From IMG/VR virus record IMGVR_UViG_3300048999_000191: a stretch of DNA of 64,000 nt. One strand, 5' to 3'. Under the pieces are notes generated by a model. The model did no database searches. It was not told where the DNA came from and saw nothing but the letters and a program-made list of their open reading frames with translations. This stretch comes from a virus. Positions 1-64,000 of this stretch are shown piece after piece. The position numbers were made by a program, and so were the translations under genes. Within the stretch, counting starts at the first letter, position 1. Each line of letters opens with the position of its first letter.

Positions 1-432
1 GTACTTCAGCAGCTGTGCGTCCTTCTCGCCGTACAAACGCACACTGGCCTGGTTCTCGGTGCGCGTCCCATCACCGAAGACGATCCCGGCGGTGATCCCG
101 AAGGGAGACGGGGTACTTCGGCTGGCCACGCGGCGCGGCAGCTGCGCAGCAAGCACCATGCCGGACCGCAGCTCGGTGGTCAGCAACTCCTTGACCTTGC
201 TCTTGCTGTCGCTCCAACGTCCGAACCAGCGGTGGTTCGACGTCGCATAGATGACCTTCTCCTGCTTGTTGCGCCGCAGGCTCACCTTCATGAGCGGCTG
301 CACACCGAAGCTGCGCACTTCTGCATTGGTCCAGACCCCGCCCGTGGTCATGAGGTCGTGCTTCGACCCGACGAGATCACCGATCTCGCGCACGCCCTGC
401 TTGGTTGTCACCCGAGTCTCGGCGGCAAAGCA
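1..432 (-). mobile_element. Intein in DnaE (N-terminal part only; truncated by window)
   Basis: After ...EVLGKTWG the frame reads CFAAETRVTTKQG (block A), YATSNHRWF (block B), GITAGIVFGDG (LAGLIDADG motif). Confidence 0.9.
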
Positions 433-2553
433 GCCCCAGGTCTTGCCGAGGACCTCGCGCATCCGCTCGTCGGGGTAGTAGACCTCCTCCTCGCCCTTGC
501 GCCGGGCCAGGTAGCGGTCGGTCAGCCCCGAGCGCGCCGGGCCGGGCCGGACCAGGGTCACCATGTCGGCCAGCTCGTGCAGGCCGCCGGGCTTCATCCG
601 CCGGGACATCGCGGTGCCGATCGCCGAGCCGATCTGGAACAGGCCGAGACAATGGCCCTTCCCGATCTGGTCGTACAGCAGCGGGTCTTCCAGCTCCTCG
701 GTCCAGGCGTAGGGGTTGATGCGCTTGCCGGTGTGCTCGAAGATCAGGTCCATCGCGGTCTGGATCATGTCCAGGTTGGCGATGTTGAGCAGGTCGAACT
801 TCACGTACCCGAGTAGCTCCAGCACCTTCAGGTCGAATTGGGCGATCATCGTGCCGTCCTCGCCCATCCGCAGCGGCAGGTTCTCCGTCAGCGGATGATC
901 CGGGTCGATGATCACGCCCGCCGGGTGCTTGCCGTAGGCCTTCAGCCGCCCGTGGAAGCGCTTGGCGTAGAGGAAGACGTCGGGGTATCGGTCGGCGTAG
1001 GGCTGGAGCAGGTCCCCGGCGCGGTCCCACAGTTCGTCCCAGGACAGCCCCAGACCGGCCGTGTCACCCTCGGCCGCCTCGATGATCTTCGAGCACTCCA
1101 TCATGTCGGTCCAGTGGCCCTCGGGCAGGGTGTCCTTCAGCGCGCGAGCCACCGACTGGATGACGCTCTTGGACTTCAGCCGCATGTGCGTGCCGACGGT
1201 GGCCACGTTGGACTCGCCCCAGCGCTTCGCGACGTAGCCGTACATCTCGGCCTTCTTCGAGCTGGGGAAGTCGATGTCGAAGTCCGGCAGCTCCGTGCGA
1301 CCCTTGGTCATGAAGCGCTCGAAGAGGACGTCGTGCTCGACCGGGTCGATCTCCGTGATGCCGAGCAGGTAGGCCACCAGCGAACCGCCGCCGGATCCGC
1401 GCCCGGGGCCGACCAGGATGCCGGTCCCCTTCGCGTAGCCGACGAGGTCGGCCACCATGAGGAAGTAGCCCGCGAAGCCCTTCGCCGCGATCATCGTGAA
1501 TTCGTTCTCGAACCGTCGCATGTAGGCGGTCGAGCCGTGCTTCTTCCCACTGGTGCGCTCGTCCCAGCGGTCCATGCATTGGGTCAGCAGCCGCTCGATG
1601 TCGTGCTTCGCGGGGTCGGGGTGGTCCTGGGTCTTGCGCGAGTAGACCGGGGTGTGGCTCGACAGCTCGATCTTTGCCGAGCACCTGTCGGCGATCGTCT
1701 GGGTGTTGGTGAAGGCGCGCTCCAAGATCTCGACCAGATAATCTGGACACCCACCGTGCTCTTCGGCGTAGTCCCGGTTCGCACCGAGATAGCCGCGCAC
1801 CTCGATGCCGGGCATGACGTGGTAGTCCTCGTCGCCCTCGAACATCGAGGAGTCGGCCAACTCATCGAGCGTCTTGCCGATGGCCGACGCCAGCCAGACC
1901 TTGTGTGCAGCCTTCTCTTGCGGTGTCGAGTAGTGCGAGTCGCAGGTGATGACCGGTTCGATCTTGTACCGCCAGGCCTCCTCCAGCAGCCAGGCGTTGC
2001 CCCGGAGCTGGTCCTCCTGCATGCCGGTCTGGATCTCCGCATAGAGCCGGTCGCCGAAGATTTCCTTGAGTCGCAGGAGGTTCGAGACGGCCAACTCCTC
2101 GTCGCCCTTGATGAAGGGGTTCAGCACCGGGCCGCCGAGGCACGCCGTCGAACACATGACGCCCTTGTTCAGGCGCTGCAAGGTGTCCCAATCGAGGCGC
2201 GCGTACTTGCCCCACAGACCGTCCCGATAGGATTCGGTGCTCATGGCCCAGAGGTTCTTCAAGCCCTCGTCGTCCATGGCCCACAGGATCAGGTGCCAGT
2301 AGTCGGTGACCTTGCCCTCGCGGGAGAACCGGTCATCGACGAAGTAGGCCTCCAGGCCGAAGATCGGCTTGACACCCTCGGCCTCGCAGATGATCTGAGC
2401 GTCCGGGTGCGCGGCGCAGTTGCCGTGGTCGGTGAACGCGACGGCGGTCTGCCCGTCGGCCTTGACCGCCGCGACGATCTCCTTCGTGGTTGAGAGACCG
2501 TCGAGTGGAGAATACTCAGTGTGAGTATGTAGGTGCACAAAGTTGCCAGACAT
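1..2553 (-). CDS. dnaE: DNA polymerase III alpha subunit (phage), intein-containing; runs off the left edge
   Basis: Missing from the ORF track; manual translation from ATG 2553 gives MSGNFVHLHTHTEYSPLDGLS...AFTDHGN (PHP domain), GPGRGSGGGSLVAYLLGIT, PDFDIDF, KHPAG and KFDLL motifs. Confidence 0.95.
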   Translation of the reverse strand, partial: MSGNFVHLHTHTEYSPLDGLSTTKEIVAAVKADGQTAVAFTDHGNCAAHPDAQIICEAEGVKPIFGLEAYFVDDRFSREGKVTDYWHLILWAMDDEGLKNLWAMSTESYRDGLWGKYARLDWDTLQRLNKGVMCSTACLGGPVLNPFIKGDEELAVSNLLRLKEIFGDRLYAEIQTGMQEDQLRGNAWLLEEAWRYKIEPVITCDSHYSTPQEKAAHKVWLASAIGKTLDELADSSMFEGDEDYHVMPGIEVRGYLGANRDYAEEHGGCPDYLVEILERAFTNTQTIADRCSAKIELSSHTPVYSRKTQDHPDPAKHDIERLLTQCMDRWDERTSGKKHGSTAYMRRFENEFTMIAAKGFAGYFLMVADLVGYAKGTGILVGPGRGSGGGSLVAYLLGITEIDPVEHDVLFERFMTKGRTELPDFDIDFPSSKKAEMYGYVAKRWGESNVATVGTHMRLKSKSVIQSVARALKDTLPEGHWTDMMECSKIIEAAEGDTAGLGLSWDELWDRAGDLLQPYADRYPDVFLYAKRFHGRLKAYGKHPAGVIIDPDHPLTENLPLRMGEDGTMIAQFDLKVLELLGYVKFDLLNIANLDMIQTAMDLIFEHTGKRINPYAWTEELEDPLLYDQIGKGHCLGLFQIGSAIGTAMSRRMKPGGLHELADMVTLVRPGPARSGLTDRYLARRKGEEEVYYPDERMREVLGKTWGCFAAETRVTTKQGVREIGDLVGSKHDLMTTGGVWTNAEVRSFGVQPLMKVSLRRNKQEKVIYATSNHRWFGRWSDSKSKVKELLTTELRSGMVLAAQLPRRVASRSTPSPFGITAGIVFGDGTRTENQASVRLYGEKDAQLLKY

Positions 2554-2584
2554 GCGGTCCCTGTGATTCCTCTGGTACGGGAGG

Positions 2585-2640
2585 GATACGCACTCGACGG
2601 GGTCAAGCCCTGGGTATGACCCCGTCGAGGCGTGCGTATC
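2585..2640. terminator. Long inverted repeat between SSB and dnaE
   Basis: gatacgcac-tcgacggggtca...tgaccccgtcgag-gcgtgcgtatc stem-loop. Confidence 0.55.
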
Positions 2641-2660
2641 TTAGCTGATCGATCGAGCGA

Positions 2661-3761
2661 TCAGGCGTCGGCGTTCTCTTCCGCGCCCGAGTAGTTGCCC
2701 ATCATGCCCGCCTGCTGGAACAGCCGGTCACGCATCGCGGCGACGTCTTCGGCGTCCACGTCCTCTTCGGCGGGTGCCGCAGCCGGGGCCTGCGTGCCCA
2801 CGCCGCTCTCGCGGTCGGCCTTGGCGTCGTCACGCTTCTCGTCGTTCTTCTTGCTCGCCGGGTGCTCGTGACCCGGCCGGGTGTCGAAGAAGGTGTCGAA
2901 ACGCTGGTCGGAGGCCTGCTCGGAGATGATCTCCTCCAGGTTCACGAACCCGTCGTACTTGGCCTTGATCTCCGGGTCCTCCAGGGACCAGCGGACGACC
3001 TCGAACTCGCCGGTCTCGGCGCCGGTCTCGTCCAGGATCGGCTTCTTGTAGTCCATCGGGTCCATGGCCACGATGTCATACTCGGTCTCCAGGCCCTCAC
3101 CGCGACGGGTGATCTTGAAGTCCCGGTCGAGCACCGTGTCCCAGGTGTCCCAGACAGCCTGGATGGCGCCGAAGAAGTTCGACGAGGACTGGTTGATGAC
3201 GATGATCTCCGGCACCTTCCTGGTCCCGGTGACCTTGCCCTCGGAGTCGGTCTGCTCCTCGTCGATGATCTTGTCCCGGAAGCCGATGATCTTGCCGATC
3301 TTGCTGGCCGGGCAGAGACCCTTGTCGACGGCGGCCTGGGTCCCCCGGACCTCTTCGCGCACCAGCGCTCGCGCCCAGAGCTTCACGGACGGGAAGTACT
3401 TGCCGCGCTTGTTCTTCTGGTTCTCCATGTGGTCGCAGATGAAGCACTCCCCGTCGTACTCGGGAAAGACCAGCTCCCCGTTCTCGGGGTTCTTCTGCTT
3501 GCGGCACACCGCGCCCATGGCGGTCGGCCACTTCTTCTTGTCCGCGTCCTTGACGTCCTTCTGCCAGTCCGGCGGCGCGCCCTTGGTGGGAACGAAGGAG
3601 TGCTGGTAGACGTACGGCCACTCGTCCGAGTCGTCGATCAGCCGGATGGTGATCGACTCCTTGTCCTTGAGGGACAGGTACTTGACCTTCTTGAAGCTGC
3701 CGAACTGCTTCTTACCGGCCTCTTCGCGGGCGGCTTCGCCACCCCTACCGAAATTGGGCAT
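2661..3761 (-). CDS. Single-stranded DNA-binding protein (T4 gp32-like)
   Basis: YLSLKDKESITIRL N-terminus, CFICD Zn motif, RDFKITRRGEGLETEYDI, acidic C-tail; replisome context. Confidence 0.7.
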   Translation of the reverse strand: MPNFGRGGEAAREEAGKKQFGSFKKVKYLSLKDKESITIRLIDDSDEWPYVYQHSFVPTKGAPPDWQKDVKDADKKKWPTAMGAVCRKQKNPENGELVFPEYDGECFICDHMENQKNKRGKYFPSVKLWARALVREEVRGTQAAVDKGLCPASKIGKIIGFRDKIIDEEQTDSEGKVTGTRKVPEIIVINQSSSNFFGAIQAVWDTWDTVLDRDFKITRRGEGLETEYDIVAMDPMDYKKPILDETGAETGEFEVVRWSLEDPEIKAKYDGFVNLEEIISEQASDQRFDTFFDTRPGHEHPASKKNDEKRDDAKADRESGVGTQAPAAAPAEEDVDAEDVAAMRDRLFQQAGMMGNYSGAEENADA

Positions 3762-3819
3762 TCGTTTTCCTGTTCTCGTCTTTTTCGTTTCTTGGGTCTG
3801 GCGGTCGTGGGTCTTCGTG

Positions 3820-4638
3820 TTATTCAGTTAGGTCTGCGATCAGCGCGTCCGCCGCAGCTGTGGCCATCTCCCTGTCCGGCTCCATGTCCTCGCGCAGGTA
3901 GACGGTGCGGACACCATACGTGCGAGCTACGACAAAACGGGAGTCCGTGCGTCCGCGCCCGATGTAGCCGACGCAGATCTTGGTCGTCACCTCCAGTGCG
4001 GCGAGCTGGCTGACCAGCAGTTCTTGCCAGTGACCGAGCCGAGTGACCTCGGTGCACCCGGTCCCCCAGCGGTAGTAGCCCCACCGCCAGAAGGTCTCGA
4101 TCAGCAGATCTTCATCCTTGCACGGATCCTGCCCATCTGGGTACTGCTCGTTTGGGTAGTGTTCGCTGTCCGTGTTCGGCAGGTTGAAGCCCATCTGCTT
4201 CAGGATCTCACGCTGAGTGGCCCGCGTGTCATTGCTCGGCTTGACGGCGGCCGCCATTCTTTTGACCATGTCCATCAGCGCATCGATCTGGATCTGGTCC
4301 ATGTGCTGATGGCCGAATTGCGCCATGTCGTATTTCCGGCGCTCCGCCTCGTTCAGCAGCAGCTTGAACACCCGGGTCAGGTAGACGCTCTTCTCGCCGT
4401 CGACTCGGTGGTAGGCCAGCCGGAGCGCCTTCTTCGTGATGCCGGTGAAGGGCCATTCGAAGCCCAGCGCCCGGTAGTAGCCGTTCACGTCCCAGATGAC
4501 CTCGGGCGTGACGGCGAGGACCATGCAGCTGGACGCCTCCAGCGGCCCCGTGCCGCCGCGCTCGGGCAGGTCGCGACGGCGATCCGGCTCCTGATCGGGG
4601 ACCAGGAAGCCGGAGACGTCCAGCTGCCGGAAGCTCAC
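3820..4638 (-). CDS. J-domain-like protein lacking HPD
   Basis: GYYRALGF...ITKKALRLAYH...VFKLLLNEAERRKYD resembles J-domain helices. Confidence 0.55.
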   Translation of the reverse strand: MSFRQLDVSGFLVPDQEPDRRRDLPERGGTGPLEASSCMVLAVTPEVIWDVNGYYRALGFEWPFTGITKKALRLAYHRVDGEKSVYLTRVFKLLLNEAERRKYDMAQFGHQHMDQIQIDALMDMVKRMAAAVKPSNDTRATQREILKQMGFNLPNTDSEHYPNEQYPDGQDPCKDEDLLIETFWRWGYYRWGTGCTEVTRLGHWQELLVSQLAALEVTTKICVGYIGRGRTDSRFVVARTYGVRTVYLREDMEPDREMATAAADALIADLTE

Positions 4639-4814
4639 TCACCCTCCGGGCTGGCTTCGTCGGCCTCAGCGGCTCCCTCCGTCGCCGGAACGGCCTCGGC
4701 GGGCTCCTCGGCGGCCAGGTGCCTCATCGCGGTCCTGGAGAGGCCCTGGGGGTCGTTCCGGTCCACTTCGACGGTTCCGCGCTCAACGCCGAACTTGCGC
4801 AGCGGCATGATCAT
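4635..4814 (-). CDS. Small hypothetical protein
   Basis: ATGA overlap with the primase stop; GAAAGG upstream. Confidence 0.55.
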   Translation of the reverse strand: MIMPLRKFGVERGTVEVDRNDPQGLSRTAMRHLAAEEPAEAVPATEGAAEADEASPEGE

Positions 4815-5962
4815 CCTTTCCACTTCATCAGGCTCTCGTATCCCGGCCACTTCCAGAGCGACCAGGGCATCGCGTTGGCAACCCGCTCAGCCACCACATC
4901 GTCGGGAAGATCAGCAGGGTCAGTGTCACGGTACTTCCAGTCCACCACCCGTAGGGGTACGTACCGGCGAAGCTCCGCGATCGCGCGCTGGGTGCCCTTC
5001 CATCCGGCGGCGTCCGGGTCGAACCACAGGGTGATGGACTTCGCCTTGTGCAGGATCCGCAGCTGGGGGTCGGTGAGCTGCTTGCCGAAGCTGGCCACCA
5101 TCGGCTGGTGGTGGCAGTGCCGCAGCACGCTCATCGGGCTCTCCACGAGCACGATGTCCTTGCCGGGCTCCCAGCCGTAGAGCACCCGGTCGCGGGGGAA
5201 CTTCACGCTGTTCTTGTACTTCGGCTCGTCCTCGCCCCGGATGGCGCGCGCCTGCCAGCCGAGCAGCTTGCCGTCCCAGAACAGCGGAATGACGATCCGC
5301 TCCTGCGGCGGCAGCGGGATCATCTCGCCGTCGTCGTCCAGGACCAGCTCGCCGTCCTCATCGCGCTGCCAGCCCATCGGGTACTTCTCGGCGTAACCGA
5401 TGCGGAACCGCTGACAGTTCTCCTCGGGGATCCCCCGGCACTTGATCTTGCCGAAGCTACCCTCGTGGGTCATGTACGGGTGGGTGACCGGGAAGGTCCA
5501 CGGCGCCAGCGCGCTCTCGGGGTAGACGTTCATCGGCTCGGGCCGGTTCTCCTGCTTGGCGAAGATCGCCTCCAGGATCTCGACCACCCGCTTGCCGTCC
5601 ATCGACCGGCCGCCGACGCCGGTCTGGTCACCCAGCCAGCGGAAGGCCTCGTCGGTCTCCACGCCCCGGGTGACCGCGATGAACCAGAGCAGGCCGCCCT
5701 GGGCTCCGCAGCCGAGGCAGTTGAAGGCCAGCCGCTGGTAGTTCAGGCTCGCCGACGGGTTGCGGTCGCCGTTGCGATGCGCGTTGGGGATCGGGCAGGA
5801 GTGAATGATCTCGTGCTTCGAGTTCGGCGGCCGGACGTTGCTCGCGCCGATCTCGTTGAGCAGGTCCTGGCACAGCTGGAGCTTGATCACGTCGGGCAGC
5901 AGCGAGGCCTCGAAGAAGGGCGTCGTGGGGGCCTTGCCGAAGCCCCGGCCGTAGTTAGGCAC
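4811..5962 (-). CDS. DNA primase (Zn finger + TOPRIM)
   Basis: SCPIPNAH...FNCLGCG zinc-binding region; RIVIPL, PKYKNS, VLVES, FDPDAAG, DPAD TOPRIM motifs. Confidence 0.88.
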   Translation of the reverse strand: MPNYGRGFGKAPTTPFFEASLLPDVIKLQLCQDLLNEIGASNVRPPNSKHEIIHSCPIPNAHRNGDRNPSASLNYQRLAFNCLGCGAQGGLLWFIAVTRGVETDEAFRWLGDQTGVGGRSMDGKRVVEILEAIFAKQENRPEPMNVYPESALAPWTFPVTHPYMTHEGSFGKIKCRGIPEENCQRFRIGYAEKYPMGWQRDEDGELVLDDDGEMIPLPPQERIVIPLFWDGKLLGWQARAIRGEDEPKYKNSVKFPRDRVLYGWEPGKDIVLVESPMSVLRHCHHQPMVASFGKQLTDPQLRILHKAKSITLWFDPDAAGWKGTQRAIAELRRYVPLRVVDWKYRDTDPADLPDDVVAERVANAMPWSLWKWPGYESLMKWKG

Positions 5963-7274
5963 TGAGAGCCACCTCCCGCATCACCCGGATGTCGCCGACG
6001 CCGAGGCGCCAGACCATCTCCCAGGCCTCGGGCCGCTCTTCGACACGGCGCCCCTTGAGCTTCTGGAGCAGCGCGCCGTCCTCGTTGGTCTCGGTCGGCT
6101 GGCGCAGCAGGCTGAAGACGAAGTCCGGCGTCCGCTCCATCTCGGAGGACTCGGCCAGGTGCTCCATGTCGTAGCGGCCGAGCCGCGCGGCCGCGTCCTT
6201 GCCCTCGCGGTTGATCTGTGCGAGCACGAGGGCGGCGATCTTCTCCTTGCCCTCGGAGATCAGGACATACAACTCCTTCATGATCTCCATGACGATCTCG
6301 TTGCGCTTGTGCGTGCGGGTGCCGATCACCGCTTCGATGTGGGACAGCTGGTCGATGATCACCGATTCGCCGCCGAGGGCGAACACCCGGCGGACGAGCG
6401 AGACCGGATCGCGGTCGCCGCGCTCGGGCATGATGATGATCGGCGCGTGCTCGGTCTGCTGGATCCGGTCCTTGGCCACGTGGAAGCGCTCCAGCGGCGC
6501 GCCTTCCACGGTGCCCTTCTGCCAGCGGGCGTAATCGAGCCCGGCCATCATGCAGGCCATCCGATCGATGATCATCTCAACGCTGTTCTCCAGCGTGTAG
6601 AGCACCGATCGGCGGCCGCGCCGCCACTCGGCCAGTGCCGTCTTGATCGCCATCCAGGTTTTGCCGGACCCGGCATAGCCCGCGAAGACGGCCATCTCGC
6701 CGTCCCGGACGCCCATGGTGTGTGCGTCGATCTCCGGTAAGCCGAAGGTCAGCCCCTGGATGTGCATCCGCGCGATGGCACGTTCCTGGTACCGAGCCCA
6801 GGCCTGATCCAGGCCGATGTCCAGCGGCATCTCGTCGTAGTGGCTGATCAGCTTGTTCGTCAGGGCGTGGAACCGCCCCGAGTACTCCTTCACCACCGAG
6901 GTCTTGTCCGGCGGTGCGGCGTTGGTCAGCTCGTTGGCCAGCTGGATCGTCAGCTCGTTCACCTGGTCCTCGGCGAACTGGGTGCGCAGCTGGGTGACGG
7001 CCCACTCGATCGAGTCCGTCTCGTACTGGTCCTCGATGACGAGGTCGATCTTCTCCATCCGGTCGCCCCAGGTCTCCAGGATCCCTTCCCTGGTGGGGGC
7101 GACGCTCCGGCCGGAGCGGAAGTAGACGTCGAGGACCCAGCCCACGATCTCGGGAGCCAGGTCGCCGGGGATGCACTCGCGGATCGTGGAGCTGGAGAAG
7201 CCCTCGCGCACGAGGTAGTCAAGGCTGTCTGCGTTGGTGAGGTGGCTGAAGAGAACCTCTTCGGCGTGATTCAA
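5955..7274 (-). CDS. DnaB-like replicative helicase
   Basis: Walker A GYAGSGKT, TLEN, IIDQL, LAQINRE, LKGRR. Confidence 0.9.
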   Translation of the reverse strand: MNHAEEVLFSHLTNADSLDYLVREGFSSSTIRECIPGDLAPEIVGWVLDVYFRSGRSVAPTREGILETWGDRMEKIDLVIEDQYETDSIEWAVTQLRTQFAEDQVNELTIQLANELTNAAPPDKTSVVKEYSGRFHALTNKLISHYDEMPLDIGLDQAWARYQERAIARMHIQGLTFGLPEIDAHTMGVRDGEMAVFAGYAGSGKTWMAIKTALAEWRRGRRSVLYTLENSVEMIIDRMACMMAGLDYARWQKGTVEGAPLERFHVAKDRIQQTEHAPIIIMPERGDRDPVSLVRRVFALGGESVIIDQLSHIEAVIGTRTHKRNEIVMEIMKELYVLISEGKEKIAALVLAQINREGKDAAARLGRYDMEHLAESSEMERTPDFVFSLLRQPTETNEDGALLQKLKGRRVEERPEAWEMVWRLGVGDIRVMREVALSA

Positions 7275-7361
7275 TTTCGGCTCCGGTGCGCCAGGAAGTG
7301 GATCAGGTCAGGAGACCATACAGCCCCCGTCAGGTGGACGGGGGCCATACGGCCGTGATCT

Positions 7362-7787
7362 TCAGAGCAGCGCGGCGATCTTCGCGGCGAAGACGCGGTC
7401 CGATGCCCGGTCGAAGCGGGCGACGCTCATCGGCGCGCCGAGCCACTCGCCACCGGCCTCCTGGAAGGCGTACCGGGCGATGGCCATGGCCTGATCGCCC
7501 CAGCGGTCCTGGAAGCCCATGAAGATCGTGTTCTCCCGGCGGGGCTCGCGCGGGAACGGCGCAATCTCCTCCAGCTGGCTGATCACGTAGTTCCGGACCG
7601 CCTCCCACTCCGAGTGGGGCGCGAAGTCGTTCCGGTTCGTCGGGATGCGGGACGGGGTGGCGGGGGCAGGAGCGGGCTCCGAGATGGGGGTCACGGTGAC
7701 CCGCTCCTGCACCGCCGGAACCTCGTCCCGATGGGCCTGGACAGCCGTTCCGGTGTCCTCGTCCAGGTCCTCGGTGAAGTTCAGCAC
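7362..7787 (-). CDS. Hypothetical protein upstream of helicase
   Basis: Typical codon usage; likely GTG start at 7787 after GAGAGGAAG. Confidence 0.6.
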   Translation of the reverse strand: MLNFTEDLDEDTGTAVQAHRDEVPAVQERVTVTPISEPAPAPATPSRIPTNRNDFAPHSEWEAVRNYVISQLEEIAPFPREPRRENTIFMGFQDRWGDQAMAIARYAFQEAGGEWLGAPMSVARFDRASDRVFAAKIAALL

Positions 7788-7839
7788 GGGTTCTTCCTCT
7801 CGCGGTAAATTCTGACATCTGCCCAGGTCAGAGCAGTTT

Positions 7840-8199
7840 TTACGAACGCCTCTCAAGGACGTTCCGGTCGACCCATGTCCGAAATGGGATCACGATCGCG
7901 TCCATGCTCTTGCGCAGGGGTTCTTGATCGTAAGTCGCTTCGGAGTGGATCTCCAGCACCCGGGTTCCGGGACGGTTTACCAGCAGCTTCCGTACCGTGT
8001 CTTCACCCGGCTGGAGGATGAACCAGCACTCGGCATCCGCTCCGGCCAGATAGCCGGTCACGTACTCGATCTGCTCGTTGATAACGATCGTCGCGGTGAC
8101 CTTCTGGCCGAACTTCACGCTGCGGGCGGCCTGCATGAGCGTCACGGTCGCACGCTCAGCTAGGACCTCCCTCGGCATGTTCGTCGGCGTGCTTCGCAC
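7840..8199 (-). CDS. Hypothetical protein
   Basis: AGGAGG RBS before GTG 8199. Confidence 0.6.
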   Translation of the reverse strand: MRSTPTNMPREVLAERATVTLMQAARSVKFGQKVTATIVINEQIEYVTGYLAGADAECWFILQPGEDTVRKLLVNRPGTRVLEIHSEATYDQEPLRKSMDAIVIPFRTWVDRNVLERRS

Positions 8200-8262
8200 G
8201 TGGTCCTCCTGATGTCCTCCCTGGGGCACACATTGGGGTGCGGCCCCGAGGAAATGGGCAGG

Positions 8263-9210
8263 TTAGGGAGTCGTCCTCCCTTCCGCCGCGCGCGGCCGGA
8301 ACGGACGGCCGACCGCGCTGGCCTGGGTCCAGAGAGCGTTGCGCCGGAAACTGGCCTGAATTCCGGCCAGCTCGTACCGGGTCAGGAAGGCGTCGAGCAC
8401 GGCGCCGTCGGGGCTGTCGCACGGCGCGGGCCGGAACCGCCGAATGTGGTTTCCGTAATCCGGGATCGGGTCGGCGGTCAGGTCCATCAGCCGGACGTTG
8501 CGCCGCACCAGCTCGACGTGCTCGGGGTACTTCTCCTGGATCGCCTTGGCGATATTCCAGTCGAAGTCGTTCAGGAGCTTCAGCGCCCGCTTCGGCCCGA
8601 CGCCCTTGATCCCCTCGATGTTGTCCGACGTGTCGCCGGTGAGCGCTCCCACCAGGGCCCATAGATGCGGCTCGAAGCCGTTCTTCTCCACGAAGCGCTC
8701 GTGGGTCCACTTCTCGTAGATCCCGCCGCCGACCGGCTTGCGCGCGGTCGTGTTGATGGCCCAGGGGCTCGGACCGAGCAGCTGGTAGAGGTCCTTGTCG
8801 CCGGAGAGGATGATGATCTCTTCGGCCTGATGGATCTTCCACCACCAGGTGGCCACCAGGTCGTCGGCCTCGAACTCGGCCAGCCGCTGCTGAAAGATCC
8901 CGGCGGCGTCCAGGAACTCCCGCATCAGCGGGAACGCGGCGGTGTAGTCCTTCCCGGGCTCAGGTACGGCCGTCTTGCGGTTCGCCTTGTAGGTGGGCAG
9001 CAGGCGGTGCCGGAACTCGCTCTTGCCGTCCCAGGCCACCGCGACGTGGGTCGGGTGCTCCTCGCCGATGACCTTGGCCAGCGAGTTAATGAAGAACATC
9101 AGCGCGGCGGTCGGGACGCCGTCGTCGGTCGAGAGGGTGTTCGTCGCCCAGGAGGCGTGGGCGGCCCTGGCCGCGATGTTGTTGCCGTCGACCAGCAGGT
9201 ACTTGGTCAC
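8263..9210 (-). CDS. 5'-3' exonuclease / flap endonuclease (Pol I N-terminal-like)
   Basis: LLVDGNN, AWDG, YKANR, FEADD, SGDKDLYQL, GDTSDNIEGIKGVGPK. Confidence 0.93.
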   Translation of the reverse strand: MTKYLLVDGNNIAARAAHASWATNTLSTDDGVPTAALMFFINSLAKVIGEEHPTHVAVAWDGKSEFRHRLLPTYKANRKTAVPEPGKDYTAAFPLMREFLDAAGIFQQRLAEFEADDLVATWWWKIHQAEEIIILSGDKDLYQLLGPSPWAINTTARKPVGGGIYEKWTHERFVEKNGFEPHLWALVGALTGDTSDNIEGIKGVGPKRALKLLNDFDWNIAKAIQEKYPEHVELVRRNVRLMDLTADPIPDYGNHIRRFRPAPCDSPDGAVLDAFLTRYELAGIQASFRRNALWTQASAVGRPFRPRAAEGRTTP

Positions 9211-9614
9211 GAGGTCTCACCTTCGAGTCGAGCCATTCCGGCGAGCACCTTCATGGCAATGTGGTTGGACAGGCCGCGCCAGATCTGCGCGGCCGCGTCC
9301 CGGCGCTGAGGGCCGGTGCTGGGCAGTACCTCGGTGGCGCTGAGCTGCTCCAGGATCAGCTCGACCGCCCGGCTCATCTCCTCGTCCACCACGTCGCGCG
9401 GGTTCGGCCGGGGGCCGTGCTGGTTACCGGAGATGTGCTCGCAGGCTTCGCACAGCATCATCCCGTCGCCGTGCAGGCACTCGTGGGTGGCCTCGCGCTT
9501 ACGGCAGCCGTTGCACGTCAGGCTCTCGTGGTGCTCACAGCGCAGCCCCGTGCGTTCGGTGACGCACATCGAGCCATCGGCCAGGCCGAAGCCGCAGATC
9601 GGTGCCTCGGTCAC
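9207..9614 (-). CDS. Cys/His-rich putative zinc-binding protein
   Basis: Several CxxC/CxxH pairs; GTGA coupling. Confidence 0.55.
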   Translation of the reverse strand: MTEAPICGFGLADGSMCVTERTGLRCEHHESLTCNGCRKREATHECLHGDGMMLCEACEHISGNQHGPRPNPRDVVDEEMSRAVELILEQLSATEVLPSTGPQRRDAAAQIWRGLSNHIAMKVLAGMARLEGETS

Positions 9615-10165
9615 GAGACCTCCCAGTGCAGCATCTCGCCGCGCCGGATCGCCTGCGTAGCCTCCTCGATCGCCTGCTCGTACTGCGGGTTCTGGAAAGC
9701 GGCCGGTTCCCGGCCCGCATCCAGCTCCTCCAGCCGCTGGAGGACCAGCAGGACCATCTGTCGCCGGGAGGCCAGCTGGCCGTTCCAGTGCTCCAGCAGG
9801 AAGCCGGTGTCGCCCAGCGTGTAGCCGTGCTGGAGCGCCGAGGCCTTGACGTGCCGGATGATCATCGCGAACTCCGGCGGCTTCAGCGCGCGCTCACGCA
9901 GCAGCAGGTGCGCGAGGTCCTCGATCTGGGACAGGTTGAATCGGCGGTGCCCGGCATCGGTGCGGTCCGGTTCCCAGTCCTCTCGGTATCCGAAGAGCCG
10001 CTTGCGCAGCCAGTTCGTCGACTTGCCGAAGAAGACCTCGGCAACCTCCTTGGTGGCGTACGTGGGGCCCTTGGCGGCCATCTCGGGGGTCACCCAGCGA
10101 TCGCGGTCGGGTGGTTCTAGTACCCCCTCGCCACTGATCACGAAGGGTTCGGTCGTTTCGAGCAT
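9611..10165 (-). CDS. MerR-type HTH DNA-binding protein
   Basis: YATKEVAEVFFGKSTNWLR...RTDAGHRRFNLSQIE. Confidence 0.7.
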   Translation of the reverse strand: MLETTEPFVISGEGVLEPPDRDRWVTPEMAAKGPTYATKEVAEVFFGKSTNWLRKRLFGYREDWEPDRTDAGHRRFNLSQIEDLAHLLLRERALKPPEFAMIIRHVKASALQHGYTLGDTGFLLEHWNGQLASRRQMVLLVLQRLEELDAGREPAAFQNPQYEQAIEEATQAIRRGEMLHWEVS

Positions 10166-10225
10166 GAGCGCCTCCAGGGCGGAAGAGGAGACCCGGCGTC
10201 GCGGGGGCGCCGGGTCTCCTCGGGA

Positions 10226-10927
10226 TCAGTCGTTCTTGCGCAGGTACAGCGACGCGCGAGCCGAACCGGTCTTCGTGCCCTCCAGGAGCAGGTGCGCGCG
10301 GACCGGGTTCTTCCGGAGCCACTCCAGCGCGCGGCCCTCGTCGACCACGCGGATCTGGCGGGTCATGGCCAGGAAGTCCTCGTTGCTGAGGATCTCGTCC
10401 TCGACGAGGTCACGCAGGCGGTCCAGATCCAGCTCGGTCTTGCCGCCGGACACCTCGCGGGTCAGCTTGACGTCCAGACCCGGCACGACGGCCGACTCCT
10501 TGTCCGCGACGATCGCCCAGCCCTCCTTGGTGTGCTGGGTGTCCACGTCAATCTTGCCGTCGTGCGCGGCGATCGCGTCGAAGTGGTTGAAGATCGCGGC
10601 CTTGATCTGCTCGCGCGAGCGGTCGAGGCCCTTCGAGGCCTTGTCCCAGAACACGTAGGTGCGGGTGAGCGTCTCCAGCTCGGCCTGGGTCAGCATCCGG
10701 CGCCGGTCCGGCAGCTCCAACTCGGCGAGCAGCTTGGCGACCTGGGAGACCGCCTCTTCGGCGTCCTCGTTGAGCGCGGCGTTCTGCGGGATCGGCGTCT
10801 CGGCCAGCTGGACAAGGTCCTTCTCCGGCTTCGCGGCCTGGAGGACGTCGGCGACGGTGGCCCGGACCTTGGACAGCGCGGCGCGCACGCCGTTCAGCTG
10901 CGGGGTGACCTCGATGGAATCGGACAT
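10226..10927 (-). CDS. Hypothetical protein (helical)
   Basis: GGAGG RBS, typical codon usage. Confidence 0.7.
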   Translation of the reverse strand: MSDSIEVTPQLNGVRAALSKVRATVADVLQAAKPEKDLVQLAETPIPQNAALNEDAEEAVSQVAKLLAELELPDRRRMLTQAELETLTRTYVFWDKASKGLDRSREQIKAAIFNHFDAIAAHDGKIDVDTQHTKEGWAIVADKESAVVPGLDVKLTREVSGGKTELDLDRLRDLVEDEILSNEDFLAMTRQIRVVDEGRALEWLRKNPVRAHLLLEGTKTGSARASLYLRKND

Positions 10928-10980
10928 GAGCCCTCCCGGGGGCGGTAGGTGATCCAGTGACTTCGGTGGTCGACTGGTTC

Positions 10981-11009
10981 AGAATACCGTACCCGGATCA
11001 GGATTTCAA
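10981..11009 (-). promoter_or_regulatory. Host sigma70/HrdB-like promoter
   Basis: TTGAAA-N17-TATTCT on minus strand upstream of 10927. Confidence 0.55.
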
Positions 11010-12619
11010 CCCCTCTGGCCGATCCCGAGGAACTCGCGCCGGTCGGCGGCAGTGACGTAGCCGTCGTCGGAGTCGCCACCCACCAGGTCGTCGTGGGCCT
11101 GGTTCCGCTTGATCATCTTGCGGATGATGCCCTCTTCGACGGTGCCCTCGGCGATCATGGTGTAGCAGGTGACCAGGTCGTGGACCGAGCCGATCCGGTG
11201 TGCGCGGTTGATCCGCTGGGTCCGCCGGGCGAAGCTCAGCGCGCTCTCGTACTCGAAGACGTACTGGGCGTTCTGGAGGTTCAGGCCCTGGCTGGCCGCA
11301 TCCGAGGCCAGCAGGATCTCGGCCTGGCCGGTGACGAAGGTGTTCTTGCTCCGCTCGTTCTCCTCCAGCGAACGGCCGCCGTGGTACTCGACCACGGCGA
11401 AGCCCGCCTTGCGCAAGTCGTCGCCGAGCGCACGCAGCACCGAGCGGCCGAAGAAGGAGAAGACGATCGCCTGGGCGCCCTGGCCCTTGACGATCGGGGT
11501 CAGCCGCGAGATGAGGTCGATCGACTTCGACGAGGGCATCTCGCACAGCGTCTGCGCGCCGACGATGTCCACGATCGTCTGGGAGATCTTGTTTCCGGCG
11601 TAGAGGTGGCTGGCCGGATGCCCGGCGGTCATCCGCTGCACGGTGAAGGCGAGGTCCGCGATACTCTGCGGCACCTCCTCGCCCTCCGGGAAGATCATCT
11701 CATTGATCGCCGTGTAGAGCTTCTTGTGCGCGGGCTCCAGTGGCACCCACAGCGACTTCTCGACCTGCTTCGGGAACTGGGCTCGGACGTCCTCGTCGGT
11801 TTTGTGCTTGATCAGGCAGATCGGCCGGAAGGTGTCGGCGAAGCGCTCGGCGGCGTGCGCCTGGTAGATGTAGTGGCCGTAGAGATCTCGGCCCCGGGTG
11901 AACTGCTCCTCGAAGCTGGCCACGGTCATCATCCGGGCGGGCGTGAGGATCCGGCCGACGTTGTAGCTGTCCTCGATGTCGCGCTCGACCGGCGTGGCCG
12001 TCAGGCCGACGGCGCGCTGGTGCGTGGTCTTGCGCAGCTCCTTCAGCACGTACTCGAAGGCCTTGTGCCGCTGGCTGCCGCGCGAGCGCAATGCGGTGAC
12101 CTCGTCGAGGATCCAGAGCACCCGCTTCCCGCGCAGGCCCAGGGCCTCCATCAGCGGGCCGTCCACGATCTTCTTCGACTTGCGACCCTCGATCTCGACC
12201 TGGTTCACCAGGTCGGTGCGCAGGGTGTCGTAAGTGGACACCAGGACGTGCGGGATGCCGTTCTTGGTCAGGCGCTTCTGTCGACCCTGGCCGTGGTAGA
12301 CGGCTGCCGAGAGGGTGGTGAAGCGCTCGAACTCCTCGCGCCAGTCGACGATCTTGTTCTTCTCGGCGGCCACGATGACCTGGTCGATCCGGCCGTCCTC
12401 GATCAGCAGTGAGGCAAGTGCCATGCCGAAGATCGTCTTGCCGAGCCCGGTATTCCAGCCGACGAGCTGGCCCTGCTGGCTACCTTCCTCGGTGCGCAGG
12501 TAGGCCTTGGCCACATCCTCCGCCTGGAACTGGTAGAGGCCGCGCGGCGAGTAGAAGTTCTTGCCGTTCGGCAGCTCCCGCACTGGGATGAAAGCGGGAG
12601 CTGCCGCGACGGCGGTCAC
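11006..12619 (-). CDS. SNF2-family (SF2) helicase
   Basis: LYQFQ, GWNTGLGKT, ILDEV, GLTATP, SQGLNLQ, QRINRAHRIG. Confidence 0.88.
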   Translation of the reverse strand: MTAVAAAPAFIPVRELPNGKNFYSPRGLYQFQAEDVAKAYLRTEEGSQQGQLVGWNTGLGKTIFGMALASLLIEDGRIDQVIVAAEKNKIVDWREEFERFTTLSAAVYHGQGRQKRLTKNGIPHVLVSTYDTLRTDLVNQVEIEGRKSKKIVDGPLMEALGLRGKRVLWILDEVTALRSRGSQRHKAFEYVLKELRKTTHQRAVGLTATPVERDIEDSYNVGRILTPARMMTVASFEEQFTRGRDLYGHYIYQAHAAERFADTFRPICLIKHKTDEDVRAQFPKQVEKSLWVPLEPAHKKLYTAINEMIFPEGEEVPQSIADLAFTVQRMTAGHPASHLYAGNKISQTIVDIVGAQTLCEMPSSKSIDLISRLTPIVKGQGAQAIVFSFFGRSVLRALGDDLRKAGFAVVEYHGGRSLEENERSKNTFVTGQAEILLASDAASQGLNLQNAQYVFEYESALSFARRTQRINRAHRIGSVHDLVTCYTMIAEGTVEEGIIRKMIKRNQAHDDLVGGDSDDGYVTAADRREFLGIGQRG

Positions 12620-12918
12620 GCAGCTACCTCGGCGGGCAGGGTCAGCGTCACCTGGTACTGAAAGGCCTGGTCGCTGCCGGACACCGGCGTCAATGCGCGG
12701 ATTTCGTCGGCGAGGCAGCGCAGGATCGGCACGGCGCCGTCGAGCGCGTGGGGGAACTGGGCGATGAAGAGCACCTCCAGCGCCTCCTCGCGGACCTCAC
12801 GCTCGGCGTGGGCCACGTAACCGTCCAGCTCGATGAACCAGGGGCCGGGGTCGTGCAGCGCCCGCTCCAGGGCGTGCGCCATCGTGACCGCTCGGGAAAC
12901 CGCGAGGTCGAACGACAT
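12616..12918 (-). CDS. Hypothetical protein
   Basis: AAAGG RBS; GTGA coupling to helicase. Confidence 0.6.
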   Translation of the reverse strand: MSFDLAVSRAVTMAHALERALHDPGPWFIELDGYVAHAEREVREEALEVLFIAQFPHALDGAVPILRCLADEIRALTPVSGSDQAFQYQVTLTLPAEVAA

Positions 12919-12951
12919 GACGAGCCCTTTCTGAGGTTGCTCTCTGCGATC

Positions 12952-12980
12952 ATTGTCGCAGGTCAGGACGAATAGCTCAA
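12952..12980 (-). promoter_or_regulatory. Host sigma70/HrdB-like promoter heading the replication arm
   Basis: TTGAGC-N17-GACAAT with AT-rich upstream sequence. Confidence 0.5.
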
Positions 12981-13079
12981 TAATTAAGGCCGAATGGCTC
13001 GCTTATTGCGGCCCTTTGGGGTAAGAAGAGCGGCACTTTGTCCTTCGAATGCAGACAGAACCCCAGGTCAAGACGGCAA

Positions 13080-13111
13080 ACGGGCCGCCCTCCCGGAGGA
13101 AGACGGCCCGT
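13080..13111 (-). terminator. Terminator after holin
   Basis: acgggccg...cggcccgt hairpin followed by TTT on minus strand. Confidence 0.55.
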
Positions 13112-13124
13112 GCTGAGCTGAAGA

Positions 13125-13514
13125 TCAGGCGTCGACCGAGGTCACCGGCGTGACGACCGGCTTCGCCGCCGGTGCGAACACCTGAGTCCTCAGATACCAG
13201 GCCACCCCGGCCTCGACGAACACCATGACACCGGACTGCACCTCGATCGAGAGGTTGAACCGCAGTGCGAGCGCGAGTGCGATGAGGGCCTTGAGCAGAC
13301 CGGCCACCAGCGGGGCCGCCTTCTCCTTGGACACCGCCAGCGCGGTGAGCAGACCGAACGCGGCGGTCAGCACGGCCAGGATCGCGCCGTTGAGACCTTC
13401 GCTCAGATGCAGGAACGGCGTGAGGAGTACCAGCACGCCCGAGGCGAGCTGAAGCCACTGGGCCGGTTCACGACCGAGGAAAATGACCGGCTTGGCCGGT
13501 TCGAGTGTCGTCAT
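13125..13514 (-). CDS. Holin (4 TM)
   Basis: Four hydrophobic segments; IFLGREP start; downstream of endolysin. Confidence 0.8.
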   Translation of the reverse strand: MTTLEPAKPVIFLGREPAQWLQLASGVLVLLTPFLHLSEGLNGAILAVLTAAFGLLTALAVSKEKAAPLVAGLLKALIALALALRFNLSIEVQSGVMVFVEAGVAWYLRTQVFAPAAKPVVTPVTSVDA

Positions 13515-13531
13515 GATCGATTTCTCCTTTG

Positions 13532-14500
13532 TCAGCCGACGATGTCGATGTCGAACGGCTCGGCCGCGCTGTAGTTGACGTCCGCCCAGACCCCGCCCGG
13601 CAGGTCGTACCGCCGGTGGCTGGTGAGCCGGTTGTTGTAGCCCGGGGTTTGAGTCGGGTTGTGGCCGATGCCGTTGTGGTCGTTACCCCAGGCGAAGATG
13701 TCGCCGACCCACATCGGCTTCGAGAAGCCGGTGCCATCGATACGCGGCCGGACGACGATCGCGGCGCCCGCGCTGCCCGAGAGGTTGACCCGCACCGTGT
13801 TCTGCCCGGCGTTGGGCGGGGTGACGGTGATGCGCTCCATGATCTCTACTCCTGCCTGATTGGGCTGTGACGCCGGAGCGCTGGGCACGCCGGGTCCGAA
13901 CGCGTTGAGGATCAGCACACGGTCGGTCGAGATGCCGCCGACCTTCGGCTGGACGTTGTTGTCCTGCCAGCCGTTGACCCACGAGCGCACGGCCGAGCGC
14001 GATCCACACTGGACGGCGAAATCCACATGCCCGCGTGCCGCGTCGATGGCGTCGGCGAAGCCGTAGCCGCCCGCGACCGCCCGGCCGAGCACGCTCACCG
14101 CGCCGTCGAGGTAGTCCTGCCAGGACTTCGCCGGGATCGTGGTGCGCCCGGTGCTGGTGAACCAGCGATCGCAGCAGAACAGGATCTTGCCCTGCCAGCC
14201 GAGGTAGTTCATGCCCGCCTGAGCCCGCCGGGCATTGGCCTGCCCAGCGGCGTAGCCGCCCAGTGGATCGTCGACCCCGACCTCCATGTACATCGCGTCC
14301 ATCGCGATGCCCGCCGCCTTCAGGCTGGCGTACTCGGCCCTGGTGACGTGCTTGGTGCGCACCAGCGCCGGGTTCGAGATGTCGTCGATGTAGCGGATCG
14401 CGCCGGTGGCGTACTCGCCTTTCGGGCCGACCTGCGTTTGCGCGATGGTCCTCCCGTCCAGCTGCGTGGCGCTGTAGTCGATGTGCCAGGTGTCGGCCAT
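13532..14500 (-). CDS. Endolysin, DUF1906/GH25-like glycoside hydrolase plus C-terminal domain
   Basis: IDYS, AIRYI, ILFCCD, GGYG, WQ, TDR motifs; ATG 14500 with GAAGGGG RBS. Confidence 0.75.
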   Translation of the reverse strand: MADTWHIDYSATQLDGRTIAQTQVGPKGEYATGAIRYIDDISNPALVRTKHVTRAEYASLKAAGIAMDAMYMEVGVDDPLGGYAAGQANARRAQAGMNYLGWQGKILFCCDRWFTSTGRTTIPAKSWQDYLDGAVSVLGRAVAGGYGFADAIDAARGHVDFAVQCGSRSAVRSWVNGWQDNNVQPKVGGISTDRVLILNAFGPGVPSAPASQPNQAGVEIMERITVTPPNAGQNTVRVNLSGSAGAAIVVRPRIDGTGFSKPMWVGDIFAWGNDHNGIGHNPTQTPGYNNRLTSHRRYDLPGGVWADVNYSAAEPFDIDIVG

Positions 14501-15432
14501 CACAGCCCCTTCGCGGCCAGCCAGGCCCGCAGCGCGTCGGAGACGAGGTGACCCTGCCCGTAGTGGTGCTCGTTCACCCACGGCCGGAGATGCGTTGCCA
14601 GAGCGCGATCAGCGTCGTCCACAGACGGCGCCACAGGCTGGGGCTGCTCGCCGGGGGCGGGCTGGGGGACGGGGACGGGGCTGGGAAACGGGCGGCCCGT
14701 GAGGTCGGTGTAGGCCGACGCCAGGGCTTGCTTGTCCACCCCCTGCTGGAAGGCGGCGGTACCCAGATGCTCGGGCCAGATGACGCCCCAGGCCTCCTCG
14801 GCCTGGTGGCTCCAGAAGCTCGGCGTGGTCTCGAACTTCTCCGCCCAGGAGATCAGCTCGGGATTCGGGTCGTAGCCGCCGACGAAGACGGCATGGCCGC
14901 CCCACTCGCCGGAGCGCTCGTAGTTCCAGGTGCCCTGCTGACTGCGCTGGGCCGTCAGCAGGTTCACGCCGAGCAGCAAGCCGCCGAAGATGGCCGTCCA
15001 GGCCCGGACCTCCTCGACGTTCTGCACGTCGATCTTGGCGAAGGCCACGCACTTCTTACCGCCGATGCCGTTGTGCTGGACCTCCTCCAGCATCGTCTGC
15101 ATGTCCACGCCACTGTCTCCGGGACCACCCGGGTCGGCCGGGTCGAACGCGGGGTTGCCGGAGCGGCGGTAGAGGTCGAAGACGTCGTTCTGGCTCGGGG
15201 TCTCCTGCGTGCCGGTCAGGTACGCGGTGACCTGACGCCGCTGGTTGGCCACCGAGGTGGGCCCGCAGACGCCGTAGGTGTCGTTGTCGTAGAGCCCGTA
15301 GGTGGCCTTCGAGAGGTTGTCGGCCGCTGCCGGGTGCTTCGGGATGACCCCGGTGAGGAACCGCGAGGCGCGCAGAGCGGGCGCGTTCTTCGGTGCGCGC
15401 CGCCCGAGCATGCGGGCGGAGGTGTTCGGCAT
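14500..15432 (-). CDS. Papain-like (C1-type) cysteine peptidase
   Basis: NDTYGVCG (Cys), GGHAVFVGGY (His), ISW. Confidence 0.65.
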   Translation of the reverse strand: MPNTSARMLGRRAPKNAPALRASRFLTGVIPKHPAAADNLSKATYGLYDNDTYGVCGPTSVANQRRQVTAYLTGTQETPSQNDVFDLYRRSGNPAFDPADPGGPGDSGVDMQTMLEEVQHNGIGGKKCVAFAKIDVQNVEEVRAWTAIFGGLLLGVNLLTAQRSQQGTWNYERSGEWGGHAVFVGGYDPNPELISWAEKFETTPSFWSHQAEEAWGVIWPEHLGTAAFQQGVDKQALASAYTDLTGRPFPSPVPVPQPAPGEQPQPVAPSVDDADRALATHLRPWVNEHHYGQGHLVSDALRAWLAAKGL

Positions 15433-15452
15433 GGTGATGCTCCCTTCCGCAG

Positions 15453-15481
15453 GTTGGGCGCGGAGAGGGGGCCGTGGGCAG
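15453..15481 (-). promoter_or_regulatory. Putative late promoter motif (lysis operon)
   Basis: CTGCC-N19-CCAAC. Confidence 0.6.
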
Positions 15482-15555
15482 GGCTACCCAGGAAGGTAGG
15501 GCTGCTGATCTTTCCTGACTAGCCGTGGTTCGTCGGCCTGTGTTACCTTTTGTCC

Positions 15556-15765
15556 ATGGAGATTGTCCAGCCACCAGAGATCGAGTTCTGGACTCGGCAA
15601 GAGGTCGCGAAGTTCCTGCGCGTAACGACCAGAACCGTCCAGCGCATGGGACACGAAGGCCGCTTGACCGAGTACCGGAACGGCAACATCGTTCGCTACG
15701 ACCAGGCCGAGGTCCGGAACTTGCTCCAGCCCGTCGCTCCCTCGGCAGTCGAGGAGCAGGCCTAA
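15556..15765 (+). CDS. Excisionase-like HTH protein, probably leaderless
   Basis: WTRQEVAKFLRVTTRTVQRM...VRYDQAEV; TGT-TACCTT -10-like hexamer ends 6 nt before ATG 15556. Confidence 0.75.
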   Translation: MEIVQPPEIEFWTRQEVAKFLRVTTRTVQRMGHEGRLTEYRNGNIVRYDQAEVRNLLQPVAPSAVEEQA

Positions 15766-15768
15766 CTC

Positions 15769-16974
15769 ATGGCGACCTTCTACGAGCGACCGGAGAGGGG
15801 GTGGACCCCCATCCCCGACGAACTCATTCAGGCCGCCGAGCTGTCTCCCGTCGCGCGGCTCGTGCTGATGCACGCGATGTCCAACCGCGCCGACTGGGAA
15901 GAGCCCGCCTGGAAGATCGCGCAGCGCCTCGGATTCTCTCGCGAGCGTGTGATCAATGCTCTGGCCGAGTTGAAGAAGACCGGCCACGCGCGCAAGACCG
16001 CCACCGTCACGGTGCCGGGCCGACCTCCCCGGCAGGGCTGGGACTTCGCCTGGCCTGCGTTCGTCGAGGCCACCGGCCATCGTCGGGTTTCGCCATCGTC
16101 GGAAAACCCGACGATGGCAGAGGATCTCCAGGTGGAGCCCAAAGTCGGATTTCACCACGATGGCGTTTCCCATCGTCGGGTTTTGCCATCGTCGGATTTC
16201 CCGACGTCGGGAAATCCGACTCCATTACTAGACCAAGGTTCTAACGAGACTGTTGATCCACTAGACCAACCCACGAACAAGACGAAAGAACACATCGCTA
16301 AGCCCGACCCCGCACCGGAGGAGGCCCCTGTGGCCCTGCTGAACCTGAACGACTTCGAGGACCTGCCCTCGGCCCCGACCAAGCCCCGGCGCCAGCGCCC
16401 CAGCCCAACGACCGATGACCCGAACTTCGACAAGGCCTGGGTGGCCTACGGCCACAAGGTGGACCGCGTGCAAGCCCGGAAGGCCTGGACCCGGGCGCTG
16501 AAGAAAACCTCGGCAGAGACCATCCTGGCCGCCATTCCGGCCTACGTGGCCGTCACCGCAGCCAAGGGCGAGCCGGAGGGCACCGGCGCCGCCTGGAAGC
16601 CCCGGCGGAAGAACCTGGCCACCTGGCTGAACAACGAGGGCTGGACCGAGGTGATCGAGGCGCCGAAGAAGGGCTACCAGGGCAACGCGGGCTCAGACGT
16701 GAAGACCATGGAGGGCGCGCTGGAGCGCACCATGGCCCGGCCGATCTGCAAGCTCATGCGCACCGGTCCGATGACGGGTGACCTGGACTGGAACCGGGCC
16801 TGGTACTACCACTGGAACGTCGCTGAGCAGCGCGATTGGACCGCAGAGCAGCTGCTGGCCACCGGCAACACTCCCGAGGACGTGGAGTGGCTGCTGGAGG
16901 CCTACGCCGACGGGATCGACCTGGAGATCTACGACCGGATGAAGCGCGACATGAACATCACCGAGGAAGCCTGA
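15769..16974 (+). CDS. Replication initiator-like protein (N-terminal wHTH; lambda O-like layout)
   Basis: WTPIPDELI...LSPVARLVL...VINALAELKKTG wHTH; FDKAWVAY..KVDR..A.KAW and LATWLNNEGW motifs; internal repeats. Confidence 0.72.
   Translation: MATFYERPERGWTPIPDELIQAAELSPVARLVLMHAMSNRADWEEPAWKIAQRLGFSRERVINALAELKKTGHARKTATVTVPGRPPRQGWDFAWPAFVEATGHRRVSPSSENPTMAEDLQVEPKVGFHHDGVSHRRVLPSSDFPTSGNPTPLLDQGSNETVDPLDQPTNKTKEHIAKPDPAPEEAPVALLNLNDFEDLPSAPTKPRRQRPSPTTDDPNFDKAWVAYGHKVDRVQARKAWTRALKKTSAETILAAIPAYVAVTAAKGEPEGTGAAWKPRRKNLATWLNNEGWTEVIEAPKKGYQGNAGSDVKTMEGALERTMARPICKLMRTGPMTGDLDWNRAWYYHWNVAEQRDWTAEQLLATGNTPEDVEWLLEAYADGIDLEIYDRMKRDMNITEEA
16076..16270. repeat. Iteron-like direct/inverted repeats; candidate replication origin
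   Basis: Four direct copies of CCATCGTCGG (two pairs 16 nt apart) plus an inverted copy at 16108-16118; perfect 30-bp palindrome 16191-16220; two ACTAGACCAA copies in an A-richer tract. Confidence 0.75.
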
Positions 16975-17690
16975 TGCTGGATTTCAACAAGATCCTTACC
17001 CCGCTGGACTTGATCCGGCCGGAGGACCTCTACGAGGGCTTCGACGTCGACAATCCGCCGGACCCGGCGAACTACTGGGACGCCGAGGCTATGGCGCCCA
17101 GCGAGGAGTGGAACCAGCTGCGGGCGATCTGGGTCAAGGTCAAGGTCTATCAGGCGCTGCACTCCCCGAAGTACGTCGCCGCGCCGGACACCTACGAGAT
17201 CCCGCGTCCGCTCAAGAACTGGGCCGATCGGATCATCGCCGGAGAAGTCCCGCATCCGCTGCTGGTCTTCGGCAATGTCGGCGTGGGCAAGACCTGGGGT
17301 GTGAGCGCCATGGCCTGCTACCTGGCCGCCTTCTGGGACCGGAAGGTCTGGGTGGAGGCGCCGCCGATCGCCTTCCGCAAGGCGTCCCGGATGGTCAGCC
17401 AGCTGAAGAACTTCGGCAGCGGCGAGGCTCGTGAGCAGGCGCACTTCGAGGTCGTCCACGCCAAGGTCTTGGTCGTGGACGACCTGACCCGAGCCAAGCT
17501 CACCGACTTCGACATGGAGACCATCGGCGAGCTGGTCGACGCGCGCCAGGACGCGAAACTGCCAACGATCTTCACGGTGAATCACGACGCGGACACGGAG
17601 CTGACCGATCTGATGCCCGCCTTCCTGGCCAGCCGTCTCGGCCAGGGTCAGCAGGTCATCATCCTGGGCCCGGACCGACGGGCGGCGTAG
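16974..17690 (+). CDS. DnaC/IstB-like AAA+ ATPase (helicase loader)
   Basis: GNVGVGKT, VLVVDDL, PTIFTVN, ASRL; TGATG coupling. Confidence 0.82.
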   Translation: MLDFNKILTPLDLIRPEDLYEGFDVDNPPDPANYWDAEAMAPSEEWNQLRAIWVKVKVYQALHSPKYVAAPDTYEIPRPLKNWADRIIAGEVPHPLLVFGNVGVGKTWGVSAMACYLAAFWDRKVWVEAPPIAFRKASRMVSQLKNFGSGEAREQAHFEVVHAKVLVVDDLTRAKLTDFDMETIGELVDARQDAKLPTIFTVNHDADTELTDLMPAFLASRLGQGQQVIILGPDRRAA

Positions 17691-17720
17691 TTGTGCCGAC
17701 ACTACCCATTCTGGTACTGT
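17691..17720 (+). promoter_or_regulatory. Possible sigma70-like promoter for DinG
   Basis: TTGTGC-N18-TACTGT with TGn extension. Confidence 0.35.
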
Positions 17721-17751
17721 TCCAGCATCACCCGCACCGGAGGGACATCAC

Positions 17752-19704
17752 ATGTTGACCTGGACTGAAGCGGAGCAGCGCCTTGCTGAGTCGCTGCCCG
17801 CCTACGAGTCGCGTCCCCAGCAGAAGATGCTGGCCGAGGCCATCGAGATCGCCCTGGGCGAGTGCAAGGTCGTGATCGGCCAGGGCGGCTGCGGCGTGGG
17901 CAAGTCCTTCGCCCTGCTCATCCCGCTGATCATGCACGCGCGGCGCACCGGTCTCCCGGCCGCCGTCTCCACGGCGACCAAGAGCCTCCAGGACCAGTAC
18001 ATCAACAAGGACCTGCCCTTCCTGCTCCAGCACCTGGGCGAGCCCTTCACGTACGCCGTGGTCAAGGGCCGGGGCAACTACGTCTGCAAGGCCAAGATGC
18101 AGGAGCTGAAGCCGGGCGACATCCAGTACCGCGAGGCGCTGGTGCAGGAGCTGGCGGCCGACCCGACCCACTCCGGCGACCTCACCGACCTGGTCACTCC
18201 GATCGAGCCCGCCGAGAAGCGCTTCATCGTCTCGACCTCCGACGAGTGCCCCGGCAAGAGCGAGTGCCCGTTCGGCGACAAGGGCTGCTACGCCGAGGTG
18301 GCCAAGGACCGGGCGAAGCGCTCGAACATCGTGGTCGTCAATCACGCAGCGCTGATCACCGACCTGAAGATCAAGCAGGAGGGTGGTTTCGGCCTGCTGC
18401 CGGAGTTCGGCGCCATCGGGGTCGACGAAAGCCACGAGCTGGAGAGCTACGCGACCAACGCGCTCGGCGCCGAGGTCACCCAGCGCGGGATCGAGAACCT
18501 GGCGAACGAGGCCATCAACCTGCTCTCCGCCACCGTGTCGGCCGAGACCTCGGCCCTGCTGGGCGCGGCAGAGCGGCTGTTCTTCCACCTGAAGAAGCTG
18601 CTCAAGGAGGCCAAGGAGCGCACGGTCAAGTTCGGCGACCGCGAGGCCCTGGAGGCCGAGAAGCAGCTGGGTGACATCCTGCGCGCGCTGCTGACGCTGA
18701 AGAAGGCCGCCGAGGCGGCCTATGTGACCGAGGACGCCGAGCGGATGCGCCTCAAGCGGCTGAAGAAGCGCATCAACTCGATGTTCGACAAGTTCAAGGC
18801 GGTGGTCTTCTCGACCTCGGCCGAGCTGGTCCGCTGGATCGAGTCGGACGACAAGCGCGGCGTCGTGCTGAAGTACGCGCCGCTCTACGTCGGCGAGTTC
18901 CTCAACGAGATGATCTGGGAGCGCGGCCCGGCGGCGCTGGTCTCGGCCACGGTGGCCATCGGCAACGACTTCTCGTTCGTCGCCGAGCGGCACGGCATTC
19001 CGGCCGGGTACGACCACGTGGACGCGGGCAGCCCGTTCGACTTCGAGAAGCAGGCCAGCCTCTACATCCCGGATAAGTGCGACCCGTCGGCCGACCCGGC
19101 GAACTGGCGCTCGAAGGTGCGGATGCAGAGCCTGGAGCTGATCCGCAAGGCGGGCGGCCGGGCGCTGCTGCTGTTCAGCTCGCGGGCGAACATGCAGGCC
19201 ATGCACGACTCGATGAAGGAATCGCTGGAGGACATGGGCTTGACCGTGCTCATCCAGGGTCAGGGCACCGTGAAGCAGCTCGGCGAGAAGTTCAAGTCGG
19301 ACGAGACCAGCGTCCTGTTCGGCCTGAAGTCCTTCGCCACCGGGTTCGATGTGCCGGGCGATGCGCTGCGGGTCGTGATCATCGACAAGATGCCGTTCCC
19401 GGTCCCGAGCGACGTGATCTTCGCGGCACGCGCCGAGGCGATCGACAAGGCGGCCACGAACAAGTGGGTCGACGGTGCCTTCCCGAAGCTCTCGGTGCCG
19501 AGCATGGCCCTGGACCTGCTCCAGGAGGCCGGGCGGCTGATCCGTACGACCAGCGACGAGGGCCTGATCGCGATCTTCGACTCGCGACTGGTCGAGAAAC
19601 GCTACGGCAAGCAGATCCTGAAGGCGCTGCCCCCGGCGCGCCGAGTGGGTACCTTCCAGGAGGCCAGCTCTTACCTCGAAGACCTCTCCTCCCGTCGCGG
19701 GTAG
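17752..19704 (+). CDS. DinG/YoaA-family Fe-S DNA helicase
   Basis: YESRPQQ, GGCGVGKS, KGRGNYVC, ECPGKSECP..GCY, VVVNHA, DESH, SAT, GFDVPG, QEAGRLIR. Confidence 0.92.
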   Translation: MLTWTEAEQRLAESLPAYESRPQQKMLAEAIEIALGECKVVIGQGGCGVGKSFALLIPLIMHARRTGLPAAVSTATKSLQDQYINKDLPFLLQHLGEPFTYAVVKGRGNYVCKAKMQELKPGDIQYREALVQELAADPTHSGDLTDLVTPIEPAEKRFIVSTSDECPGKSECPFGDKGCYAEVAKDRAKRSNIVVVNHAALITDLKIKQEGGFGLLPEFGAIGVDESHELESYATNALGAEVTQRGIENLANEAINLLSATVSAETSALLGAAERLFFHLKKLLKEAKERTVKFGDREALEAEKQLGDILRALLTLKKAAEAAYVTEDAERMRLKRLKKRINSMFDKFKAVVFSTSAELVRWIESDDKRGVVLKYAPLYVGEFLNEMIWERGPAALVSATVAIGNDFSFVAERHGIPAGYDHVDAGSPFDFEKQASLYIPDKCDPSADPANWRSKVRMQSLELIRKAGGRALLLFSSRANMQAMHDSMKESLEDMGLTVLIQGQGTVKQLGEKFKSDETSVLFGLKSFATGFDVPGDALRVVIIDKMPFPVPSDVIFAARAEAIDKAATNKWVDGAFPKLSVPSMALDLLQEAGRLIRTTSDEGLIAIFDSRLVEKRYGKQILKALPPARRVGTFQEASSYLEDLSSRRG

Positions 19705-19712
19705 GAGGCCCC

Positions 19713-19753
19713 GAAGCCGCCCCAGGTGACCGGTAAGCACCTGGGGCGGCTTC
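19713..19753. terminator. Bidirectional terminator between convergent genes
   Basis: Perfect 16-bp stem gaagccgccccaggtg / cacctggggcggcttc. Confidence 0.8.
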
Positions 19754-19759
19754 CTGATG

Positions 19760-21406
19760 TCAGGACACCCCGAACCAGGGGGCGTTCGCGGTGTTGACCA
19801 TCGACGCCAGCGTGATCGAGGACGGCATGGCGGTCTGGCCGCTTCCGTACTGCGCCATGCGCTTCGCAGAGACCGCCAGGCGGCTGTTTCCCAGTCCGGT
19901 GATGTTCGGGCCGCCACGGGCCAGCTGGGGCGGCGTAGTGCCGTTCACCAGCAGACCGGCGTAGACGAAGCCGGGACTGGCGATCGTCGGCGGGGTCGTC
20001 ATCGCGTGCGTGGTCTCGCCGACGGCGCCGAACGCGCCGGAGAGGTCGGCCGTGATGGCGAGCCGGGCGCCGGTCGTCGCGTCGAAGAAGGCGCCGAAGC
20101 ACTGGGCCGCCGTCATGCCGCTGCCCGCGACGAACACGCCGGTGTGGAGGTTCGTCAGCACCTGCCCGGCGGTCCGGATGGGCAGCTTCCAGAGGTAGAG
20201 CACGCCCGCCGTGATGGTGACCGCTGCCGAGACGGCGGCCGGGTCGCCGGACCAGCTGACGTAGCCGAAGTCGGCCGGTTGCGGCGCGCTGCGCGTCTCC
20301 AGAACGGTGATCCGGTCGAGGGTGGCCTGGCGTTCCCGGTGGACGTGATCCGTGCGTGCCCAGCTCAGCGCCGTCCCCACCGTGTTCGCCGTGCCGATCG
20401 TCTGCGGGAAGTCCACTCCGGCCCGCGCCGGGTAACCGCCATCGGCGTTGTCCAGGTGCCGGGCGTCGGCGCCGTAGACCGCCTGGACGGCCTTCGCGCG
20501 CGTCGCCGTGTCCCCGGCCGTGGTGAGGTTGTTCTCGATGTGGATCCAGGTGGCGCCCTTCGCGGCCGCGTCGATCCCCTGGACGTTCGTGACGGCCGTC
20601 AGGGAGGTTCCGGACCCGGAGGAGTCCCAGGCGTTGCCCACGGTGAAGCCAGCGGCCGCCAGCTCGGTGCTGACGCGCCGCACTGCCGCTCCGGCGTTCC
20701 CGGTGCCCGCCGAGACGACCTGGGTCAGCCCCGGCGCGGTCGCGTCGCTGTAGACGTGCCACTGGATCTGCCCGATCTTGCGCGAGGCGTAGGAGGCGGC
20801 CAGCTGGTGGAAGACGTTGTTCGTCTGGAGGGAGACGTTGGCCAGCGCCGAGGCCGAGTCCTTGTGCGCCCCGGCCACCATGAGCAGCGCGCCCCGGCGC
20901 TTCTGCCAGTGCGCGAAAGCCATCTGCTCGGAGGACGGATCCGCGATCGGGTGCGGGGCCTCGATGATGATGTCGATCGGCGCCGAGAGGTCGAACAGGA
21001 AGAAGCCCCAGCCGCGCAGGTCGGTCGGCGGGGCCGAGTAGGCCAGCGCGAAGGACCGCTTCGTCACCGCCTCGACACCGGTGACGATCGTGAAGCCCAG
21101 CGGCGTGAGCAGTGTGGCGGCGTCGACCGTGGACGTGAGCATCTTCCCGAGCCCGGCCAGGGCGTTGGTCAGCTCGGTGCCGGTCGGCTCCCGGTAACCC
21201 TGGACGGCGGCGAGCGGCGCGACAAAGTTGTTCAGCAGGGCCAGCACGTCGGTGCCGACCGGAGGGATCAGCGCGGCGGCCGCGTTGGCCGTCAGGCTGG
21301 CGTTGTGGACCCCGTCCTCGATGTGCGCGAGGCGGGTGTCCGTGATCGGGGTGTTTCCGGCCTCGCCGTTCACCCAGGTCTGGGGGTCGTAGATCGGGGT
21401 GCTCAT
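19760..21406 (-). CDS. Tail fibre/spike with a putative Zn-hydrolase domain
   Basis: N-terminal YDPQTWVNG..NTPIT..RL.HIEDG fibre-attachment-like motif; EAPHP...AGAH...QWH; WARTDHVH; ATGA start at 21406. Confidence 0.6.
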   Translation of the reverse strand: MSTPIYDPQTWVNGEAGNTPITDTRLAHIEDGVHNASLTANAAAALIPPVGTDVLALLNNFVAPLAAVQGYREPTGTELTNALAGLGKMLTSTVDAATLLTPLGFTIVTGVEAVTKRSFALAYSAPPTDLRGWGFFLFDLSAPIDIIIEAPHPIADPSSEQMAFAHWQKRRGALLMVAGAHKDSASALANVSLQTNNVFHQLAASYASRKIGQIQWHVYSDATAPGLTQVVSAGTGNAGAAVRRVSTELAAAGFTVGNAWDSSGSGTSLTAVTNVQGIDAAAKGATWIHIENNLTTAGDTATRAKAVQAVYGADARHLDNADGGYPARAGVDFPQTIGTANTVGTALSWARTDHVHRERQATLDRITVLETRSAPQPADFGYVSWSGDPAAVSAAVTITAGVLYLWKLPIRTAGQVLTNLHTGVFVAGSGMTAAQCFGAFFDATTGARLAITADLSGAFGAVGETTHAMTTPPTIASPGFVYAGLLVNGTTPPQLARGGPNITGLGNSRLAVSAKRMAQYGSGQTAMPSSITLASMVNTANAPWFGVS

Positions 21407-24400
21407 GGCGTAGCCACTCCTGGGTAGACGTTGAGGCCGGGGAAGACCGCCTCGCCCGGGTAGCCGGGCTGAACGGGGATCGGGGCCGTGCTGGGACCGG
21501 GTGTGGGCACCCGCTCCAGAATCTGGAATCGGTACCACCAGCTGCGGGGGACCGGCAGATTCCAGGTCTGGAAGCGCGCATCCTTGCGAATATCGCCGTA
21601 CTGGTCGTAGGGCATCAGGTTCGGGCTCACCGGTGTCAGTGCCGCGCGGTGATCGATCCCGGAGAACATGCCGCCGTACCAGGGCCGGATGGTCACCGAA
21701 GACACCGTGGCGCCGGGCCGGTAGCTCACCGCTCGCCAGACCAGCGCGTTGCCCGGCTTCTGCACCAGGTTCACGGCGCTGATCTGCGGAAAGACCAGCA
21801 CACCGGACGGGTTGTTGCGGATTTCGTAGGCGGGGATGAACGTGGTGCCGCCGTCGTTGGAGAACGACCAGATGATCGGTTCGGCGTAGAGCGAGATGTT
21901 GTCGACGTCCCAGACGTCCTTGGTGGCGCCCTGCTGCACCACCCGGGCGTAGACGTTCAGGTGCTCGGTGTCCTTCTGTGCCAGCACCTCGTCATAGGTC
22001 AGCGTTCCGTTGCGGGTGGCCGAGGCCCAGGTGGGCTTGTTCACCGCGAGCGAGATCAGCTTCGCGTTCGGGCTCCAGTGGAAGTCCTGGAAGGACGTGT
22101 CGATCGTGTAGTTCGCCCCGCCCGGCCGCGTTCCGCTGTAAACCGACCCCGCCAGCCCGCGCTTGGTGCCCTGCATCAGGTTCACCGCGCTCGGCGCCGC
22201 AGTGCCCTGAAGAACGCTGTCGTAGAGCACGTAGACCTGACGCCCGGAGGTCGCGGCGGGATTGAACAGCTTCGAGTCGGCGAAGACGATCGTTACGTTC
22301 TTGTTCAGCGGGATGCCGCCCGGTAGGAAGCCTGTCTGGAGGACGGCACCGTTCTGCACCAGGTTGCCCAGCGCATCGAGGTAGATCCCGTGGTCGAAGT
22401 CGAGGCAGGCCACCATCCCGCGTCGCCCGTTGGGGTCGACCTGACCTGCCGTGCCCGCGATCGCGCGCGCCCGGAAGGTCAGGTTGCCATTCCACTCCTC
22501 GGTGTCGGTCCAGAAGACCGCGTTGTCCGTGGAGGCCACCAGCGTCGCCCCCACCTCGTCGTGGTTGGCGGACTCGGGGTTGTTCGTGGTGTCCCAGGTG
22601 GCCAGGGGTGTCGTCGTGGCGTTCGAGGTGCCGACGTTCCAGTGACGCCCGGCGGAGTCCACCCAGGACTGCTGGACGGTCGCGTCGATCCAGGCGCCGT
22701 TGCCCTTGCGCGGCATTCCGGCGATGGTCGGGCCCGGGATGCGGCCGTAGGGCGCGGGCGTCCAGCTGAACTTGGTGAACTTCTGATTCAGGTGGCCCTT
22801 GATGCCCTTGGTGACCTGCGCGCCGAAGTTGTGCGTCCGGGTCGACTTCCAGACCCCGTTGACCCAGAACATCATCGCGTACTGGTCGTACGGGCTGCCG
22901 GTCGGATCGACCTTGTCCGAGGGGACGTAGTCGGCCGGGAGGAAGTCGACACTGATCACATCGCCGGACTGCACGGTGTAGGAGGTGTTGTTCGCGCCGA
23001 GCACCAGGCCGCGCGAGGCCGGAAGGTCGGCACCGAACAGGGCCAGCGCGCCGACCTCGGTGATGAAGAACGGGTCGAGGCGCAGCAGGGCGAAGGTACC
23101 CGGCGTGGCGCTGCCCATGGTGCCCACGGTGACCGACAGCGTGCCCCAAGGGCTCCCGGTGTCCACCCAGTCCGTCTGCCCGTCCGCCGTGACCGTGGCG
23201 GCGGCCGAGACGATGTCCAGGCTCTGCTCGTTCCCGCTGCCGTCGACCGGCCACTGCCACAGCTGACCACTGTCGAGCACGGGCAGGGTGGTCGCGTTCG
23301 GCCCGCCGAAGGTCGCACTCAGGCCCTGACTGCTGTATCCGCTGCTGGCGAAGTCGCTCCAGACCCAGGGAGCCGGGCTGGTCCCCTCGCCGATGGTGTA
23401 GCTGGCGTACCACTCGGTGATCTGGCCCGCCTTCACCTGGGCCTCGGCGTCGGCCAGTACCCGGCCGTCGGCCACATTGACCAGCTGGACCGAGAGGGGC
23501 AGCGACAGGTCCGCGTCCGCGATCGCGCGCGCGGCGACGTGTACCCGGCCGCCGAGCGGCAGGGAGATCGGCTTCGAGCTGATGCCGCCGACCTCGCCGG
23601 GGATCTGCGAACCGATGGTCACCGCGCCCCAGGTGGCGTTCAGCCCGGTGATACCGCCCCAGGTGTGATAGCCCAGGGAGACCCGGCCCCAGGTGAGCGG
23701 CGGCTGGGAGCGGTTGATTCGCTTCGTCGAGGCCAGCGTGGGCTCCTGGCCGGAGGAGTCGGAGAGCACGGCGTCGCCGACCGAGGTCCAGCTGGCGATC
23801 TCGGGATCGCTCAGATCCGGATCGGGCAGCAGCTGGTCCGGATCGCTCTGCTGGGTCGCGAACTGCACGGCGGTGACGACCCGGTTGGACGGGAAGACCT
23901 TGCTCTGCACCTGCGCGTAGGCCGCGTCCCCGGAGGTGAGCTGGTGGTCCTGTGGCAGGATCCAGTTGCCACCGTCGGCCACATTGGACAGATCGTAGAA
24001 CAGATCCACGTACTGGTTGGTGTCGTCGGTGTTCAGGTAGCTCAGCTTGTAGGCCGCGATCGAGCGCAGGCCCACGAAGTAGCCGATCTTCGTGACCTGC
24101 GAGTAGTTGATCACCTGGTAGTTGTGGACACCGGTCGACTCCCAGGACGGCGTCGAGCCGGTGGCGTGCATGGGCAGGAACGACCAGGCCCAGTAGGCGT
24201 CGGCCACCTTGGCCCGCACCGCGTTGTCGTAGATCACCCGGGCCGTGGTGTTCGACTTCGGCGCCTTCGTCCCGACGATCGCCGTGCGGTTGTTGTCCAG
24301 CGACTGCGTCAGCGTGTTGACGACGTAGACGTTGTCCCGCCCAGGCAGCAGCTCCGCGAGACCGGCTGCCGAGGTCGGCGCCGAGCCGGAGGGAACGGAC

Positions 24401-26292
24401 TTACGCCACTGCTCCGAGGGGAAGACGTTCACCGTCTTGTCGACCGGCCGGTAGACCTCGTAGGTCTGCGGGGAGAGATTGGTGAACTCCAACTTCCAGT
24501 ACTTGGCCCGCGTCGGCGGGAAATACAGATATCCCTTGCGCAGCACATAATCCCGGGCGACCGGGTGCCACTCCATGAACGCGTAGCGATCCGGGGCGCC
24601 GCCGATGAACGCGGACGGCGAGTTGGCGCTGAAGAAGCTGGGATGGTAGCGCAGCAGCGCGTTGTCGGTGCGTGGGTCGTTCTGCCCCAAGTAGACGCTG
24701 TTGAGCACGTAGGGGAACGGGTCGGCGAGGAACTGCTCGACCTCCTCGGGGGTCGGCGAGTCGTCCACCTTGAGGATGAGCGCCTTCATCCGCGAGCGCG
24801 CCGCGCCCGGAGAGGCGCCCATGAAGGCACCCACGCGCATGGTTTTCACCGGACCGAGGGGGACGCTCAGCGGCAGCGTCCCGGCGAACTCGCTGTTGCC
24901 GAAACGGATGGCCAGCCCGAGGGTCGTCCCATCGCTCCAGATGATGAAGTTGACCGGCGTTGCCGGGTCGAAGCCGACGAAGACCGGGCTGTCCGGCGTG
25001 GTGTAGATCGGCTGGCCATCGACGTCCACCGAGCCCGTGTAGATGCCCTGCGGCTCGGTCTCGGTCGGCACCAGCAGGCTGTCCCCGGCCGTGGTGGTGA
25101 GCCGGGGGCCGAGCGGGGTCCAGGCCAGGTTGAACTGGTCGCAGGAGAAGATCGGGCAGTCGTAGGCCTGCGTGCCGTGCTTGAACTTGAAGTTCAGCTG
25201 GCCGCCGAAGGACCACGGGCGCGAGGGGTCGAAGGCGATGCCCGCGTTGTTCAGCTCGATGAAGGCGATCGCGGTGTCGAAGGCCGGGTCGTCGAAGTTG
25301 AGCACGTTGCCGGTGACGCCCGCCGAGTTGTTGACGCTGGCGACCACCGGCGGCAGCGGGTCCGAGTTGGATCGGAACGCATTGGTGGGCTCGGAGTCCG
25401 ACCAGTACAGGTTGCAGGTCGGGCCGTCATAGAGCGGATCCAGGTAGAACCGGTCGAGGATCTGGCCGTTACCCAGGCCGTCGCGGGCGTCCACGTAGAA
25501 GTTGACCACGGCCCAGGGGATCGGCTGCGGCTCGCTCTTCCAGACCGTGGTGAGGCTGTTCGCGCCGGTAGTCTCACCGATCGCGTTGGTCGCGGAGTTG
25601 ACGCGCACCTGGAAGTCCACCGGCGAGCCGAACAGGTCCGTCGTGGTGGCGAAGGTGTCCCGCACCTCTCCCTGGGCGGGCTGGGTGTAGGGGACGTCGG
25701 AGAGCTTCCGGATCGAGTACGAGATCTTGAGGTTCCGGATGGCCAGCGAGTAGGGCATGAGCGCGCCCTGGCTGTTCGTCGGCGGCGTGCCGCGCTCGGA
25801 GCGCGAGAGGACCAGGCGCAGCAGCTTCGTGGAGATCGGCCTGATCTTGAAGGTGACCGTCCGCCAGTGGCCGGTGAAGCTGTGCTGCGGATGCAGGTGA
25901 CCGATGATCGCGCTGGCGGGCGGGAGCACCGTGGGCACCGAATCCCGGACGCTGAAGGAGACCGGCGCCGGGCTGCCGGGCAGATCCTCCAGGCAGGGCG
26001 ACCAGGCGCCGGTCTGCTCGTCGTAGAACTCGGCGTAGATGTCCTGAGGGAAGGCCGCCGCGTCGAACTCGATCTCGTTCAGCCGCCGGGCGCTGGTCAG
26101 TGTCAGCTGCATGACCTCGCGTGCGGTCGAGCTGGCGTCCCGGGACGGGCTGGCCCAGAACCGCTGGGTGTCCACGCTCTGCTGTGTCGATCCGACGCTG
26201 TTCAGCCGGATGCCCTCAACGAGGTTCGACAGCGGCATGCCGCCGACCCAGGCCGGGGCCACCGAGGAGCCGGGGAGCTGCGGGGAGGTCAT
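21403..26292 (-). CDS. Large baseplate/minor tail protein
   Basis: 1629 aa, beta-rich, follows baseplate wedge genes. Confidence 0.7.
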   Translation of the reverse strand: MTSPQLPGSSVAPAWVGGMPLSNLVEGIRLNSVGSTQQSVDTQRFWASPSRDASSTAREVMQLTLTSARRLNEIEFDAAAFPQDIYAEFYDEQTGAWSPCLEDLPGSPAPVSFSVRDSVPTVLPPASAIIGHLHPQHSFTGHWRTVTFKIRPISTKLLRLVLSRSERGTPPTNSQGALMPYSLAIRNLKISYSIRKLSDVPYTQPAQGEVRDTFATTTDLFGSPVDFQVRVNSATNAIGETTGANSLTTVWKSEPQPIPWAVVNFYVDARDGLGNGQILDRFYLDPLYDGPTCNLYWSDSEPTNAFRSNSDPLPPVVASVNNSAGVTGNVLNFDDPAFDTAIAFIELNNAGIAFDPSRPWSFGGQLNFKFKHGTQAYDCPIFSCDQFNLAWTPLGPRLTTTAGDSLLVPTETEPQGIYTGSVDVDGQPIYTTPDSPVFVGFDPATPVNFIIWSDGTTLGLAIRFGNSEFAGTLPLSVPLGPVKTMRVGAFMGASPGAARSRMKALILKVDDSPTPEEVEQFLADPFPYVLNSVYLGQNDPRTDNALLRYHPSFFSANSPSAFIGGAPDRYAFMEWHPVARDYVLRKGYLYFPPTRAKYWKLEFTNLSPQTYEVYRPVDKTVNVFPSEQWRKSVPSGSAPTSAAGLAELLPGRDNVYVVNTLTQSLDNNRTAIVGTKAPKSNTTARVIYDNAVRAKVADAYWAWSFLPMHATGSTPSWESTGVHNYQVINYSQVTKIGYFVGLRSIAAYKLSYLNTDDTNQYVDLFYDLSNVADGGNWILPQDHQLTSGDAAYAQVQSKVFPSNRVVTAVQFATQQSDPDQLLPDPDLSDPEIASWTSVGDAVLSDSSGQEPTLASTKRINRSQPPLTWGRVSLGYHTWGGITGLNATWGAVTIGSQIPGEVGGISSKPISLPLGGRVHVAARAIADADLSLPLSVQLVNVADGRVLADAEAQVKAGQITEWYASYTIGEGTSPAPWVWSDFASSGYSSQGLSATFGGPNATTLPVLDSGQLWQWPVDGSGNEQSLDIVSAAATVTADGQTDWVDTGSPWGTLSVTVGTMGSATPGTFALLRLDPFFITEVGALALFGADLPASRGLVLGANNTSYTVQSGDVISVDFLPADYVPSDKVDPTGSPYDQYAMMFWVNGVWKSTRTHNFGAQVTKGIKGHLNQKFTKFSWTPAPYGRIPGPTIAGMPRKGNGAWIDATVQQSWVDSAGRHWNVGTSNATTTPLATWDTTNNPESANHDEVGATLVASTDNAVFWTDTEEWNGNLTFRARAIAGTAGQVDPNGRRGMVACLDFDHGIYLDALGNLVQNGAVLQTGFLPGGIPLNKNVTIVFADSKLFNPAATSGRQVYVLYDSVLQGTAAPSAVNLMQGTKRGLAGSVYSGTRPGGANYTIDTSFQDFHWSPNAKLISLAVNKPTWASATRNGTLTYDEVLAQKDTEHLNVYARVVQQGATKDVWDVDNISLYAEPIIWSFSNDGGTTFIPAYEIRNNPSGVLVFPQISAVNLVQKPGNALVWRAVSYRPGATVSSVTIRPWYGGMFSGIDHRAALTPVSPNLMPYDQYGDIRKDARFQTWNLPVPRSWWYRFQILERVPTPGPSTAPIPVQPGYPGEAVFPGLNVYPGVATP

Positions 26293-27593
26293 CGAGCCGC
26301 CACCACCGTGTTCACGTTCAGGGAGCTGCGTGCCGAGGCGTAGGGCGCCGAGGTCATCACGCCGTCGGAGACCAGCTGGGTGGCGGCCGCCTGCGCGGCG
26401 GTCATCAGCCCGTTCTTCGCCTCATAGGATCGCGTCGTGCCGTCGCTGTAGGCGATCAAGTCGTCGTCACCCGGGGTCCGGGCGTCGTCCTCGTTGAGGG
26501 TGTAGCTCGTCACGGCCGCCACGTCGCCGTTGAGCGTCCATTCCTCGCCCTGGTACCCCGAGAACGCCGGACGCGCCTGCGGGGCCGCCACGGCGAAGGT
26601 GGGGTCGAAAGACAGCGCCTTGACGTAGGGGTTGTAGTTCAGGTTGGGATGCGGCGTGACCGAGGAGATGATCTCCCAGTGCTCCGAGCTGGCCGAGACG
26701 TTCCGGATCTCGACCGGCTGGTGGATGTTCAGGCCCTTGTTGAAGACCGTGAATTGCGTCCCCACCGGCTTGAACGTGTTGAGCACCCGCATCAGCTGGA
26801 ATTGCTCCCAGGTGGCCAGTGGGCGCTTCGGGACCAGCATCCAGTCCGACCGGGTGCGCTGGCTCGTCCGGCCGGTGAACAGCTGCCCGGCGCCCGCCCA
26901 GTCGCCCCAGGTACGCGCGGTCATGCCCTGGTACGTCCGGACGGTGTTGAGCAGGAAGTTGTAGGTGTAGTTCAGGACGTTGGGCTGGAAGCGCCCCGCG
27001 TCCTGCTCGTCGATCCACGTCCATGACTCGTAGATCTCGCACTCGGCGCCGATCAGCGACTCGGCCATGAGCTTCATGCCGGTGTAGCTGCCGCCGTTCG
27101 GGATCGAGCGCGCGAACTTGATCAATCGATCGCGGTAGCTCGCGTCGCGCGAGTGGATGTCGTCCCACTCGGCCGCCGAGGCGCCATCGCTGTAGGGGTC
27201 GAAATTGCCCGGCAGCAGCTCGGCCTGCGTGCGCCGGATGCCGAACAGCGCGCCGTAGAACCGGTCCAGGTCCAGGAAGTGCATGCCGGTGAAGCTGTTC
27301 TGCATCCGGGCCACGGCCAGCTGCTTGCGCAGCCCTCCGGAGCCGGACCCGCCCAGCATGACCTTGAGCAGCTTCATCAGGTGCGAGGTGTCGCGCAAGT
27401 CGTAGATCTCGGGGTCGAAATGCGCAAGTCGCTCGCTGGTGATCCGGTCCGGCACGATCGGATCGGAGGCGGTGAAGATGCCCTCGGTGGTATTCGGCTG
27501 GCCGGGCGCCAGCTGCATGGACATCAGGTCGGCGGCCGCCGCCGCGTCGAAGTTCTGGAAGAAGGACGGATTCTCGACGAGGGTATCGGCCAT
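26289..27593 (-). CDS. Baseplate wedge protein (gpI-like)
   Basis: LDRFYGALFGIRR, DASYRDRL; follows baseplate J. Confidence 0.65.
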   Translation of the reverse strand: MADTLVENPSFFQNFDAAAAADLMSMQLAPGQPNTTEGIFTASDPIVPDRITSERLAHFDPEIYDLRDTSHLMKLLKVMLGGSGSGGLRKQLAVARMQNSFTGMHFLDLDRFYGALFGIRRTQAELLPGNFDPYSDGASAAEWDDIHSRDASYRDRLIKFARSIPNGGSYTGMKLMAESLIGAECEIYESWTWIDEQDAGRFQPNVLNYTYNFLLNTVRTYQGMTARTWGDWAGAGQLFTGRTSQRTRSDWMLVPKRPLATWEQFQLMRVLNTFKPVGTQFTVFNKGLNIHQPVEIRNVSASSEHWEIISSVTPHPNLNYNPYVKALSFDPTFAVAAPQARPAFSGYQGEEWTLNGDVAAVTSYTLNEDDARTPGDDDLIAYSDGTTRSYEAKNGLMTAAQAAATQLVSDGVMTSAPYASARSSLNVNTVVAAR

Positions 27594-27594
27594 C

Positions 27595-30510
27595 TCACGC
27601 CCCGATCATGAAGGTGTTCGGCGCCTTGGCAATGATGCGCGAGGAGTGGAACACGGGGTACTCGCTGTTGCCGAAGGTCGCATCGATCGCCCGGCCGCCG
27701 GAGGCGTAGAGCGAGAGCTGGCTGTTCGCCGTCCACGGCGACATCTGGGCCATGGCGTAGTTGGTCCCATCGTCGGTGGAAGTCAGGAACCGGACGTTGT
27801 CCACGCCAGGTACATTGTGGACAGTCTGGAGAACATCGGAAACCTGAAGTGACGCGCCGAAGCCGAGGCTGGAGCACAGGGCGCTCAGCGCGATATCGAT
27901 GTTCGTGTTCACCGAGCTGGCCTCGTACGCGCGGTCATAGACGATGGCGAAGTGGAATTTGACCATGCGGCGCAGCCCGCAATGGGTCTGCGCGTCGGTG
28001 CCGACCAGCCGCCACAGAGCGATGTTGTCCTGCACATCGCGGGCGATCCGGTTGTAGTTGTAGGTGATCGCGAACACCGCGTTGTTCGGCGGTACCCGGG
28101 TGGTCTGCCAGGACAGGCCGAACAACGATCCCGGGCTCATCCCGAAGGCGTCTTCGCGCTGGGTGATCCAGTAGTCCGAGCCCTCGGTGTAGGTCACGCC
28201 GTTGATCACCAGGGTGTCCGGCACGGCCAGCACCGGGCCGTAGGCCAGCGGGATGAAGATATTGCCCACCGGAGGCACGGGTGTAGCGGCGCTGGCCTGG
28301 GAGAAGGCCTGGTTGTAGTACGGGTCGTTGAACCCGGAGGTGAACAGCCGTGAGTTCGAGAAGCTCACGCTCTGCGTGGCGACATCGGCGATCGTGCCGT
28401 TGATCCACACGTCGACCCGGTTGTTGATCCCGCCCTTGGCGAAGCGGGTGTTGGCCGGGTCGTTGCGTGAGGCTCTCGGCACGTACTCGAAGTCGAGATC
28501 GTAGATCCCGTCCGGCATGCCGGTCAGCGCGGTCAGTGCCGCAGTGGCGCTGGTCCCGTTGGTCGGGTTCGACGGCGTGAAGGTGAAGTTCGTGCCCTGG
28601 GTGAGCAGGTTCCCCGCGTCGATGTCGGCGCCGCAGTAGACGTTGTCCGGGAAGATGTAGGCCGCCCGGAGCACGGTGCTCGCCGCCGTCCCCGCCACCA
28701 CCTGGATCTGCTCGCGGTAGCGCTTCGAGGACCCGAGCACGTTCACCTGCGTCACCGCGCGGGTGTTCGGCATCGTGGGGTCCTGGGGCGTTGCCAGGGC
28801 GATCGCCTGGTACATGCTCTGGGTCCCCGCCAGCGAGCGGAAGACGGTGTTCCGGAAGCGCGTGCGCAGGTCGGCGTCGGACTCCTGGTTCGAGCCGCCG
28901 GAGAGCGGGCCCGCGTTCACCACCTTGGCGATGCCGGAGACGGCCGTGGCCACGGTGACCAGCATCCCGGCCGCGACGTTGCCGCTCGTGCCCGCCACGA
29001 CCGCCTGAACCGGCACGTCGGCGGTCAGCTGCCCGGGGCTCATCACGGCGGACACGGTGGTCATCACGTAGATGATCGGGTTCGTCTGGGCGACCACCTG
29101 CGTGCCGGGCGGGATGACCAGGGCCGTGGTGGCGGCGAACTGGTCGTTCGGCCGGGTGAAGGTGACCACGCCCTGCGACCGGGACGACGGGATCCGCGTG
29201 ATGCCGAACAGTGCGCAGTTGTGTGCCGCCATGCCGCCGAGCAGCGTGTAGGAGTTGTCCACGTCGACTTCGAGGTTGTGAACGGTCCCCTGGTAGGCGA
29301 CCAGCCTGTGCTCGGCGATAGCGTGGCCCAGCATCCCGTCGAGGATTACCCCGGCAGGAGCGTATGCGCCGCGAGCCAGCTCCGGCGTCGTCTCCCTGGT
29401 GATTTCCGCGATGCGCCGCGCGTACTCGCCCCGCGCCGTGAGCCGGTAGGCGGTCCGCTTGCCTGCGCCGCCTTCCTTCACGTCCATCCGCGTGAAGATC
29501 TTCTTCCGCAGCAGCAGCGCACGGATCTGGTAGACGAGTGCCGGGGACGTCGTGACGAAGTCGGCGACGGTGTCTGTGGTCGAGACGTGGCCGTCGCCTT
29601 GCCAGACGGCGGCCAGCAGGTCGGTGAGGTCGCTGCCGGACCAGAACACTTCCCAGGGGATGTGCTTGTCCGCGCAGCCGTGGCCCAGTAAGCTCCGCAG
29701 TTTTGCGGCGAACTTCTTGCTGAAGACCGTCAGCTGCCGCTCGCCGGAGTTGGGCTTGCTGTGGCTGACCCGGGCGAAGCCCCATTCGCTCTTGATCAGC
29801 TCTTCGATCGTCTCGTGGTACTCGGTCTCGTGTTCGGCCAGCGAAAAGACGATGCGCCCGCACTCAGTGGTCGAGCCCTCGGCGAGAAACCAGCCGTAGA
29901 GCCGCTGAAGGTTCTTGTTCAGCTGCGAGCGCTTCGCCGGTTCCGGGGCTGCGCCCCAGACCACATCGCCCTTCCGCAGCTCTCCGGCGGCGATCCATTC
30001 TCGGCGGACGTGCTCCGTGGACCACCGGGCCCGCGAGCCCGTCCCGCGCAGCGCGAAAGAGCGCACGCCCTTAGCCGGGATGAGCCATTCCCGCTTGGTG
30101 GCGAGCAGCGGATGGTTGCCCGTCATGGACACCGATGGCTGGCCCAGCGGGCGCATCGTCACGATGTCCTCGTCCACGCAGCGGACCGACGAAGCAAGCA
30201 CCGTCCGGTGCTTGCCCGTGTGCGAGATCACCGTCTCACCAGGCCCGACCTCTTCGATCGGACGCGGGCCGTCGGCAGTCACGACAAGCGTGCCCGGGAC
30301 GAAGCAGAAGTCGTCGAGATCGCCGCCGGATTTCGAGTCGATGTCGTACTGGTACTGGATCAGGTGCGAGTCCGAGTAGGCCTCGGCGATCGACTCCGAG
30401 ACGGCGTCGATCAGCTTCCGGGCCACGGTGCCTACGGAGACATCCAGGTCCGGCTCGGCGGCGTTGAGCGCAGCGACCATCTTGGCCGCCACGTCGCCGG
30501 TCGAAGTCAT
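27595..30510 (-). CDS. Baseplate J-like protein with intein
   Basis: Exteins join as SGGDLDDF|CALFGITR; VQAVVAGTSGNVAAG, GGSNQESDADLRTR, VPGVDNV. Confidence 0.88.
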   Translation of the reverse strand: MTSTGDVAAKMVAALNAAEPDLDVSVGTVARKLIDAVSESIAEAYSDSHLIQYQYDIDSKSGGDLDDFCFVPGTLVVTADGPRPIEEVGPGETVISHTGKHRTVLASSVRCVDEDIVTMRPLGQPSVSMTGNHPLLATKREWLIPAKGVRSFALRGTGSRARWSTEHVRREWIAAGELRKGDVVWGAAPEPAKRSQLNKNLQRLYGWFLAEGSTTECGRIVFSLAEHETEYHETIEELIKSEWGFARVSHSKPNSGERQLTVFSKKFAAKLRSLLGHGCADKHIPWEVFWSGSDLTDLLAAVWQGDGHVSTTDTVADFVTTSPALVYQIRALLLRKKIFTRMDVKEGGAGKRTAYRLTARGEYARRIAEITRETTPELARGAYAPAGVILDGMLGHAIAEHRLVAYQGTVHNLEVDVDNSYTLLGGMAAHNCALFGITRIPSSRSQGVVTFTRPNDQFAATTALVIPPGTQVVAQTNPIIYVMTTVSAVMSPGQLTADVPVQAVVAGTSGNVAAGMLVTVATAVSGIAKVVNAGPLSGGSNQESDADLRTRFRNTVFRSLAGTQSMYQAIALATPQDPTMPNTRAVTQVNVLGSSKRYREQIQVVAGTAASTVLRAAYIFPDNVYCGADIDAGNLLTQGTNFTFTPSNPTNGTSATAALTALTGMPDGIYDLDFEYVPRASRNDPANTRFAKGGINNRVDVWINGTIADVATQSVSFSNSRLFTSGFNDPYYNQAFSQASAATPVPPVGNIFIPLAYGPVLAVPDTLVINGVTYTEGSDYWITQREDAFGMSPGSLFGLSWQTTRVPPNNAVFAITYNYNRIARDVQDNIALWRLVGTDAQTHCGLRRMVKFHFAIVYDRAYEASSVNTNIDIALSALCSSLGFGASLQVSDVLQTVHNVPGVDNVRFLTSTDDGTNYAMAQMSPWTANSQLSLYASGGRAIDATFGNSEYPVFHSSRIIAKAPNTFMIGA
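29218..30306 (-). mobile_element. Class-1 intein with LAGLIDADG endonuclease (363 aa) in baseplate J
   Basis: CFVPGTLV start, MTGNHP block B, GWFLAEG and AAVWQGDG motifs, TVHNLEV block F, AAHN/C end. Confidence 0.92.
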
Positions 30511-30878
30511 CCGCGTTCCTCTTCAGCTCGGTTGTTCGGCCAGTTCCGGTGATCAGAGGAGGAACCCGGCGGCCGGTTGAAGTCGGCCGGGCACGGCAGC
30601 TCCTTCCTGGTGAAGCTGTAGCTCTCCCCGCCGATCTTCTCCGTCTTCGGCTCGTGGCCGGTGAACGCGATCCCCCACAACTCGCGGAGCTTCTGCCAGT
30701 CCGGGTACAGGTCACACGCCCAGCAGATGCCAGGTTCGTGCAAAATCCGCTGGTCACAGTGCGGCGCGAAGGACCGGCCGTCCTCCAGCGTCTGCCGGGC
30801 GGCGGCCAATTCCGAGGGCGCCACGGTGGTCCCGGGAGGAAGCTGTTCGGGCTGCTCAGCCCGCTTGAGAAACCTCAT
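30507..30878 (-). CDS. Small Cys/His-containing hypothetical protein (123 aa)
   Basis: ATGA overlaps at both ends; PHCD..ILH....CWACD...CPAD. Confidence 0.6.
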   Translation of the reverse strand: MRFLKRAEQPEQLPPGTTVAPSELAAARQTLEDGRSFAPHCDQRILHEPGICWACDLYPDWQKLRELWGIAFTGHEPKTEKIGGESYSFTRKELPCPADFNRPPGSSSDHRNWPNNRAEEERG

Positions 30879-31309
30879 GAGGGAGTCACCTGCCGGGAGA
30901 TGGTCACGCTCTCGCGCGAGAGGGTGGTGAGGGTCGCCGTGATGTAGATCGTGTCGAGCACGGACCGGGCGGCCACGTTGTCGACGGACTGGACGACGTC
31001 GGAGGTGTCGTAGCGTCCCTGCACGTCGACCACGGTGTCCCGGATGACCTCGTTCTGCTGGATGACCAGGTAGTTCTGGAGGACCCGGTTCACCTCCGCA
31101 CGCACCAGCTGCATGATGTCCGCCGAAAGGACCTGGCCCAGGTAGGCCTGCACGATCGAGCCGTAGGTGGGGTGGAAGCGGTCGGTGCCGTACTCCTCGG
31201 TCAGCCCGAGCGTCAGGTCCTGCTTGATCCGCTGGGCGCCCGAGTACGTCAGATAGCCGCCATTGGTCCCGATGGCGAGATCCCCGTTGATGAGAGCGAT
31301 CGTCCTGAT
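30875..31309 (-). CDS. Baseplate wedge gp25/gpW-like protein, apparent ATC start
   Basis: IRTIALINGDL...RIKQDL...GTDRFHPTYGS; GGAGGT RBS 5 nt before ATC. Confidence 0.7.
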   Translation of the reverse strand: MRTIALINGDLAIGTNGGYLTYSGAQRIKQDLTLGLTEEYGTDRFHPTYGSIVQAYLGQVLSADIMQLVRAEVNRVLQNYLVIQQNEVIRDTVVDVQGRYDTSDVVQSVDNVAARSVLDTIYITATLTTLSRESVTISRQVTPS

Positions 31310-31334
31310 GGCGCACCTCCCTTCCCGGCTACTA

Positions 31335-31363
31335 GTTGGGCTGGAGGCGACGGGCCCCGACAG
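31335..31363 (-). promoter_or_regulatory. Putative late promoter motif
   Basis: CTGTC-N19-CCAAC. Confidence 0.65.
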
Positions 31364-31365
31364 GC

Positions 31366-32208
31366 TTAAGGAGGCGTCAACCCGACGTCCTTCACGCTGA
31401 GATAGCGGCCCTGACCTCCGTAGAAGGTGATCGAGGCCGAAGTGGAGCCGGAGTTGGCAGCGATGCCGAATGCGCGGGTCTCCGTGGTCACCGCGTCGAA
31501 GACCGCACTCAGGATGATGATCTCCTGGGTGGCGTTGTAGACCCGGATGCCCGAGCCTCGGATGCTCGGCGAGGCGTTGGTCACCGAGGTCGTCGCACTG
31601 AGGAGACTGGCCTGGCCGTTCGGCGGCCCGGCGGACAGCGACCCGGCCTGGTTGCAGTGCCAGTTGATCTCGTAGGAGCGCCCGGCCACGACCGGCACGG
31701 CCAGCGACTCCAGCATGATGGGCGTGGGGCTGACGACGGTGACGTCCGTGGGAAACCGGACGATCTTCAACAGACCCCTGGGCAGGGCGTTCGCCTGCGT
31801 CTGGAGCGCGGCCACCTGTGCCTGGAGGGTCGTCACGCTGGGCGGGATGCGCTCGACCCAGGCCGAACCATTCCAGTACCAGATCGAGTAGGTGTCGAGC
31901 TGGTAGACGGCCAGGTTGACGAACGGGTTCTTGATCGCCAGTCGCTCGGCGGAGTTGCCCACCATGAGCACCGGATTAACCGGGTCGCCGCCGATGATCG
32001 CGGCGAAGGTCCAATCGGCCCCGTAGGCCATGTCGAGGATCCACCGCTCGCCGGGCATCGGGGGCAGCGCGTGCGCCCTGAGTACGTCCCTGGCGACCGG
32101 GAACGACTTGCCGGTGTGGTCGGACCGGACGTAGGCCGTGTTGCCGTCCACGGACAGCACGGTGACGGCCTGGATGCTCAGGCCCTGGATCGGCATGGCG
32201 CCGGTCAC
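31366..32208 (-). CDS. Baseplate spike/minor tail protein
   Basis: N-terminal OB-like VLSVDG...PMPGERW; GTGA coupling to hub gene. Confidence 0.55.
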   Translation of the reverse strand: MTGAMPIQGLSIQAVTVLSVDGNTAYVRSDHTGKSFPVARDVLRAHALPPMPGERWILDMAYGADWTFAAIIGGDPVNPVLMVGNSAERLAIKNPFVNLAVYQLDTYSIWYWNGSAWVERIPPSVTTLQAQVAALQTQANALPRGLLKIVRFPTDVTVVSPTPIMLESLAVPVVAGRSYEINWHCNQAGSLSAGPPNGQASLLSATTSVTNASPSIRGSGIRVYNATQEIIILSAVFDAVTTETRAFGIAANSGSTSASITFYGGQGRYLSVKDVGLTPP

Positions 32209-34811
32209 GAGGCACCTCGCGGGGTCTTGTTGGCCGGTTCGAGATCCTGACGGACGACGTTGTAACGCTTCCCGCCCAGCGGCAGCAGACCGAACACGTC
32301 GTTGGTCTTCTGGCTGATCCGGCTCGGCGCGCACACGCTGGCCGAGGTCCGGAAGTAGCCGTCCTCGCCGGTCTTGAAGCTGTGGTTCACCTCGGTGATG
32401 TAGGCCTGGAAGTTGAACTCGGGCAGCCGCAGGATCATCCCCGGCCACAGCTCGGGCATCCAGGTCATCGGGATGTTCGCCGAGAACTGGTCAGCCCACT
32501 TGCGCATGAACAGAAACAGGGCCAGGAAGAACTCCGGCAGGCCCTGTTTCACGGTCGGCAGGGTGACGGTGTTCGGCCGGGCGCCGAAACGGCCGAGGAA
32601 CTCGTCCAGGAACTGCTGGCTGGCATCCTGGCCGAAGATCGCCCGGAAGATCTGCGGGAACTCCATGGTGGCGATGCCCGAGCTGGTCAGCTGCCAGGCG
32701 TATCCGCTGTTCGAGCCATTGGCGAAGGTCTGCCCGCTGGTGTTGATCGAGTTCGTGATGCCTGCCGGGACGCCAATGACGTACTGGTGGGTAACCGTCT
32801 GGAGGTCCGACCAGGTGACCGTGAAGTCCATCAGCTCGATCGAGCGGACGTCCATCTTCGCCGAGATGCCCCAGAGGTCGAAGTAGTCCGGGAACCAGGC
32901 CATGAAGTCGCCGTTGGGCGCCGAGCACCACGAGCGCATCGAGGCGGCCATGAGGTTGCCGAGGAAGGGCAGGATCGGCTGGTCGTTCATCAGCGCACGC
33001 GGACCGACGAGGATCTGCCCGGCCAGGTCCGGCACATAGCCCCAGCTGTAGACGTTGATCAAGGCATTGAATACATCGAGCGCCGAGGTGTCACTGCCGC
33101 TGCCGCTGCCCTGCGCAGCGTCCACCGACGCGCCGTCCGGCTTGAATTCGTTCTGGTCGGTGATGTTCGCCGAGTAGCCCAGCTTGCTCTGGATGAACTG
33201 AGCGGCTGCCTGCGTGGTGGCCGCGTCCGAGTAGTTCACGCCGTTGATCAGGCCGCCGTCGGTGAACCCGTTCGCCTGGACGATCGAGACCTGCTTCTCC
33301 AGCGGGATGCCATCGGTGTGCGCTCCGGCGGAGTAGCCGTTGCCCAGCGAGACCTCGACGTGGCCGGTGCCGACGAACAGCAGCGCGCCCTTGATCTGCT
33401 TGGCCATGTCGGTCGGGATGATGATGCACTTCGGTCGCTCGGTGGAGACCGTGGAGCGCGGATTGACCCAGGGCTTGCCCACTGCCCGGAAGTAGGCGAC
33501 GTCCACAAAGGACGAACAGTCGAGCACCTTCGGGTCCGGTGAGTTGTAGGGGTCGTCGCCACCGAGGGAGTACCGGATGTGCCCGGCCGGGTTCCCCTTG
33601 ATCAGGTTGTAGGCCTGCGCGGCCACGTTTCGGCCGGTGGCTCCCTGTGGTTTCCCGATGGCCGTCGTCGAGCCGATAGTGCTGCCCGCACCGGAGCCCA
33701 CGATGGCGTTCCCGGCTTCAGTGGAGGTCTTCTGGATCGCCGTCACGATCGCCTCGGCGGCCGTCTCCTGCTTGGCGTACTTGTCCGGGAAGGCCGAACG
33801 CTGAACGGCTTGGCAGGTCAGTCCGAAGTCGGCCGTCTTGTAGTTCGGCACCTTCACCAGCCGGTCAAAGAAGCTGCCCGACGCGTGCGCGACGTCCGTG
33901 CACTCGGCCACGGTGCCCCAGCCCTGACTCGGCCGCTGCTGGAAGACGCCCACCGAGTCGCGGTCGCCGCCCTGGAGGTTCTTCAGCCGGGACTCCACAA
34001 TGCCGGTCGCGATCCCCTGGGCGGCCGCACGCGGCTCCAACCCTCGGTCGGCAGCCACGTTGTAGATGATCGAGGCGTTCTTCGCCTGGTCCGCGTCGAG
34101 CGCCATCCCACCGTAGGTGCCCGGCCCTACCTGGCCGTGCGCCAGGCTGCCGCCGGAGAGCCCCGAGCCGCCGGAGAGGCCGTTGCCCATCGAGCCGATG
34201 AGGTTCGAGTAGTCGCTGGCCTTGATGATCTCGTCACCCACCTGGGTGGCGAAGGTGAACCAGTCGTCGGGGATCGCTCCAATGTGGACCTTCTCTTTCG
34301 GCCAGCGCACCACCTCCGCCAGGATGCTCAGGGTGAGGTCGCGCATGCCGCCGTCGCCGGTGGGCTGGCCCGCGTTCGCCTGCTGGTCGCTCGCGATCCC
34401 CGAGGTCTTCGAGCCGACCTTCTGGATCAGGTTCGCCGACTCCTGGGCGCCGGAGTCCCAGTACCAGTACTGGAGCCGTTTCAGGGTGCAGCTGGCCGAG
34501 AGGTCGAGCACGCGCGGCCAGACGGAGAAGACCGGGCCGTTGTTCATGTACCCGGAGAACACGCGCAGCGGCTGCCCGATGCGCTGCATGGACACGACGA
34601 TCCGGTCCATCGGCCTGATCAGGCCGTCGTACTTCCGCTGGGTGTTCTGGAGCTGGAAGGCAAAGGTGTGCACGCCCTCGGTGCGCAGCTTCATGTCGCC
34701 GCCGGTGAGGTCCTCGGAGATGTCCAGGACCTGCTCGACGCCCTTCTTGTTAATCACGGAGATGAAGGCAAACACCCGGGGCTGATAAATGAGAGTGGAA
34801 ATCGTTATCAC
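32205..34811 (-). CDS. Baseplate hub / tail-associated lysin with transglycosylase-like and NlpC/P60 domains
   Basis: VESRL..L.GGDRDSVGVFQQRPSQGWG...VQRSAFP; YSLGG...DCSSFV...GHVEVSLGNG...AH. Confidence 0.8.
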   Translation of the reverse strand: MITISTLIYQPRVFAFISVINKKGVEQVLDISEDLTGGDMKLRTEGVHTFAFQLQNTQRKYDGLIRPMDRIVVSMQRIGQPLRVFSGYMNNGPVFSVWPRVLDLSASCTLKRLQYWYWDSGAQESANLIQKVGSKTSGIASDQQANAGQPTGDGGMRDLTLSILAEVVRWPKEKVHIGAIPDDWFTFATQVGDEIIKASDYSNLIGSMGNGLSGGSGLSGGSLAHGQVGPGTYGGMALDADQAKNASIIYNVAADRGLEPRAAAQGIATGIVESRLKNLQGGDRDSVGVFQQRPSQGWGTVAECTDVAHASGSFFDRLVKVPNYKTADFGLTCQAVQRSAFPDKYAKQETAAEAIVTAIQKTSTEAGNAIVGSGAGSTIGSTTAIGKPQGATGRNVAAQAYNLIKGNPAGHIRYSLGGDDPYNSPDPKVLDCSSFVDVAYFRAVGKPWVNPRSTVSTERPKCIIIPTDMAKQIKGALLFVGTGHVEVSLGNGYSAGAHTDGIPLEKQVSIVQANGFTDGGLINGVNYSDAATTQAAAQFIQSKLGYSANITDQNEFKPDGASVDAAQGSGSGSDTSALDVFNALINVYSWGYVPDLAGQILVGPRALMNDQPILPFLGNLMAASMRSWCSAPNGDFMAWFPDYFDLWGISAKMDVRSIELMDFTVTWSDLQTVTHQYVIGVPAGITNSINTSGQTFANGSNSGYAWQLTSSGIATMEFPQIFRAIFGQDASQQFLDEFLGRFGARPNTVTLPTVKQGLPEFFLALFLFMRKWADQFSANIPMTWMPELWPGMILRLPEFNFQAYITEVNHSFKTGEDGYFRTSASVCAPSRISQKTNDVFGLLPLGGKRYNVVRQDLEPANKTPRGAS

Positions 34812-35419
34812 CTCGGCCCGTGAACGGGGGCGGACACATCGGTCGCCGGGGTGGGAACCAGGGTGGGCGCCGCGTCGTAGAAGGAGTTCGCCGTGGCGTT
34901 CGGGTCGTTGGTGCTCGCCGAGGCCGGGTAGAAGAACTTCGCCGCGTCGTCGGCCGCCGTCGAGCCCAGCGCGATGCCGGACACAGCCGGAACGCTCGTG
35001 TCGAGCGGGTCACTCACCGAGTCGAAGGTGATCTGCGGCATGAAGAGCATCGAGCCCGTCTGGTCCTGATCGACCACGCCGCCGGTCGGCACGCCCTGCC
35101 GCAGGAAGTTCCGCGACGGAACGTTCACCGTCATGGCCACCGAGCCGGTGTCTGCCACGGCGAGCATGTAGTTGATCAGGTACTTCGTCAGCAGTTGTAG
35201 ATGTGAATAGCCCTTCATCATGAAGGTCACCGTGAACGGGTCCACCGCTCGCTGGTGCGGATAGAAGGCTCGGTACTTGCGACCGGCCGACTCAGTGGCG
35301 ATGACCGAAAACCCATGCGACACACCGTAAGCCCATGTCTTGAAGGCATAGTTCACTCCGCTCTTCGAGTACGAGAGCGTGCAGTTGGTCTGGGTGCCGA
35401 CAACCCGGGTGGGCATCAC
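34808..35419 (-). CDS. Tail/baseplate protein
   Basis: Position between tape measure and hub; translational coupling. Confidence 0.55.
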   Translation of the reverse strand: MMPTRVVGTQTNCTLSYSKSGVNYAFKTWAYGVSHGFSVIATESAGRKYRAFYPHQRAVDPFTVTFMMKGYSHLQLLTKYLINYMLAVADTGSVAMTVNVPSRNFLRQGVPTGGVVDQDQTGSMLFMPQITFDSVSDPLDTSVPAVSGIALGSTAADDAAKFFYPASASTNDPNATANSFYDAAPTLVPTPATDVSAPVHGPR

Positions 35420-35610
35420 TCACGCTCCGGCGTGTCCAGCGGCGAGAACGTCGGGTAGAGATAGGTCTCCAGGTCGGACTGCGTGAGGTCGTGCACGAGC
35501 CCGAAGCGCGAGAAGGCGAAGCCGGACGCCGCCGGGCGCACCGGCGTTTCGGCGGGCGGGACCGGCAGGGAGACCAGCGAGTCGGATCCCCAGGAAGTGT
35601 TGCCGTCCAC
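35416..35610 (-). CDS. Small hypothetical protein
   Basis: GGAGGA RBS; overlapping start/stop codons. Confidence 0.5.
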   Translation of the reverse strand: MDGNTSWGSDSLVSLPVPPAETPVRPAASGFAFSRFGLVHDLTQSDLETYLYPTFSPLDTPERE

Positions 35611-36323
35611 TACTTTCCTCCCTGTCCGCTTGCCGCACTGGATCCAGGAACCGTGCCGGTGACGGAGTTCTGGTACTGCTGGAGGACGTAGCTGTGGATG
35701 TCGGCCGCGCCCTTGCTCTGGAGGTAGCTCGCCAGGTCGGCCGCCGTCATGAGGCCGTTGTACGGACCGCGCTTCCAGCCCAGACCCTTCGAGAGCCGGT
35801 CGATGAAGGCATTCTGGGCCACCTGGGCGAGCTTGCCGGTGTTGTCCTGCACGATGAACAGCGTCAGCGTGTAGCCGTAGGAGTACTTCCCGGTGGTGTG
35901 CGAGACCGTCGACTCACCCTCGATCTCCCGCAGGCTCTTGATGTAGACGTTGAAGTCCCAGTCGTGCACCGGGAGCCCGCGCCGGGTCGTGCTGTTCTGG
36001 TCGTTGTAGAGGAATCGCAGCGTCGGGTGCATCGGCGCCGGGTCGGTGCCGGTCAGCTGGGCCATGGTCGGCCGGGCGCTCTGCTTGTCCACAAGCTTGC
36101 CCACAGCTGTGGAGAAGTCTTCGGCCAGCTGCCAGGACTCCCGCCGGTTCGTCCGATCCTGACCGAACAGGCCCCGGATGGTCATGTCTCCGAAGGTCAC
36201 GCCGTGCACCTGCACCACGCGACCACCGACGGTCGGGGTGACGGCGACGTTCATCTTGTAGGGAATCGACACCTGGGACGGGTCGATCCGGAACCGGACG
36301 CCGCCGATGCTCGCGCTGCCCAT
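35610..36323 (-). CDS. Tail tube initiator-like protein
   Basis: Start MGSASIGGVRFRIDP at TAATG overlap with tape measure. Confidence 0.55.
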   Translation of the reverse strand: MGSASIGGVRFRIDPSQVSIPYKMNVAVTPTVGGRVVQVHGVTFGDMTIRGLFGQDRTNRRESWQLAEDFSTAVGKLVDKQSARPTMAQLTGTDPAPMHPTLRFLYNDQNSTTRRGLPVHDWDFNVYIKSLREIEGESTVSHTTGKYSYGYTLTLFIVQDNTGKLAQVAQNAFIDRLSKGLGWKRGPYNGLMTAADLASYLQSKGAADIHSYVLQQYQNSVTGTVPGSSAASGQGGK

Positions 36324-38785
36324 TACTTCGGTCCCGTCGACTGCGGGGACGGACGTCCGGCCGCCGCCGAGTTGTCCAGGTTCACGTCGCCGCTCGTATT
36401 GACCTGGAACAGCCGCTGCGCCTCCGGGGAGAGCGAGAGCGTGATCGAACCGCCGCCGGTGTTCCCGCTTGCACTGTCGCTGCTGGTGCCCGCACCGATC
36501 TCGCTGGCCACCTTGTCGAAGTCCGAGCCCTGCCAGTCGTTCTTGTCGGAGGTGACTTGCGCGCCGGTGCTTCCGGCGATGTCCTTGACCTGCCTGTTGT
36601 TCAGGTCCTTGTTGGACGAGACGATGGATGCCTGTCCCGACGAGAGCTGGTCGGAGAAGTTCCGGATCGCCTCGCCGAAAGTGACGGCCTTGTCGCCGTT
36701 CTTCGTCTTGACCTTGAACCGGATGTTCGGGTCGGTGCCGTACTCGGAGATCAGTTTCTCGATCACCGGGTCGGACTTGCCGGTGCCCTTGGTCAGCTCG
36801 TTGTAGTAGTCGGAGTTGACCTGGAGCGTGTAGCCCTGCTCGGTCTGGTCGCCATTGAATAGGTTCGACCACATGCCCGCGTCGGACTGCATGTCCTTGC
36901 CGCGCTTGTTCTGGTCCCAGGCGAACTGGCCGAAGCCCTTGCCGGTCGGATCTCCTGTCTGGTTCGGGTTCTTGATCTTGTCGCGCTCGCCCTGGCCGAT
37001 GTTCTTCGGCGTCATCGAGTCCTTCAGGGCGGCGGCCTGGTTCCCGGGGTTGTTGCCCGCCACGTAGTTCACGATGTACTGCGCGATGGCCGAGTCGCTG
37101 GCGTTGGCCATGCTCGGGTCGATCTGACTCACGATGTTCTTGGCCACCGTGATGTCGTAGCCCTGGCTGGCCATCAGCGAGCTGGCCACATTGCTCATCA
37201 GATTCGAGTCGGCCGCGACCTTCTGCTTGCCGCCCTGCTGGCCGATCAGGTCGTTGAGCGTGCTCATGGTGCCGGTGCCCAGGGAACGCATGTACATGTC
37301 TGAGCGCTTCCCCAGCGCCTGCATGGTGATGCCCGGGTTCGTCTGCCCGGCGGCCTCCAGCTGGCTGGGCGTCATGCCCATGGATCCGGCCATCTGGTAC
37401 TTCGAGGTCGGGTCGTTGAGCACCGAGAGCGGGTTCGCGCCGTTGAGCAGGCGGCCGCCCGCGCCGGTCATGTTCGTGGCCGCTTCGGCCAGCTGGCCTG
37501 CCCCGGCACCGCCGGACGCCTGGAGCGCGGCGGAGTACGTCTCGGCGAAGGCCTGCCGCATCACCTGGGCGGACTGGCCGGTCCGGACGGCGGTCTTGGT
37601 GACGTTCTGTAGCTCGCGCGAGAGCCCCTGGAGGCTCGACTGGGCGTACTTCGCCGACGTCGCGATCAGCTGCATGGACTCGTCCTGGCCCATGCCCATG
37701 GTCTTGTAGTTCGAGCTGGCGAAATCCAGGGCACCCGCGCGCCGGTCGCCGGTGTAGCCCAGGCTCGTGACGCCCTGGAACAGCTGCCGGGCGCTTTCCT
37801 CGTCGAAGCCGCCGGAGGAGAAGCGCTGGCCCATCACGTAGCCCTCTTCGGCCATCCGGTTGCCAAGCCCGGAGGTCGAAGCCGAGGATTGGCCGGAGAA
37901 GAACTCCGAGAGGTCGCCCATCAGACCGCCCATGGAGGTCACCGGGTTGCCTCGGTTGTCCATGGAGCTGTTCTGGCCGCCCAGGACGCTCTGGTACTGG
38001 GCGTTCTTGGCCCGCTCGTTGGTGAGCCACTCGGCCGCGTCGTTGACACCCTCCGCCGCCGTGATGGCAGCGCCGATGTAGGGCACCCGGCGCAGGCCCG
38101 CACCGATCCCGCCGTGCGCCAGCGCCCCGGCGGCCCGGCTCATCATCGCGGCGTGCCGCGCGGTGTGTGCGCTGGCGTGCTGGCCCACCGAGGGCGTGCC
38201 GTAGTTCTGGTGGATCGCGGTCGCCAGGCGAGCGTTCACGCGGCTGCCGATGCCGCCGTAGGAGGTGAAGCCGCCTCGGCTGGGGTCGTAGTACCCGCCG
38301 CCGTGCCCTCCGCCGCCTCCACCGCCACCGTGGCCGCCGCCGACTCCGCCACCACCGGCGAGCAGCTGGATCAGGGTGTCCATCTGGTCTCGGTCGACCT
38401 GCCGGTCCCGCGCGGTCTGCTCGGTCATCCGGTTCAGGTTCTCGGTGGAGCGGACCTGAAGGTCGCGCATCATCGCCATGGACGCCTTCAGCTCCGAGGT
38501 GATCTCGCGCGCGGCCTGCTGCATGGCCTCCGAGGACGAGAGCATGGCCTGGAACTGCTCGTTCGAGCCGGTGGCCGCGCCGGTGCCGGTGCCCAGTGCC
38601 GACTTGAGCGCCTCGAAGAAATCCTTGTCGCCGGAGACCAGCTGGACCTTCAGCGGGTCCTTGCCGGATTGGCCCTGCGGACCCATGGGGATCCGGCCCT
38701 GTGCGAGCATTTCGTCGGCGGACGTGGACTGCCGGGGACGCCCCGGCGGCGTCGAGTCACCGCCGCTGCGGTTCTTCTTCGGCAC
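36323..38785 (-). CDS. Tape measure protein
   Basis: 820 aa, Ala/Gly/Gln/Met-rich helical, directly after the chaperone pair. Confidence 0.75.
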   Translation of the reverse strand: MPKKNRSGGDSTPPGRPRQSTSADEMLAQGRIPMGPQGQSGKDPLKVQLVSGDKDFFEALKSALGTGTGAATGSNEQFQAMLSSSEAMQQAAREITSELKASMAMMRDLQVRSTENLNRMTEQTARDRQVDRDQMDTLIQLLAGGGGVGGGHGGGGGGGGHGGGYYDPSRGGFTSYGGIGSRVNARLATAIHQNYGTPSVGQHASAHTARHAAMMSRAAGALAHGGIGAGLRRVPYIGAAITAAEGVNDAAEWLTNERAKNAQYQSVLGGQNSSMDNRGNPVTSMGGLMGDLSEFFSGQSSASTSGLGNRMAEEGYVMGQRFSSGGFDEESARQLFQGVTSLGYTGDRRAGALDFASSNYKTMGMGQDESMQLIATSAKYAQSSLQGLSRELQNVTKTAVRTGQSAQVMRQAFAETYSAALQASGGAGAGQLAEAATNMTGAGGRLLNGANPLSVLNDPTSKYQMAGSMGMTPSQLEAAGQTNPGITMQALGKRSDMYMRSLGTGTMSTLNDLIGQQGGKQKVAADSNLMSNVASSLMASQGYDITVAKNIVSQIDPSMANASDSAIAQYIVNYVAGNNPGNQAAALKDSMTPKNIGQGERDKIKNPNQTGDPTGKGFGQFAWDQNKRGKDMQSDAGMWSNLFNGDQTEQGYTLQVNSDYYNELTKGTGKSDPVIEKLISEYGTDPNIRFKVKTKNGDKAVTFGEAIRNFSDQLSSGQASIVSSNKDLNNRQVKDIAGSTGAQVTSDKNDWQGSDFDKVASEIGAGTSSDSASGNTGGGSITLSLSPEAQRLFQVNTSGDVNLDNSAAAGRPSPQSTGPK

Positions 38786-39253
38786 CTAGAGCCACCCCCC
38801 GTCCTCTCCTCCGGCGATGCGCAGTTCCGTACCGTTGAAGGATCCCGAGGTCATCTCGCCGAGCTGACGCATCAGCGCCTGGTACTCGTCCATGGCCTCG
38901 CTGCCCTTGAAGTCCACGGCCGAGTAGTCCACGCCGAGCTTGCCTTCCTGCGTCTCGACGTCGAGCGACTCGGGATCTTCGTCATCAGTTGGGGTCTTGA
39001 ACCAATCCGCGAACAGGGTCTCGGGCAGGAAGCGCTCGGGCTCGTTGCGCGCGACCAGGGCGGCCCTGAGGATGAGCAGCTCGCGCTCGCCATCGCGCCG
39101 GAAGCCGCTCAGGCGATCGACCCAGTCGAGGATCGTGATCGAGTTGGCCTGCACGTCGGACAGGTGGCGGCCGGTCAGCAGACCCTGACGTTGGGCCAAC
39201 CGCAGTTCTCCCGCCAGCCACGGGTCGACCCCGGTCAGCCCGACGCTTTTCCC
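38786..39253 (-). CDS. Tail assembly chaperone, -1 frameshift extension (gpGT-like)
   Basis: -1 frame GKSVGLTGVDPWLAGELRL... open from the slippery site to 38786. Confidence 0.78.
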   Translation of the reverse strand, partial: GKSVGLTGVDPWLAGELRLAQRQGLLTGRHLSDVQANSITILDWVDRLSGFRRDGERELLILRAALVARNEPERFLPETLFADWFKTPTDDEDPESLDVETQEGKLGVDYSAVDFKGSEAMDEYQALMRQLGEMTSGSFNGTELRIAGGEDGGWL

Positions 39254-39810
39254 ATGGCCGCCAGCACGTCGTCCACCTGGTGATCGAGCTGCAAGCACTC
39301 GTCGAAGATCTTGTCCAGCACCGGGCGCCGGAGGTTCTCCGAGACCCACCGGAATCGGTCGTGCAGGGCCGTCTCCTTGGGGTTGCTCACCACCGGCTCG
39401 GGCAGCTTCGTGCCATCGATGTCCACGAGGTAGGCGGCCACCAGCGCTGTCTGATAGGCGATCTCGGCGGTGACGGTGCTCTGGAAGGGCTCGATGACCT
39501 GGCCGATCTGGAGCCGCTCGGTCTGCGTCGGGGTGGCGATCGTGAAGTGGTGGCCGAACAGCTCGAAGGACCTCGTCAGGGCGCCGACGTAGAGCAGGCC
39601 CTTGAACGGCTGCCGGTGCGCGGGATCGAACTCGGGGATGTCCTCCTCGACCGGCTCGGGAGCGGGCTCCTCCTCCTTGGCCGGTTCCCGGTCCCCAGCG
39701 TGCTCAGGGAACGCCGAACCACTGCCGAGCGCCCGGATCTCCTCGCGGGGGTCTGGGGGCAGCTGGAAGGCCGCTTCAGCGGCTGCCTCGTCGGCGAAGA
39801 GGTCGGGCAT
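39235..39810 (-). CDS. Tail assembly chaperone (gpG-like)
   Basis: Between tube and tape measure; ends AMGKASG; GGAGG RBS. Confidence 0.8.
   Translation of the reverse strand: MPDLFADEAAAEAAFQLPPDPREEIRALGSGSAFPEHAGDREPAKEEEPAPEPVEEDIPEFDPAHRQPFKGLLYVGALTRSFELFGHHFTIATPTQTERLQIGQVIEPFQSTVTAEIAYQTALVAAYLVDIDGTKLPEPVVSNPKETALHDRFRWVSENLRRPVLDKIFDECLQLDHQVDDVLAAMGKASG
39246..39253 (-). other. Programmed -1 frameshift site GGGAAAA(G)
   Basis: ATG GGA AAA GCG near the end of the chaperone gene. Confidence 0.82.
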
Positions 39811-39928
39811 CGAAGGGCCTCCGTGGTACTGTGCTCGCGCGGACCTGCCCCACACATGTGGATCGGCAGGTCTAGCTTGTTTTTTGCTCCCTGTCGTCCT
39901 CCAGGACTGACGGGCAATACAAAGTCTG

Positions 39929-41380
39929 CTACAAAGCCGTCGAGTGCGTGTACGCCACGACGATGCCCTTGGCCACAGCCAGCGCGCCGACCGTGATGGT
40001 GTCGTTGTCGGCGATGTCGACGACCACGCAGTTCCCGGTGAGGATGTTGTCCTCCAGCGTGAACGCCTGGCCGTCCGGGACGACCGCGCAGTAGACCTCC
40101 TCGGTCTCGCCGGTGGGCTCTACCGACTCGATCACCCAGTCCTCGTACTCCCGTTGCGAGGCGAGGTACGGACGGGCGTTCTCCAGGTGGCGACTGCGCA
40201 GGAAGAACTCCTCCGGAAGGTCGCGGACGCTGATGCTGAGCGCGTAGATGTCTCGCATCTTGCCGAAGCCCTCGCGCTGCTCTTTGCGGATTTCGCGCGT
40301 GCGCACGCCCAGCAGGGTGCACACATCCCGCACGTGCTCCAGGTGCTCGCGCTGAGCTGAGGAGAGGACCAGGCTGCCGGTCTTGGACACGTGCCCGTCG
40401 GTGGCCACATATCCGGCCAGCCAGCCGTAGAGAAAGCCTAGGCCGATGTTCAACTGCGGCAGGGTCTTGTACATCTTCGGGAGATCCACCACGCGAGTGC
40501 CGATCGCACCACGGTTGGACTTGATCGTGCGGGTGCGGTTGAGAGGGAACCAGCGGACCAGTTCCGCTTCCTTCTCGTCCCACATCGATACCCCGGCCAC
40601 GTCGCGCGCCTTGCCCTCCACATTGCCGTCGCCGAAGACGATGCCCGCCTGGATGCCCTGGGGCGACAGGCCGAGCTTTGCCGTCCGGTTGGGTCGGAAG
40701 GTCGAGACCAGCACGTCACCGGACTGGAGATCGGTGGTGGTGATCTCCTCCGAGTAGGACTTCTGCGGACGGCGGCCTTGACGGAACCACCGGTGTCCGG
40801 CCGTAGCCCGGATCTCCTTCTTCCGTCCGTTGCGCGTCAGGATGACCGAGTACAGCTCCTGCTCGCCGAACTCCTGGATCTCCGCCGGAGTCCACTGACC
40901 CTTACTGCCGAGCACCATCTGCGTGGTGCCGACCGTCTCGCCGAGGGTCTTGGTGCCATCTTGCGTGAGGTATCGAGTATTACGCTCCATACAGTTATGG
41001 TAGACCTTCCCGCGCGGACGGCGCCCGCCCGGCGGCTGGATGATCGTCTGGCAGGTCACGTAGCTCGGGTCGTTGGCCAGGATCTCGTAGATGTCGACGA
41101 TGTTCTGGGCGTTGCCGAGCCCGGCCAGCTGGTTCCAGATCGGGCCGTCCCACAGCTCGCGGATGGTGAGGTTCAGGGTGCCGCCCGCGAGCACGCGCGA
41201 GGTCGCGATCTCGACAGGGTGCCGTGCGCCGAGCGGGTGGATGAACTGGTAGCTCTGGCCTGCGTCTGAGAACGCCCGCTGGCCGGAGTCCTCTACACCT
41301 TCTAGGAAGACGATCGGCTGACCCCGGTAGTTGAAGGTGCTGAACCCCGAGCCGACGACTCGGACCTTGGTGTCGGGCAT
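39929..41380 (-). CDS. Tail tube protein with intein (mature about 162 aa)
   Basis: Immediately after sheath; exteins join as RGKVYHN|CVVVDI; GTLNLTIRELW. Confidence 0.85.
   Translation of the reverse strand: MPDTKVRVVGSGFSTFNYRGQPIVFLEGVEDSGQRAFSDAGQSYQFIHPLGARHPVEIATSRVLAGGTLNLTIRELWDGPIWNQLAGLGNAQNIVDIYEILANDPSYVTCQTIIQPPGGRRPRGKVYHNCMERNTRYLTQDGTKTLGETVGTTQMVLGSKGQWTPAEIQEFGEQELYSVILTRNGRKKEIRATAGHRWFRQGRRPQKSYSEEITTTDLQSGDVLVSTFRPNRTAKLGLSPQGIQAGIVFGDGNVEGKARDVAGVSMWDEKEAELVRWFPLNRTRTIKSNRGAIGTRVVDLPKMYKTLPQLNIGLGFLYGWLAGYVATDGHVSKTGSLVLSSAQREHLEHVRDVCTLLGVRTREIRKEQREGFGKMRDIYALSISVRDLPEEFFLRSRHLENARPYLASQREYEDWVIESVEPTGETEEVYCAVVPDGQAFTLEDNILTGNCVVVDIADNDTITVGALAVAKGIVVAYTHSTAL
40031..40993 (-). 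mobile_element. Intein with LAGLIDADG endonuclease (321 aa) in tail tube
   Basis: CMERNTRYLT start, ATAGHRWF, AGIVFGDG, WLAGYVATDG, EVYCAVVP, ILTGN/C end. Confidence 0.92.
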
Positions 41381-41411
41381 GCTCCAGGCCCCTTTCAGGC
41401 TGGTCGAGCGA

Positions 41412-42923
41412 TCAGGTCAGGGTCTGGTTCAGGTTCGACACGGCGTCCGCGTTCGAGGTGTCGACGGTGAAGCTGACCAGGATGTAGTTCAGGGGCCACG
41501 GCGGCCGGTACGCGAAGCGGACGTCGATCACCGTCGGGTCGCCCGAGGGCGGGCTCTGCTGGCGCACAGCCAGCGAGTTGTAGTCGACGATCAGGGCGTT
41601 GGTGTTCTTCGCGGTCTCCAGGGCGCCGGAGACGACGCTCTTGACCTGGAGCGCGGTGGCGTCGGTGATCGGGATGCCGATCAGGCCCGAGTTCTCCATG
41701 GTGTCCTGGAGCAGGTTGTAGAGCCCGTCCTGGACCCGCACCAGCGAGATCTCGCGGGTGAGGATGCCGCCGCCGAAATTCGTCGTGACGCCGTGCCGGA
41801 CGCGCAGGCGCCCCTGCCGGTCGGGCTCGACCAGCGCCACGCCACCCTTGGCCAGGGTGTCCTTGTTCGTCGGCGTCAGGGTCTTGAGCACCGAGGCCGT
41901 GATGGCCGAGAAACCCTGGACGGTCTTGTGCGTCAGTGGCATCTGGATGTCCTGGCGCGAGACCACCCCGGCGTAGGCGGCCGCGAGGTAGAAGCCGTCC
42001 ACGGTGACCGTCTGGTTCAGGACGCCGTTGTAGTACTCCAGCTGATTCGGGTAGGCCATGACGATCCGGCTGGAGCCGATGCCGCTCGCCAGGGCCGCCA
42101 CGTTCGCGATCGTGCCCACGTAGGTCTGGTCGAGGCCACAGATGGCCATCCGCAGGATGCCCTTGTTCGCGTCCGCCTGGAGGGCCGCGTTTAGCGTCGC
42201 GAGCATGCCACCGAGAGCCGCCTGGTCGGTTACCCCGTCGAACAGGGGAACCACCAGGTTCACGTTGATGTTGTTCGCCGACAGCGTCTGGTAGGCGTCG
42301 GAGAACTGCTGGGCTACGGTGCCGATCGCGGGGTCGAGCGCGATGGCGTAGATCTGGTTCGCGCCGTTGAGGATGGCCACTCCGGCGGCGAAGGTGATCG
42401 GGCTGACCAGGGCGCCGGTCGTCGGGTCCAGGGCCGGGCCGTACGTCTCCACGATCGAGGTGTAGTCCTCGAAGAAGTTCAGCGAGTGGTAGCTCGCGTC
42501 GGTGTACTGGTAGGTCACCGTGACCTGCGGGTACGCGGTCTCGATCTTGCCGCCGGACGACTTGGTGACCGTCGTGGTCGAGTTCGCCGTGCCACCCGAG
42601 GTGTTCGTGGTGACCGCGTAGTCGTGCGTCACCGCGCCGACGTCCGGCGCGAACAGGTACGGGATGCTCTGGCCGGTGGCGTTCGGGTCGGTGATGTACC
42701 CGCGCATCTGGATTGTTGCCGGGTTGATCCCGCGCTTGGTCAGCTGCACCGCGTTTCCGGCGGCGAAGCTGATGGTCTCGGTGAAGGTGTTGTAGCCGAC
42801 ACCGGACCCGACGATGCACACGACAGTAGGAGCAACCCCGGCCGTGGCGATCGTGGGGGTCTGACCGGCGTCCACGTACACGCCAGGGTGGCGATACTGG
42901 CTGAAATCGATACTGGCGGTCAT
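41412..42923 (-). CDS. Contractile tail sheath protein
   Basis: YRHPGVYV, PLTHKTVQGF, VRHGVTT, REISLVR, YRPPWPLNYILVSF. Confidence 0.9.
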   Translation of the reverse strand: MTASIDFSQYRHPGVYVDAGQTPTIATAGVAPTVVCIVGSGVGYNTFTETISFAAGNAVQLTKRGINPATIQMRGYITDPNATGQSIPYLFAPDVGAVTHDYAVTTNTSGGTANSTTTVTKSSGGKIETAYPQVTVTYQYTDASYHSLNFFEDYTSIVETYGPALDPTTGALVSPITFAAGVAILNGANQIYAIALDPAIGTVAQQFSDAYQTLSANNINVNLVVPLFDGVTDQAALGGMLATLNAALQADANKGILRMAICGLDQTYVGTIANVAALASGIGSSRIVMAYPNQLEYYNGVLNQTVTVDGFYLAAAYAGVVSRQDIQMPLTHKTVQGFSAITASVLKTLTPTNKDTLAKGGVALVEPDRQGRLRVRHGVTTNFGGGILTREISLVRVQDGLYNLLQDTMENSGLIGIPITDATALQVKSVVSGALETAKNTNALIVDYNSLAVRQQSPPSGDPTVIDVRFAYRPPWPLNYILVSFTVDTSNADAVSNLNQTLT

Positions 42924-42956
42924 CGACCCCTCCGGGCAGCAGGTGCTCGTTCGTCA

Positions 42957-42985
42957 GTTGGGCTGGGCACCCGGGGAGCCGACAG
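42957..42985 (-). promoter_or_regulatory. Putative late promoter motif
   Basis: CTGTC-N19-CCAAC-TGAC-GA. Confidence 0.65.
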
Positions 42986-42990
42986 GATGA

Positions 42991-43671
42991 TCAGGTCCAG
43001 TTGGTGCGGTCCCAGTTGCCCGGAGTGGGCGGCGCCGTCGGTGAGCCGGGACCGGGCCACGGTGGTTCGGGGCTGCCCTCGACGTAGTCGATGAAGGTGA
43101 CTCCGGAGAGCGGGACCAGCGCGGTGTTGAGCTGATCGGTCAGGAACTCGCCGCGCACGTCGAACCGACAGGAGATCTCATAGATGATCTCGTCGGTGCC
43201 CCACGGGGTGCCGATCGGCGTGGCGTCGCCCATCGGCTCGATGTCGTCGAAGTTCGCGTTGACCGCGATCAGGTCGTTGCCCTCGATCTTGGTCCGGAAG
43301 CTGGCCAACGCGGGGTTGAAGCGGGCGCCGACGAACACCCGGACGACCTCGTCGAAGAGCCGGTCCCGTTCGTAGCTCGACAGCGCGACGATGGTCATCG
43401 TCACCGAGCCCGAGAAGATCCAGCGGCTGTACTCGATGAGCCGGTTGTTTACCTCGTCCACAGCCGTCTCGACGTGCCCGATCCCGGCGATGCTCAGCTC
43501 GGAGTCATCGGCGTACTGCACCCAGATGCCCGGGTAGTGCGCCTGTTTCACCGGGTATTCGATGGACACCAGCGGCTTGTTCTGGCCCCGGAAGTCGGCG
43601 TTCGGGTGGGTGTCGGTGAAGACCGACTCCAGTGCCTCGACCACGGCGGCCTTGATCGGAACTCGGTACAT
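42991..43671 (-). CDS. Tail terminator/completion protein
   Basis: SIEYP...YPGIWV...ALSSYERDRLFD; position before sheath. Confidence 0.6.
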   Translation of the reverse strand: MYRVPIKAAVVEALESVFTDTHPNADFRGQNKPLVSIEYPVKQAHYPGIWVQYADDSELSIAGIGHVETAVDEVNNRLIEYSRWIFSGSVTMTIVALSSYERDRLFDEVVRVFVGARFNPALASFRTKIEGNDLIAVNANFDDIEPMGDATPIGTPWGTDEIIYEISCRFDVRGEFLTDQLNTALVPLSGVTFIDYVEGSPEPPWPGPGSPTAPPTPGNWDRTNWT

Positions 43672-43672
43672 G

Positions 43673-44389
43673 TCAGAGCCCTCCTCGGGTCAGGAAGTGC
43701 TCCCACTCGGCCGCGTCGGTCGCGTAGACGGTGGTAAGCGGGACATTCGAGCGGAAGGCCACTCCGGAGAGCGCGGCGTTGAGGAACTGGAGGGCGCGCA
43801 GGCCCGGGTGTCGCCAGCGCACGCCGACGTTGCCCGCTGCGATCTGGCCGGACGCTCCTCGGCCCCAGCCCATGCCGTCGGAGCGGCGGCTGATCCGACC
43901 GGGCGCGCCCGGGTAACTGGCCACCGTCCACACGGTCTCCATCTCGCCAGTCCACTTGTTCCGGCGGCGGACCTGCTTGCGCTGCCCGATCGGCGCCGCG
44001 CGGCGGAAGATGAGCACCTGGGTCCGGCCGTCCATCGTGGTGCGAACGCGGGTCTTCGGGTTCTTCGCCCGGATCCGGCCGTCCTCGTCGGACACCCACA
44101 TCGGCACGGTCTTGCCCGCCAGGCTCCGCATGGTGCGTGGGCCGGTGCCCTGCTCCATGAACCAGGTCCAGCTGTCCGGGAAGTAGATCCCGAACCAGCC
44201 CTCCTCGTAGATCGGTGTCAGGCGGCTGGCCGTGGCGCCGGTGACGCGCGGCATGCTCATCCGGGCCGTGTAGACCGCGTCGATCGCGAGGTAACGCGTG
44301 ACGTCCCGGCCGTACCCCTCGGCGCGCATCACCATCCGGTCGGGGGTGCCGGACCCGAGTCGGAGGATCTGCGCGGTGATGGAGGCCAT
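43673..44389 (-). CDS. Neck/tail completion protein (basic)
   Basis: FMEQGTGP, VRWRHPGL, FL; Arg-rich. Confidence 0.55.
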   Translation of the reverse strand: MASITAQILRLGSGTPDRMVMRAEGYGRDVTRYLAIDAVYTARMSMPRVTGATASRLTPIYEEGWFGIYFPDSWTWFMEQGTGPRTMRSLAGKTVPMWVSDEDGRIRAKNPKTRVRTTMDGRTQVLIFRRAAPIGQRKQVRRRNKWTGEMETVWTVASYPGAPGRISRRSDGMGWGRGASGQIAAGNVGVRWRHPGLRALQFLNAALSGVAFRSNVPLTTVYATDAAEWEHFLTRGGL

Positions 44390-44481
44390 TTCGTCACTTT
44401 CTGTATTTGCACAGGGGTGGCGGTTTCGCTACCCTTGTGTCAACTTCGCAGGTCAGCGCCTTGGAGCTTCATTTTCTTTCG

Positions 44482-44874
44482 TTACTCTCCGTCTCGCTCC
44501 GCGTAGAGCGGCGTCCAGTCGAGGACCTCGGTCTCTCTCAGCAGCTGCACCGTCAACCCCGCTGCCGCCGAGATCCACCACCCAAGCCAGGACATCTCCG
44601 GCGGGCAATCGGCGTGCGGAGGGATCCGGATCGCCACGCGGGACTCGGCGACCTGCGCGAGCGCGCCCTCGACCGGCCGCGAGAGCATGTCCGGAGCCAG
44701 ATGCACTGGCGCCCAGTCCGCCACCTCGTCGTCGCTCAGCCTCTTCAGATCCAGGAAGCCGGTGGCGTCGTTCCAGTAGAACTGCCGCCAGGTGGGGTTC
44801 ACCTCGGCGTCGATAGCCCGGAAGGCCAGCTGGCTCTCCGGGCCAGCCAGCAGATCCAGCACGTAGTTGACCAT
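44482..44874 (-). CDS. Hypothetical protein
   Basis: TGATG coupling, typical codon usage. Confidence 0.55.
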   Translation of the reverse strand: MVNYVLDLLAGPESQLAFRAIDAEVNPTWRQFYWNDATGFLDLKRLSDDEVADWAPVHLAPDMLSRPVEGALAQVAESRVAIRIPPHADCPPEMSWLGWWISAAAGLTVQLLRETEVLDWTPLYAERDGE

Positions 44875-45602
44875 CAGTCGATCACCCCATCGCTCGGGAT
44901 CAACGGCGCCCGGATCTGTTCGAACTCCGGAAACTGTCGCGGGAAGTCGCTGTGCGTCGTCAGCAGGGTGTGCAGGCCGACCTTGCTGCTCGGCTCCAGC
45001 AGGTAGGCCACCGTGCCGGGTTCCTCCAGCCGGGCCTGCATCCGGGCATAGGTGATCGCCGCATCGGCCTGGGCCGGGTGGTCATAGCCCGAGCGCAGCG
45101 TGGTCCGGCGTGGCGCGGCGGGCAGCCGCCAGCGGGAGGCGTCGGCCCGGATGATGTAGTCGCCCTCGCGCATCCGGAAGTCCCAGGTGGATTCGACATT
45201 CACCGACTCGGGGTGCACGACGCCCTGCCGGTTGAGCTTCTCGTCCTCGTCGTTGTCGGCCCAGAGCGCGGGCCGGACAATGCGCGCCCGGTAGCCACCC
45301 TCGAAGGTGGTGCCGAAGCAGTCCGGGCAGCGGTTGATCGAGGGCTGCTGGTAGACCCGGGCCTTGCGATCGTCCAGGGATCCGCTGGCGCCGTAGCAGC
45401 GCGAGCAGCGGGTCACCAAACCTGCCTCGAAGTCGAGCAGCGACCACATCAGGTAGAAGATCGAGTACTCGCCGAGACTCCACAGCGCCTGATCATGCCG
45501 GTAGCGCTCCTGGTCGATCGCCCAGTTCTGCGGGGCGCGGACGTAGAAGCGCTCGCCGGTGGCCGCGCTCGGGGCAGGCGGCTGCGGGATCGGAAGGGGC
45601 AT
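44874..45602 (-). CDS. Head-tail connector/closure-like protein with Zn ribbon
   Basis: CSRCY...CPDCFGTTFEGGY; ATG 45602 after GAGGT. Confidence 0.6.
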   Translation of the reverse strand: MPLPIPQPPAPSAATGERFYVRAPQNWAIDQERYRHDQALWSLGEYSIFYLMWSLLDFEAGLVTRCSRCYGASGSLDDRKARVYQQPSINRCPDCFGTTFEGGYRARIVRPALWADNDEDEKLNRQGVVHPESVNVESTWDFRMREGDYIIRADASRWRLPAAPRRTTLRSGYDHPAQADAAITYARMQARLEEPGTVAYLLEPSSKVGLHTLLTTHSDFPRQFPEFEQIRAPLIPSDGVID

Positions 45603-45612
45603 CGAGCACCTC

Positions 45613-46266
45613 TCAGAAGTAGGCCATGAAGGCGCTCGTGACGTACGGGGAGGGACCGCCGGATACCGCCGTGTCCCGGTAGGTCGCAATCTCGGTATCG
45701 GTGGGCACATGCGAGAAGAAGCGCAGGTCGTCGATGGTGGGTCCAGTGTTAGACCACTCAGCCATGTTGATTCGGTCAGCGTTGATCGTGAGCTGAGTAC
45801 CTGCTGCAAAAGATTGGATGCCGGTTTGGACACCATCCAAAAGCATACGACAAGCTCCTGTTGAACGGAGATATGTCGCACAATAATGGTGGTAGGTGGC
45901 GGAGGGCGATGTTCCAGTAGGCCTGGCTAACAACGAGTCATCGGAAGCTCGGCGAGCTTGAACGCCCATTGTTCCATTGATGTTTACGACACCCCAGGTG
46001 CCAGAGTTGATCGCATCCTTTTCCCAGCGCACCCACCAATTGACGTAGTTGTTCTTTGCCCAGAACATCACGCACCGGTCGTCGGTCTGGGTGGCAGTCA
46101 GCAGGGAGCCCGGGAAGACCGGCATCGTGGCGCCGGTCTTGCCCAGGGCATTGCCGGTATGCCCGCCCGCGACAGATACGGCGTTGGCGCCGAAAGTCAG
46201 GGTCCGGCCGTTGCCGGAGAAGTCCGTCCCATCGACGTCGAAGCTGTAGGCACCCTCCAGCGACAT
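45613..46266 (-). CDS. LamG/concanavalin-A-like virion protein
   Basis: AYSFD...DFSGNG, MFWAK, HHYCATY, LLDGV, IDDLRFF. Confidence 0.72.
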   Translation of the reverse strand: MSLEGAYSFDVDGTDFSGNGRTLTFGANAVSVAGGHTGNALGKTGATMPVFPGSLLTATQTDDRCVMFWAKNNYVNWWVRWEKDAINSGTWGVVNINGTMGVQARRASDDSLLARPTGTSPSATYHHYCATYLRSTGACRMLLDGVQTGIQSFAAGTQLTINADRINMAEWSNTGPTIDDLRFFSHVPTDTEIATYRDTAVSGGPSPYVTSAFMAYF

Positions 46267-46269
46267 TGA

Positions 46270-46551
46270 TCACCCCACCTTGAGTAGGGTGAAGTGCCAT
46301 TGGATGTGGTCAGTAAAGGACGTACTTGCGATGCTGCCGAAAAATACCCCAGTATCCAAAATGTAGGCATCCCGCAATGTAAAACCGCTATTTACTTGAT
46401 TGCCATCGAATTGGCTAGTGAACCCCCAATTGAGGATTACCCAGCCTTCGGGCGGCGAGTAGTTGCAGTAGTTGTCGCCGCCAATAGCAGTAGGCTCGGT
46501 GACCGTGACATGATCCAGCTCGAAAGAGACTGAAATTGGGAGCGAAGGCAT
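46270..46551 (-). CDS. Small low-GC hypothetical protein
   Basis: TAATG coupling; AT-rich codons. Confidence 0.55.
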   Translation of the reverse strand: MPSLPISVSFELDHVTVTEPTAIGGDNYCNYSPPEGWVILNWGFTSQFDGNQVNSGFTLRDAYILDTGVFFGSIASTSFTDHIQWHFTLLKVG

Positions 46552-46952
46552 TAGTACCCCTTTACGAAAGCGGTCACGTAGAACTTGTCCGTCGCGGAGT
46601 TGTAGAAGGCGCCCAGGAAGTCGCGCTTGCTGGCCGTCGTCGTGAGGGTCACCGCCGTCAGGTCGGTGCCCAGCACGAACTTGGTGTCAAGGGTGATCGT
46701 CCGGCTACCCGTGGCGTCCTGGATCAACTCCCAGAGGATGCGCTGGCCATCGACCGCGTTGGTGGGGTTGCCCAGCGTCCGGTTGCCGCCCAGGGTCACC
46801 CGGTAGTGGTTGCCCAGCGCGGCGTTGGTGGCCACCGTGGCTGCGTCCGTCAGGGTGACCGGTGCGAACTGGACTCCGGGCGCGACGACATCGCCAGAGG
46901 GCATCTCCTGGATGGTCCCGCTGACGGTGACGAGTGGACGCCGTGCTGTCAT
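46551..46952 (-). CDS. Virion structural protein (fibre-like)
   Basis: VTLGGNRTLGNPTN...LIQDATGSRTI. Confidence 0.65.
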   Translation of the reverse strand: MTARRPLVTVSGTIQEMPSGDVVAPGVQFAPVTLTDAATVATNAALGNHYRVTLGGNRTLGNPTNAVDGQRILWELIQDATGSRTITLDTKFVLGTDLTAVTLTTTASKRDFLGAFYNSATDKFYVTAFVKGY

Positions 46953-47458
46953 CAGGCCAGGACGACCGGCGGAAGCGACTGGAAGTTGATCGCGGTGGCC
47001 GAGGTGGCGAAGCCGACCCGCTGAACGACCTGACCAGTACCGGACGGTGCCGTGCCGGTGGCCGCGCCCGGGGTCGCTGCTGACAGGTAGACGACGCCGG
47101 GCGTCTGGCCCGTCACCTGCGTATCGGTGCCCTCGAAGTAGACCGTGGCGGCGGCGGCGTTGGACACGGCCGCGAGCACGAAACCGTGGGCCTCCTTGCC
47201 CGCCGTGGATGCATCGGCCTTGCGCACCTTGGCGCCCGTGCTGTTCCAGACGTTGACCAGGTCTCCGGCGGCCAGCGCCTCGGAAGCGGTGATCGTCGCG
47301 GTGTCGGCGCCGATGCCGACCGGCATCATCGAGTTGTCGATCCGGCCGGTCGCGTCGAGTGCAGGAATTTTGCCAGTGTCGCCCGCGCCCGCCGAGGTGA
47401 CGATGGCCGCCTTCTCGGTGATCGTCCCCGCGTTGTTGTAGAGGTACTTGTCCGCCAT
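46952..47458 (-). CDS. Virion decoration/fibre protein
   Basis: ASEALAAGDLVNV...KADA...AHGFV...VYLS...G.VVQRVG. Confidence 0.65.
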   Translation of the reverse strand: MADKYLYNNAGTITEKAAIVTSAGAGDTGKIPALDATGRIDNSMMPVGIGADTATITASEALAAGDLVNVWNSTGAKVRKADASTAGKEAHGFVLAAVSNAAAATVYFEGTDTQVTGQTPGVVYLSAATPGAATGTAPSGTGQVVQRVGFATSATAINFQSLPPVVLA

Positions 47459-47468
47459 GGTCGTCTCC

Positions 47469-48146
47469 TTAAATGATCTTGATCGATGGGCTGCGGTCGA
47501 CGAACAGGGATATCGGGCTGGTAGCCATGCCCACCTGCGCGAGGAACACCGCCCCCGGAGCGGCCGGGGGAGTCTGGGTCAGCACGCCGTTGGTGCCGAG
47601 GTACACGGGCTGGCTGGGTGTCCAGGTCCAGGTCGGCTCGATCATGGAGCCGAACATCAGCGCTTCTACCTCAGAGCCCTGACTTGCCGCGCTGGCCGTG
47701 ACCCACAGCGGCGCGTTGACGTCGCCGACGTCGTCGTTGCTGGCGTAGTCCAGCAAGCCGTCCGGAGCCGGGGTCACCACGCGGTGGCCTGACAGCGCGG
47801 ATGCCGCCACGCCGGTGGCCCACAGCTGCCGGGCGGTTCCGCCGACGCCGCTGTTCTCCAGCAGCGACGAGGCCTGCGCGTCCAAGGGGTACGCGGTGCC
47901 GCCCTGGATGCCCGTCCAGAGCCGCGTGACGGCGTCCGGGCCCAGGAACTCCGGCAAGAGCCCATGGGCGGTGTACAGCGTGCTCAGGGCGATTGCCTGA
48001 CCCTCGGGGGTGGTGATGTCGGCCGGAGTCGTCAGCGCCTGGTCGGCGTAGACCACCACGGCCGTGCGCGGCGGCGTCAAGATCGGGGCCAGGTCATCGC
48101 CATAGAGGTAGGTCGCCCGGTCCTGGGGGAATCGGTATCGAGTCAC
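47469..48146 (-). CDS. Virion decoration-like protein
   Basis: ALSGHRVV...WTW...PVYLGTNGVLTQTPP. Confidence 0.6.
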   Translation of the reverse strand: MTRYRFPQDRATYLYGDDLAPILTPPRTAVVVYADQALTTPADITTPEGQAIALSTLYTAHGLLPEFLGPDAVTRLWTGIQGGTAYPLDAQASSLLENSGVGGTARQLWATGVAASALSGHRVVTPAPDGLLDYASNDDVGDVNAPLWVTASAASQGSEVEALMFGSMIEPTWTWTPSQPVYLGTNGVLTQTPPAAPGAVFLAQVGMATSPISLFVDRSPSIKII

Positions 48147-48154
48147 CGGTCACC

Positions 48155-49024
48155 TCAGTACAGTCCGGGCCGGTAGAAGCGCGGCCGCCCTCGGGTGCCC
48201 ATGTACCGCGTCCCTGCCGGAGAGCGGCCGTACGCGCCGCCGGACACGAGGATGGCCGGGCGGCCCAGGCCCATGGAGCGGATCTTGAAGACGTCGAGCT
48301 GCTCCTTCAGCTGCTGCTGCTCGTCGGAGAGCACCTGGCTCCAGCGGTCCATGTAGTCCCGTCGCTCATGCCGGGTGACCTCGCCGCCCATCAGCAGCGG
48401 CTGCTCGACGTAGGAGCGCCGCAGGTGCTTGAGGATCTCGACGTAGAGCGCCTGTTCCAGCAAGGCGCCCCACTGGGTCAGCGGGAAGGCCGCGCCGCCG
48501 TCGCCGTCGAGGGTGTAGGTCTGGTACGGCTGGGCGGCGGTGTTCAGCCGCCCGACGGCGAAGCGCAACAGCTGCGCGATCCGGCCTCGATTGAAATGGC
48601 TCTGGGCGTACACCTGGAGGTTCGGCCCGCCCAGTGGCGAGTCGAACAGGTCCTCGAAGCGGTTCCAGCCCTGCTCGACGACGCCCTTCATGCCGTCGGA
48701 GAGCGCCGCGTAATCCGGGCTGAACTCGCCGACCTGGACATGGGTCGTGTAGCTCTCGCCGGTGCCGTCGAGCGTGTAGGACCAGGTGAGCGCGAAGGGG
48801 CCGATGGCCGCCGTCTCATCCGAGGTCAACTGGATCTCGTAGGCGCCCACGTCGGCGCGGGTGGCCGCCCGGTTGGTGAAGACCGGGGCACTGGTGTCCT
48901 CGCTCTTCATGGTCACCCGGACCAGGTTCGAATCGGGGTCGCCGATCTGCCCGCGCACGTAGACGTGCATGCCCAGCACGGAGGGGTCGTACTGATTGAT
49001 CCAGATCCTGTCGGACAGGGTCAC
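48155..49024 (-). CDS. Head-tail adaptor-like protein
   Basis: FDSPLGGPNL, LRRSYVEQP, RRDYMDRW; position after capsid. Confidence 0.6.
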   Translation of the reverse strand: MTLSDRIWINQYDPSVLGMHVYVRGQIGDPDSNLVRVTMKSEDTSAPVFTNRAATRADVGAYEIQLTSDETAAIGPFALTWSYTLDGTGESYTTHVQVGEFSPDYAALSDGMKGVVEQGWNRFEDLFDSPLGGPNLQVYAQSHFNRGRIAQLLRFAVGRLNTAAQPYQTYTLDGDGGAAFPLTQWGALLEQALYVEILKHLRRSYVEQPLLMGGEVTRHERRDYMDRWSQVLSDEQQQLKEQLDVFKIRSMGLGRPAILVSGGAYGRSPAGTRYMGTRGRPRFYRPGLY

Positions 49025-49034
49025 CAGCTCCTCC

Positions 49035-49724
49035 TCACAGCTCGAAGACGTCCATGGAAGTGCCGATGATGAAGCAGGTGCCGCCGCCCTGCTGCGAGCC
49101 GACGACGGCCGGGTCCTGGCAGCGCAGCTTCACCTGGAAGTTCACGTTCTGCTGAGCGCCCGGCGCTCCGTAGATGTAGCCGTGCATCTGCGACTGGGGC
49201 GGGTAGGGCAGAGACGCGGAGTAGGCGGGGCCGAAGCTGTTGCCGTTGAACCGCGCCTCCTGCACGCTCGACGAGTTCGCGAGCAGGTTGATCGTGGCAA
49301 AGCGCGCCGAGTCGTTGCCGATGAAGGTCCACCGGTAGAGAACCAGGACCGGGCGTCCGCCGGGGATGAGGGTGTTGACGTTGACGATCGTCGGTGCGGT
49401 GTTGACGCTGATCGCCGTCGTGTTCACCTGAGCCGCGTTGCCCGCGCCGCCGAGCCAGCCCTTCGTGCCGGAGCGCTGCCAGGATCCGGCCACATTGGAC
49501 ACCGGCTGGGTCCAGACCCACATGATGTTCGAGTCGGCCTGCCAGTACATCCGGCCGTGCTGAGCGGAGCCCAGGTTGCTCGGCCGGGCCGCCTGGTTCG
49601 CGACCACCTCGACACCCGGGTGCTGGTCCAGGATCCCGAAGGTCTGGGCGAAATCGTCTGGAGTGAACGAGTCGGATAGCACCGGCGACATCAGGCCGAG
49701 GTTCGGGGTCTTGCTCGCGGTCAT
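49035..49724 (-). CDS. Virion structural protein
   Basis: KTPNLGL N-terminus, beta-rich. Confidence 0.55.
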   Translation of the reverse strand: MTASKTPNLGLMSPVLSDSFTPDDFAQTFGILDQHPGVEVVANQAARPSNLGSAQHGRMYWQADSNIMWVWTQPVSNVAGSWQRSGTKGWLGGAGNAAQVNTTAISVNTAPTIVNVNTLIPGGRPVLVLYRWTFIGNDSARFATINLLANSSSVQEARFNGNSFGPAYSASLPYPPQSQMHGYIYGAPGAQQNVNFQVKLRCQDPAVVGSQQGGGTCFIIGTSMDVFEL

Positions 49725-49814
49725 CTCTACCTCATGCGCTCATGGGGTTGAACAGGGCGAGGAGGGGGCCGGGCGGGGAAGGGAACCCACCCGGCCTGCC
49801 TCGGGGCGGAGGCC

Positions 49815-50351
49815 CTACTTCGTCTCGGTCTTCTTCGCGGTGGTGCTCGTCGAAGTCGACTTCGCCGGGGTCTTGGCCGCCGTGCTGGTGCTGCTCGTGG
49901 TGGATTTGGCCGTGGTGGCCTCGCCCTTGCTGTCGCCGTCGTCTTCCGTGGGAACGACACCCTGGCCGTACGGGCCGCCCATGCCATCGGCGTAGGTGCC
50001 CGCCGGGCGGCGTTCCGCTTCCTCGTCCGGGATCTGCTCGGCCAGCTTGCGCACGTGCTCGCGCTGCCGGTCGGCCTCGTCGTGGTCGTCGGAGAACACG
50101 ACGTTGTCCGGCGCGTAGTCCTCGTCGGCGGCGAGCGCGGCCGCGCGGACGGCGTGCTGACGGGCCTCCTCGAAGACCGAGGAGATGCGGTGGATGTCCA
50201 CCGGACCGCCGCCGGTCGTGTCGAGGTGCTCAGTCTGGAACTGCGGGTTCAGCCGCAGGCCCTCACGCCGCAACGCGTCCTGCGGGTGCTCTTCGTCGGT
50301 GGCCGGGTCCTCGGTGGTTTCCGGCTTGCTTTCGGACTTCTCGGTCGGCAT
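49815..50351 (-). CDS. Hypothetical protein with acidic body and K/T/S-rich tail
   Basis: AAGGAG RBS; low-complexity C-terminus. Confidence 0.6.
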   Translation of the reverse strand: MPTEKSESKPETTEDPATDEEHPQDALRREGLRLNPQFQTEHLDTTGGGPVDIHRISSVFEEARQHAVRAAALAADEDYAPDNVVFSDDHDEADRQREHVRKLAEQIPDEEAERRPAGTYADGMGGPYGQGVVPTEDDGDSKGEATTAKSTTSSTSTAAKTPAKSTSTSTTAKKTETK

Positions 50352-50415
50352 TCCCTGCTCCTTTGCTGATGATCTTCCCGAGGTCCGAGGCCCCGAGCTT
50401 TGTGAGGACGGGAGG

Positions 50416-50880
50416 TCAGATCCCGTTGCGGACGAGGGAGACGCGCATCGTCTTCATGCGCGGGGTCGCGGTCTCGTCACCGGTGTCCACGCCGACCTCG
50501 ACCTCGACCGACTTGGGCAGCTCGCCGGGGCCGACCTTGGGCTTCGACTGCTCGAACTCCTGGGGGACCGTGCCCGCTTCGGCAGGCAGCTGGCCGAGGC
50601 TCGCGAGGTTGATGCCAGCGCGCTGGCCCTGCTGGCGCTGCCAGGCGGCCTTGGTCTTGTCGAGCAGGGCCTGGATCTCTTCCTCGGCTTCGACCACCTC
50701 GAAGATGCCGAGCATCCGGGCCCGCTGGAAGTTGTGGTTGTCCACCAGGGTGGAGGGCACCGGCAGCACGTCGGCGCCCATCGGATTGCCCAGGCCCTCC
50801 CACTGGAGGAACTCGAAGCCCTCCTCGTCCAGAACGGTGGGGCCGGGCTGGTTGTTGCGCACGAACATGGTGCTGGTCAT
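50416..50880 (-). CDS. Hypothetical head-region protein
   Basis: AAGGAG RBS; VRNNQPGPTV. Confidence 0.65.
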   Translation of the reverse strand: MTSTMFVRNNQPGPTVLDEEGFEFLQWEGLGNPMGADVLPVPSTLVDNHNFQRARMLGIFEVVEAEEEIQALLDKTKAAWQRQQGQRAGINLASLGQLPAEAGTVPQEFEQSKPKVGPGELPKSVEVEVGVDTGDETATPRMKTMRVSLVRNGI

Positions 50881-50911
50881 CGGGTGCTCCTTCGTCTGGT
50901 TCCCTTCGCGA

Positions 50912-50940
50912 ATTGGCAGCGCACCTGCGACCGTCGACAG
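50912..50940 (-). promoter_or_regulatory. Putative late promoter motif
   Basis: CTGTC-N19-CCAAT-TCGC-GA. Confidence 0.65.
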
Positions 50941-50982
50941 GCGAAAGCCCCGGTCTCCACGTGGGGAAACCGGGGCTTTCGC
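50941..50982 (-). terminator. Terminator after major capsid gene
   Basis: gcgaaagccccggt / accggggctttcgc stem. Confidence 0.8.
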
Positions 50983-50999
50983 TCTGCTGATCAGGTCGG

Positions 51000-52040
51000 T
51001 CAGGGAGCTGCGGGGACCGTGATCGGTGCATTGGAGACAGTCTTCGTAATGGTGGCGAGCCCGCGCGGGTTCAGGATGGCCATGCAGACCATCTCGTCGA
51101 ACACCCAGCCCTTCCAGAACGACTCGACCTGGTGGTTCTCCTCGACGTCGAGCGAGTAGAGCACCGGGAAGACACCCAGGAAGTTCGGCTCCGGGGTCAG
51201 GAAGATCGTGCCCTGCGGGACGATGATCGACCGCTGGATCTGGAACTCGCCGAAGCTGGTGATCGACTCACCGGCGACGACGCGGTCCTTGAAGGCCCAG
51301 CCGGTGTCGTTGATCGTCCACTTGTACAGGTCCCGGTAGTCCATCGGGTTGACCAGCAGGCGCGAGGACTGAAGCTCGTGCATGTCGGTCTGAGAGACCG
51401 CCGCGTAGAGCGCCGCCGGGGTGAACTGCGTGCCCGCCTGGGTCACCCGGTGGTCCGGGGTAACCACGTGGTCGGCGCGGTTCGCGTAGTCGTTCACCGC
51501 CGCCTGGAGGATGAGCATGAGCCGCGCATCCTCCTGCTTGAGGATGCTCTGCTTCGTCTCGTCCTGAGCCTGCTCGACTGCGTTGATCCGCAGGTAGACC
51601 AGGTCTTCCTTGCGGATCGCCGGGAACGAGGCGATCCGGTAGAACCGGATCGGCACGCGCTTGCCCTCGAAGGCGTTGATGCGGACTTCGCCTTCGTGAC
51701 CGGACATGATGTACGCCTGGCCCAGGTCGTCCCACACGTCGTATTCGACGGGGGTGCCCGGGGTGACCGGGTCCTCCATCAGGACGTTGCGGGTGATGCC
51801 CTGGTAGCGGAGCTTCAGCTGGATCGGGCCGACCATGCCGACGCCGAGGCGCCGGATGCCGTTGGTGCCGTCCTGGAGGATCAGGGCCAGCTTCTCGGTC
51901 TTCGCCTTGAAGGTGAGCTTGCCCTGCTTCTCCTGGCGCTCGATCAGCTTGGCCACGTAGTCGTCGGACTTGGTCGGCGCGGCCTGCTTCCTCAGGCCGT
52001 TCGCCTCCAGACCCGGCGTCTGGACGAGAGCTGCGGTCAT
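51000..52040 (-). CDS. Major capsid protein (HK97 fold, Bxz1-like)
   Basis: GPIQLKLRYQGITRNVL, FEGKRV, RIASFP, GWVFDE; resembles my recollection of cluster C capsids; strong RBS and terminator. Confidence 0.88.
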   Translation of the reverse strand: MTAALVQTPGLEANGLRKQAAPTKSDDYVAKLIERQEKQGKLTFKAKTEKLALILQDGTNGIRRLGVGMVGPIQLKLRYQGITRNVLMEDPVTPGTPVEYDVWDDLGQAYIMSGHEGEVRINAFEGKRVPIRFYRIASFPAIRKEDLVYLRINAVEQAQDETKQSILKQEDARLMLILQAAVNDYANRADHVVTPDHRVTQAGTQFTPAALYAAVSQTDMHELQSSRLLVNPMDYRDLYKWTINDTGWAFKDRVVAGESITSFGEFQIQRSIIVPQGTIFLTPEPNFLGVFPVLYSLDVEENHQVESFWKGWVFDEMVCMAILNPRGLATITKTVSNAPITVPAAP

Positions 52041-52070
52041 CGTTCTGTTCCTTCCTTTGCTCTCGCCAGA

Positions 52071-52631
52071 TCAGGCGACGTCGCTGGCCCAGTTGGGGTC
52101 GAGCCCGCCGATGACGATCTTGGATGCGCTGCTCACCTTCAGCAAACGCGCCACAGGCTTCGCGGTGATGGTCGTGCCGATGGTGCCTGCCCCGACGGGG
52201 CAGAGCTGACCCCGCTTCGCGGTCGTGGTGTACGCGTACACCAGCGCCGGGAATCCGGTGCCCGGGTCGAGCCAGGTGGCCGTGGAATCGAAAGCCGGGG
52301 CCGCGACCTCGAACTCGGAGTCCGGGCCCAGGACCCAGACGGCGCACGGGTTCGGGCCGCCCTGGTTGGTGATCTCGGACTCGATGCCCGGGACACCCTC
52401 CATGAACGCCGCGAGGCCGTAGGGCGTGAGCGGGCCGGTGGTGCCGTCGCCGACGAGCGTGACCGCGTCACCGATGGTCTTCGCCATCGCCATGCCCGCG
52501 TAGATCGGCACGGCCGGGGCCGCGATCCACGCCGGGTCCAGGAACACGGCCTTGGGGGTGCTCTGGGAGAACGCGTACAGCGGCTTCAGCGTGCGCTTGG
52601 CCCAGGAGTTGGCCAGCGTGGTCCTCAGCAT
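52071..52631 (-). CDS. Capsid decoration/cement protein
   Basis: KRTLKPLYA..QSTP..FLDP; directly upstream of capsid. Confidence 0.6.
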   Translation of the reverse strand: MLRTTLANSWAKRTLKPLYAFSQSTPKAVFLDPAWIAAPAVPIYAGMAMAKTIGDAVTLVGDGTTGPLTPYGLAAFMEGVPGIESEITNQGGPNPCAVWVLGPDSEFEVAAPAFDSTATWLDPGTGFPALVYAYTTTAKRGQLCPVGAGTIGTTITAKPVARLLKVSSASKIVIGGLDPNWASDVA

Positions 52632-52708
52632 GTGTCTTTCCCTCCTCCAGCAAGAGGTTCTTTTGGTGGAGGGCTCCCCGCCGCCGGGTTGCGTCCCTCT
52701 CTTCACAC

Positions 52709-52739
52709 ATTGGCGGTGCTCCGCCGAGCGGTTGAACAG
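52709..52739 (-). promoter_or_regulatory. Putative late promoter motif (variant spacing)
   Basis: CTGTT-N21-CCAAT-GTGT-GA. Confidence 0.5.
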
Positions 52740-52751
52740 GCGTATGGCACG

Positions 52752-52790
52752 AGAAAGGCCCTGAACTCAGGGGGAGTTCAGGGCCTTTCT
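52752..52790 (-). terminator. Terminator after scaffold-like gene
   Basis: agaaaggccctgaactc / gagttcagggcctttct stem. Confidence 0.8.
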
Positions 52791-52805
52791 GGCGAGCCTA
52801 CTCGG

Positions 52806-53753
52806 TCACATGAAGAGGCCTTCGGCGTCATCGTCGACCGCCGCAGCCGAGCCGCCGCCCACCATCGACGGGGCCTGGCGGCCGGACGCCGACTTCGGCA
52901 CGAGGCGCTGGTTGCGCGCGGCGTCGGAGCCCGCCTGCTTCTTCACGACTGCGTCCAGCGTGGCGATCTGGCTCTCGATTTCCTCGATCGAGATGCGCGC
53001 GTCCTTCTCGATCTTCCCGGCGATCTCGAAGTCCGGCGACACCGCGCCCTCGCTCGCCGTGGCGATGCCCGCCCGCATCTGGAGCCTGGCCAGCCGGATG
53101 CACGCCATGGTGCGCAGCGCCGAGTCGTCGGCGATCTCCTGGGCCGACTTCTGCACCGATCCGGTCGTCCGCTGCGGCTGCATCCACGGCTGGGTCGGGA
53201 AGGCCCGCTGCGGGTTCATCGGGTCGCCCACGCGGACATCGGTCTCGGTCTTGGTCTCATTCAGCGGCCGCTGCGTCTGGGTGCCGTCGACCGGCTGCGT
53301 GACATCGACCAGCTGGTGCACTGCCGGAGCGGGGATATCCTCGCCCGGAGTGTAGTTCGTGGTCGTCCCGTCGGCCGCCACGTCCTGGGTCGAGCCCGGC
53401 ACCAGGCCCGGCGCCTGCACGTCGGCGAAGGCCTCCGGGGTGTTGACCTCCTGCGTGGTCTGCGTCGGCGGACCGGCGGGCGGCTCGGGGATCGGCTGGG
53501 CCGGGTTCTGCACGTCGGCCTGCACGAGCTTCAGCCCCATCGCGCTGGCCACCCGAGGTTCGATGCCCGCGTACCGCGACAGGTACTGGAGACCGGCCGT
53601 CAGCCGGGCGATCTGGCCCTGCTGGTCCCTCACGATCTGAAGGACGCTCGCCAGGCTGTCGTTCGTCGCCGAGGCCTGCTTACGGTGAGTGGCCTCGATG
53701 CTCTCGATGAGCTTCTGCTGATCGGCCAGTGCGGCCAGTGCGGTGCGGGTCAT
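52806..53753 (-). CDS. Scaffolding-like protein
   Basis: Coiled-coil ends with a P/T/Q-rich middle; C-terminal DDDAEGLFM; upstream of capsid. Confidence 0.55.
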   Translation of the reverse strand: MTRTALAALADQQKLIESIEATHRKQASATNDSLASVLQIVRDQQGQIARLTAGLQYLSRYAGIEPRVASAMGLKLVQADVQNPAQPIPEPPAGPPTQTTQEVNTPEAFADVQAPGLVPGSTQDVAADGTTTNYTPGEDIPAPAVHQLVDVTQPVDGTQTQRPLNETKTETDVRVGDPMNPQRAFPTQPWMQPQRTTGSVQKSAQEIADDSALRTMACIRLARLQMRAGIATASEGAVSPDFEIAGKIEKDARISIEEIESQIATLDAVVKKQAGSDAARNQRLVPKSASGRQAPSMVGGGSAAAVDDDAEGLFM

Positions 53754-53841
53754 GACCTACTCTTTTCCTTCGATCACTGGGTAGTGCGCTCGTAGTGCTG
53801 CCGCCTGTACTCGCGCTGGCAAGCCCGGCAGGCTCGGGGTT

Positions 53842-54573
53842 CTACTGCTTGGGTTTGGGCTTGCGCTTGAAGACAGGCTGATCGTCTTCGTCGTCGGCCT
53901 CGTCTTCGTCGTCCTCGGGGCCGTCGGAGGACTTCACCGCCACGCCGGGCGGCTCCTCTTCGTCTTCGTCTTCCTCGTCGTCCGGGATGCCGTCCTCGTC
54001 CTCGTCGGCGTCCGGATCCGCGCCACCGAACGGGGTACTCTCGCCCTCGGCGTCCGGATCCTCCTCGGGGTCGATCACGCCTTCCTGGGCGTCCTCGTCG
54101 GCCATGGTGTCCTGGGCCACGAGGGTGCCGTTCTCGCACGCCGGGCAGATGTCGCCCTCGGTGGCCCCCTCACCTTCTTCGGTCTCCTCGGCAGAGACGT
54201 CCGGCGCGGCCTCGTCGGTGTCGACGGTCTCCGGCGGCTCCTGCGGGAACTCGGTGCCACAGTTGTTGCAGATGAGGGTGCCGCCCTCTTCCTGCTCGGC
54301 CATCCGGTCAGGGTCGGCCATCATCGACTGGTCGAACTGGTCCTGCTGGTGACGCAGGTCGATCCGGCTGGCCATGCCCAGGTCCGGGTCCTTGAACGGG
54401 CTCGGCGGCGCGACGTACCCGCAGATCGAGCAGCGGTGGCCGTCGTAGGCGTTGTCCTCGCCGCAGATCGGGCAGTTCTCGTCCCGGAGGGTGTCCACCT
54501 TCGGCGGAGCGATCGTCTCGCCGTAGGCGAGGTGGGGGACCCCGTTACGGGGCCGCTCGAAAGCTGGCACCAC
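53842..54573 (-). CDS. Zn-ribbon protein with very acidic C-terminus
   Basis: Four CxxC pairs; D/E-rich tail; start uncertain (GTG 54573 or 54570). Confidence 0.65.
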   Translation of the reverse strand: MVPAFERPRNGVPHLAYGETIAPPKVDTLRDENCPICGEDNAYDGHRCSICGYVAPPSPFKDPDLGMASRIDLRHQQDQFDQSMMADPDRMAEQEEGGTLICNNCGTEFPQEPPETVDTDEAAPDVSAEETEEGEGATEGDICPACENGTLVAQDTMADEDAQEGVIDPEEDPDAEGESTPFGGADPDADEDEDGIPDDEEDEDEEEPPGVAVKSSDGPEDDEDEADDEDDQPVFKRKPKPKQ

Positions 54574-55633
54574 CTCGTCGGGACTCCTTGGCGTAGCCGG
54601 TGCCCGGCCCGGCATGTTCCATCTCCGGCAGGTGCTGCTTCCGGAAGTCCTGCCAGCCCTTCTCGGCGTTCTGCCGGGAGCGCTCGCGACCCTTGTTCAG
54701 CCGGTCGACGTTCGAGTCCGATCCGGCGGCGGCCTTCTCGCCCTCCTGGTTCAGTCGCTGGCGGACCAGCCAGGTGGTGGCCTGCACCGCGTGCCCGGGG
54801 ATGTGCTCGCCCTCCTTCTGAGAGATCCGCTTGCCCGCCTCGTGATAGGCGTTCACCACGTGGTCGTAGCCCGCCGAGCGCGGAATGGTGCCGTCCTTGC
54901 GCTTGGACGCGGCCGCCACCGGCGCCGAGCCGTAGTCGTCGTTCGAGAGCCGCTTGCCGGTGGCCACGCCCAGGGCGTGCCGGTCGATGACCACGTGCGA
55001 CTGGTGCTCGGGGTGGCCCTCGGGATGTTCGTCCCCGCCATGCTCGATCAGGTGGCCGAAGTCGCGGATCTTCGGACCGCTCACGGCCTCGTGCATGTGC
55101 CCGCCCGCGAGCACCTTGTCCGCCGAGGCCGCCTGGCTCTTCGAGGCGAACATGCCCGAGCCCGGCCCGCCGATGCCCTTGCCCTCGTGCAGCACGCGAG
55201 CGGCGTTGTGCATGTTGCCCGCCCAGCCCTGCTGCGGGCTGTAGATCGCCAGCATCGAGGCGCCCAGGTGCGCGTCGCCGTTCGGGTGCCGCAGGTCGTT
55301 CGGCTCCTTCGGCGGTTCCTCGTTGAACGGCTTGCCCGCCTGCAAGGCGTAGGACTTGCGACGCTCGTGATCGGAGAGCTTCAGCAAGTGGTCCGCGTGA
55401 TCCTGGAGCTTCTCCGGCCGGACCGGCGCGAGCTTGGCGATCGACTTGGCCACCAGGTGCGCGTCCGGGTACCAGCGCTTGCCCTGGGCCTTCTCGTCGT
55501 CGGTGGCCTGGTTCCAGTGGTCCACGATGTGGTCGGAGTGGACCGGGTTCGCCTGGAACCATGGGTGCTCGCTCGGGTGGCTGTAGCGAGCCGCCTCGCG
55601 CACGATGAACTCCGAGAGCAGCGGGCCGGTCAT
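54545..55633 (-). CDS. Hypothetical protein, possibly HhH-glycosylase-like
   Basis: GKRWY, YSPQ, SGPKI, VVIDRHA, VQATTW; ATGA start at 55633. Confidence 0.55.
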   Translation of the reverse strand: MTGPLLSEFIVREAARYSHPSEHPWFQANPVHSDHIVDHWNQATDDEKAQGKRWYPDAHLVAKSIAKLAPVRPEKLQDHADHLLKLSDHERRKSYALQAGKPFNEEPPKEPNDLRHPNGDAHLGASMLAIYSPQQGWAGNMHNAARVLHEGKGIGGPGSGMFASKSQAASADKVLAGGHMHEAVSGPKIRDFGHLIEHGGDEHPEGHPEHQSHVVIDRHALGVATGKRLSNDDYGSAPVAAASKRKDGTIPRSAGYDHVVNAYHEAGKRISQKEGEHIPGHAVQATTWLVRQRLNQEGEKAAAGSDSNVDRLNKGRERSRQNAEKGWQDFRKQHLPEMEHAGPGTGYAKESRRGGASFRAAP

Positions 55634-56412
55634 GCGCGGGTCCTTTCGTACCACTCGGCGAAGCGCGGGCCGAGGTCTTCAACGGGGGTGAACCGGCTCG
55701 GCGCGCGGCGCGAAGCCGTCCGCTGGAGTCCGGCGGTGAGATGCTCCAGGCCGGGCCCGGCGACGGGCGCGGAGGTGAACATGGCGGTGGGGTCGGCGGG
55801 GTCTTCGACGAGCAGACTGTTCTCGAAGAACCGCAGGCCGAAGCACTGCTCGAAGACGAACTTGCCCGGCCCGCCGGAGGCGAAGTACTTCTTGCCCTTC
55901 ATCCCCGGGATGTGCTGGCAGTAGCTGAAGGTGTCCTTGGCCTTGTTTCCGCAGGCCGAGCAGACCGAGTAGTCGACGTCGACTCCCATCGAGGTCTTGT
56001 CGATCCGCTTGAGCAGGACGGCGCGCGCCAGCCGGGGGAAGGTCTGGGCGTCGATCTCGTGCAGCCCCTCGACCCAGATGTCCGGGCTGCCGTCCGGCTG
56101 GCTGTGCTGGTGCAGCGCGGCGTCCACGATCACGCCCCGCGCGCGGCGATGGTTCTCGTTGTGGTGGTTGACGAAGGCGGGCTTGCCGAAGAAGGTCTTC
56201 CAGCCATAGCCGGGCTTCTCCGAGGCGATCTCCTCGGCCGGGAAGCCGTCCCAGTTGTCGTTCACCCGGTTCGAGATCATCCGAGATCGGGCGTAGATCA
56301 TCCCGCGCCGGGGCTCGTACTGGAACTCGTGCCGCGCCGCGTTGCGGATCAGCCCCCGCCGGGGATGCTCCATCGCGTCGATGATCTGGGCGATCGCCCG
56401 CTTTTTCAGCAC
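55630..56412 (-). CDS. Prohead protease-like protein
   Basis: NDNWDGFP, GKPAFVNH, TSMG, CSACG..C.H, FFENSLLVEDPADPTA. Confidence 0.65.
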   Translation of the reverse strand: MLKKRAIAQIIDAMEHPRRGLIRNAARHEFQYEPRRGMIYARSRMISNRVNDNWDGFPAEEIASEKPGYGWKTFFGKPAFVNHHNENHRRARGVIVDAALHQHSQPDGSPDIWVEGLHEIDAQTFPRLARAVLLKRIDKTSMGVDVDYSVCSACGNKAKDTFSYCQHIPGMKGKKYFASGGPGKFVFEQCFGLRFFENSLLVEDPADPTAMFTSAPVAGPGLEHLTAGLQRTASRRAPSRFTPVEDLGPRFAEWYERTRA

Positions 56413-56439
56413 ACCCGCTCACCTCGTTCCTGCTCGCCC

Positions 56440-56469
56440 ATTGGGCGGCGCGAGGTGAGTGGGTGACAG
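56440..56469 (-). promoter_or_regulatory. Putative late promoter motif
   Basis: CTGTC-N20-CCAAT-GGGC-GA. Confidence 0.6.
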
Positions 56470-56470
56470 C

Positions 56471-57388
56471 TCAGCGACCGCCGAGCAGGCCTGCCGAGGT
56501 GGTCTGGGTGACCGTGGTCGTTTCTGGCGGCGGCGCCGAAGTCTGGTCGCAGGTGTACTGCGGGGCCTGCGGGTCGAAGTCGTGCGTGCGGGTGCAGTTC
56601 ATCGTGCTGCCGTCGGCGAAGTGCTCCACCCAACTCAGGGGTGGCTGGCCGTCACTGCCTTTTGGGAGCGGTCCCACGTCCTGCGTGGTGCCGTCGGTGT
56701 AGGTCACCACCAAGTCACCGTTCACCTGGGCGGTGCTGGCGATCCCCCGGCCCGGCTTGCCGGTCTCGCCCACCTTGCCCTCGGCGCCGTCCTTGCCGAC
56801 CACCTGGCCGACATCCTCGGTGGTGGCGTCGGAGTAGATCAGCGTCAGGTGGCCGTTCGTGATCGTCGAGCCGGTGATCCCGCGCCCGGCCGCGCCGGTC
56901 TCGCCCTTGATGACGCCCTTGTCCTCGGTGACACCGTCGGAATAGGTCACCCGGAAGTGGCCGTCCACGATCGAAGTGGAGGCGATCCCCCGGCCGTTCT
57001 GGCCCGAGACGCCTTGGGCACCCTGCTGCGGCGGGGGAGCGGCGGCCACGGCGGCGGCCTTGAGCTGGCGGGCCAGCTCGCACACCCCGCTCTCGGCCAT
57101 CTTCTTGGCTGCATCGTCGCCGCGCAGGCACAGCGCCAGCGTGCTGTCCGCCGAGTTGTTCGCCACGGGGCTGATCGCTCCCAACTGGCTGACGGCGTGG
57201 TCCTTCGCCTGGGTCACCGCGTCGACCTTGGCCGTGGGGATGGCGAAGGCGGCGGCGAAGATCGCTACACCGAGGCCCGCCATGCCCAGACGACTCAGGA
57301 AGCTGTTCCGGCGATCGCGGGAGCGCTGGCGTTTGTGCTCGTTGACGAGCAGATTCGCCTGAGGCGTCAACGTCGGATCAATGGACAT
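56471..57388 (-). CDS. Membrane-anchored protein with collagen-like and GRGI...TY.D..T.D.G repeats
   Basis: N-terminal TM helix; three repeats separated by G-x-y triplets. Confidence 0.7.
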   Translation of the reverse strand: MSIDPTLTPQANLLVNEHKRQRSRDRRNSFLSRLGMAGLGVAIFAAAFAIPTAKVDAVTQAKDHAVSQLGAISPVANNSADSTLALCLRGDDAAKKMAESGVCELARQLKAAAVAAAPPPQQGAQGVSGQNGRGIASTSIVDGHFRVTYSDGVTEDKGVIKGETGAAGRGITGSTITNGHLTLIYSDATTEDVGQVVGKDGAEGKVGETGKPGRGIASTAQVNGDLVVTYTDGTTQDVGPLPKGSDGQPPLSWVEHFADGSTMNCTRTHDFDPQAPQYTCDQTSAPPPETTTVTQTTSAGLLGGR

Positions 57389-57677
57389 GGCCAGTCCCCT
57401 CACCGGGCACCGGGATATCGTTCTGGATCAGCGCTCGCCGGTATCGAGCCGCCTCATCCTCGGCTTGATGCATCTTCTTGCGGTAGTCCTCGGTCTCCAT
57501 CTCAGCCTCATCGGCGCGTTCGCGGGCCTTGCGGTTCTCGGCCTCCAGACGGGTGATAACAGAGTCTTCCGACTCTATTTTTCCTCTGCGGCGGCCGTCT
57601 ATCACCCTAGCCAGCGTGGCAATGAGAGTGGCCAGGCCGCCGCCGAAGACGGCGCCCAAGATCAGTTCAAGACTCAC
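57378..57677 (-). CDS. Single-TM coiled-coil protein
   Basis: Hydrophobic N-terminus followed by a charged helix. Confidence 0.65.
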   Translation of the reverse strand: MSLELILGAVFGGGLATLIATLARVIDGRRRGKIESEDSVITRLEAENRKARERADEAEMETEDYRKKMHQAEDEAARYRRALIQNDIPVPGEGTGHVH

Positions 57678-58099
57678 TTCTCGTCACCTCGCACACGGGG
57701 TGCGTGGTGGAAGATCGTCCACAGCTCGGCGTAGCGCCGGACCAGCAGCAGGCACAGGGCGAGCGTGCTGAAGAGGACGTAGACCAGCCCCGGGATCTCG
57801 GCCAGCCGGTGGTCGGAAATGAGGGTCACTCCGCGAGCGAACAAGATCACTGTGTACGCGGCGTAACCAGTGAGCAGCAGGGTAATGGCCGCCAGCTCGA
57901 AGCCGAGGTTTCGCAGGGATGCACCCAGGACACCCACGAGGCCTCCCACGGTCAGCGACGCGGCCCACACGTAGATGTAGATCTTCCAGCTGACCAGCGC
58001 GAAGCTGGCCAGCGGGACGAAGAACGACATGACGGCCGAGACGCTCATGAACAGGTAGGCGAGGAGGTGCAGCCATCGCGGAAGCGGACGCATCGGCAC
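57674..58099 (-). CDS. 4-TM membrane protein (holin-like)
   Basis: Four hydrophobic segments. Confidence 0.65.
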   Translation of the reverse strand: MPMRPLPRWLHLLAYLFMSVSAVMSFFVPLASFALVSWKIYIYVWAASLTVGGLVGVLGASLRNLGFELAAITLLLTGYAAYTVILFARGVTLISDHRLAEIPGLVYVLFSTLALCLLLVRRYAELWTIFHHAPRVRGDEK

Positions 58100-58159
58100 G
58101 GCTCAATCTCCTCGTCACCTGACGGACGTGCAGTTACAGGGGTCAGGACCCGTCCGGCG

Positions 58160-58318
58160 CTACTTCAGCGCCAGCACGAGCACGGCCACGAAGCCGCAGA
58201 GGGCTGCCAGATGGAACAGCAGCGGACTGCGGTAGCTCGGGACCGTGGCCCACAGGATGGTGTGCAGCGCGGTACCGGCGACGGCGAGGATGGCCAAGAC
58301 CAAAACGAGCAGCTCCAC
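58160..58318 (-). CDS. Small 2-TM membrane protein (52 aa)
   Basis: Below ORF-track cutoff; AAAGGAGGT RBS, GTG start, MELLVLVLAILAVAG...VAVLVLALK. Confidence 0.7.
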   Translation of the reverse strand: MELLVLVLAILAVAGTALHTILWATVPSYRSPLLFHLAALCGFVAVLVLALK

Positions 58319-58338
58319 GATTACCTCCTTTGTCGCAA

Positions 58339-58367
58339 ATTGGCACCAGAATCAGGGCTACGGACAG
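58339..58367 (-). promoter_or_regulatory. Putative late promoter motif
   Basis: CTGTC-N19-CCAAT-TTGC-GA. Confidence 0.65.
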
Positions 58368-58383
58368 GCATCCGTAGCCCTGA
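58352..58383 (-). terminator. Hairpin overlapping the promoter motif
   Basis: tcagggctacgga / tccgtagccctga stem. Confidence 0.65.
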
Positions 58384-58395
58384 ATGATCAGGTGA

Positions 58396-58815
58396 TTACG
58401 CCCCCTGCGACCGGAGGATGAGCCCCTTGAGCGCGGTCTGGATCTCGTCCTGGCTGAGCTGGTAGCTCTCGTCCTCGATGATCTTCCGCACCAGCGCGAG
58501 GAAGTCGCGAGCACTGCCCGGAACGCCCCACTCGGGATCGGCCTCATGCTCGTCGATGACCGTCTGTACCTGCTCCTTGTCGACGTCCCCAGGTACTAGC
58601 CACAGCGTGCTGACCGTGTCTCCGGGCGCCTGCGAGGTGGAGAGCTGGACCGGGACGTCCAGCGCCTTCTCCAGCTCGCTGTGTAGCTGAGCCTGGTTCA
58701 GCGGCTTGTCCACGTCGAAGACGGCCGGGTCCTGGTCCGGGAACGGCGACCAGGGAGTCTCCTCGGCGGCGGGCTGCTCCTGCGGGACTTCCTCGACGGG
58801 GGCGACGTCGGTCAT
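58396..58815 (-). CDS. Acidic hypothetical protein
   Basis: AAGGAG RBS before ATG 58815. Confidence 0.65.
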   Translation of the reverse strand: MTDVAPVEEVPQEQPAAEETPWSPFPDQDPAVFDVDKPLNQAQLHSELEKALDVPVQLSTSQAPGDTVSTLWLVPGDVDKEQVQTVIDEHEADPEWGVPGSARDFLALVRKIIEDESYQLSQDEIQTALKGLILRSQGA

Positions 58816-58829
58816 GGGGCTCTCCTTGA

Positions 58830-61670
58830 TCAGCTGAAGATGTCGGACGGATCGGCGTCCTGGTGGGCAAGGGCTGCTTCCAGCAGCTCGTAGTGGGTCC
58901 CCTCGATCTTGAGGTCCCCGAGGTTGCGCGCCTTGCGGCCGTCGTTCCCCTCGTTGATCAGCGCCTGTTGCTCGGCGAAGTCGAACTTGGCCGCCGCCTC
59001 CTTCGCGAGGTGGGCCTTCGCGGCCGCCGCGATGTCGTCGTCGGCTTTGCTCGCGCCCGCCGCCAGCTCCTGCCCGGCCGCCGTGCGCTGGAAGGCGGCG
59101 ATCACGTCGGCCACCTCCTGGCTCTCCGGCACCGCGCTGGCGTGGTAACTGTTCGGCAGCGAACTGCCGCCGTCGAGCAGGTGGATGTTCGCGTCCTGGT
59201 CCGGCGCCACCTGTGCGGGCGGGTTGTCCGGGATGGGGTCCAGGTCGGCCGGGGTCGCCTCCATCGGGCGCATGGTCGCGTCCTCGTCGCCGTAGGTCGT
59301 CGGCAGAGCGGGCTCGGGTTCGTTGTGCAGCACCGCGTCGAAGCCCAGCGACGGAGTCAGCGGCTCGGGGTTCGCGTCCAGGTTGTTCCAGTTGTCCGGA
59401 TCCTCCCCGGCGGCCCAACCGGTACTGGCCGGGTTGGTGGTGTTCGAGTGCGCGGGCTCGCTCGTACCGCGCCCCGGCTGCGGGTTGGTGTTCGAGATCG
59501 GGTCCCAGGCGCTGGCCTGCTTCGGCGCGTCCAGCGAAGCCTTGGTGATCTCGTTCCACGGCGTATGCGCCTTGACCTCGGGCCGGAGCGCCGGATTCTT
59601 CTTCGCGTGCTCGACCTCCCACCAGGCAGCCTGCTCGTGGCAGTCGCCCTTGGGGTCGTCCGGGTTAGGCACCACTCGGCCGTCCTTCATGGACAGGTCC
59701 TTTTCGGACGGGATCACCACGACGTGTCCCTGGTACACCCCGTTCGGAGAGGTCCAGGTGTGCTTGACCACGCCGTGCAGCGGGAACTCCTGGCCGATCT
59801 CTTCCTCAAATTCCCTGATCCCCGCGTGCAGGCTGGTGCGGTCGCCGTCCTCGTGGTGGCCTCCGGGTAGCTCCCAAAGACCTCGTGCCGGATCTTTCTC
59901 GTCGTCGAGCCCGCGCTGGAGCATCAGCACGCGGCCGGTGTCGTGTGCCTTCAGGGCGATGCCGGAGACCTTCGGGCCGGGCGGGTTGCTCTTGGCGGCC
60001 TCGTGGTGGTGTTCGTGGCCCTCGCCGCCCAGCGGCGCCCCGCAGTGCGGACAGCGGTGGTGCTCGACGGCCTCTACGCCGATGAAGCCCCCGCAGTGCG
60101 GGCAGCGGCGCTCGCCGTCGTCTTCGTGGTGCTCGGCGGTCTTCCACAGCAGTACAGCCGTACGGTGACGCACTCCGGCGCGCACCAGGTTGCCGACGAC
60201 CTCGGCCGGGTCGGCGTCCTCGTCGCGCAGCCGGGCGACCAGCGACCCGATCAGCGAGCCCTCGTAGGGCCGGGCAAAGACATGGGCGCCCTCGTCCGGG
60301 TCGTACCGGACGATCGATCGCTCGCGCGAGGTCGGCTCGGCGGGGTGGATCTCCTTGCCGAACATGCCCTGGCTCTGGGCCTCGAACTGGAGCGCCAGCG
60401 CGTGCGAGCACTTGCGGCCCTCGAACCGCTGGAAGCCGGGGCTGCGTTCGAAGGCGTAGGCCGCCCACTTGCAGCCGCAGGTCCAGTCGGCCACCTTGTG
60501 CGTGCCCGGCCGGTAGACCAGCAGTGCCTCGTAGGTGCCGTGGTCGCCCTTGACGTGGCCGCCGACGCCGTCGTTCGAGGCGATGACGATCGTCACCCCG
60601 CCCTCGGCGCGGATCCGCTTCGCCTTGCGTTGGACGTCGGCCCAGCTGGCCGTCACGTGGAAGCCAAACTCGCGATCACGCGCGGCCGTGCGCAGCATGG
60701 TCGCCGCCTCCGGGGTCAGCCTGCCTCGGAAAGCTCCTCCAGTTGGGCTTCGATCTTCTCGATGGCCCGCTCCACCTCCGGAGTTGACTCCTTCTGGTGC
60801 AGCTCGGCCAGCAGAGCTTCCAGCTTCTCCCGCGTGGGCGCCTCGATCGTCATCGGGTTCTCCGTCCAGGTGTCGCCCGACTACCCGAGCAGCGTCGCTC
60901 GGCTCGGGGTGATGATGATGCTGGGCATACAGTTCGCCGATCAGTTCCGACGCGCTCGTTGCGGCATAGGGCCCGACGTGGTTGATGAAGTGCTCGCGGT
61001 TGTCCAGCATCCAGCGGTACTTGCTGGACCCGTGCTTATACGGGGTCGTTCCGGGAATCGTCTTCGCGATCCTGTTGAGCAGGTGCGAGCGCTCCTCGTT
61101 GCCGCCGTCCTCGTCGTCGGCAGGGACTTCGTGCTTGCTGAAGTCCAGTGCGTGCCCACTTTCGTGGGTCAAGACGTGACTTTTCAACGGCGTGCTCCCG
61201 TGCTTGGAGAGGTATCCCTTGGAGATCACGACTCCGGGGATTTTCGGATCGTGCTCCATGCTCCGCGCCAAGCCACGGTGGACGCCGATCCTGTTCCGTT
61301 CCGGCGAAAAATACGCGACGGTGTTGTCCTCCATCGCCCCGTCATGTTTCGGGCTGGAGATGCTGACATTCGGCCTTTTCCCGGCGGGCAGATAAACCAG
61401 GTGCCGGGACAGTTGCGCGGCAATGGGAGCCTTGACCTCGGGCTCCTCCGTGAGGTGGGTGTTCACCTCGAACTTCGGGACGCCGTGCTCTTGGTGGTGT
61501 ACGGCCAGTGGGTGATGCCCCTCGCCGTACGCCTCGTCTTCGGGCCCCGGGTCGTCCTTCAGGTACTGGTAGTGCTGCGTGAGTTTGGTCGTGCGCTCTT
61601 CGTGCGTGTCGTGCGGGTGCAGCAGAGGCAATCCGGATTCGGGAGTCAGCTTCTGAATCATCACGCCCAC
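58830..61670 (-). CDS. Polyvalent protein: zincin peptidase + SWIM Zn finger + Zn ribbon + Nudix hydrolase
   Basis: HESGH...[12 protein letters not shown]; WTCGCKW...CSH; CPHC x2; WELPGG...REFEEEIG. Confidence 0.75.
60716..60853 (-). CDS. Nested 45-aa helical ORF in an alternative frame
   Basis: [45 protein letters not shown]; GGAG RBS; GC3-typical codons. Confidence 0.5.
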   Translation of the reverse strand: MTIEAPTREKLEALLAELHQKESTPEVERAIEKIEAQLEELSEAG

Positions 61671-64000
61671 TCCTCGTGAGGAACTTCGCGCACTACGCGC
61701 AGCGGATGCGGTGTCTTGAAGTCATTCGGGCCGTAGTCCTTCTTGAAGTCGCCGGTCGGCTCGACTTCGTACACCCGTCCCTTGTGACCGAGGTTGCGAG
61801 CGTAGGATGCGGCCGTTTCTCGGTCGGTGGTGAAGTAGTTGTGCGTCGATTTCGGCCCCTCGTCACCCCAGTTGTTCGGCTTCCGGCCGACAGTGATGTG
61901 ATCACCAGGTCCGACCTTCGCCCGGCCGCCGTGGTAGAGCGGGCCTTCGATCTCCCGGTCCTGATCCTGGTAGCCGCTGGCCGTCTGCACGGTCTGGCGG
62001 TATGGGTGCCTCGCGCCATGCGTGACCATGTTGTTGCTCTGGGGACGATTCGCTGAGCCCGGACCGAGGACTTCGGCCATCTTGCTGGCGAGACGCGCCA
62101 TGGCGCTCGCCGTCTCAGCGGCTTCCTTCTTCGGTCGCCGCTGAACCTGCTTGATGATCCCGTCGGCGTTGTGCCGGACTTCCTGGTTGTGGCCTCCCTT
62201 GTAGACCACCATCCCGTGCACGGTGTCCGGGCCGTTGTAGCCCCACTCGTGCACGTCACCCTCGGTGTGCAGGTGCTTGGCGGGGACCCGGGCGCGGATC
62301 ACCGGGTAGTCGTTCTTGGAATCGCTCATTCGGCCTTCGCCGCGCGCGTAGTCCTTGGAGGTCGACACCCAATCGCCGGGGCGGATGCCTTTGTGCGCGT
62401 GCTCGGCAGGCAGCGCCCGGTAGACGTGGATCATTTTCTCAGGCTGATCTCGGGCAGCACGGATCACGCTCGCGCTGTCGTGGAAGTGCTCCTGGCCGTA
62501 GTGGTAGTACTCCGGGTGCTCGTAGAAGTCCGGCATGTGCTTCTCGACGTCGTGCAGCGGAGCGCCATAGTCGGCGTCCGGCGCCTGGTGCTGCATCCGG
62601 TAGTCGTCTTCGTCAGATGCCACGCGGGCCTCCAGTGCGGCTGTCGTCGCACCGGATACTACCTGAAGAGGTAGTTCAATGGATCCCTTTGCCTGCATGA
62701 GCGCCATCGGGCCGGGCTCGGAGATCGGGCACACCTGCTGCTGCCAGCGGGTCTCCCAGGGACACGGACCCCGGTCCTGTGGGATGCCCAGCACGTGACC
62801 ACCGGCGCTGATGTCGCCGGGGTAGGTGCAGCGCGCTGTCCGGCGCCAGGTGCACCAGTCCGGCCCGTCTGCCGCCGCCGTCTTTTGGTGGCCGGGCGCC
62901 GAGCAGAAGCCGTCGTCGTGGTGGTCCAGCTCATGCCGGAGCGCCTCGGCCTCGTCGTCGGTGTCGAAACCGCAGCCCAGGTACGCGCCCGCCAGCGCCG
63001 AGTACTTCTTCAGCGAGCGCGGCAGGCGCTTGGAGATCGGCGACCATTCGGGCTCGGGGAACCCGTGCTTGTCGGCGTCGTAAACGTGGCCTTCGACCTG
63101 CTTGTCCCCGCGCAGCATCGCGGCGGCAGTCCGGTGGTGGCCGTCCAGCGTGTAGTAGTCGTCGTGGTGCTTGACGAAGATCGGCCGGTCGTTGGCCGGG
63201 TAGTTCGGCCGCCCGCTGCCCGACTTGCGCCCGGGGTCGTTCAGGTACGCGTCAACACCCCGCTTCGTCACACGCGGCTGCGTCGCGTAGACGTTGCCGC
63301 CGCCCAGCGGGACCGGCCGGATTTCGCCCTTGGCGTGCCAGTGCGCGAAGTCGTTCTCGCGACCGCTGTAGCCCCGGAACTCGTGCACACCAGCATGCGC
63401 ACCGACCGCCTGCTCGTCGTCCCAGTCGGGGTTGTCGCCGTGGTCGGGGAAGTTCGTCTTCTGGGATTCGACGTACCCGGCGAAGCCCACTCGCTTGGTC
63501 GGGATCGTCTTGGTGTCGTCCTCCGGTTCGGCGGCCGCCGTGGTGCTCACGCGCGAGTCGAAGTCGAGGAAGTCGTTGATCCCGGCCTGCCCGCCCGCTC
63601 CGGACGCGCCCGAGCGCGGATCGACTGCCGGGGACGGGTGGTTCGAGGGGTCGCCGATCAGCTCGGGCGTCCACTGCGCGCCCTCGTGCGCGGACATCGT
63701 GCCGCCGCAGGTCGCGCAGGTGGCCTGCCGGACGCGGCCGTTGTCCGTCAGGTCCTTGAAGTCGGTCGAGCCGCAGTACGAGCAGCTGGACGGTCCGTCG
63801 CCGCCGGGCTCATCATGGTCCTCGGCATCCGCTTCCTGGCGCTCTTGACTCAACGTCGCCGTGAAGGTCATCTTGCCCGGGTCCGGCCGTTCGTCGAGGA
63901 TGCCACCCAACTCGGGGTAATCCTCGACGGCCAGGTGCACTCCGGCGGCAGACCGACTGGTCGGCATCTTGGACAGCATCGAGGCGCTGTAGTTGCCGCC
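61661..64000 (-). CDS. Polyvalent protein (5'-partial): Zn ribbon + ParB-like + Cys-rich + ART-like + Arr-like ADP-ribosyltransferase
   Basis: Frame is open to the window edge; LDGHHR; VYRA...PGDWVS.S..YA...EWGY; LYHG...YFT...RVYEVEPTG...PLRVVREV. Confidence 0.75.

Follow-up and report, generated by a model that had tools for sequence, protein, structure and literature searches.

The genes for baseplate J, the tail tube and DnaE of an uncultured myovirus are each interrupted by an intein, and comparison with related phages indicates that these are very probably three independently acquired mobile elements with apparently intact LAGLIDADG endonucleases, that the phage clade, especially in its tail genes, is a hot spot for such invasions, and that the two in the tail genes are unlinked and form no two-part system. 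All three lie on the minus strand of the window, a stretch of 64,000 nt (IMG/VR record IMGVR_UViG_3300048999_000191) that is part of a roughly 150-kb genome with a G+C content of 66%. The kin of this phage are large actinobacteriophages (Rhodococcus phages Finch and E3, and the cluster C mycobacteriophages). They are distant, with just 25–37% protein identity between isolated phages and the source phage, and a megablast search with the entire 13.8-kb region found no match among isolated phages. Much closer is a sibling (G001), a complete genome of 155,347 bp with terminal repeats, which is about 95–97% identical at the DNA level near both tail genes. Three inteins per 64 kb is a high load compared with the zero to two per 150 kb found in five complete relatives; no fourth copy was detected in the window by tblastn with the three inteins as queries, a search that sees only their homologues. 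Overall, comparative sequence evidence suggests that the three inteins are selfish elements and do not act as a switch for tail assembly.

The baseplate J precursor gene (27595..30510, minus strand) encodes a gp47/JayE-like protein of 971 aa and matches Pfam Baseplate_J (PF04865; E = 1.4e-22) with 80.6 bits, above the gathering cut-off of 21.1. Its downstream partner encodes a DUF7297 virion structural protein (26289..27593, minus strand; Pfam E = 1.3e-40), an order also seen in L036, and a minor tail protein of 1629 aa is encoded at 21403..26292 (minus strand; PHROG 2840 minor tail protein, 4e-28). The intein is of the class-1 type and spans 363 aa (aa 69–431; 29218..30306, minus strand), as delimited by its splicing blocks and by an exact insertion of 1089 nt relative to sibling L020. 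It starts with CFVPG, finishes with AAHN and is followed by Cys at +1; block B is TGNH, and position 4 of block F is Asn instead of the usual Asp. There are two LAGLIDADG motifs, the first ending in AEGS and the other in GDGHVS, and Pfam detects Hint_2 (2.8e-7) and LAGLIDADG_3 (1e-9). The insertion is in frame, carries the splicing blocks of a class-1 intein, and its removal restores the homologue: the junction DLDDF/CALFG (the slash marking the insertion point) is then the same as in siblings L020 and L021, the sibling reading DLDDFCALFG, and intein-free homologues of 608 aa are up to 94–98% identical.

The tail tube precursor gene (39929..41380, minus strand) encodes 483 aa, divided into a 129-aa N-extein, a 321-aa intein (aa 130–450; 40031..40993, minus strand) and a 33-aa C-extein. 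The tube itself gave no Pfam match and, by profile search, no PDB-sequence match, belongs to PHROG 2756 (virion structural protein) and carries no database name identifying it as a tube. The gene lies directly downstream of the tail sheath gene (41412..42923, minus strand; 503 aa; PHROG 2839 tail sheath, 3.8e-75, with a weak match to Pfam Phage_sheath_1), like gp42/gp43 of Rhodococcus phage Finch. An AlphaFold model of the sibling's empty tube allele (162 aa) reached a pLDDT of 76 and a pTM of 0.67 when built from a 67-sequence alignment, the pLDDT being 41 with a 13-sequence alignment. Foldseek matched the better model to the tail tube of phage 812 (5e-7; TM 0.56–0.64) and to those of diffocin, P1 and contractile injection systems, and to Hcp, with E values from 5e-7 downwards. 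Because of these matches of the modelled fold and the position beside the sheath gene, the predicted spliced product of 39929–41380 can be regarded as confirmed to have a phage tail tube/Hcp fold. The intein was recognised by Pfam LAGLIDADG_3 (1e-6) and Intein_splicing. It begins with CMERN and ends with LTGN followed by Cys at +1, the penultimate His being absent, and contains block B (TAGHRW), two LAGLIDADG motifs (GIVFGDG and LAGYVATDG) and block F (VYC). It is an exact 963-nt insertion relative to sibling L002, and the sibling's junction, YHNCVVVD, matches the tube after intein removal. Neither this intein nor that of baseplate J matched PDB sequences significantly, and the positions of their blocks rest on motifs and spacing.

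The third intein interrupts DnaE (Pol III alpha), of which the window holds the N-terminal 851 codons (1..2553, minus strand; Pfam PHP, DNA_pol3_alpha and DNA_pol3_finger). It starts at codon 708 (nt 432 downwards), inside the finger domain, and its first 144 aa (1..432, minus strand) include the start CFAAET, block B (SNHRW) and the first LAGLIDADG motif (GIVFGDG), the remainder lying beyond the window edge. An earlier note, made from the letters of the window, had placed inteins in these three genes and had called one of them the tube; the translations, the Pfam matches and the exact 1089- and 963-nt insertions relative to the sibling bear out the inteins, and the fold model and sheath synteny the tube. 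It was also right that all three begin with Cys and that both complete ones are followed by Cys at +1, the corresponding DnaE residue being outside the window. Paired LAGLIDADG motifs with catalytic acidic residues are present in the two complete inteins, and for DnaE the first motif is the one within the window. The description of the tail inteins as unrelated holds for baseplate J and tube, which are not related to each other, but kinship between the tube and DnaE inteins had been missed: they are paralogues, with 41% identity across 144 aa (E = 1e-30). That the tube acquired its intein by a recent move from DnaE inside this genome can be rejected: P0286 has, at the corresponding site of its own DnaE (49% identical to the DnaE here), an allelic intein that resembles the DnaE intein of the window (56% identity) more than the tube intein does, and the tube intein is in turn closer to other tube alleles (39–65%).

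The family that includes the tube and DnaE inteins comprises 625 representative clusters (E < 1e-30), is hosted mostly by DnaG/Toprim primases, ribonucleotide reductase, DnaB and helicases, and carries the Trp-Cys-Thr (WCT) triplet of class 3 inteins yet keeps Cys1. In a set of 58 family members, all share the Trp and the Cys of block F, and at least 90% have Cys1. Judged by motif spacing, the triplet (Trp B:12, Cys F:4, Thr G:5) corresponds in the tube intein to HRW, VYC and LTGN. A paper widening the definition of class 3 reportedly holds that WCT inteins with Ser1 or Cys1 splice by the class 3 route, which is taken here as a lead only. As in class 3 inteins such as the mycobacteriophage Bethlehem DnaB intein (PMC2807308) and the M. 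smegmatis DnaB1 intein (PMC6195587), the Trp lies two residues past the block B His, a Cys occupies position 4 of block F, 19 residues ahead of the terminal Asn, and a Thr lies two residues ahead of that Asn; the spacing also resembles that of the M. chimaera DnaB1 intein (His65/Trp67, Cys124 and Thr143 of 145; PMC7664689). However, the defining feature of class 3 is a non-nucleophilic residue 1, usually with Ser or Thr at +1, whereas the tube family has Cys1, and Cys at +1. Only three of 37 WCT inteins begin with Ser or Cys according to Tori et al.

Related phages were surveyed for inteins in structural genes and for empty alleles, as the earlier note had proposed, and close relatives are empty at all three sites. 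Sibling G001 has precise empty alleles at each of them and no match to LAGLIDADG_3 anywhere in its genome; the sibling with empty YHN/C and DLDDF/C sites is record IMGVR_UViG_3300041409_000610. The sibling's DnaE is uninterrupted at KTWG/AMIYQEQ, as is that of other relatives. The baseplate J intein was found in none of the best 120 homologues (all of 576–640 aa), and one distant allele, at the same site in P0131, is 40% identical with its splicing blocks and endonuclease motifs conserved. No tube intein was present at 80 distinct IMG/VR tube loci (0 of 37 in a first scan, mostly re-found in the second) or in 223 tube homologues of isolated actinophages, and in a set of 5.8 billion proteins only seven other clusters carry it. 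On the extein tree the eight intein-bearing tubes require eight changes, at least four of them forced by well-supported branches, and they are clustered no more than with shuffled labels. In P0005 and P0010 the exteins are 96% identical and the inteins just 62%. No co-conversion tract, visible as raised divergence from the sibling, flanks the tube or the baseplate J insertion, so that recent gain in this phage and precise loss in the sibling are indistinguishable.

Inteins also occur elsewhere in the tail genes of this clade. The relative L023 has a different intein at a second site of baseplate J. The nearest relatives of the tube intein outside tubes are in a tail lysin/hub homologue (P0159) and in a Sipho_Gp37 minor tail protein. 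P0159, with a tube-type intein after a VTH motif, aligns (E = 1e-36) with the 868-aa tail lysin/hub-like virion protein of the present phage (32205..34811, minus strand; PHROG 2810 plus a lysin-like region), which is free of inteins. In the relatives G003 and G004, inteins of the tube family lie in a primase and a zinc-ribbon protein; a common endonuclease target at the tube, primase and zinc-ribbon sites was considered and rejected, as the word TCTACCA is common to them but out of register. Free-standing HNH genes are found in the tail modules of relatives as well. This clade of phages, above all in its tail genes, is thus a hot spot for intein invasion, one of two readings that the earlier note had offered; the precise empty alleles, sporadic presence and near-identical exteins with divergent inteins bear this out, as do the further inteins that related phages have at other baseplate J sites and in their tail lysin/hub protein.

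The following course of events would account for these observations. Each intein shares one open reading frame with its host protein, as the sequence shows, and after translation would excise itself and ligate the exteins into exactly the protein of intein-free relatives, as suggested by the intact splicing motifs and by junctions that match the empty alleles. The released endonuclease would cut intein-free alleles of co-infecting relatives, into which the intein would be copied, a step to which the conserved catalytic motifs and the distribution point. Cys1 and the two LAGLIDADG motifs, acidic residues included, do not vary among the eight tube alleles, and conservation of the endonuclease region (50%, judged by protein identity per domain) is on a par with that of the N-terminal splicing region (51%). 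Since the endonuclease is retained, the inteins appear to be mobile and not domesticated. Both tail inteins interrupt strongly conserved motifs, DLDDF/C in baseplate J and YHN/C in the tube, the latter within a modelled core beta-strand (residues 123–135) of the tube fold. An unspliced precursor of either protein is therefore probably unable to assemble, and efficient splicing would be needed for viability.

The other reading in the earlier note is a double gate that ties virion assembly to the state of the host. The tube and baseplate J inteins would then be adaptive sensors of redox state, metals or temperature, together imposing a two-point checkpoint on tail assembly. In keeping with this, every splice-junction nucleophile is a Cys, the tube intein combines catalytic cysteines at three places (position 1, block F and position +1), and its position in a core beta-strand of the model suggests a precursor that should not assemble; moreover, oxidation or zinc is reported to act as a switch on class-3-type and other Cys inteins (PMC6195587; inhibition by H2O2, PMC7664689). 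Blockable cysteines and a critical site in the host protein are also features of the oxidative-stress sensor DnaBi1 of M. smegmatis (PMC6195587) and the RadA intein of Pyrococcus horikoshii (PMC5790916), but those are reported to be conditional by experiment, while the tail inteins are rare, unlinked, endonuclease-bearing and missing in the nearest relatives. An adaptive gate appears very unlikely, given that the inteins are neither conserved nor co-inherited in the lineage. Both tail sites are empty in a complete phage that is 95–97% identical and lacks all three inteins, the counts among 120 baseplate J homologues, 80 IMG/VR tubes and 223 isolated actinophage tubes are zero, the placement of carriers on the tree does not differ from chance, and the endonuclease has been kept. 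The contig L038 has a tube intein and an empty baseplate J (611 aa), which shows that the two are not coupled, and they were found together nowhere else; the elements are unlinked, and their presence in the same genome is coincidental. The earlier note had held that sequence cannot separate its two readings, but comparative sequence does so to a large extent, and its interpretation is partly supported overall. Considering the cysteine nucleophiles and, by analogy, the peroxide and zinc sensitivity of class-3-type inteins, splicing could still be condition-dependent in practice as a biochemical side effect. That the three-cysteine site makes tube splicing strongly redox- or zinc-dependent, with tube polymerisation and baseplate J in effect gated by the host cytoplasm, must be considered very improbable indeed; if true, such gating would arise as a by-product open to exploitation by selection, and protein splicing would for the first time be seen to control the assembly of virions.

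It could also be argued that the elements are partly beneficial, their endonucleases giving the carrier an edge in mixed infections by cutting the tail and polymerase genes of competitors and dragging flanking markers along. Their endonuclease motifs are intact and conserved, the tube, being made in many copies, would release much endonuclease late in infection, the tail modules of relatives also hold free-standing HNH genes, and nuclease genes are reported to lie at the borders of genetic exchange between phages (PMC10448857). Such a benefit nevertheless seems unlikely, as the insertions lack an adjacent co-conversion tract and both alleles are too infrequent for a strong advantage to be expected. 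Far less credible still is a decaying prophage or dead contig in which the inteins no longer splice and the interrupted genes are pseudogenes: all three host genes stay open through the intein with a coding-type third-position G+C of 0.85–0.94, every splicing block is intact, the relatives include complete phage genomes of 150–155 kb with terminal repeats, and neither an integrase nor a bacterial flank was seen within the window.

The reading preferred here, of mobile inteins acquired one by one, places these elements beside others already described in actinobacteriophages. Inteins are usually placed in enzymes that handle DNA or nucleotides. Among cluster C mycobacteriophages 88.7% bear inteins, subcluster C1 having seven different intein-containing genes, a non-His penultimate residue is common, and all host proteins of mycobacteriophage inteins are said to bind nucleic acid (Kelley et al. 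2016, PMC5050341). A later survey counts tape measure, minor capsid, portal and DnaE among its 19 host genes, together with one 'baseplate wedge domain' entry that is called uncertain there and possibly a portal (bioRxiv 10.1101/2025.01.02.630785). Like the inteins of these two surveys, those described here include LAGLIDADG class 1 and WCT types, occur sporadically and several to a genome, may have a penultimate Gly, switch exteins and spread locally, and DnaE is already a listed host, as are primase, portal, tape measure and minor capsid. The tail tube and a bona fide baseplate J, in contrast, fall outside the 13 (2016) and 19 (2025) host proteins of the surveyed actinophages, and thus appear to be new host proteins for a known kind of element.

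No new regulatory system is revealed by these inteins. Instead, two ordinary-looking homing inteins reside in purely structural tail proteins, one of them, the tube, a subunit present in many copies, and together with related inteins in three further tail proteins of related phages they extend the range of proteins known to host inteins. Natural pairs of intein-bearing and intein-free alleles, suited to experiments on homing and splicing, are available through the sibling phage. The distribution also points to a sub-lineage of the very large WCT-plus-Cys1 family that is moving among phage tail genes.

The window, with a G+C content of 65–69% and nearly all of its genes on the minus strand, is a piece of a large, lytic-type, actinophage-like myovirus and not a prophage remnant: uncultured IMG/VR relatives have complete 150–155-kb genomes with terminal repeats. 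Among isolates it comes closest to Finch, E3, Gordonia phages and cluster C mycobacteriophages, at protein identities of only 25–37%. The tail module keeps the gene order of Rhodococcus phage Finch, and runs (all on the minus strand where coordinates are given) from a tail sheath gene (41412–42923; PHROG tail sheath, 3.8e-75) to a 483-aa gene (39929–41380), several unassigned genes, an 868-aa lysin/hub-like virion protein (32205–34811), baseplate J (27595–30510; Pfam, 1.4e-22), a DUF7297 protein and a 1629-aa minor tail protein. Elsewhere, a 772-aa protein (61661–63979, minus strand) has a C-terminal rifampin ADP-ribosyltransferase-like (Arr-ms) domain (1.9e-8), and its 946-aa neighbour (58830–61670, minus strand) has a NUDIX domain and weakly matches a zinc finger.

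The earlier note held that inteins interrupt baseplate J, the tube and DnaE; this was confirmed, in-frame inserts with readable motifs being located in all three. The baseplate J intein (363 aa, residues 69–431; 29218–30306, minus strand) starts with CFVPG, has TGNH at block B and two LAGLIDADG motifs, and ends with AAHN followed by Cys. The tube intein (321 aa, residues 130–450; 40031–40993, minus strand) starts with CMERN and finishes with LTGN, again followed by Cys; between them lie TAGHRW, VYC and two LAGLIDADG motifs. The third (CFAAET...) splits the finger domain of DnaE (1–2553, minus strand) at residue 708, and the window covers its first 144 aa. No fourth copy was found in the window by tblastn with the three intein sequences. 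Third-position G+C is slightly lower in the inteins (0.85–0.87) than in their exteins (0.91–0.94). The tube intein is a paralogue of the DnaE intein, at 41% identity (E 1e-30), and is unrelated to the one in baseplate J.

Databases offered no name for the 483-aa protein: Pfam gave no match, PHROG only 'virion structural protein', and all 223 homologues from isolated phages are annotated as hypothetical or structural. A structure model from 13 sequences was unusable (pLDDT 41). When 80 wider relatives were gathered and the 67 usable ones aligned, the 162-aa intein-free allele of a sibling phage, G001, modelled at pLDDT 76; it shares 99% identity with the spliced product. Its top structural match is the phage 812 tail tube (E 5e-7, TM 0.56–0.64), followed by diffocin and P1 tubes, contractile injection system tubes and Hcp, and ESM Atlas neighbours agree (Phi812_tail_tube, DUF2001). 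These fold matches and neighbours identify the spliced product, at the level of predicted structure, as the tail tube. Since the intein, inserted between residues 129 and 130, interrupts a modelled strand (123–135), the unspliced precursor would be unable to adopt the tube fold.

By its motifs, the baseplate J intein looks to be class 1. The class 3 signature is present in the tube and DnaE inteins, with Trp two residues past the block B His, Cys at position 4 of block F and Thr two residues ahead of the terminal Asn, in the spacing of solved class 3 inteins; they also retain Cys1, have Cys at +1, and carry Gly in place of the penultimate His, a replacement already known among phage inteins (PMC5050341). 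Because the definition of class 3 requires a first residue that is not nucleophilic, and just 3 of the 37 WCT inteins in the founding study start with Ser or Cys (PMC2807308), that label was not adopted, and both are described from their motifs as WCT-type.

A survey of relatives for empty alleles, proposed in the earlier note, found precise intein-free sites at all three positions in G001 (IMGVR_UViG_3300041409_000610; 155,347 bp, terminal repeats, estimated complete). Around both tail genes its DNA is about 95–97% identical to the window, with exact gaps of 963 nt (tube) and 1089 nt (baseplate J), and the junctions in its proteins, YHNCVVVD and DLDDFCALFG, are exactly those that ligation is predicted to give. 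Its DnaE (89% identical) is uninterrupted across KTWG/AMIYQEQ, and its whole genome holds no LAGLIDADG_3 match or tube-family intein; five complete relatives carry 0 to 2 such inteins each. G001 also lacks about 100 nt just past the tube stop codon (39830–39928). This segment, richer in A+T, contains the inverted repeat GACCTGCC ... GGCAGGTC, and after it comes a degenerate copy of the last tube codons, as if a small insertion had taken the place of the gene's 3' end.

The tube site is empty in 17 of 17 loci readable in a first scan, and the intein was absent from 37 and then from 80 IMG/VR tube loci (80 distinct ones in all, since most contigs behind the 37 came up again), as well as from the 223 isolated-phage homologues. 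Allelic inteins at the same tube site occur in seven clusters (P0004–P0010; N-extein identity 66–81%) of the 5.8-billion protein set. The best 120 of 183 baseplate J homologues are all empty, as their lengths (576–640 aa) indicate, and a distant homologue (P0131, 1013 aa) has an allelic intein, 40% identical, at the same DLDDF/C site. A DnaE at 49% identity (P0286) likewise has one at the same site (56% identical). Same-site alleles exist yet carriers are few, so each of the three inteins is, from this sampling of sequences, an established but rare allele. Two other kinds of tube variant were seen. In two different phages (80% and 62% identity; L047:1531–1542 and L075:1531–1551, also L007) a tiny in-frame insert lies at the same site, right after codon 11 (VVGS), and brings in a TAG stop, within TTAGTC in one phage and within TTTAGGAGCCTAGTC in the other; beyond it the frame is normal again. 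L076 and L077 each have one shift of reading frame near codon 26–40, which may be an assembly error or a real frameshift.

Two explanations had been offered for paired tail inteins: that splicing of both couples tail assembly to host state, or that the lineage is a hot spot where homing endonucleases colonise conserved structural genes. Conditional splicing is chemically possible, since every nucleophile is a cysteine and a precedent has been published, M. smegmatis DnaBi1 reportedly acting as an oxidative-stress sensor (PMC6195587). The coupling reading itself found no support: the P0005 contig has the tube intein and an empty, 611-aa baseplate J, which argues that the two are not a conserved pair, and the sibling is empty at all three sites. 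The distribution gives no hint of a regulatory role under selection. In a tree built from 41 tube exteins, 8 changes are required to account for the 8 intein-bearing rows, at least four of them across strongly supported branches, the same as with shuffled labels. P0005 and P0010 have exteins 96% identical and inteins only 62% identical, and over all tube alleles intein identity is 52% versus 74% for exteins. In the tube intein, the endonuclease region and the N-terminal splicing region are conserved to the same degree (50% and 51%) and neither LAGLIDADG motif varies, which fits active homing rather than domestication.

The hot-spot reading is supported by the empty alleles in the sibling, the sporadic carriers and other inteins in the tail genes of relatives. 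A 925-aa baseplate J (L023:1141–3915; 41% identical) is empty at the DLDDF site and has a different intein of ~325 aa at a second site, after HY (CVDKN start, FTGN end, then Ser). The two closest non-tube relatives of the tube intein (47–50% identity) both lie in tail proteins, a homologue of the 868-aa lysin/hub protein and a Sipho_Gp37 minor tail protein, and free-standing HNH genes also occur within the tail modules of Finch and L036. In the relatives G003 and G004, tube-family inteins interrupt a DnaG-type primase zinc finger (AFH/C...LGCG) and an unassigned zinc-ribbon protein (VFH/C...PFCGSG), the loci being L032:2519–5668 (minus), L033:1659–4022 (minus) and L034:2677–4875 (plus). The family numbers 1599 representative clusters at E<0.001 (625 at E<1e-30), and the recognisable exteins among 58 top members scanned are mostly DnaG/Toprim primases, ribonucleotide reductase, DnaB and helicases. 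Four database proteins (P0157, P0158, P0161 and P0162) contain 3, 2, 2 and 5 tube-family intein stretches, with little recognisable extein. Of 101 empty baseplate J sites scored among P0011–P0130, 39 have Cys at +1 and 57 have Val; the Cys is characteristic of the sub-clade closest to the window, and could be either a permissive state or a scar left by past occupancy.

The best-known intein reservoirs are large actinobacterial myoviruses: 88.7% of cluster C genomes are carriers, and subcluster C1 has inteins in seven different genes (PMC5050341). Among the 19 host genes of a later survey are those for DnaE, primase, portal, tape measure and minor capsid, with a 'baseplate wedge domain' protein as an uncertain entry (10.1101/2025.01.02.630785). 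The tail tube and true baseplate J are absent from these published lists of actinobacteriophage intein hosts (PMC5050341; 10.1101/2025.01.02.630785), and full-text searches for inteins with 'tail tube' or 'baseplate' found no such case in the literature examined. The tail tube and baseplate J appear to be new hosts for mobile elements of a kind already known.

Follow-up and report, generated by a model that had tools for sequence, protein, structure and literature searches.

Background

Inteins occur overwhelmingly in proteins of replication, repair, nucleotide metabolism and DNA packaging. Those recorded from phages reside, according to the literature searches carried out here, in terminases, portal proteins, polymerases, helicases, reductases and similar proteins. 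The mycobacteriophage hosts listed by Kelley 2016 (PMC5050341) are TerL, RecB-like, RDF, TOPRIM, NT, portal, ThyX, helicase and methylase proteins; all phage intein hosts in that study bind nucleic acid, no tail or tube host is listed, and the words 'tail' and 'capsid' are absent from its main text. The literature searches turned up no description of an intein-bearing tail tube protein.

The solved full-length inteins PI-SceI (1vde, 1lwt), PI-PfuI (1dq3), TliVMA and PhoVMA (7qss, 7qst) and PI-PkoII (2cw7) are inserted in an ATPase, a polymerase or a reductase and combine a HINT splicing domain with a two-motif LAGLIDADG endonuclease, a Cys at position 1, a terminal Asn and a Cys at +1. In class 3 inteins, exemplified by mycobacteriophage Bethlehem DnaB, Dra Snf2 and Msm/Mch DnaB1 (PMC2807308, PMC7664689), it is the cysteine of block F, in place of residue 1, that carries out the attack on the N-terminal junction (PMC2807308, PMC5222942, PMC7664689). 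These inteins carry a WCT triplet, lack an N-terminal nucleophile and nearly always have Ser or Thr at +1; their splicing passes through a branched intermediate at block F, for which Cys F:4 is obligatory. Ser1 or Cys1 is found in three of the 37 WCT inteins of Tori 2010 (PMC2807308), and a single WCT intein there, devoid of an N-terminal nucleophile, has Cys+1; the class of both kinds was left open. The solved tail tubes of phage 812, diffocin, PVC and AFP, like the phrog_2756 family, are all free of inteins.

The locus described here lies in a 64-kb stretch (64,000 nucleotides, hereafter the window) of the IMG/VR record IMGVR_UViG_3300048999_000191. From its sequence and from that of its relatives, it is highly probable that the sole tail tube gene seen in the window is interrupted by a genuine intein that is able to splice and moves horizontally, in an uncultured actinobacterial-type myovirus of about 150 kb. 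The contig is of metagenomic origin, and the viability of the phage is therefore assumed.

Methods

Sequence searches were performed against Pfam, PHROGs, NCBIfam and the PDB. PDB sequence searches with the tube profile and with the intein gave nothing meaningful from either, and fold searches were therefore used. The 162-aa protein of the intein-less (empty) allele, two residues off the spliced product of the window, was folded with a 115-sequence alignment, the full precursor was modelled with AF2, and the models were searched with Foldseek.

A scan of IMG/VR with the N-extein yielded 18 related contigs, of which many are about 150 kb long. Occupancy of the insertion site was estimated as about 2%, from about 11 intein-bearing tube proteins against at least 499 intein-less clusters (90% identity). 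The extein tree comprised 11 carriers and 80 non-carriers.

Results and discussion

Organisation of the tube locus

The features of the locus are given in Table 1. The precursor has a computed mass of 53.7 kDa, of which the intein accounts for 36.2 kDa, and the predicted 162-aa spliced tube subunit has a mass of 17.4 kDa. The insert reads open throughout, with Cys as its first residue and Thr-Gly-Asn as its last, followed by another Cys. A PHROGs search matched precursor residues 3-132 to phrog_2756 ('virion structural protein', profile positions 2-125 of 155), so the homology of the host protein ends at the start of the insert. In Pfam, LAGLIDADG_3 matched residues 319-372 above the cut-off (E 3e-6), and Intein_splicing gave a weak match of 21.2 bits, below the cut-off of 35.8.

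Table 1. Features of the tail tube locus and its neighbours in window coordinates
Feature	Position	Strand	Basis or remark
Tail sheath gene, 503 aa, upstream neighbour	41412..42923	(-)	phrog_2839 tail sheath, E 4e-75; weak Pfam Phage_sheath_1
Tail tube precursor gene, 483 codons + stop	39929..41380	(-)	One ORF; ORF list and translation
N-extein, aa 1-129, ends ...GKVYHN	40994..41380	(-)	phrog_2756 match; 98% identical to intein-less L003/L004 alleles
Intein, 321 aa, precursor residues 130-450	40031..40993	(-)	HINT splicing domain split by LAGLIDADG endonuclease domain
Cys1 (precursor C130), block A nucleophile	40991..40993	(-)	Invariant, 11/11 tube inteins; in nearly all family members
Block B, T193-A-G-H196-R-W198 (Thr B:7, His B:10, Trp B:12)	40787..40804	(-)	T193/H196/R197/W198 invariant; TxxHRW family-wide
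LAGLIDADG endonuclease domain, about aa 236-410	40151..40675	(-)	Pfam LAGLIDADG_3; invariant motifs; helix/strand pattern of model; I-DmoI and PI-SceI matches
LAGLIDADG motif 1, GIQAGIVFGDGN, aa 242-253	40622-40657	(-)	G250-D251-G252 invariant
LAGLIDADG motif 2, LYGWLAGYVATDGHV, aa 317-331	40388-40432	(-)	D328-G329 invariant
Block F, EVYC431AVVPDGQAF, Cys at F:4	40061..40099	(-)	C431 invariant; xVxCAVVP kept across family
Block G, N-I-L-T448-G449-N450, and Cys+1 (C451)	40028..40048	(-)	T448/G449/N450/C451 invariant; DNA ...GGGAAC to the intein end, then TGCGTG...
C-extein, 33 aa (CVVVDIADNDT...HSTAL)	39932..40030	(-)	Protein identical to L003/L004 empty-allele C-terminus
Stop codon of tube precursor gene	39929-39931	(-)	
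Tail assembly chaperone gene, 206 aa, downstream neighbour	39235..39855	(-)	phrog_2792 (E 5e-15)/phrog_2992
ORF overlapping the chaperone gene, next downstream	38786-39349		
Probable tape measure gene, 820 aa	36323-38785		Tape-measure position after chaperones

The initial annotation had described an endonuclease-bearing intein of 321 aa at 40031-40993, splitting a host protein of about 162 aa 33 residues from its C-terminus in a gene between those of the sheath and the chaperones, and this description holds: translation and the empty-allele junction give the same boundaries, exteins of 129 and 33 residues add up to 162, phrog_2839 matches upstream and phrog_2792 downstream, and the LAGLIDADG_3 match together with the two LAGLIDADG motifs points to an endonuclease. 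The tryptic junction peptide proposed there, VYHNCVVVDIADNDTITVGALAVAK, is the correct one for the predicted spliced product.

No terminator or promoter was found on the coding strand around the tube gene, and the spacer between the tube and chaperone genes folds no better than its shuffles (z = -0.67).

The empty allele and the precision of the insertion

An uninterrupted tube gene of 162-194 aa is present in 17 of the 18 related IMG/VR contigs. The tube gene of one contig, L008, has an in-frame stop. In L003 and L004, two of these contigs, the tube gene product is 162 aa long, and in it ...GKVYHN is directly followed by CVVVDIADNDT..., which is the junction of the predicted spliced product, and the joined exteins of the window differ from this protein at two residues only (V24A and N90G). 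At the DNA level, the flanks of the window are 93-95% identical to L003 over 3.5-3.9 kb per side and 88-91% identical to L004 over about 3.5-3.9 kb per side. The alignment to L003 breaks at 40992 and 40033, exactly at the insert, with a 5-nt overlap of the flank alignments because AAC, before the insertion point, and TG, after it, are present together at both junctions; the empty site of L003 reads ...TATCACAAC up to the insertion point and TGCGTGGTCGTCGACATCGCC... beyond it. As judged from these alignments, the insert is a precise presence/absence polymorphism of the tube gene, and this is the strongest sequence evidence for an intein: the insertion is in frame, and L003 and L004, from which the insert is precisely absent, have a contiguous host protein. 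A profile of the intein-less tube family likewise matches the window ORF twice, with profile positions 1-128 (E 4e-52) and 126-158 (E 1e-8).

The same profile revealed no second, intein-free tube paralogue in the 64-kb window of the estimated ~150-kb genome. A megablast search with positions 38000-44000 found no near-identical DNA in isolated phages, and the phage of this window is thus without a cultured close relative. No co-conversion tract is evident beside the insertion site, the mismatches to L003 being evenly spread (23 in the 387 nt of the N-extein and 15 in the 102 nt of the C-extein including the stop codon). Composition was also considered as a sign of foreign origin, and was set aside; the differences between intein and extein (GC 0.646 against 0.661, GC3 0.863 against 0.914) are small and not diagnostic.

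The host protein is a contractile-tail tube

Pfam and PDB sequence searches gave no tube-family match for the host protein, whose sole match was phrog_2756, and the NCBIfam search returned noise only. The model of the 162-aa empty-allele protein (pLDDT 82.8, pTM 0.70) was matched by Foldseek to the contractile tail tubes of phage 812, diffocin, PVC, AFP, phiCD508 and Pam3 with a probability of 1.00, lambda gpV and Hcp following further down the matches; the target-normalised TM values against the solved tubes were 0.6-0.72. The initial annotation had counted a failure of the joined exteins to model as a tube fold among the results that would refute it; the protein of the joined exteins is in fact modelled with that fold.

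Gene order agrees with the fold. The order sheath, tube, chaperone and tape measure recurs in two other intein-bearing contigs and, among cultured phages, in Mycobacterium phage Alice (gp120 sheath, gp121 virion structural protein, gp123/124 chaperones, gp125 tape measure) and in Gordonia phage Stormageddon (gp35-43, with gp36 as the tube homologue). Alice gp121 and Stormageddon gp36 are 34-35% identical to the exteins over residues 1-131, and both are intein-less. By its modelled fold and its gene position, the host protein is a contractile-tail tube of the Hcp/gp19-like fold.

In the tube model, the insertion point between N129 and C130 falls in the middle of a long beta-strand (residues 123-135), which the C-extein completes before adding the terminal hairpin. 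When the full precursor is modelled, the C-extein stays undocked (pLDDT about 30), which weakly fits an unspliced precursor that would fail to complete the tube fold.

Fold and catalytic residues of the intein

The AF2 model of the precursor has a pLDDT of 94-98 over residues 130-450. Foldseek matched the intein model to TliVMA, PI-PfuI, PI-SceI, PhoVMA and PI-PkoII (E 8e-13 to 2e-6, probability 1.00) and its central domain to I-DmoI, which argues for a HINT fold with an inserted endonuclease. The solved full-length inteins share with the tube intein the two-domain architecture as well as Cys1, the terminal Asn and Cys+1. Sequence identity to them is only 11-16%, with no sequence-level match in the PDB, and the tube intein further differs in its WCT triplet, in ending with Gly-Asn instead of His-Asn, in its smaller size (321 aa) and in its host, a phage tail tube.

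The catalytic set of an intein is present (C130, T193/H196, N450 and C451), the penultimate residue being Gly and not His. The eleven tube inteins available are 40-71% identical to one another, and all of them retain Cys1, Thr193/His196/Arg197/Trp198, GDG250-252, DG328-329, Cys431 and Thr448-Gly449-Asn450-Cys451. The invariant residues include the two LAGLIDADG motifs (...IVFGD251G... and ...YVATD328G...), each with its catalytic acidic residue, and the fold matches to I-DmoI and PI-SceI agree with the alpha-beta-beta-alpha-beta-beta-alpha pseudo-dimer of LAGLIDADG endonucleases. Across these 11 divergent copies, the aligned sequences indicate that both the splicing and the endonuclease catalytic residues are under constraint. 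Conservation is lowest in the endonuclease domain (35-61% identity, the HINT part reaching 46-70%), and some copies may therefore be inactive. Substitution of the penultimate His by Gly could slow the cyclisation of the Asn; many phage inteins nevertheless end in Gly-Asn, and splicing is compatible with such an end (Kelley 2016, PMC5050341).

Intein family and class

About 75 further proteins match the intein part alone (38-44% identity). They are mostly DNA primases (zinc-finger/Toprim), the others being RecA, DinG, ribonucleotide reductase and other enzymes, and this large intein family also has a copy in the DnaE of the same phage. The family hosts are replication, repair or nucleotide enzymes, whereas the host protein here is a structural tail protein. 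The signature Cys1, TxxHRW, VxCAVVP and ILTGN followed by Cys is shared by nearly all the family members, and Gly-Asn is the usual end in more than 70 of them.

The DnaE intein lies at window positions 432-1, where it is cut by the window start, and is 41% identical to the tube intein over its first 148 aa. A recent jump of this copy into the tube gene was considered and rejected: identities of the tube intein to the family members have a median of 38% and a maximum of 49%, so that the DnaE copy is within the ordinary family range and a jump within the genome is not indicated.

All the tube inteins have the class 3 WCT triplet (W198 at B:12, C431 at F:4 and T448 at G:5), and the phage or actinobacterial setting is also that of the class 3 examples. 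Assignment to class 3 was considered and rejected, because two defining features are broken: Cys1 is invariant, where class 3 has no nucleophile at intein position 1, and Cys451 occupies +1, where Ser or Thr is near-universal. Pro at position 1, as in the class 3 Bethlehem prototype, occurs in only two members of the intein family, and these two sequences hint that the family can do without Cys1. In terms of its motifs, the tube intein is a WCT-bearing Cys1 intein, with which both a class 1 and a class 3 route would be compatible. A family that combines Cys1, WCT and Cys+1 may splice by either route, and may thus form a natural bridge between the two classes.

Distribution and mobility

Ten full-length metagenomic relatives of the precursor (457-493 aa, 47-69% identity) carry an intein at the same site. 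The nearest relatives of the window are intein-less (98% extein identity, about 94% DNA identity), and the closest tube intein sampled shares 65% identity with that of the window, leaving no recent donor among the sampled copies. The carriers need 10 changes on the extein tree, a number equal to that for random labels; the well-supported branches alone force 4 changes, and a single carrier clade was rejected by the AU test (p = 2e-11). The carriers are therefore scattered over the tree, and the intein has been gained or lost repeatedly.

Individual comparisons show the same decoupling of intein and host. The extein of carrier P0006 is identical to that of the intein-less P0179; P0005 and P0008 have exteins 96% identical and inteins 62% identical; and for the P0008 intein the best match (71%) is that of P0004, the exteins of these two being 78% identical. 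Overall, extein and intein identities are poorly correlated (r = 0.26). On this distribution, repeated gain, loss or replacement at one site is required, as a homing intein would bring about, and the sampled sequences point to ordinary, patchy mobility rather than to a sweep. Conservation in the tube family, which is very divergent (mean column identity 16%), is among the highest at the target, Y-H-N/G-C-V-I/V-T/V-D-I, and conserved sites are typical for intein insertion.

The same data bear on the state of the endonuclease. An intein that splices, and whose endonuclease has decayed or is seldom effective, would be inherited mainly by vertical descent with occasional recombination, at a late stage of the homing cycle. 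Such an element would fit the low occupancy (about 2% of the tube clusters), the faster divergence of the endonuclease domain than of the HINT domain and the distance of the nearest sampled tube intein. It is an unlikely explanation all the same, since all 11 divergent copies keep both catalytic LAGLIDADG motifs unchanged, and since scattered carriers and near-identical exteins with inteins only 62% identical need repeated invasion.

Proposed mechanism and its consequences

For the splicing-competent, mobile intein favoured here, the HINT domain has, as far as motifs can tell, every residue needed to excise the intein and to join Asn129 to Cys451. Either Cys1 would initiate splicing by a class 1 route, or the block-F Cys431 would do so by a class 3 route; the branched intermediate would then move to Cys+1, Asn450 would cyclise and the peptide bond would form. 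The insert appears to lie inside a beta-strand of the tube, with the last 33 residues giving the final strands of the fold, and an unspliced precursor is therefore unlikely to polymerise; the tube subunits of the virion are consequently probably all spliced. That every subunit must splice is thus a reasonable inference, given the position of the insert within a strand and the single tube gene seen in the window.

The freed intein would be a two-motif LAGLIDADG endonuclease, as its conserved motifs and its distribution suggest. In a mixed infection, it would probably cut the intein-less tube allele across ...TAYCAYAAC followed by TGCGTSGTCGTCGACATC..., and repair would copy the intein into that allele. 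Its behaviour is that of a selfish element, and no advantage to the phage is apparent.

From the splicing chemistry it follows that one free intein is released per tube subunit. The tube is a high-copy late protein, with many copies in each virion, and the dose of endonuclease is rarely the limiting step in homing. The release per subunit and the copy number lend some appeal to the proposal that the late host floods the cell with endonuclease, making homing, or the killing of intein-less co-infectors, unusually efficient and turning the intein into a weapon between phages; the 820-aa tape measure, which implies a long tail, and the clear movement of the element between alleles are in its favour as well. 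The seldom limiting dose speaks against it, and so do the occupancy of about 2%, the absence of signs of a sweep (about 11 carrier clusters, with at least 499 free of the intein), the lack of a recent donor in the sample, the intein-less state of the very closest relatives and the probable coincidence of late release with packaging, which would leave little time for repair copying. We consider this proposal improbable.

It is more improbable still that splicing serves the phage as a redox- or time-dependent checkpoint that delays tube polymerisation. Cys1, the Cys at F:4 and Cys+1 meet at the active site; the baseplate J gene of the same window carries a second, unrelated intein (Hint_2 with LAGLIDADG), which might act together with that of the tube; and conditional splicing based on cysteines is documented for other inteins (cited in PMC5050341 and PMC6195587). 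Against this, about 98% of the related phages build the same tube with no intein, and identical exteins exist with and without it, which argues that the intein is dispensable for the phage. Given its place in the most abundant tail protein and the second, unrelated intein in baseplate J, there is a slim chance that the intein is more than a passenger, acting either as a cysteine/redox gate on tail assembly or through a late burst of endonuclease against intein-less co-infectors; if so, the choice of a structural host protein would have functional consequences.

That the insert is no functional intein, whether because a defective phage genome holds a dead insert or because the inserted domain does not splice, is scarcely credible: the metagenomic origin, the missing penultimate His and the weak scores of curated intein models could be cited for it, but the frame is open over 321 codons, the catalytic positions are invariant across copies only 40-71% identical, the intein fold is modelled confidently, and the Gly-Asn end is normal in over 70 members of the family, which reside in essential genes.

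An unusual host for a known kind of intein

The mobile intein of the tube gene is of a known kind, an ordinary selfish element, and it is the host protein that is unusual. The mycobacteriophage inteins of Kelley 2016 (PMC5050341) resemble it in being phage-borne, LAGLIDADG-associated and sporadic, and in having a penultimate residue that is often not His; their host phages (cluster C myoviruses) themselves own a homologue of the tube protein of the window. A mobile intein that repeatedly invades a polymerising tail protein of high copy number clearly departs from the rule of nucleic-acid-binding hosts. The host bias is thus not absolute, and the tube gene offers a test case for its cause, be it the timing of endonuclease expression or the conservation of target sites.

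Intein-bearing tube genes are also mis-annotated, the relatives of the present gene being named 'DNA primase' or 'LAGLIDADG endonuclease' in JGI, and detection of tube genes by length will miss those that carry an intein.

Inteins of the DnaE and baseplate J genes

In the gene for DNA polymerase III alpha (DnaE), the finger domain is the place of insertion of an intein of the same family as that of the tail tube protein, with 41% identity between the two over the first 148 aa of the DnaE intein, which is partial, as the element is truncated by the start of the window. A third intein, unrelated to the tube/DnaE family, was identified in the Baseplate_J-like protein, where the Baseplate_J domain lies C-terminal to the intein matches. 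Tube and baseplate J genes both carry an intein, and therefore two essential tail proteins are intein-bearing in one phage. A tRNA-Tyr was also called within this region and is probably a false positive.

Features of the window and their domain matches
Feature	Window position	Strand	Matches and remarks
DnaE intein, tube intein family	1-432, inside ORF 1..2553	-	Family HMM, E 4e-41
Baseplate_J-like protein, 971 aa, intein-bearing	27595-30510	-	Pfam Hint_2 (aa 69-115), LAGLIDADG_3 (aa 298-369), Baseplate_J (aa 432-574)
tRNA-Tyr call, 91 nt	28286-28376	+	ARAGORN; antisense to baseplate J/intein ORF
ORF, 946 aa	58830-61670	-	NUDIX and RZ-type zinc-finger matches; adjoins 772-aa ORF
ORF, 772 aa	61661-63979	-	Arr-ms domain at its end

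Position 1 variants and insertion sites

Two members of the tube intein's family, P0017 and P0043, have Pro in place of Cys at intein position 1 and retain both TGN|C and the WCT triplet characteristic of class 3 inteins; these natural variants would need the class 3 route for splicing. In many hosts of the family the last N-extein residues, those that precede Cys1, are (Y/F)-(H/N)-N or (Y/F)-H, and in the primase hosts a CxxC zinc-finger motif is found where the host sequence resumes after the intein. The tube insertion site, Y-H-N|C, is similar to this N-side pattern, a likeness that might have eased an ectopic jump.

Tube genes in relatives

JGI annotates the intein-bearing tube proteins P0003, P0008 and P0010 as 'DNA primase' or 'LAGLIDADG DNA endonuclease family protein', a label that derives from the relatives of the intein and not from the host protein. 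The intein-less tube gene of a related 155-kb contig, L008 (IMGVR_UViG_3300036772_000367), has six additional bases (L008:4031-4036), owing to which codon 12 is an in-frame TAG (...RVVGS*SGFSTF...); this could come from misassembly or mark a defective genome, or the codon could be read through.

ORFs near the window end

The Arr-ms domain of the 772-aa ORF is rifampin ADP-ribosyltransferase-like.
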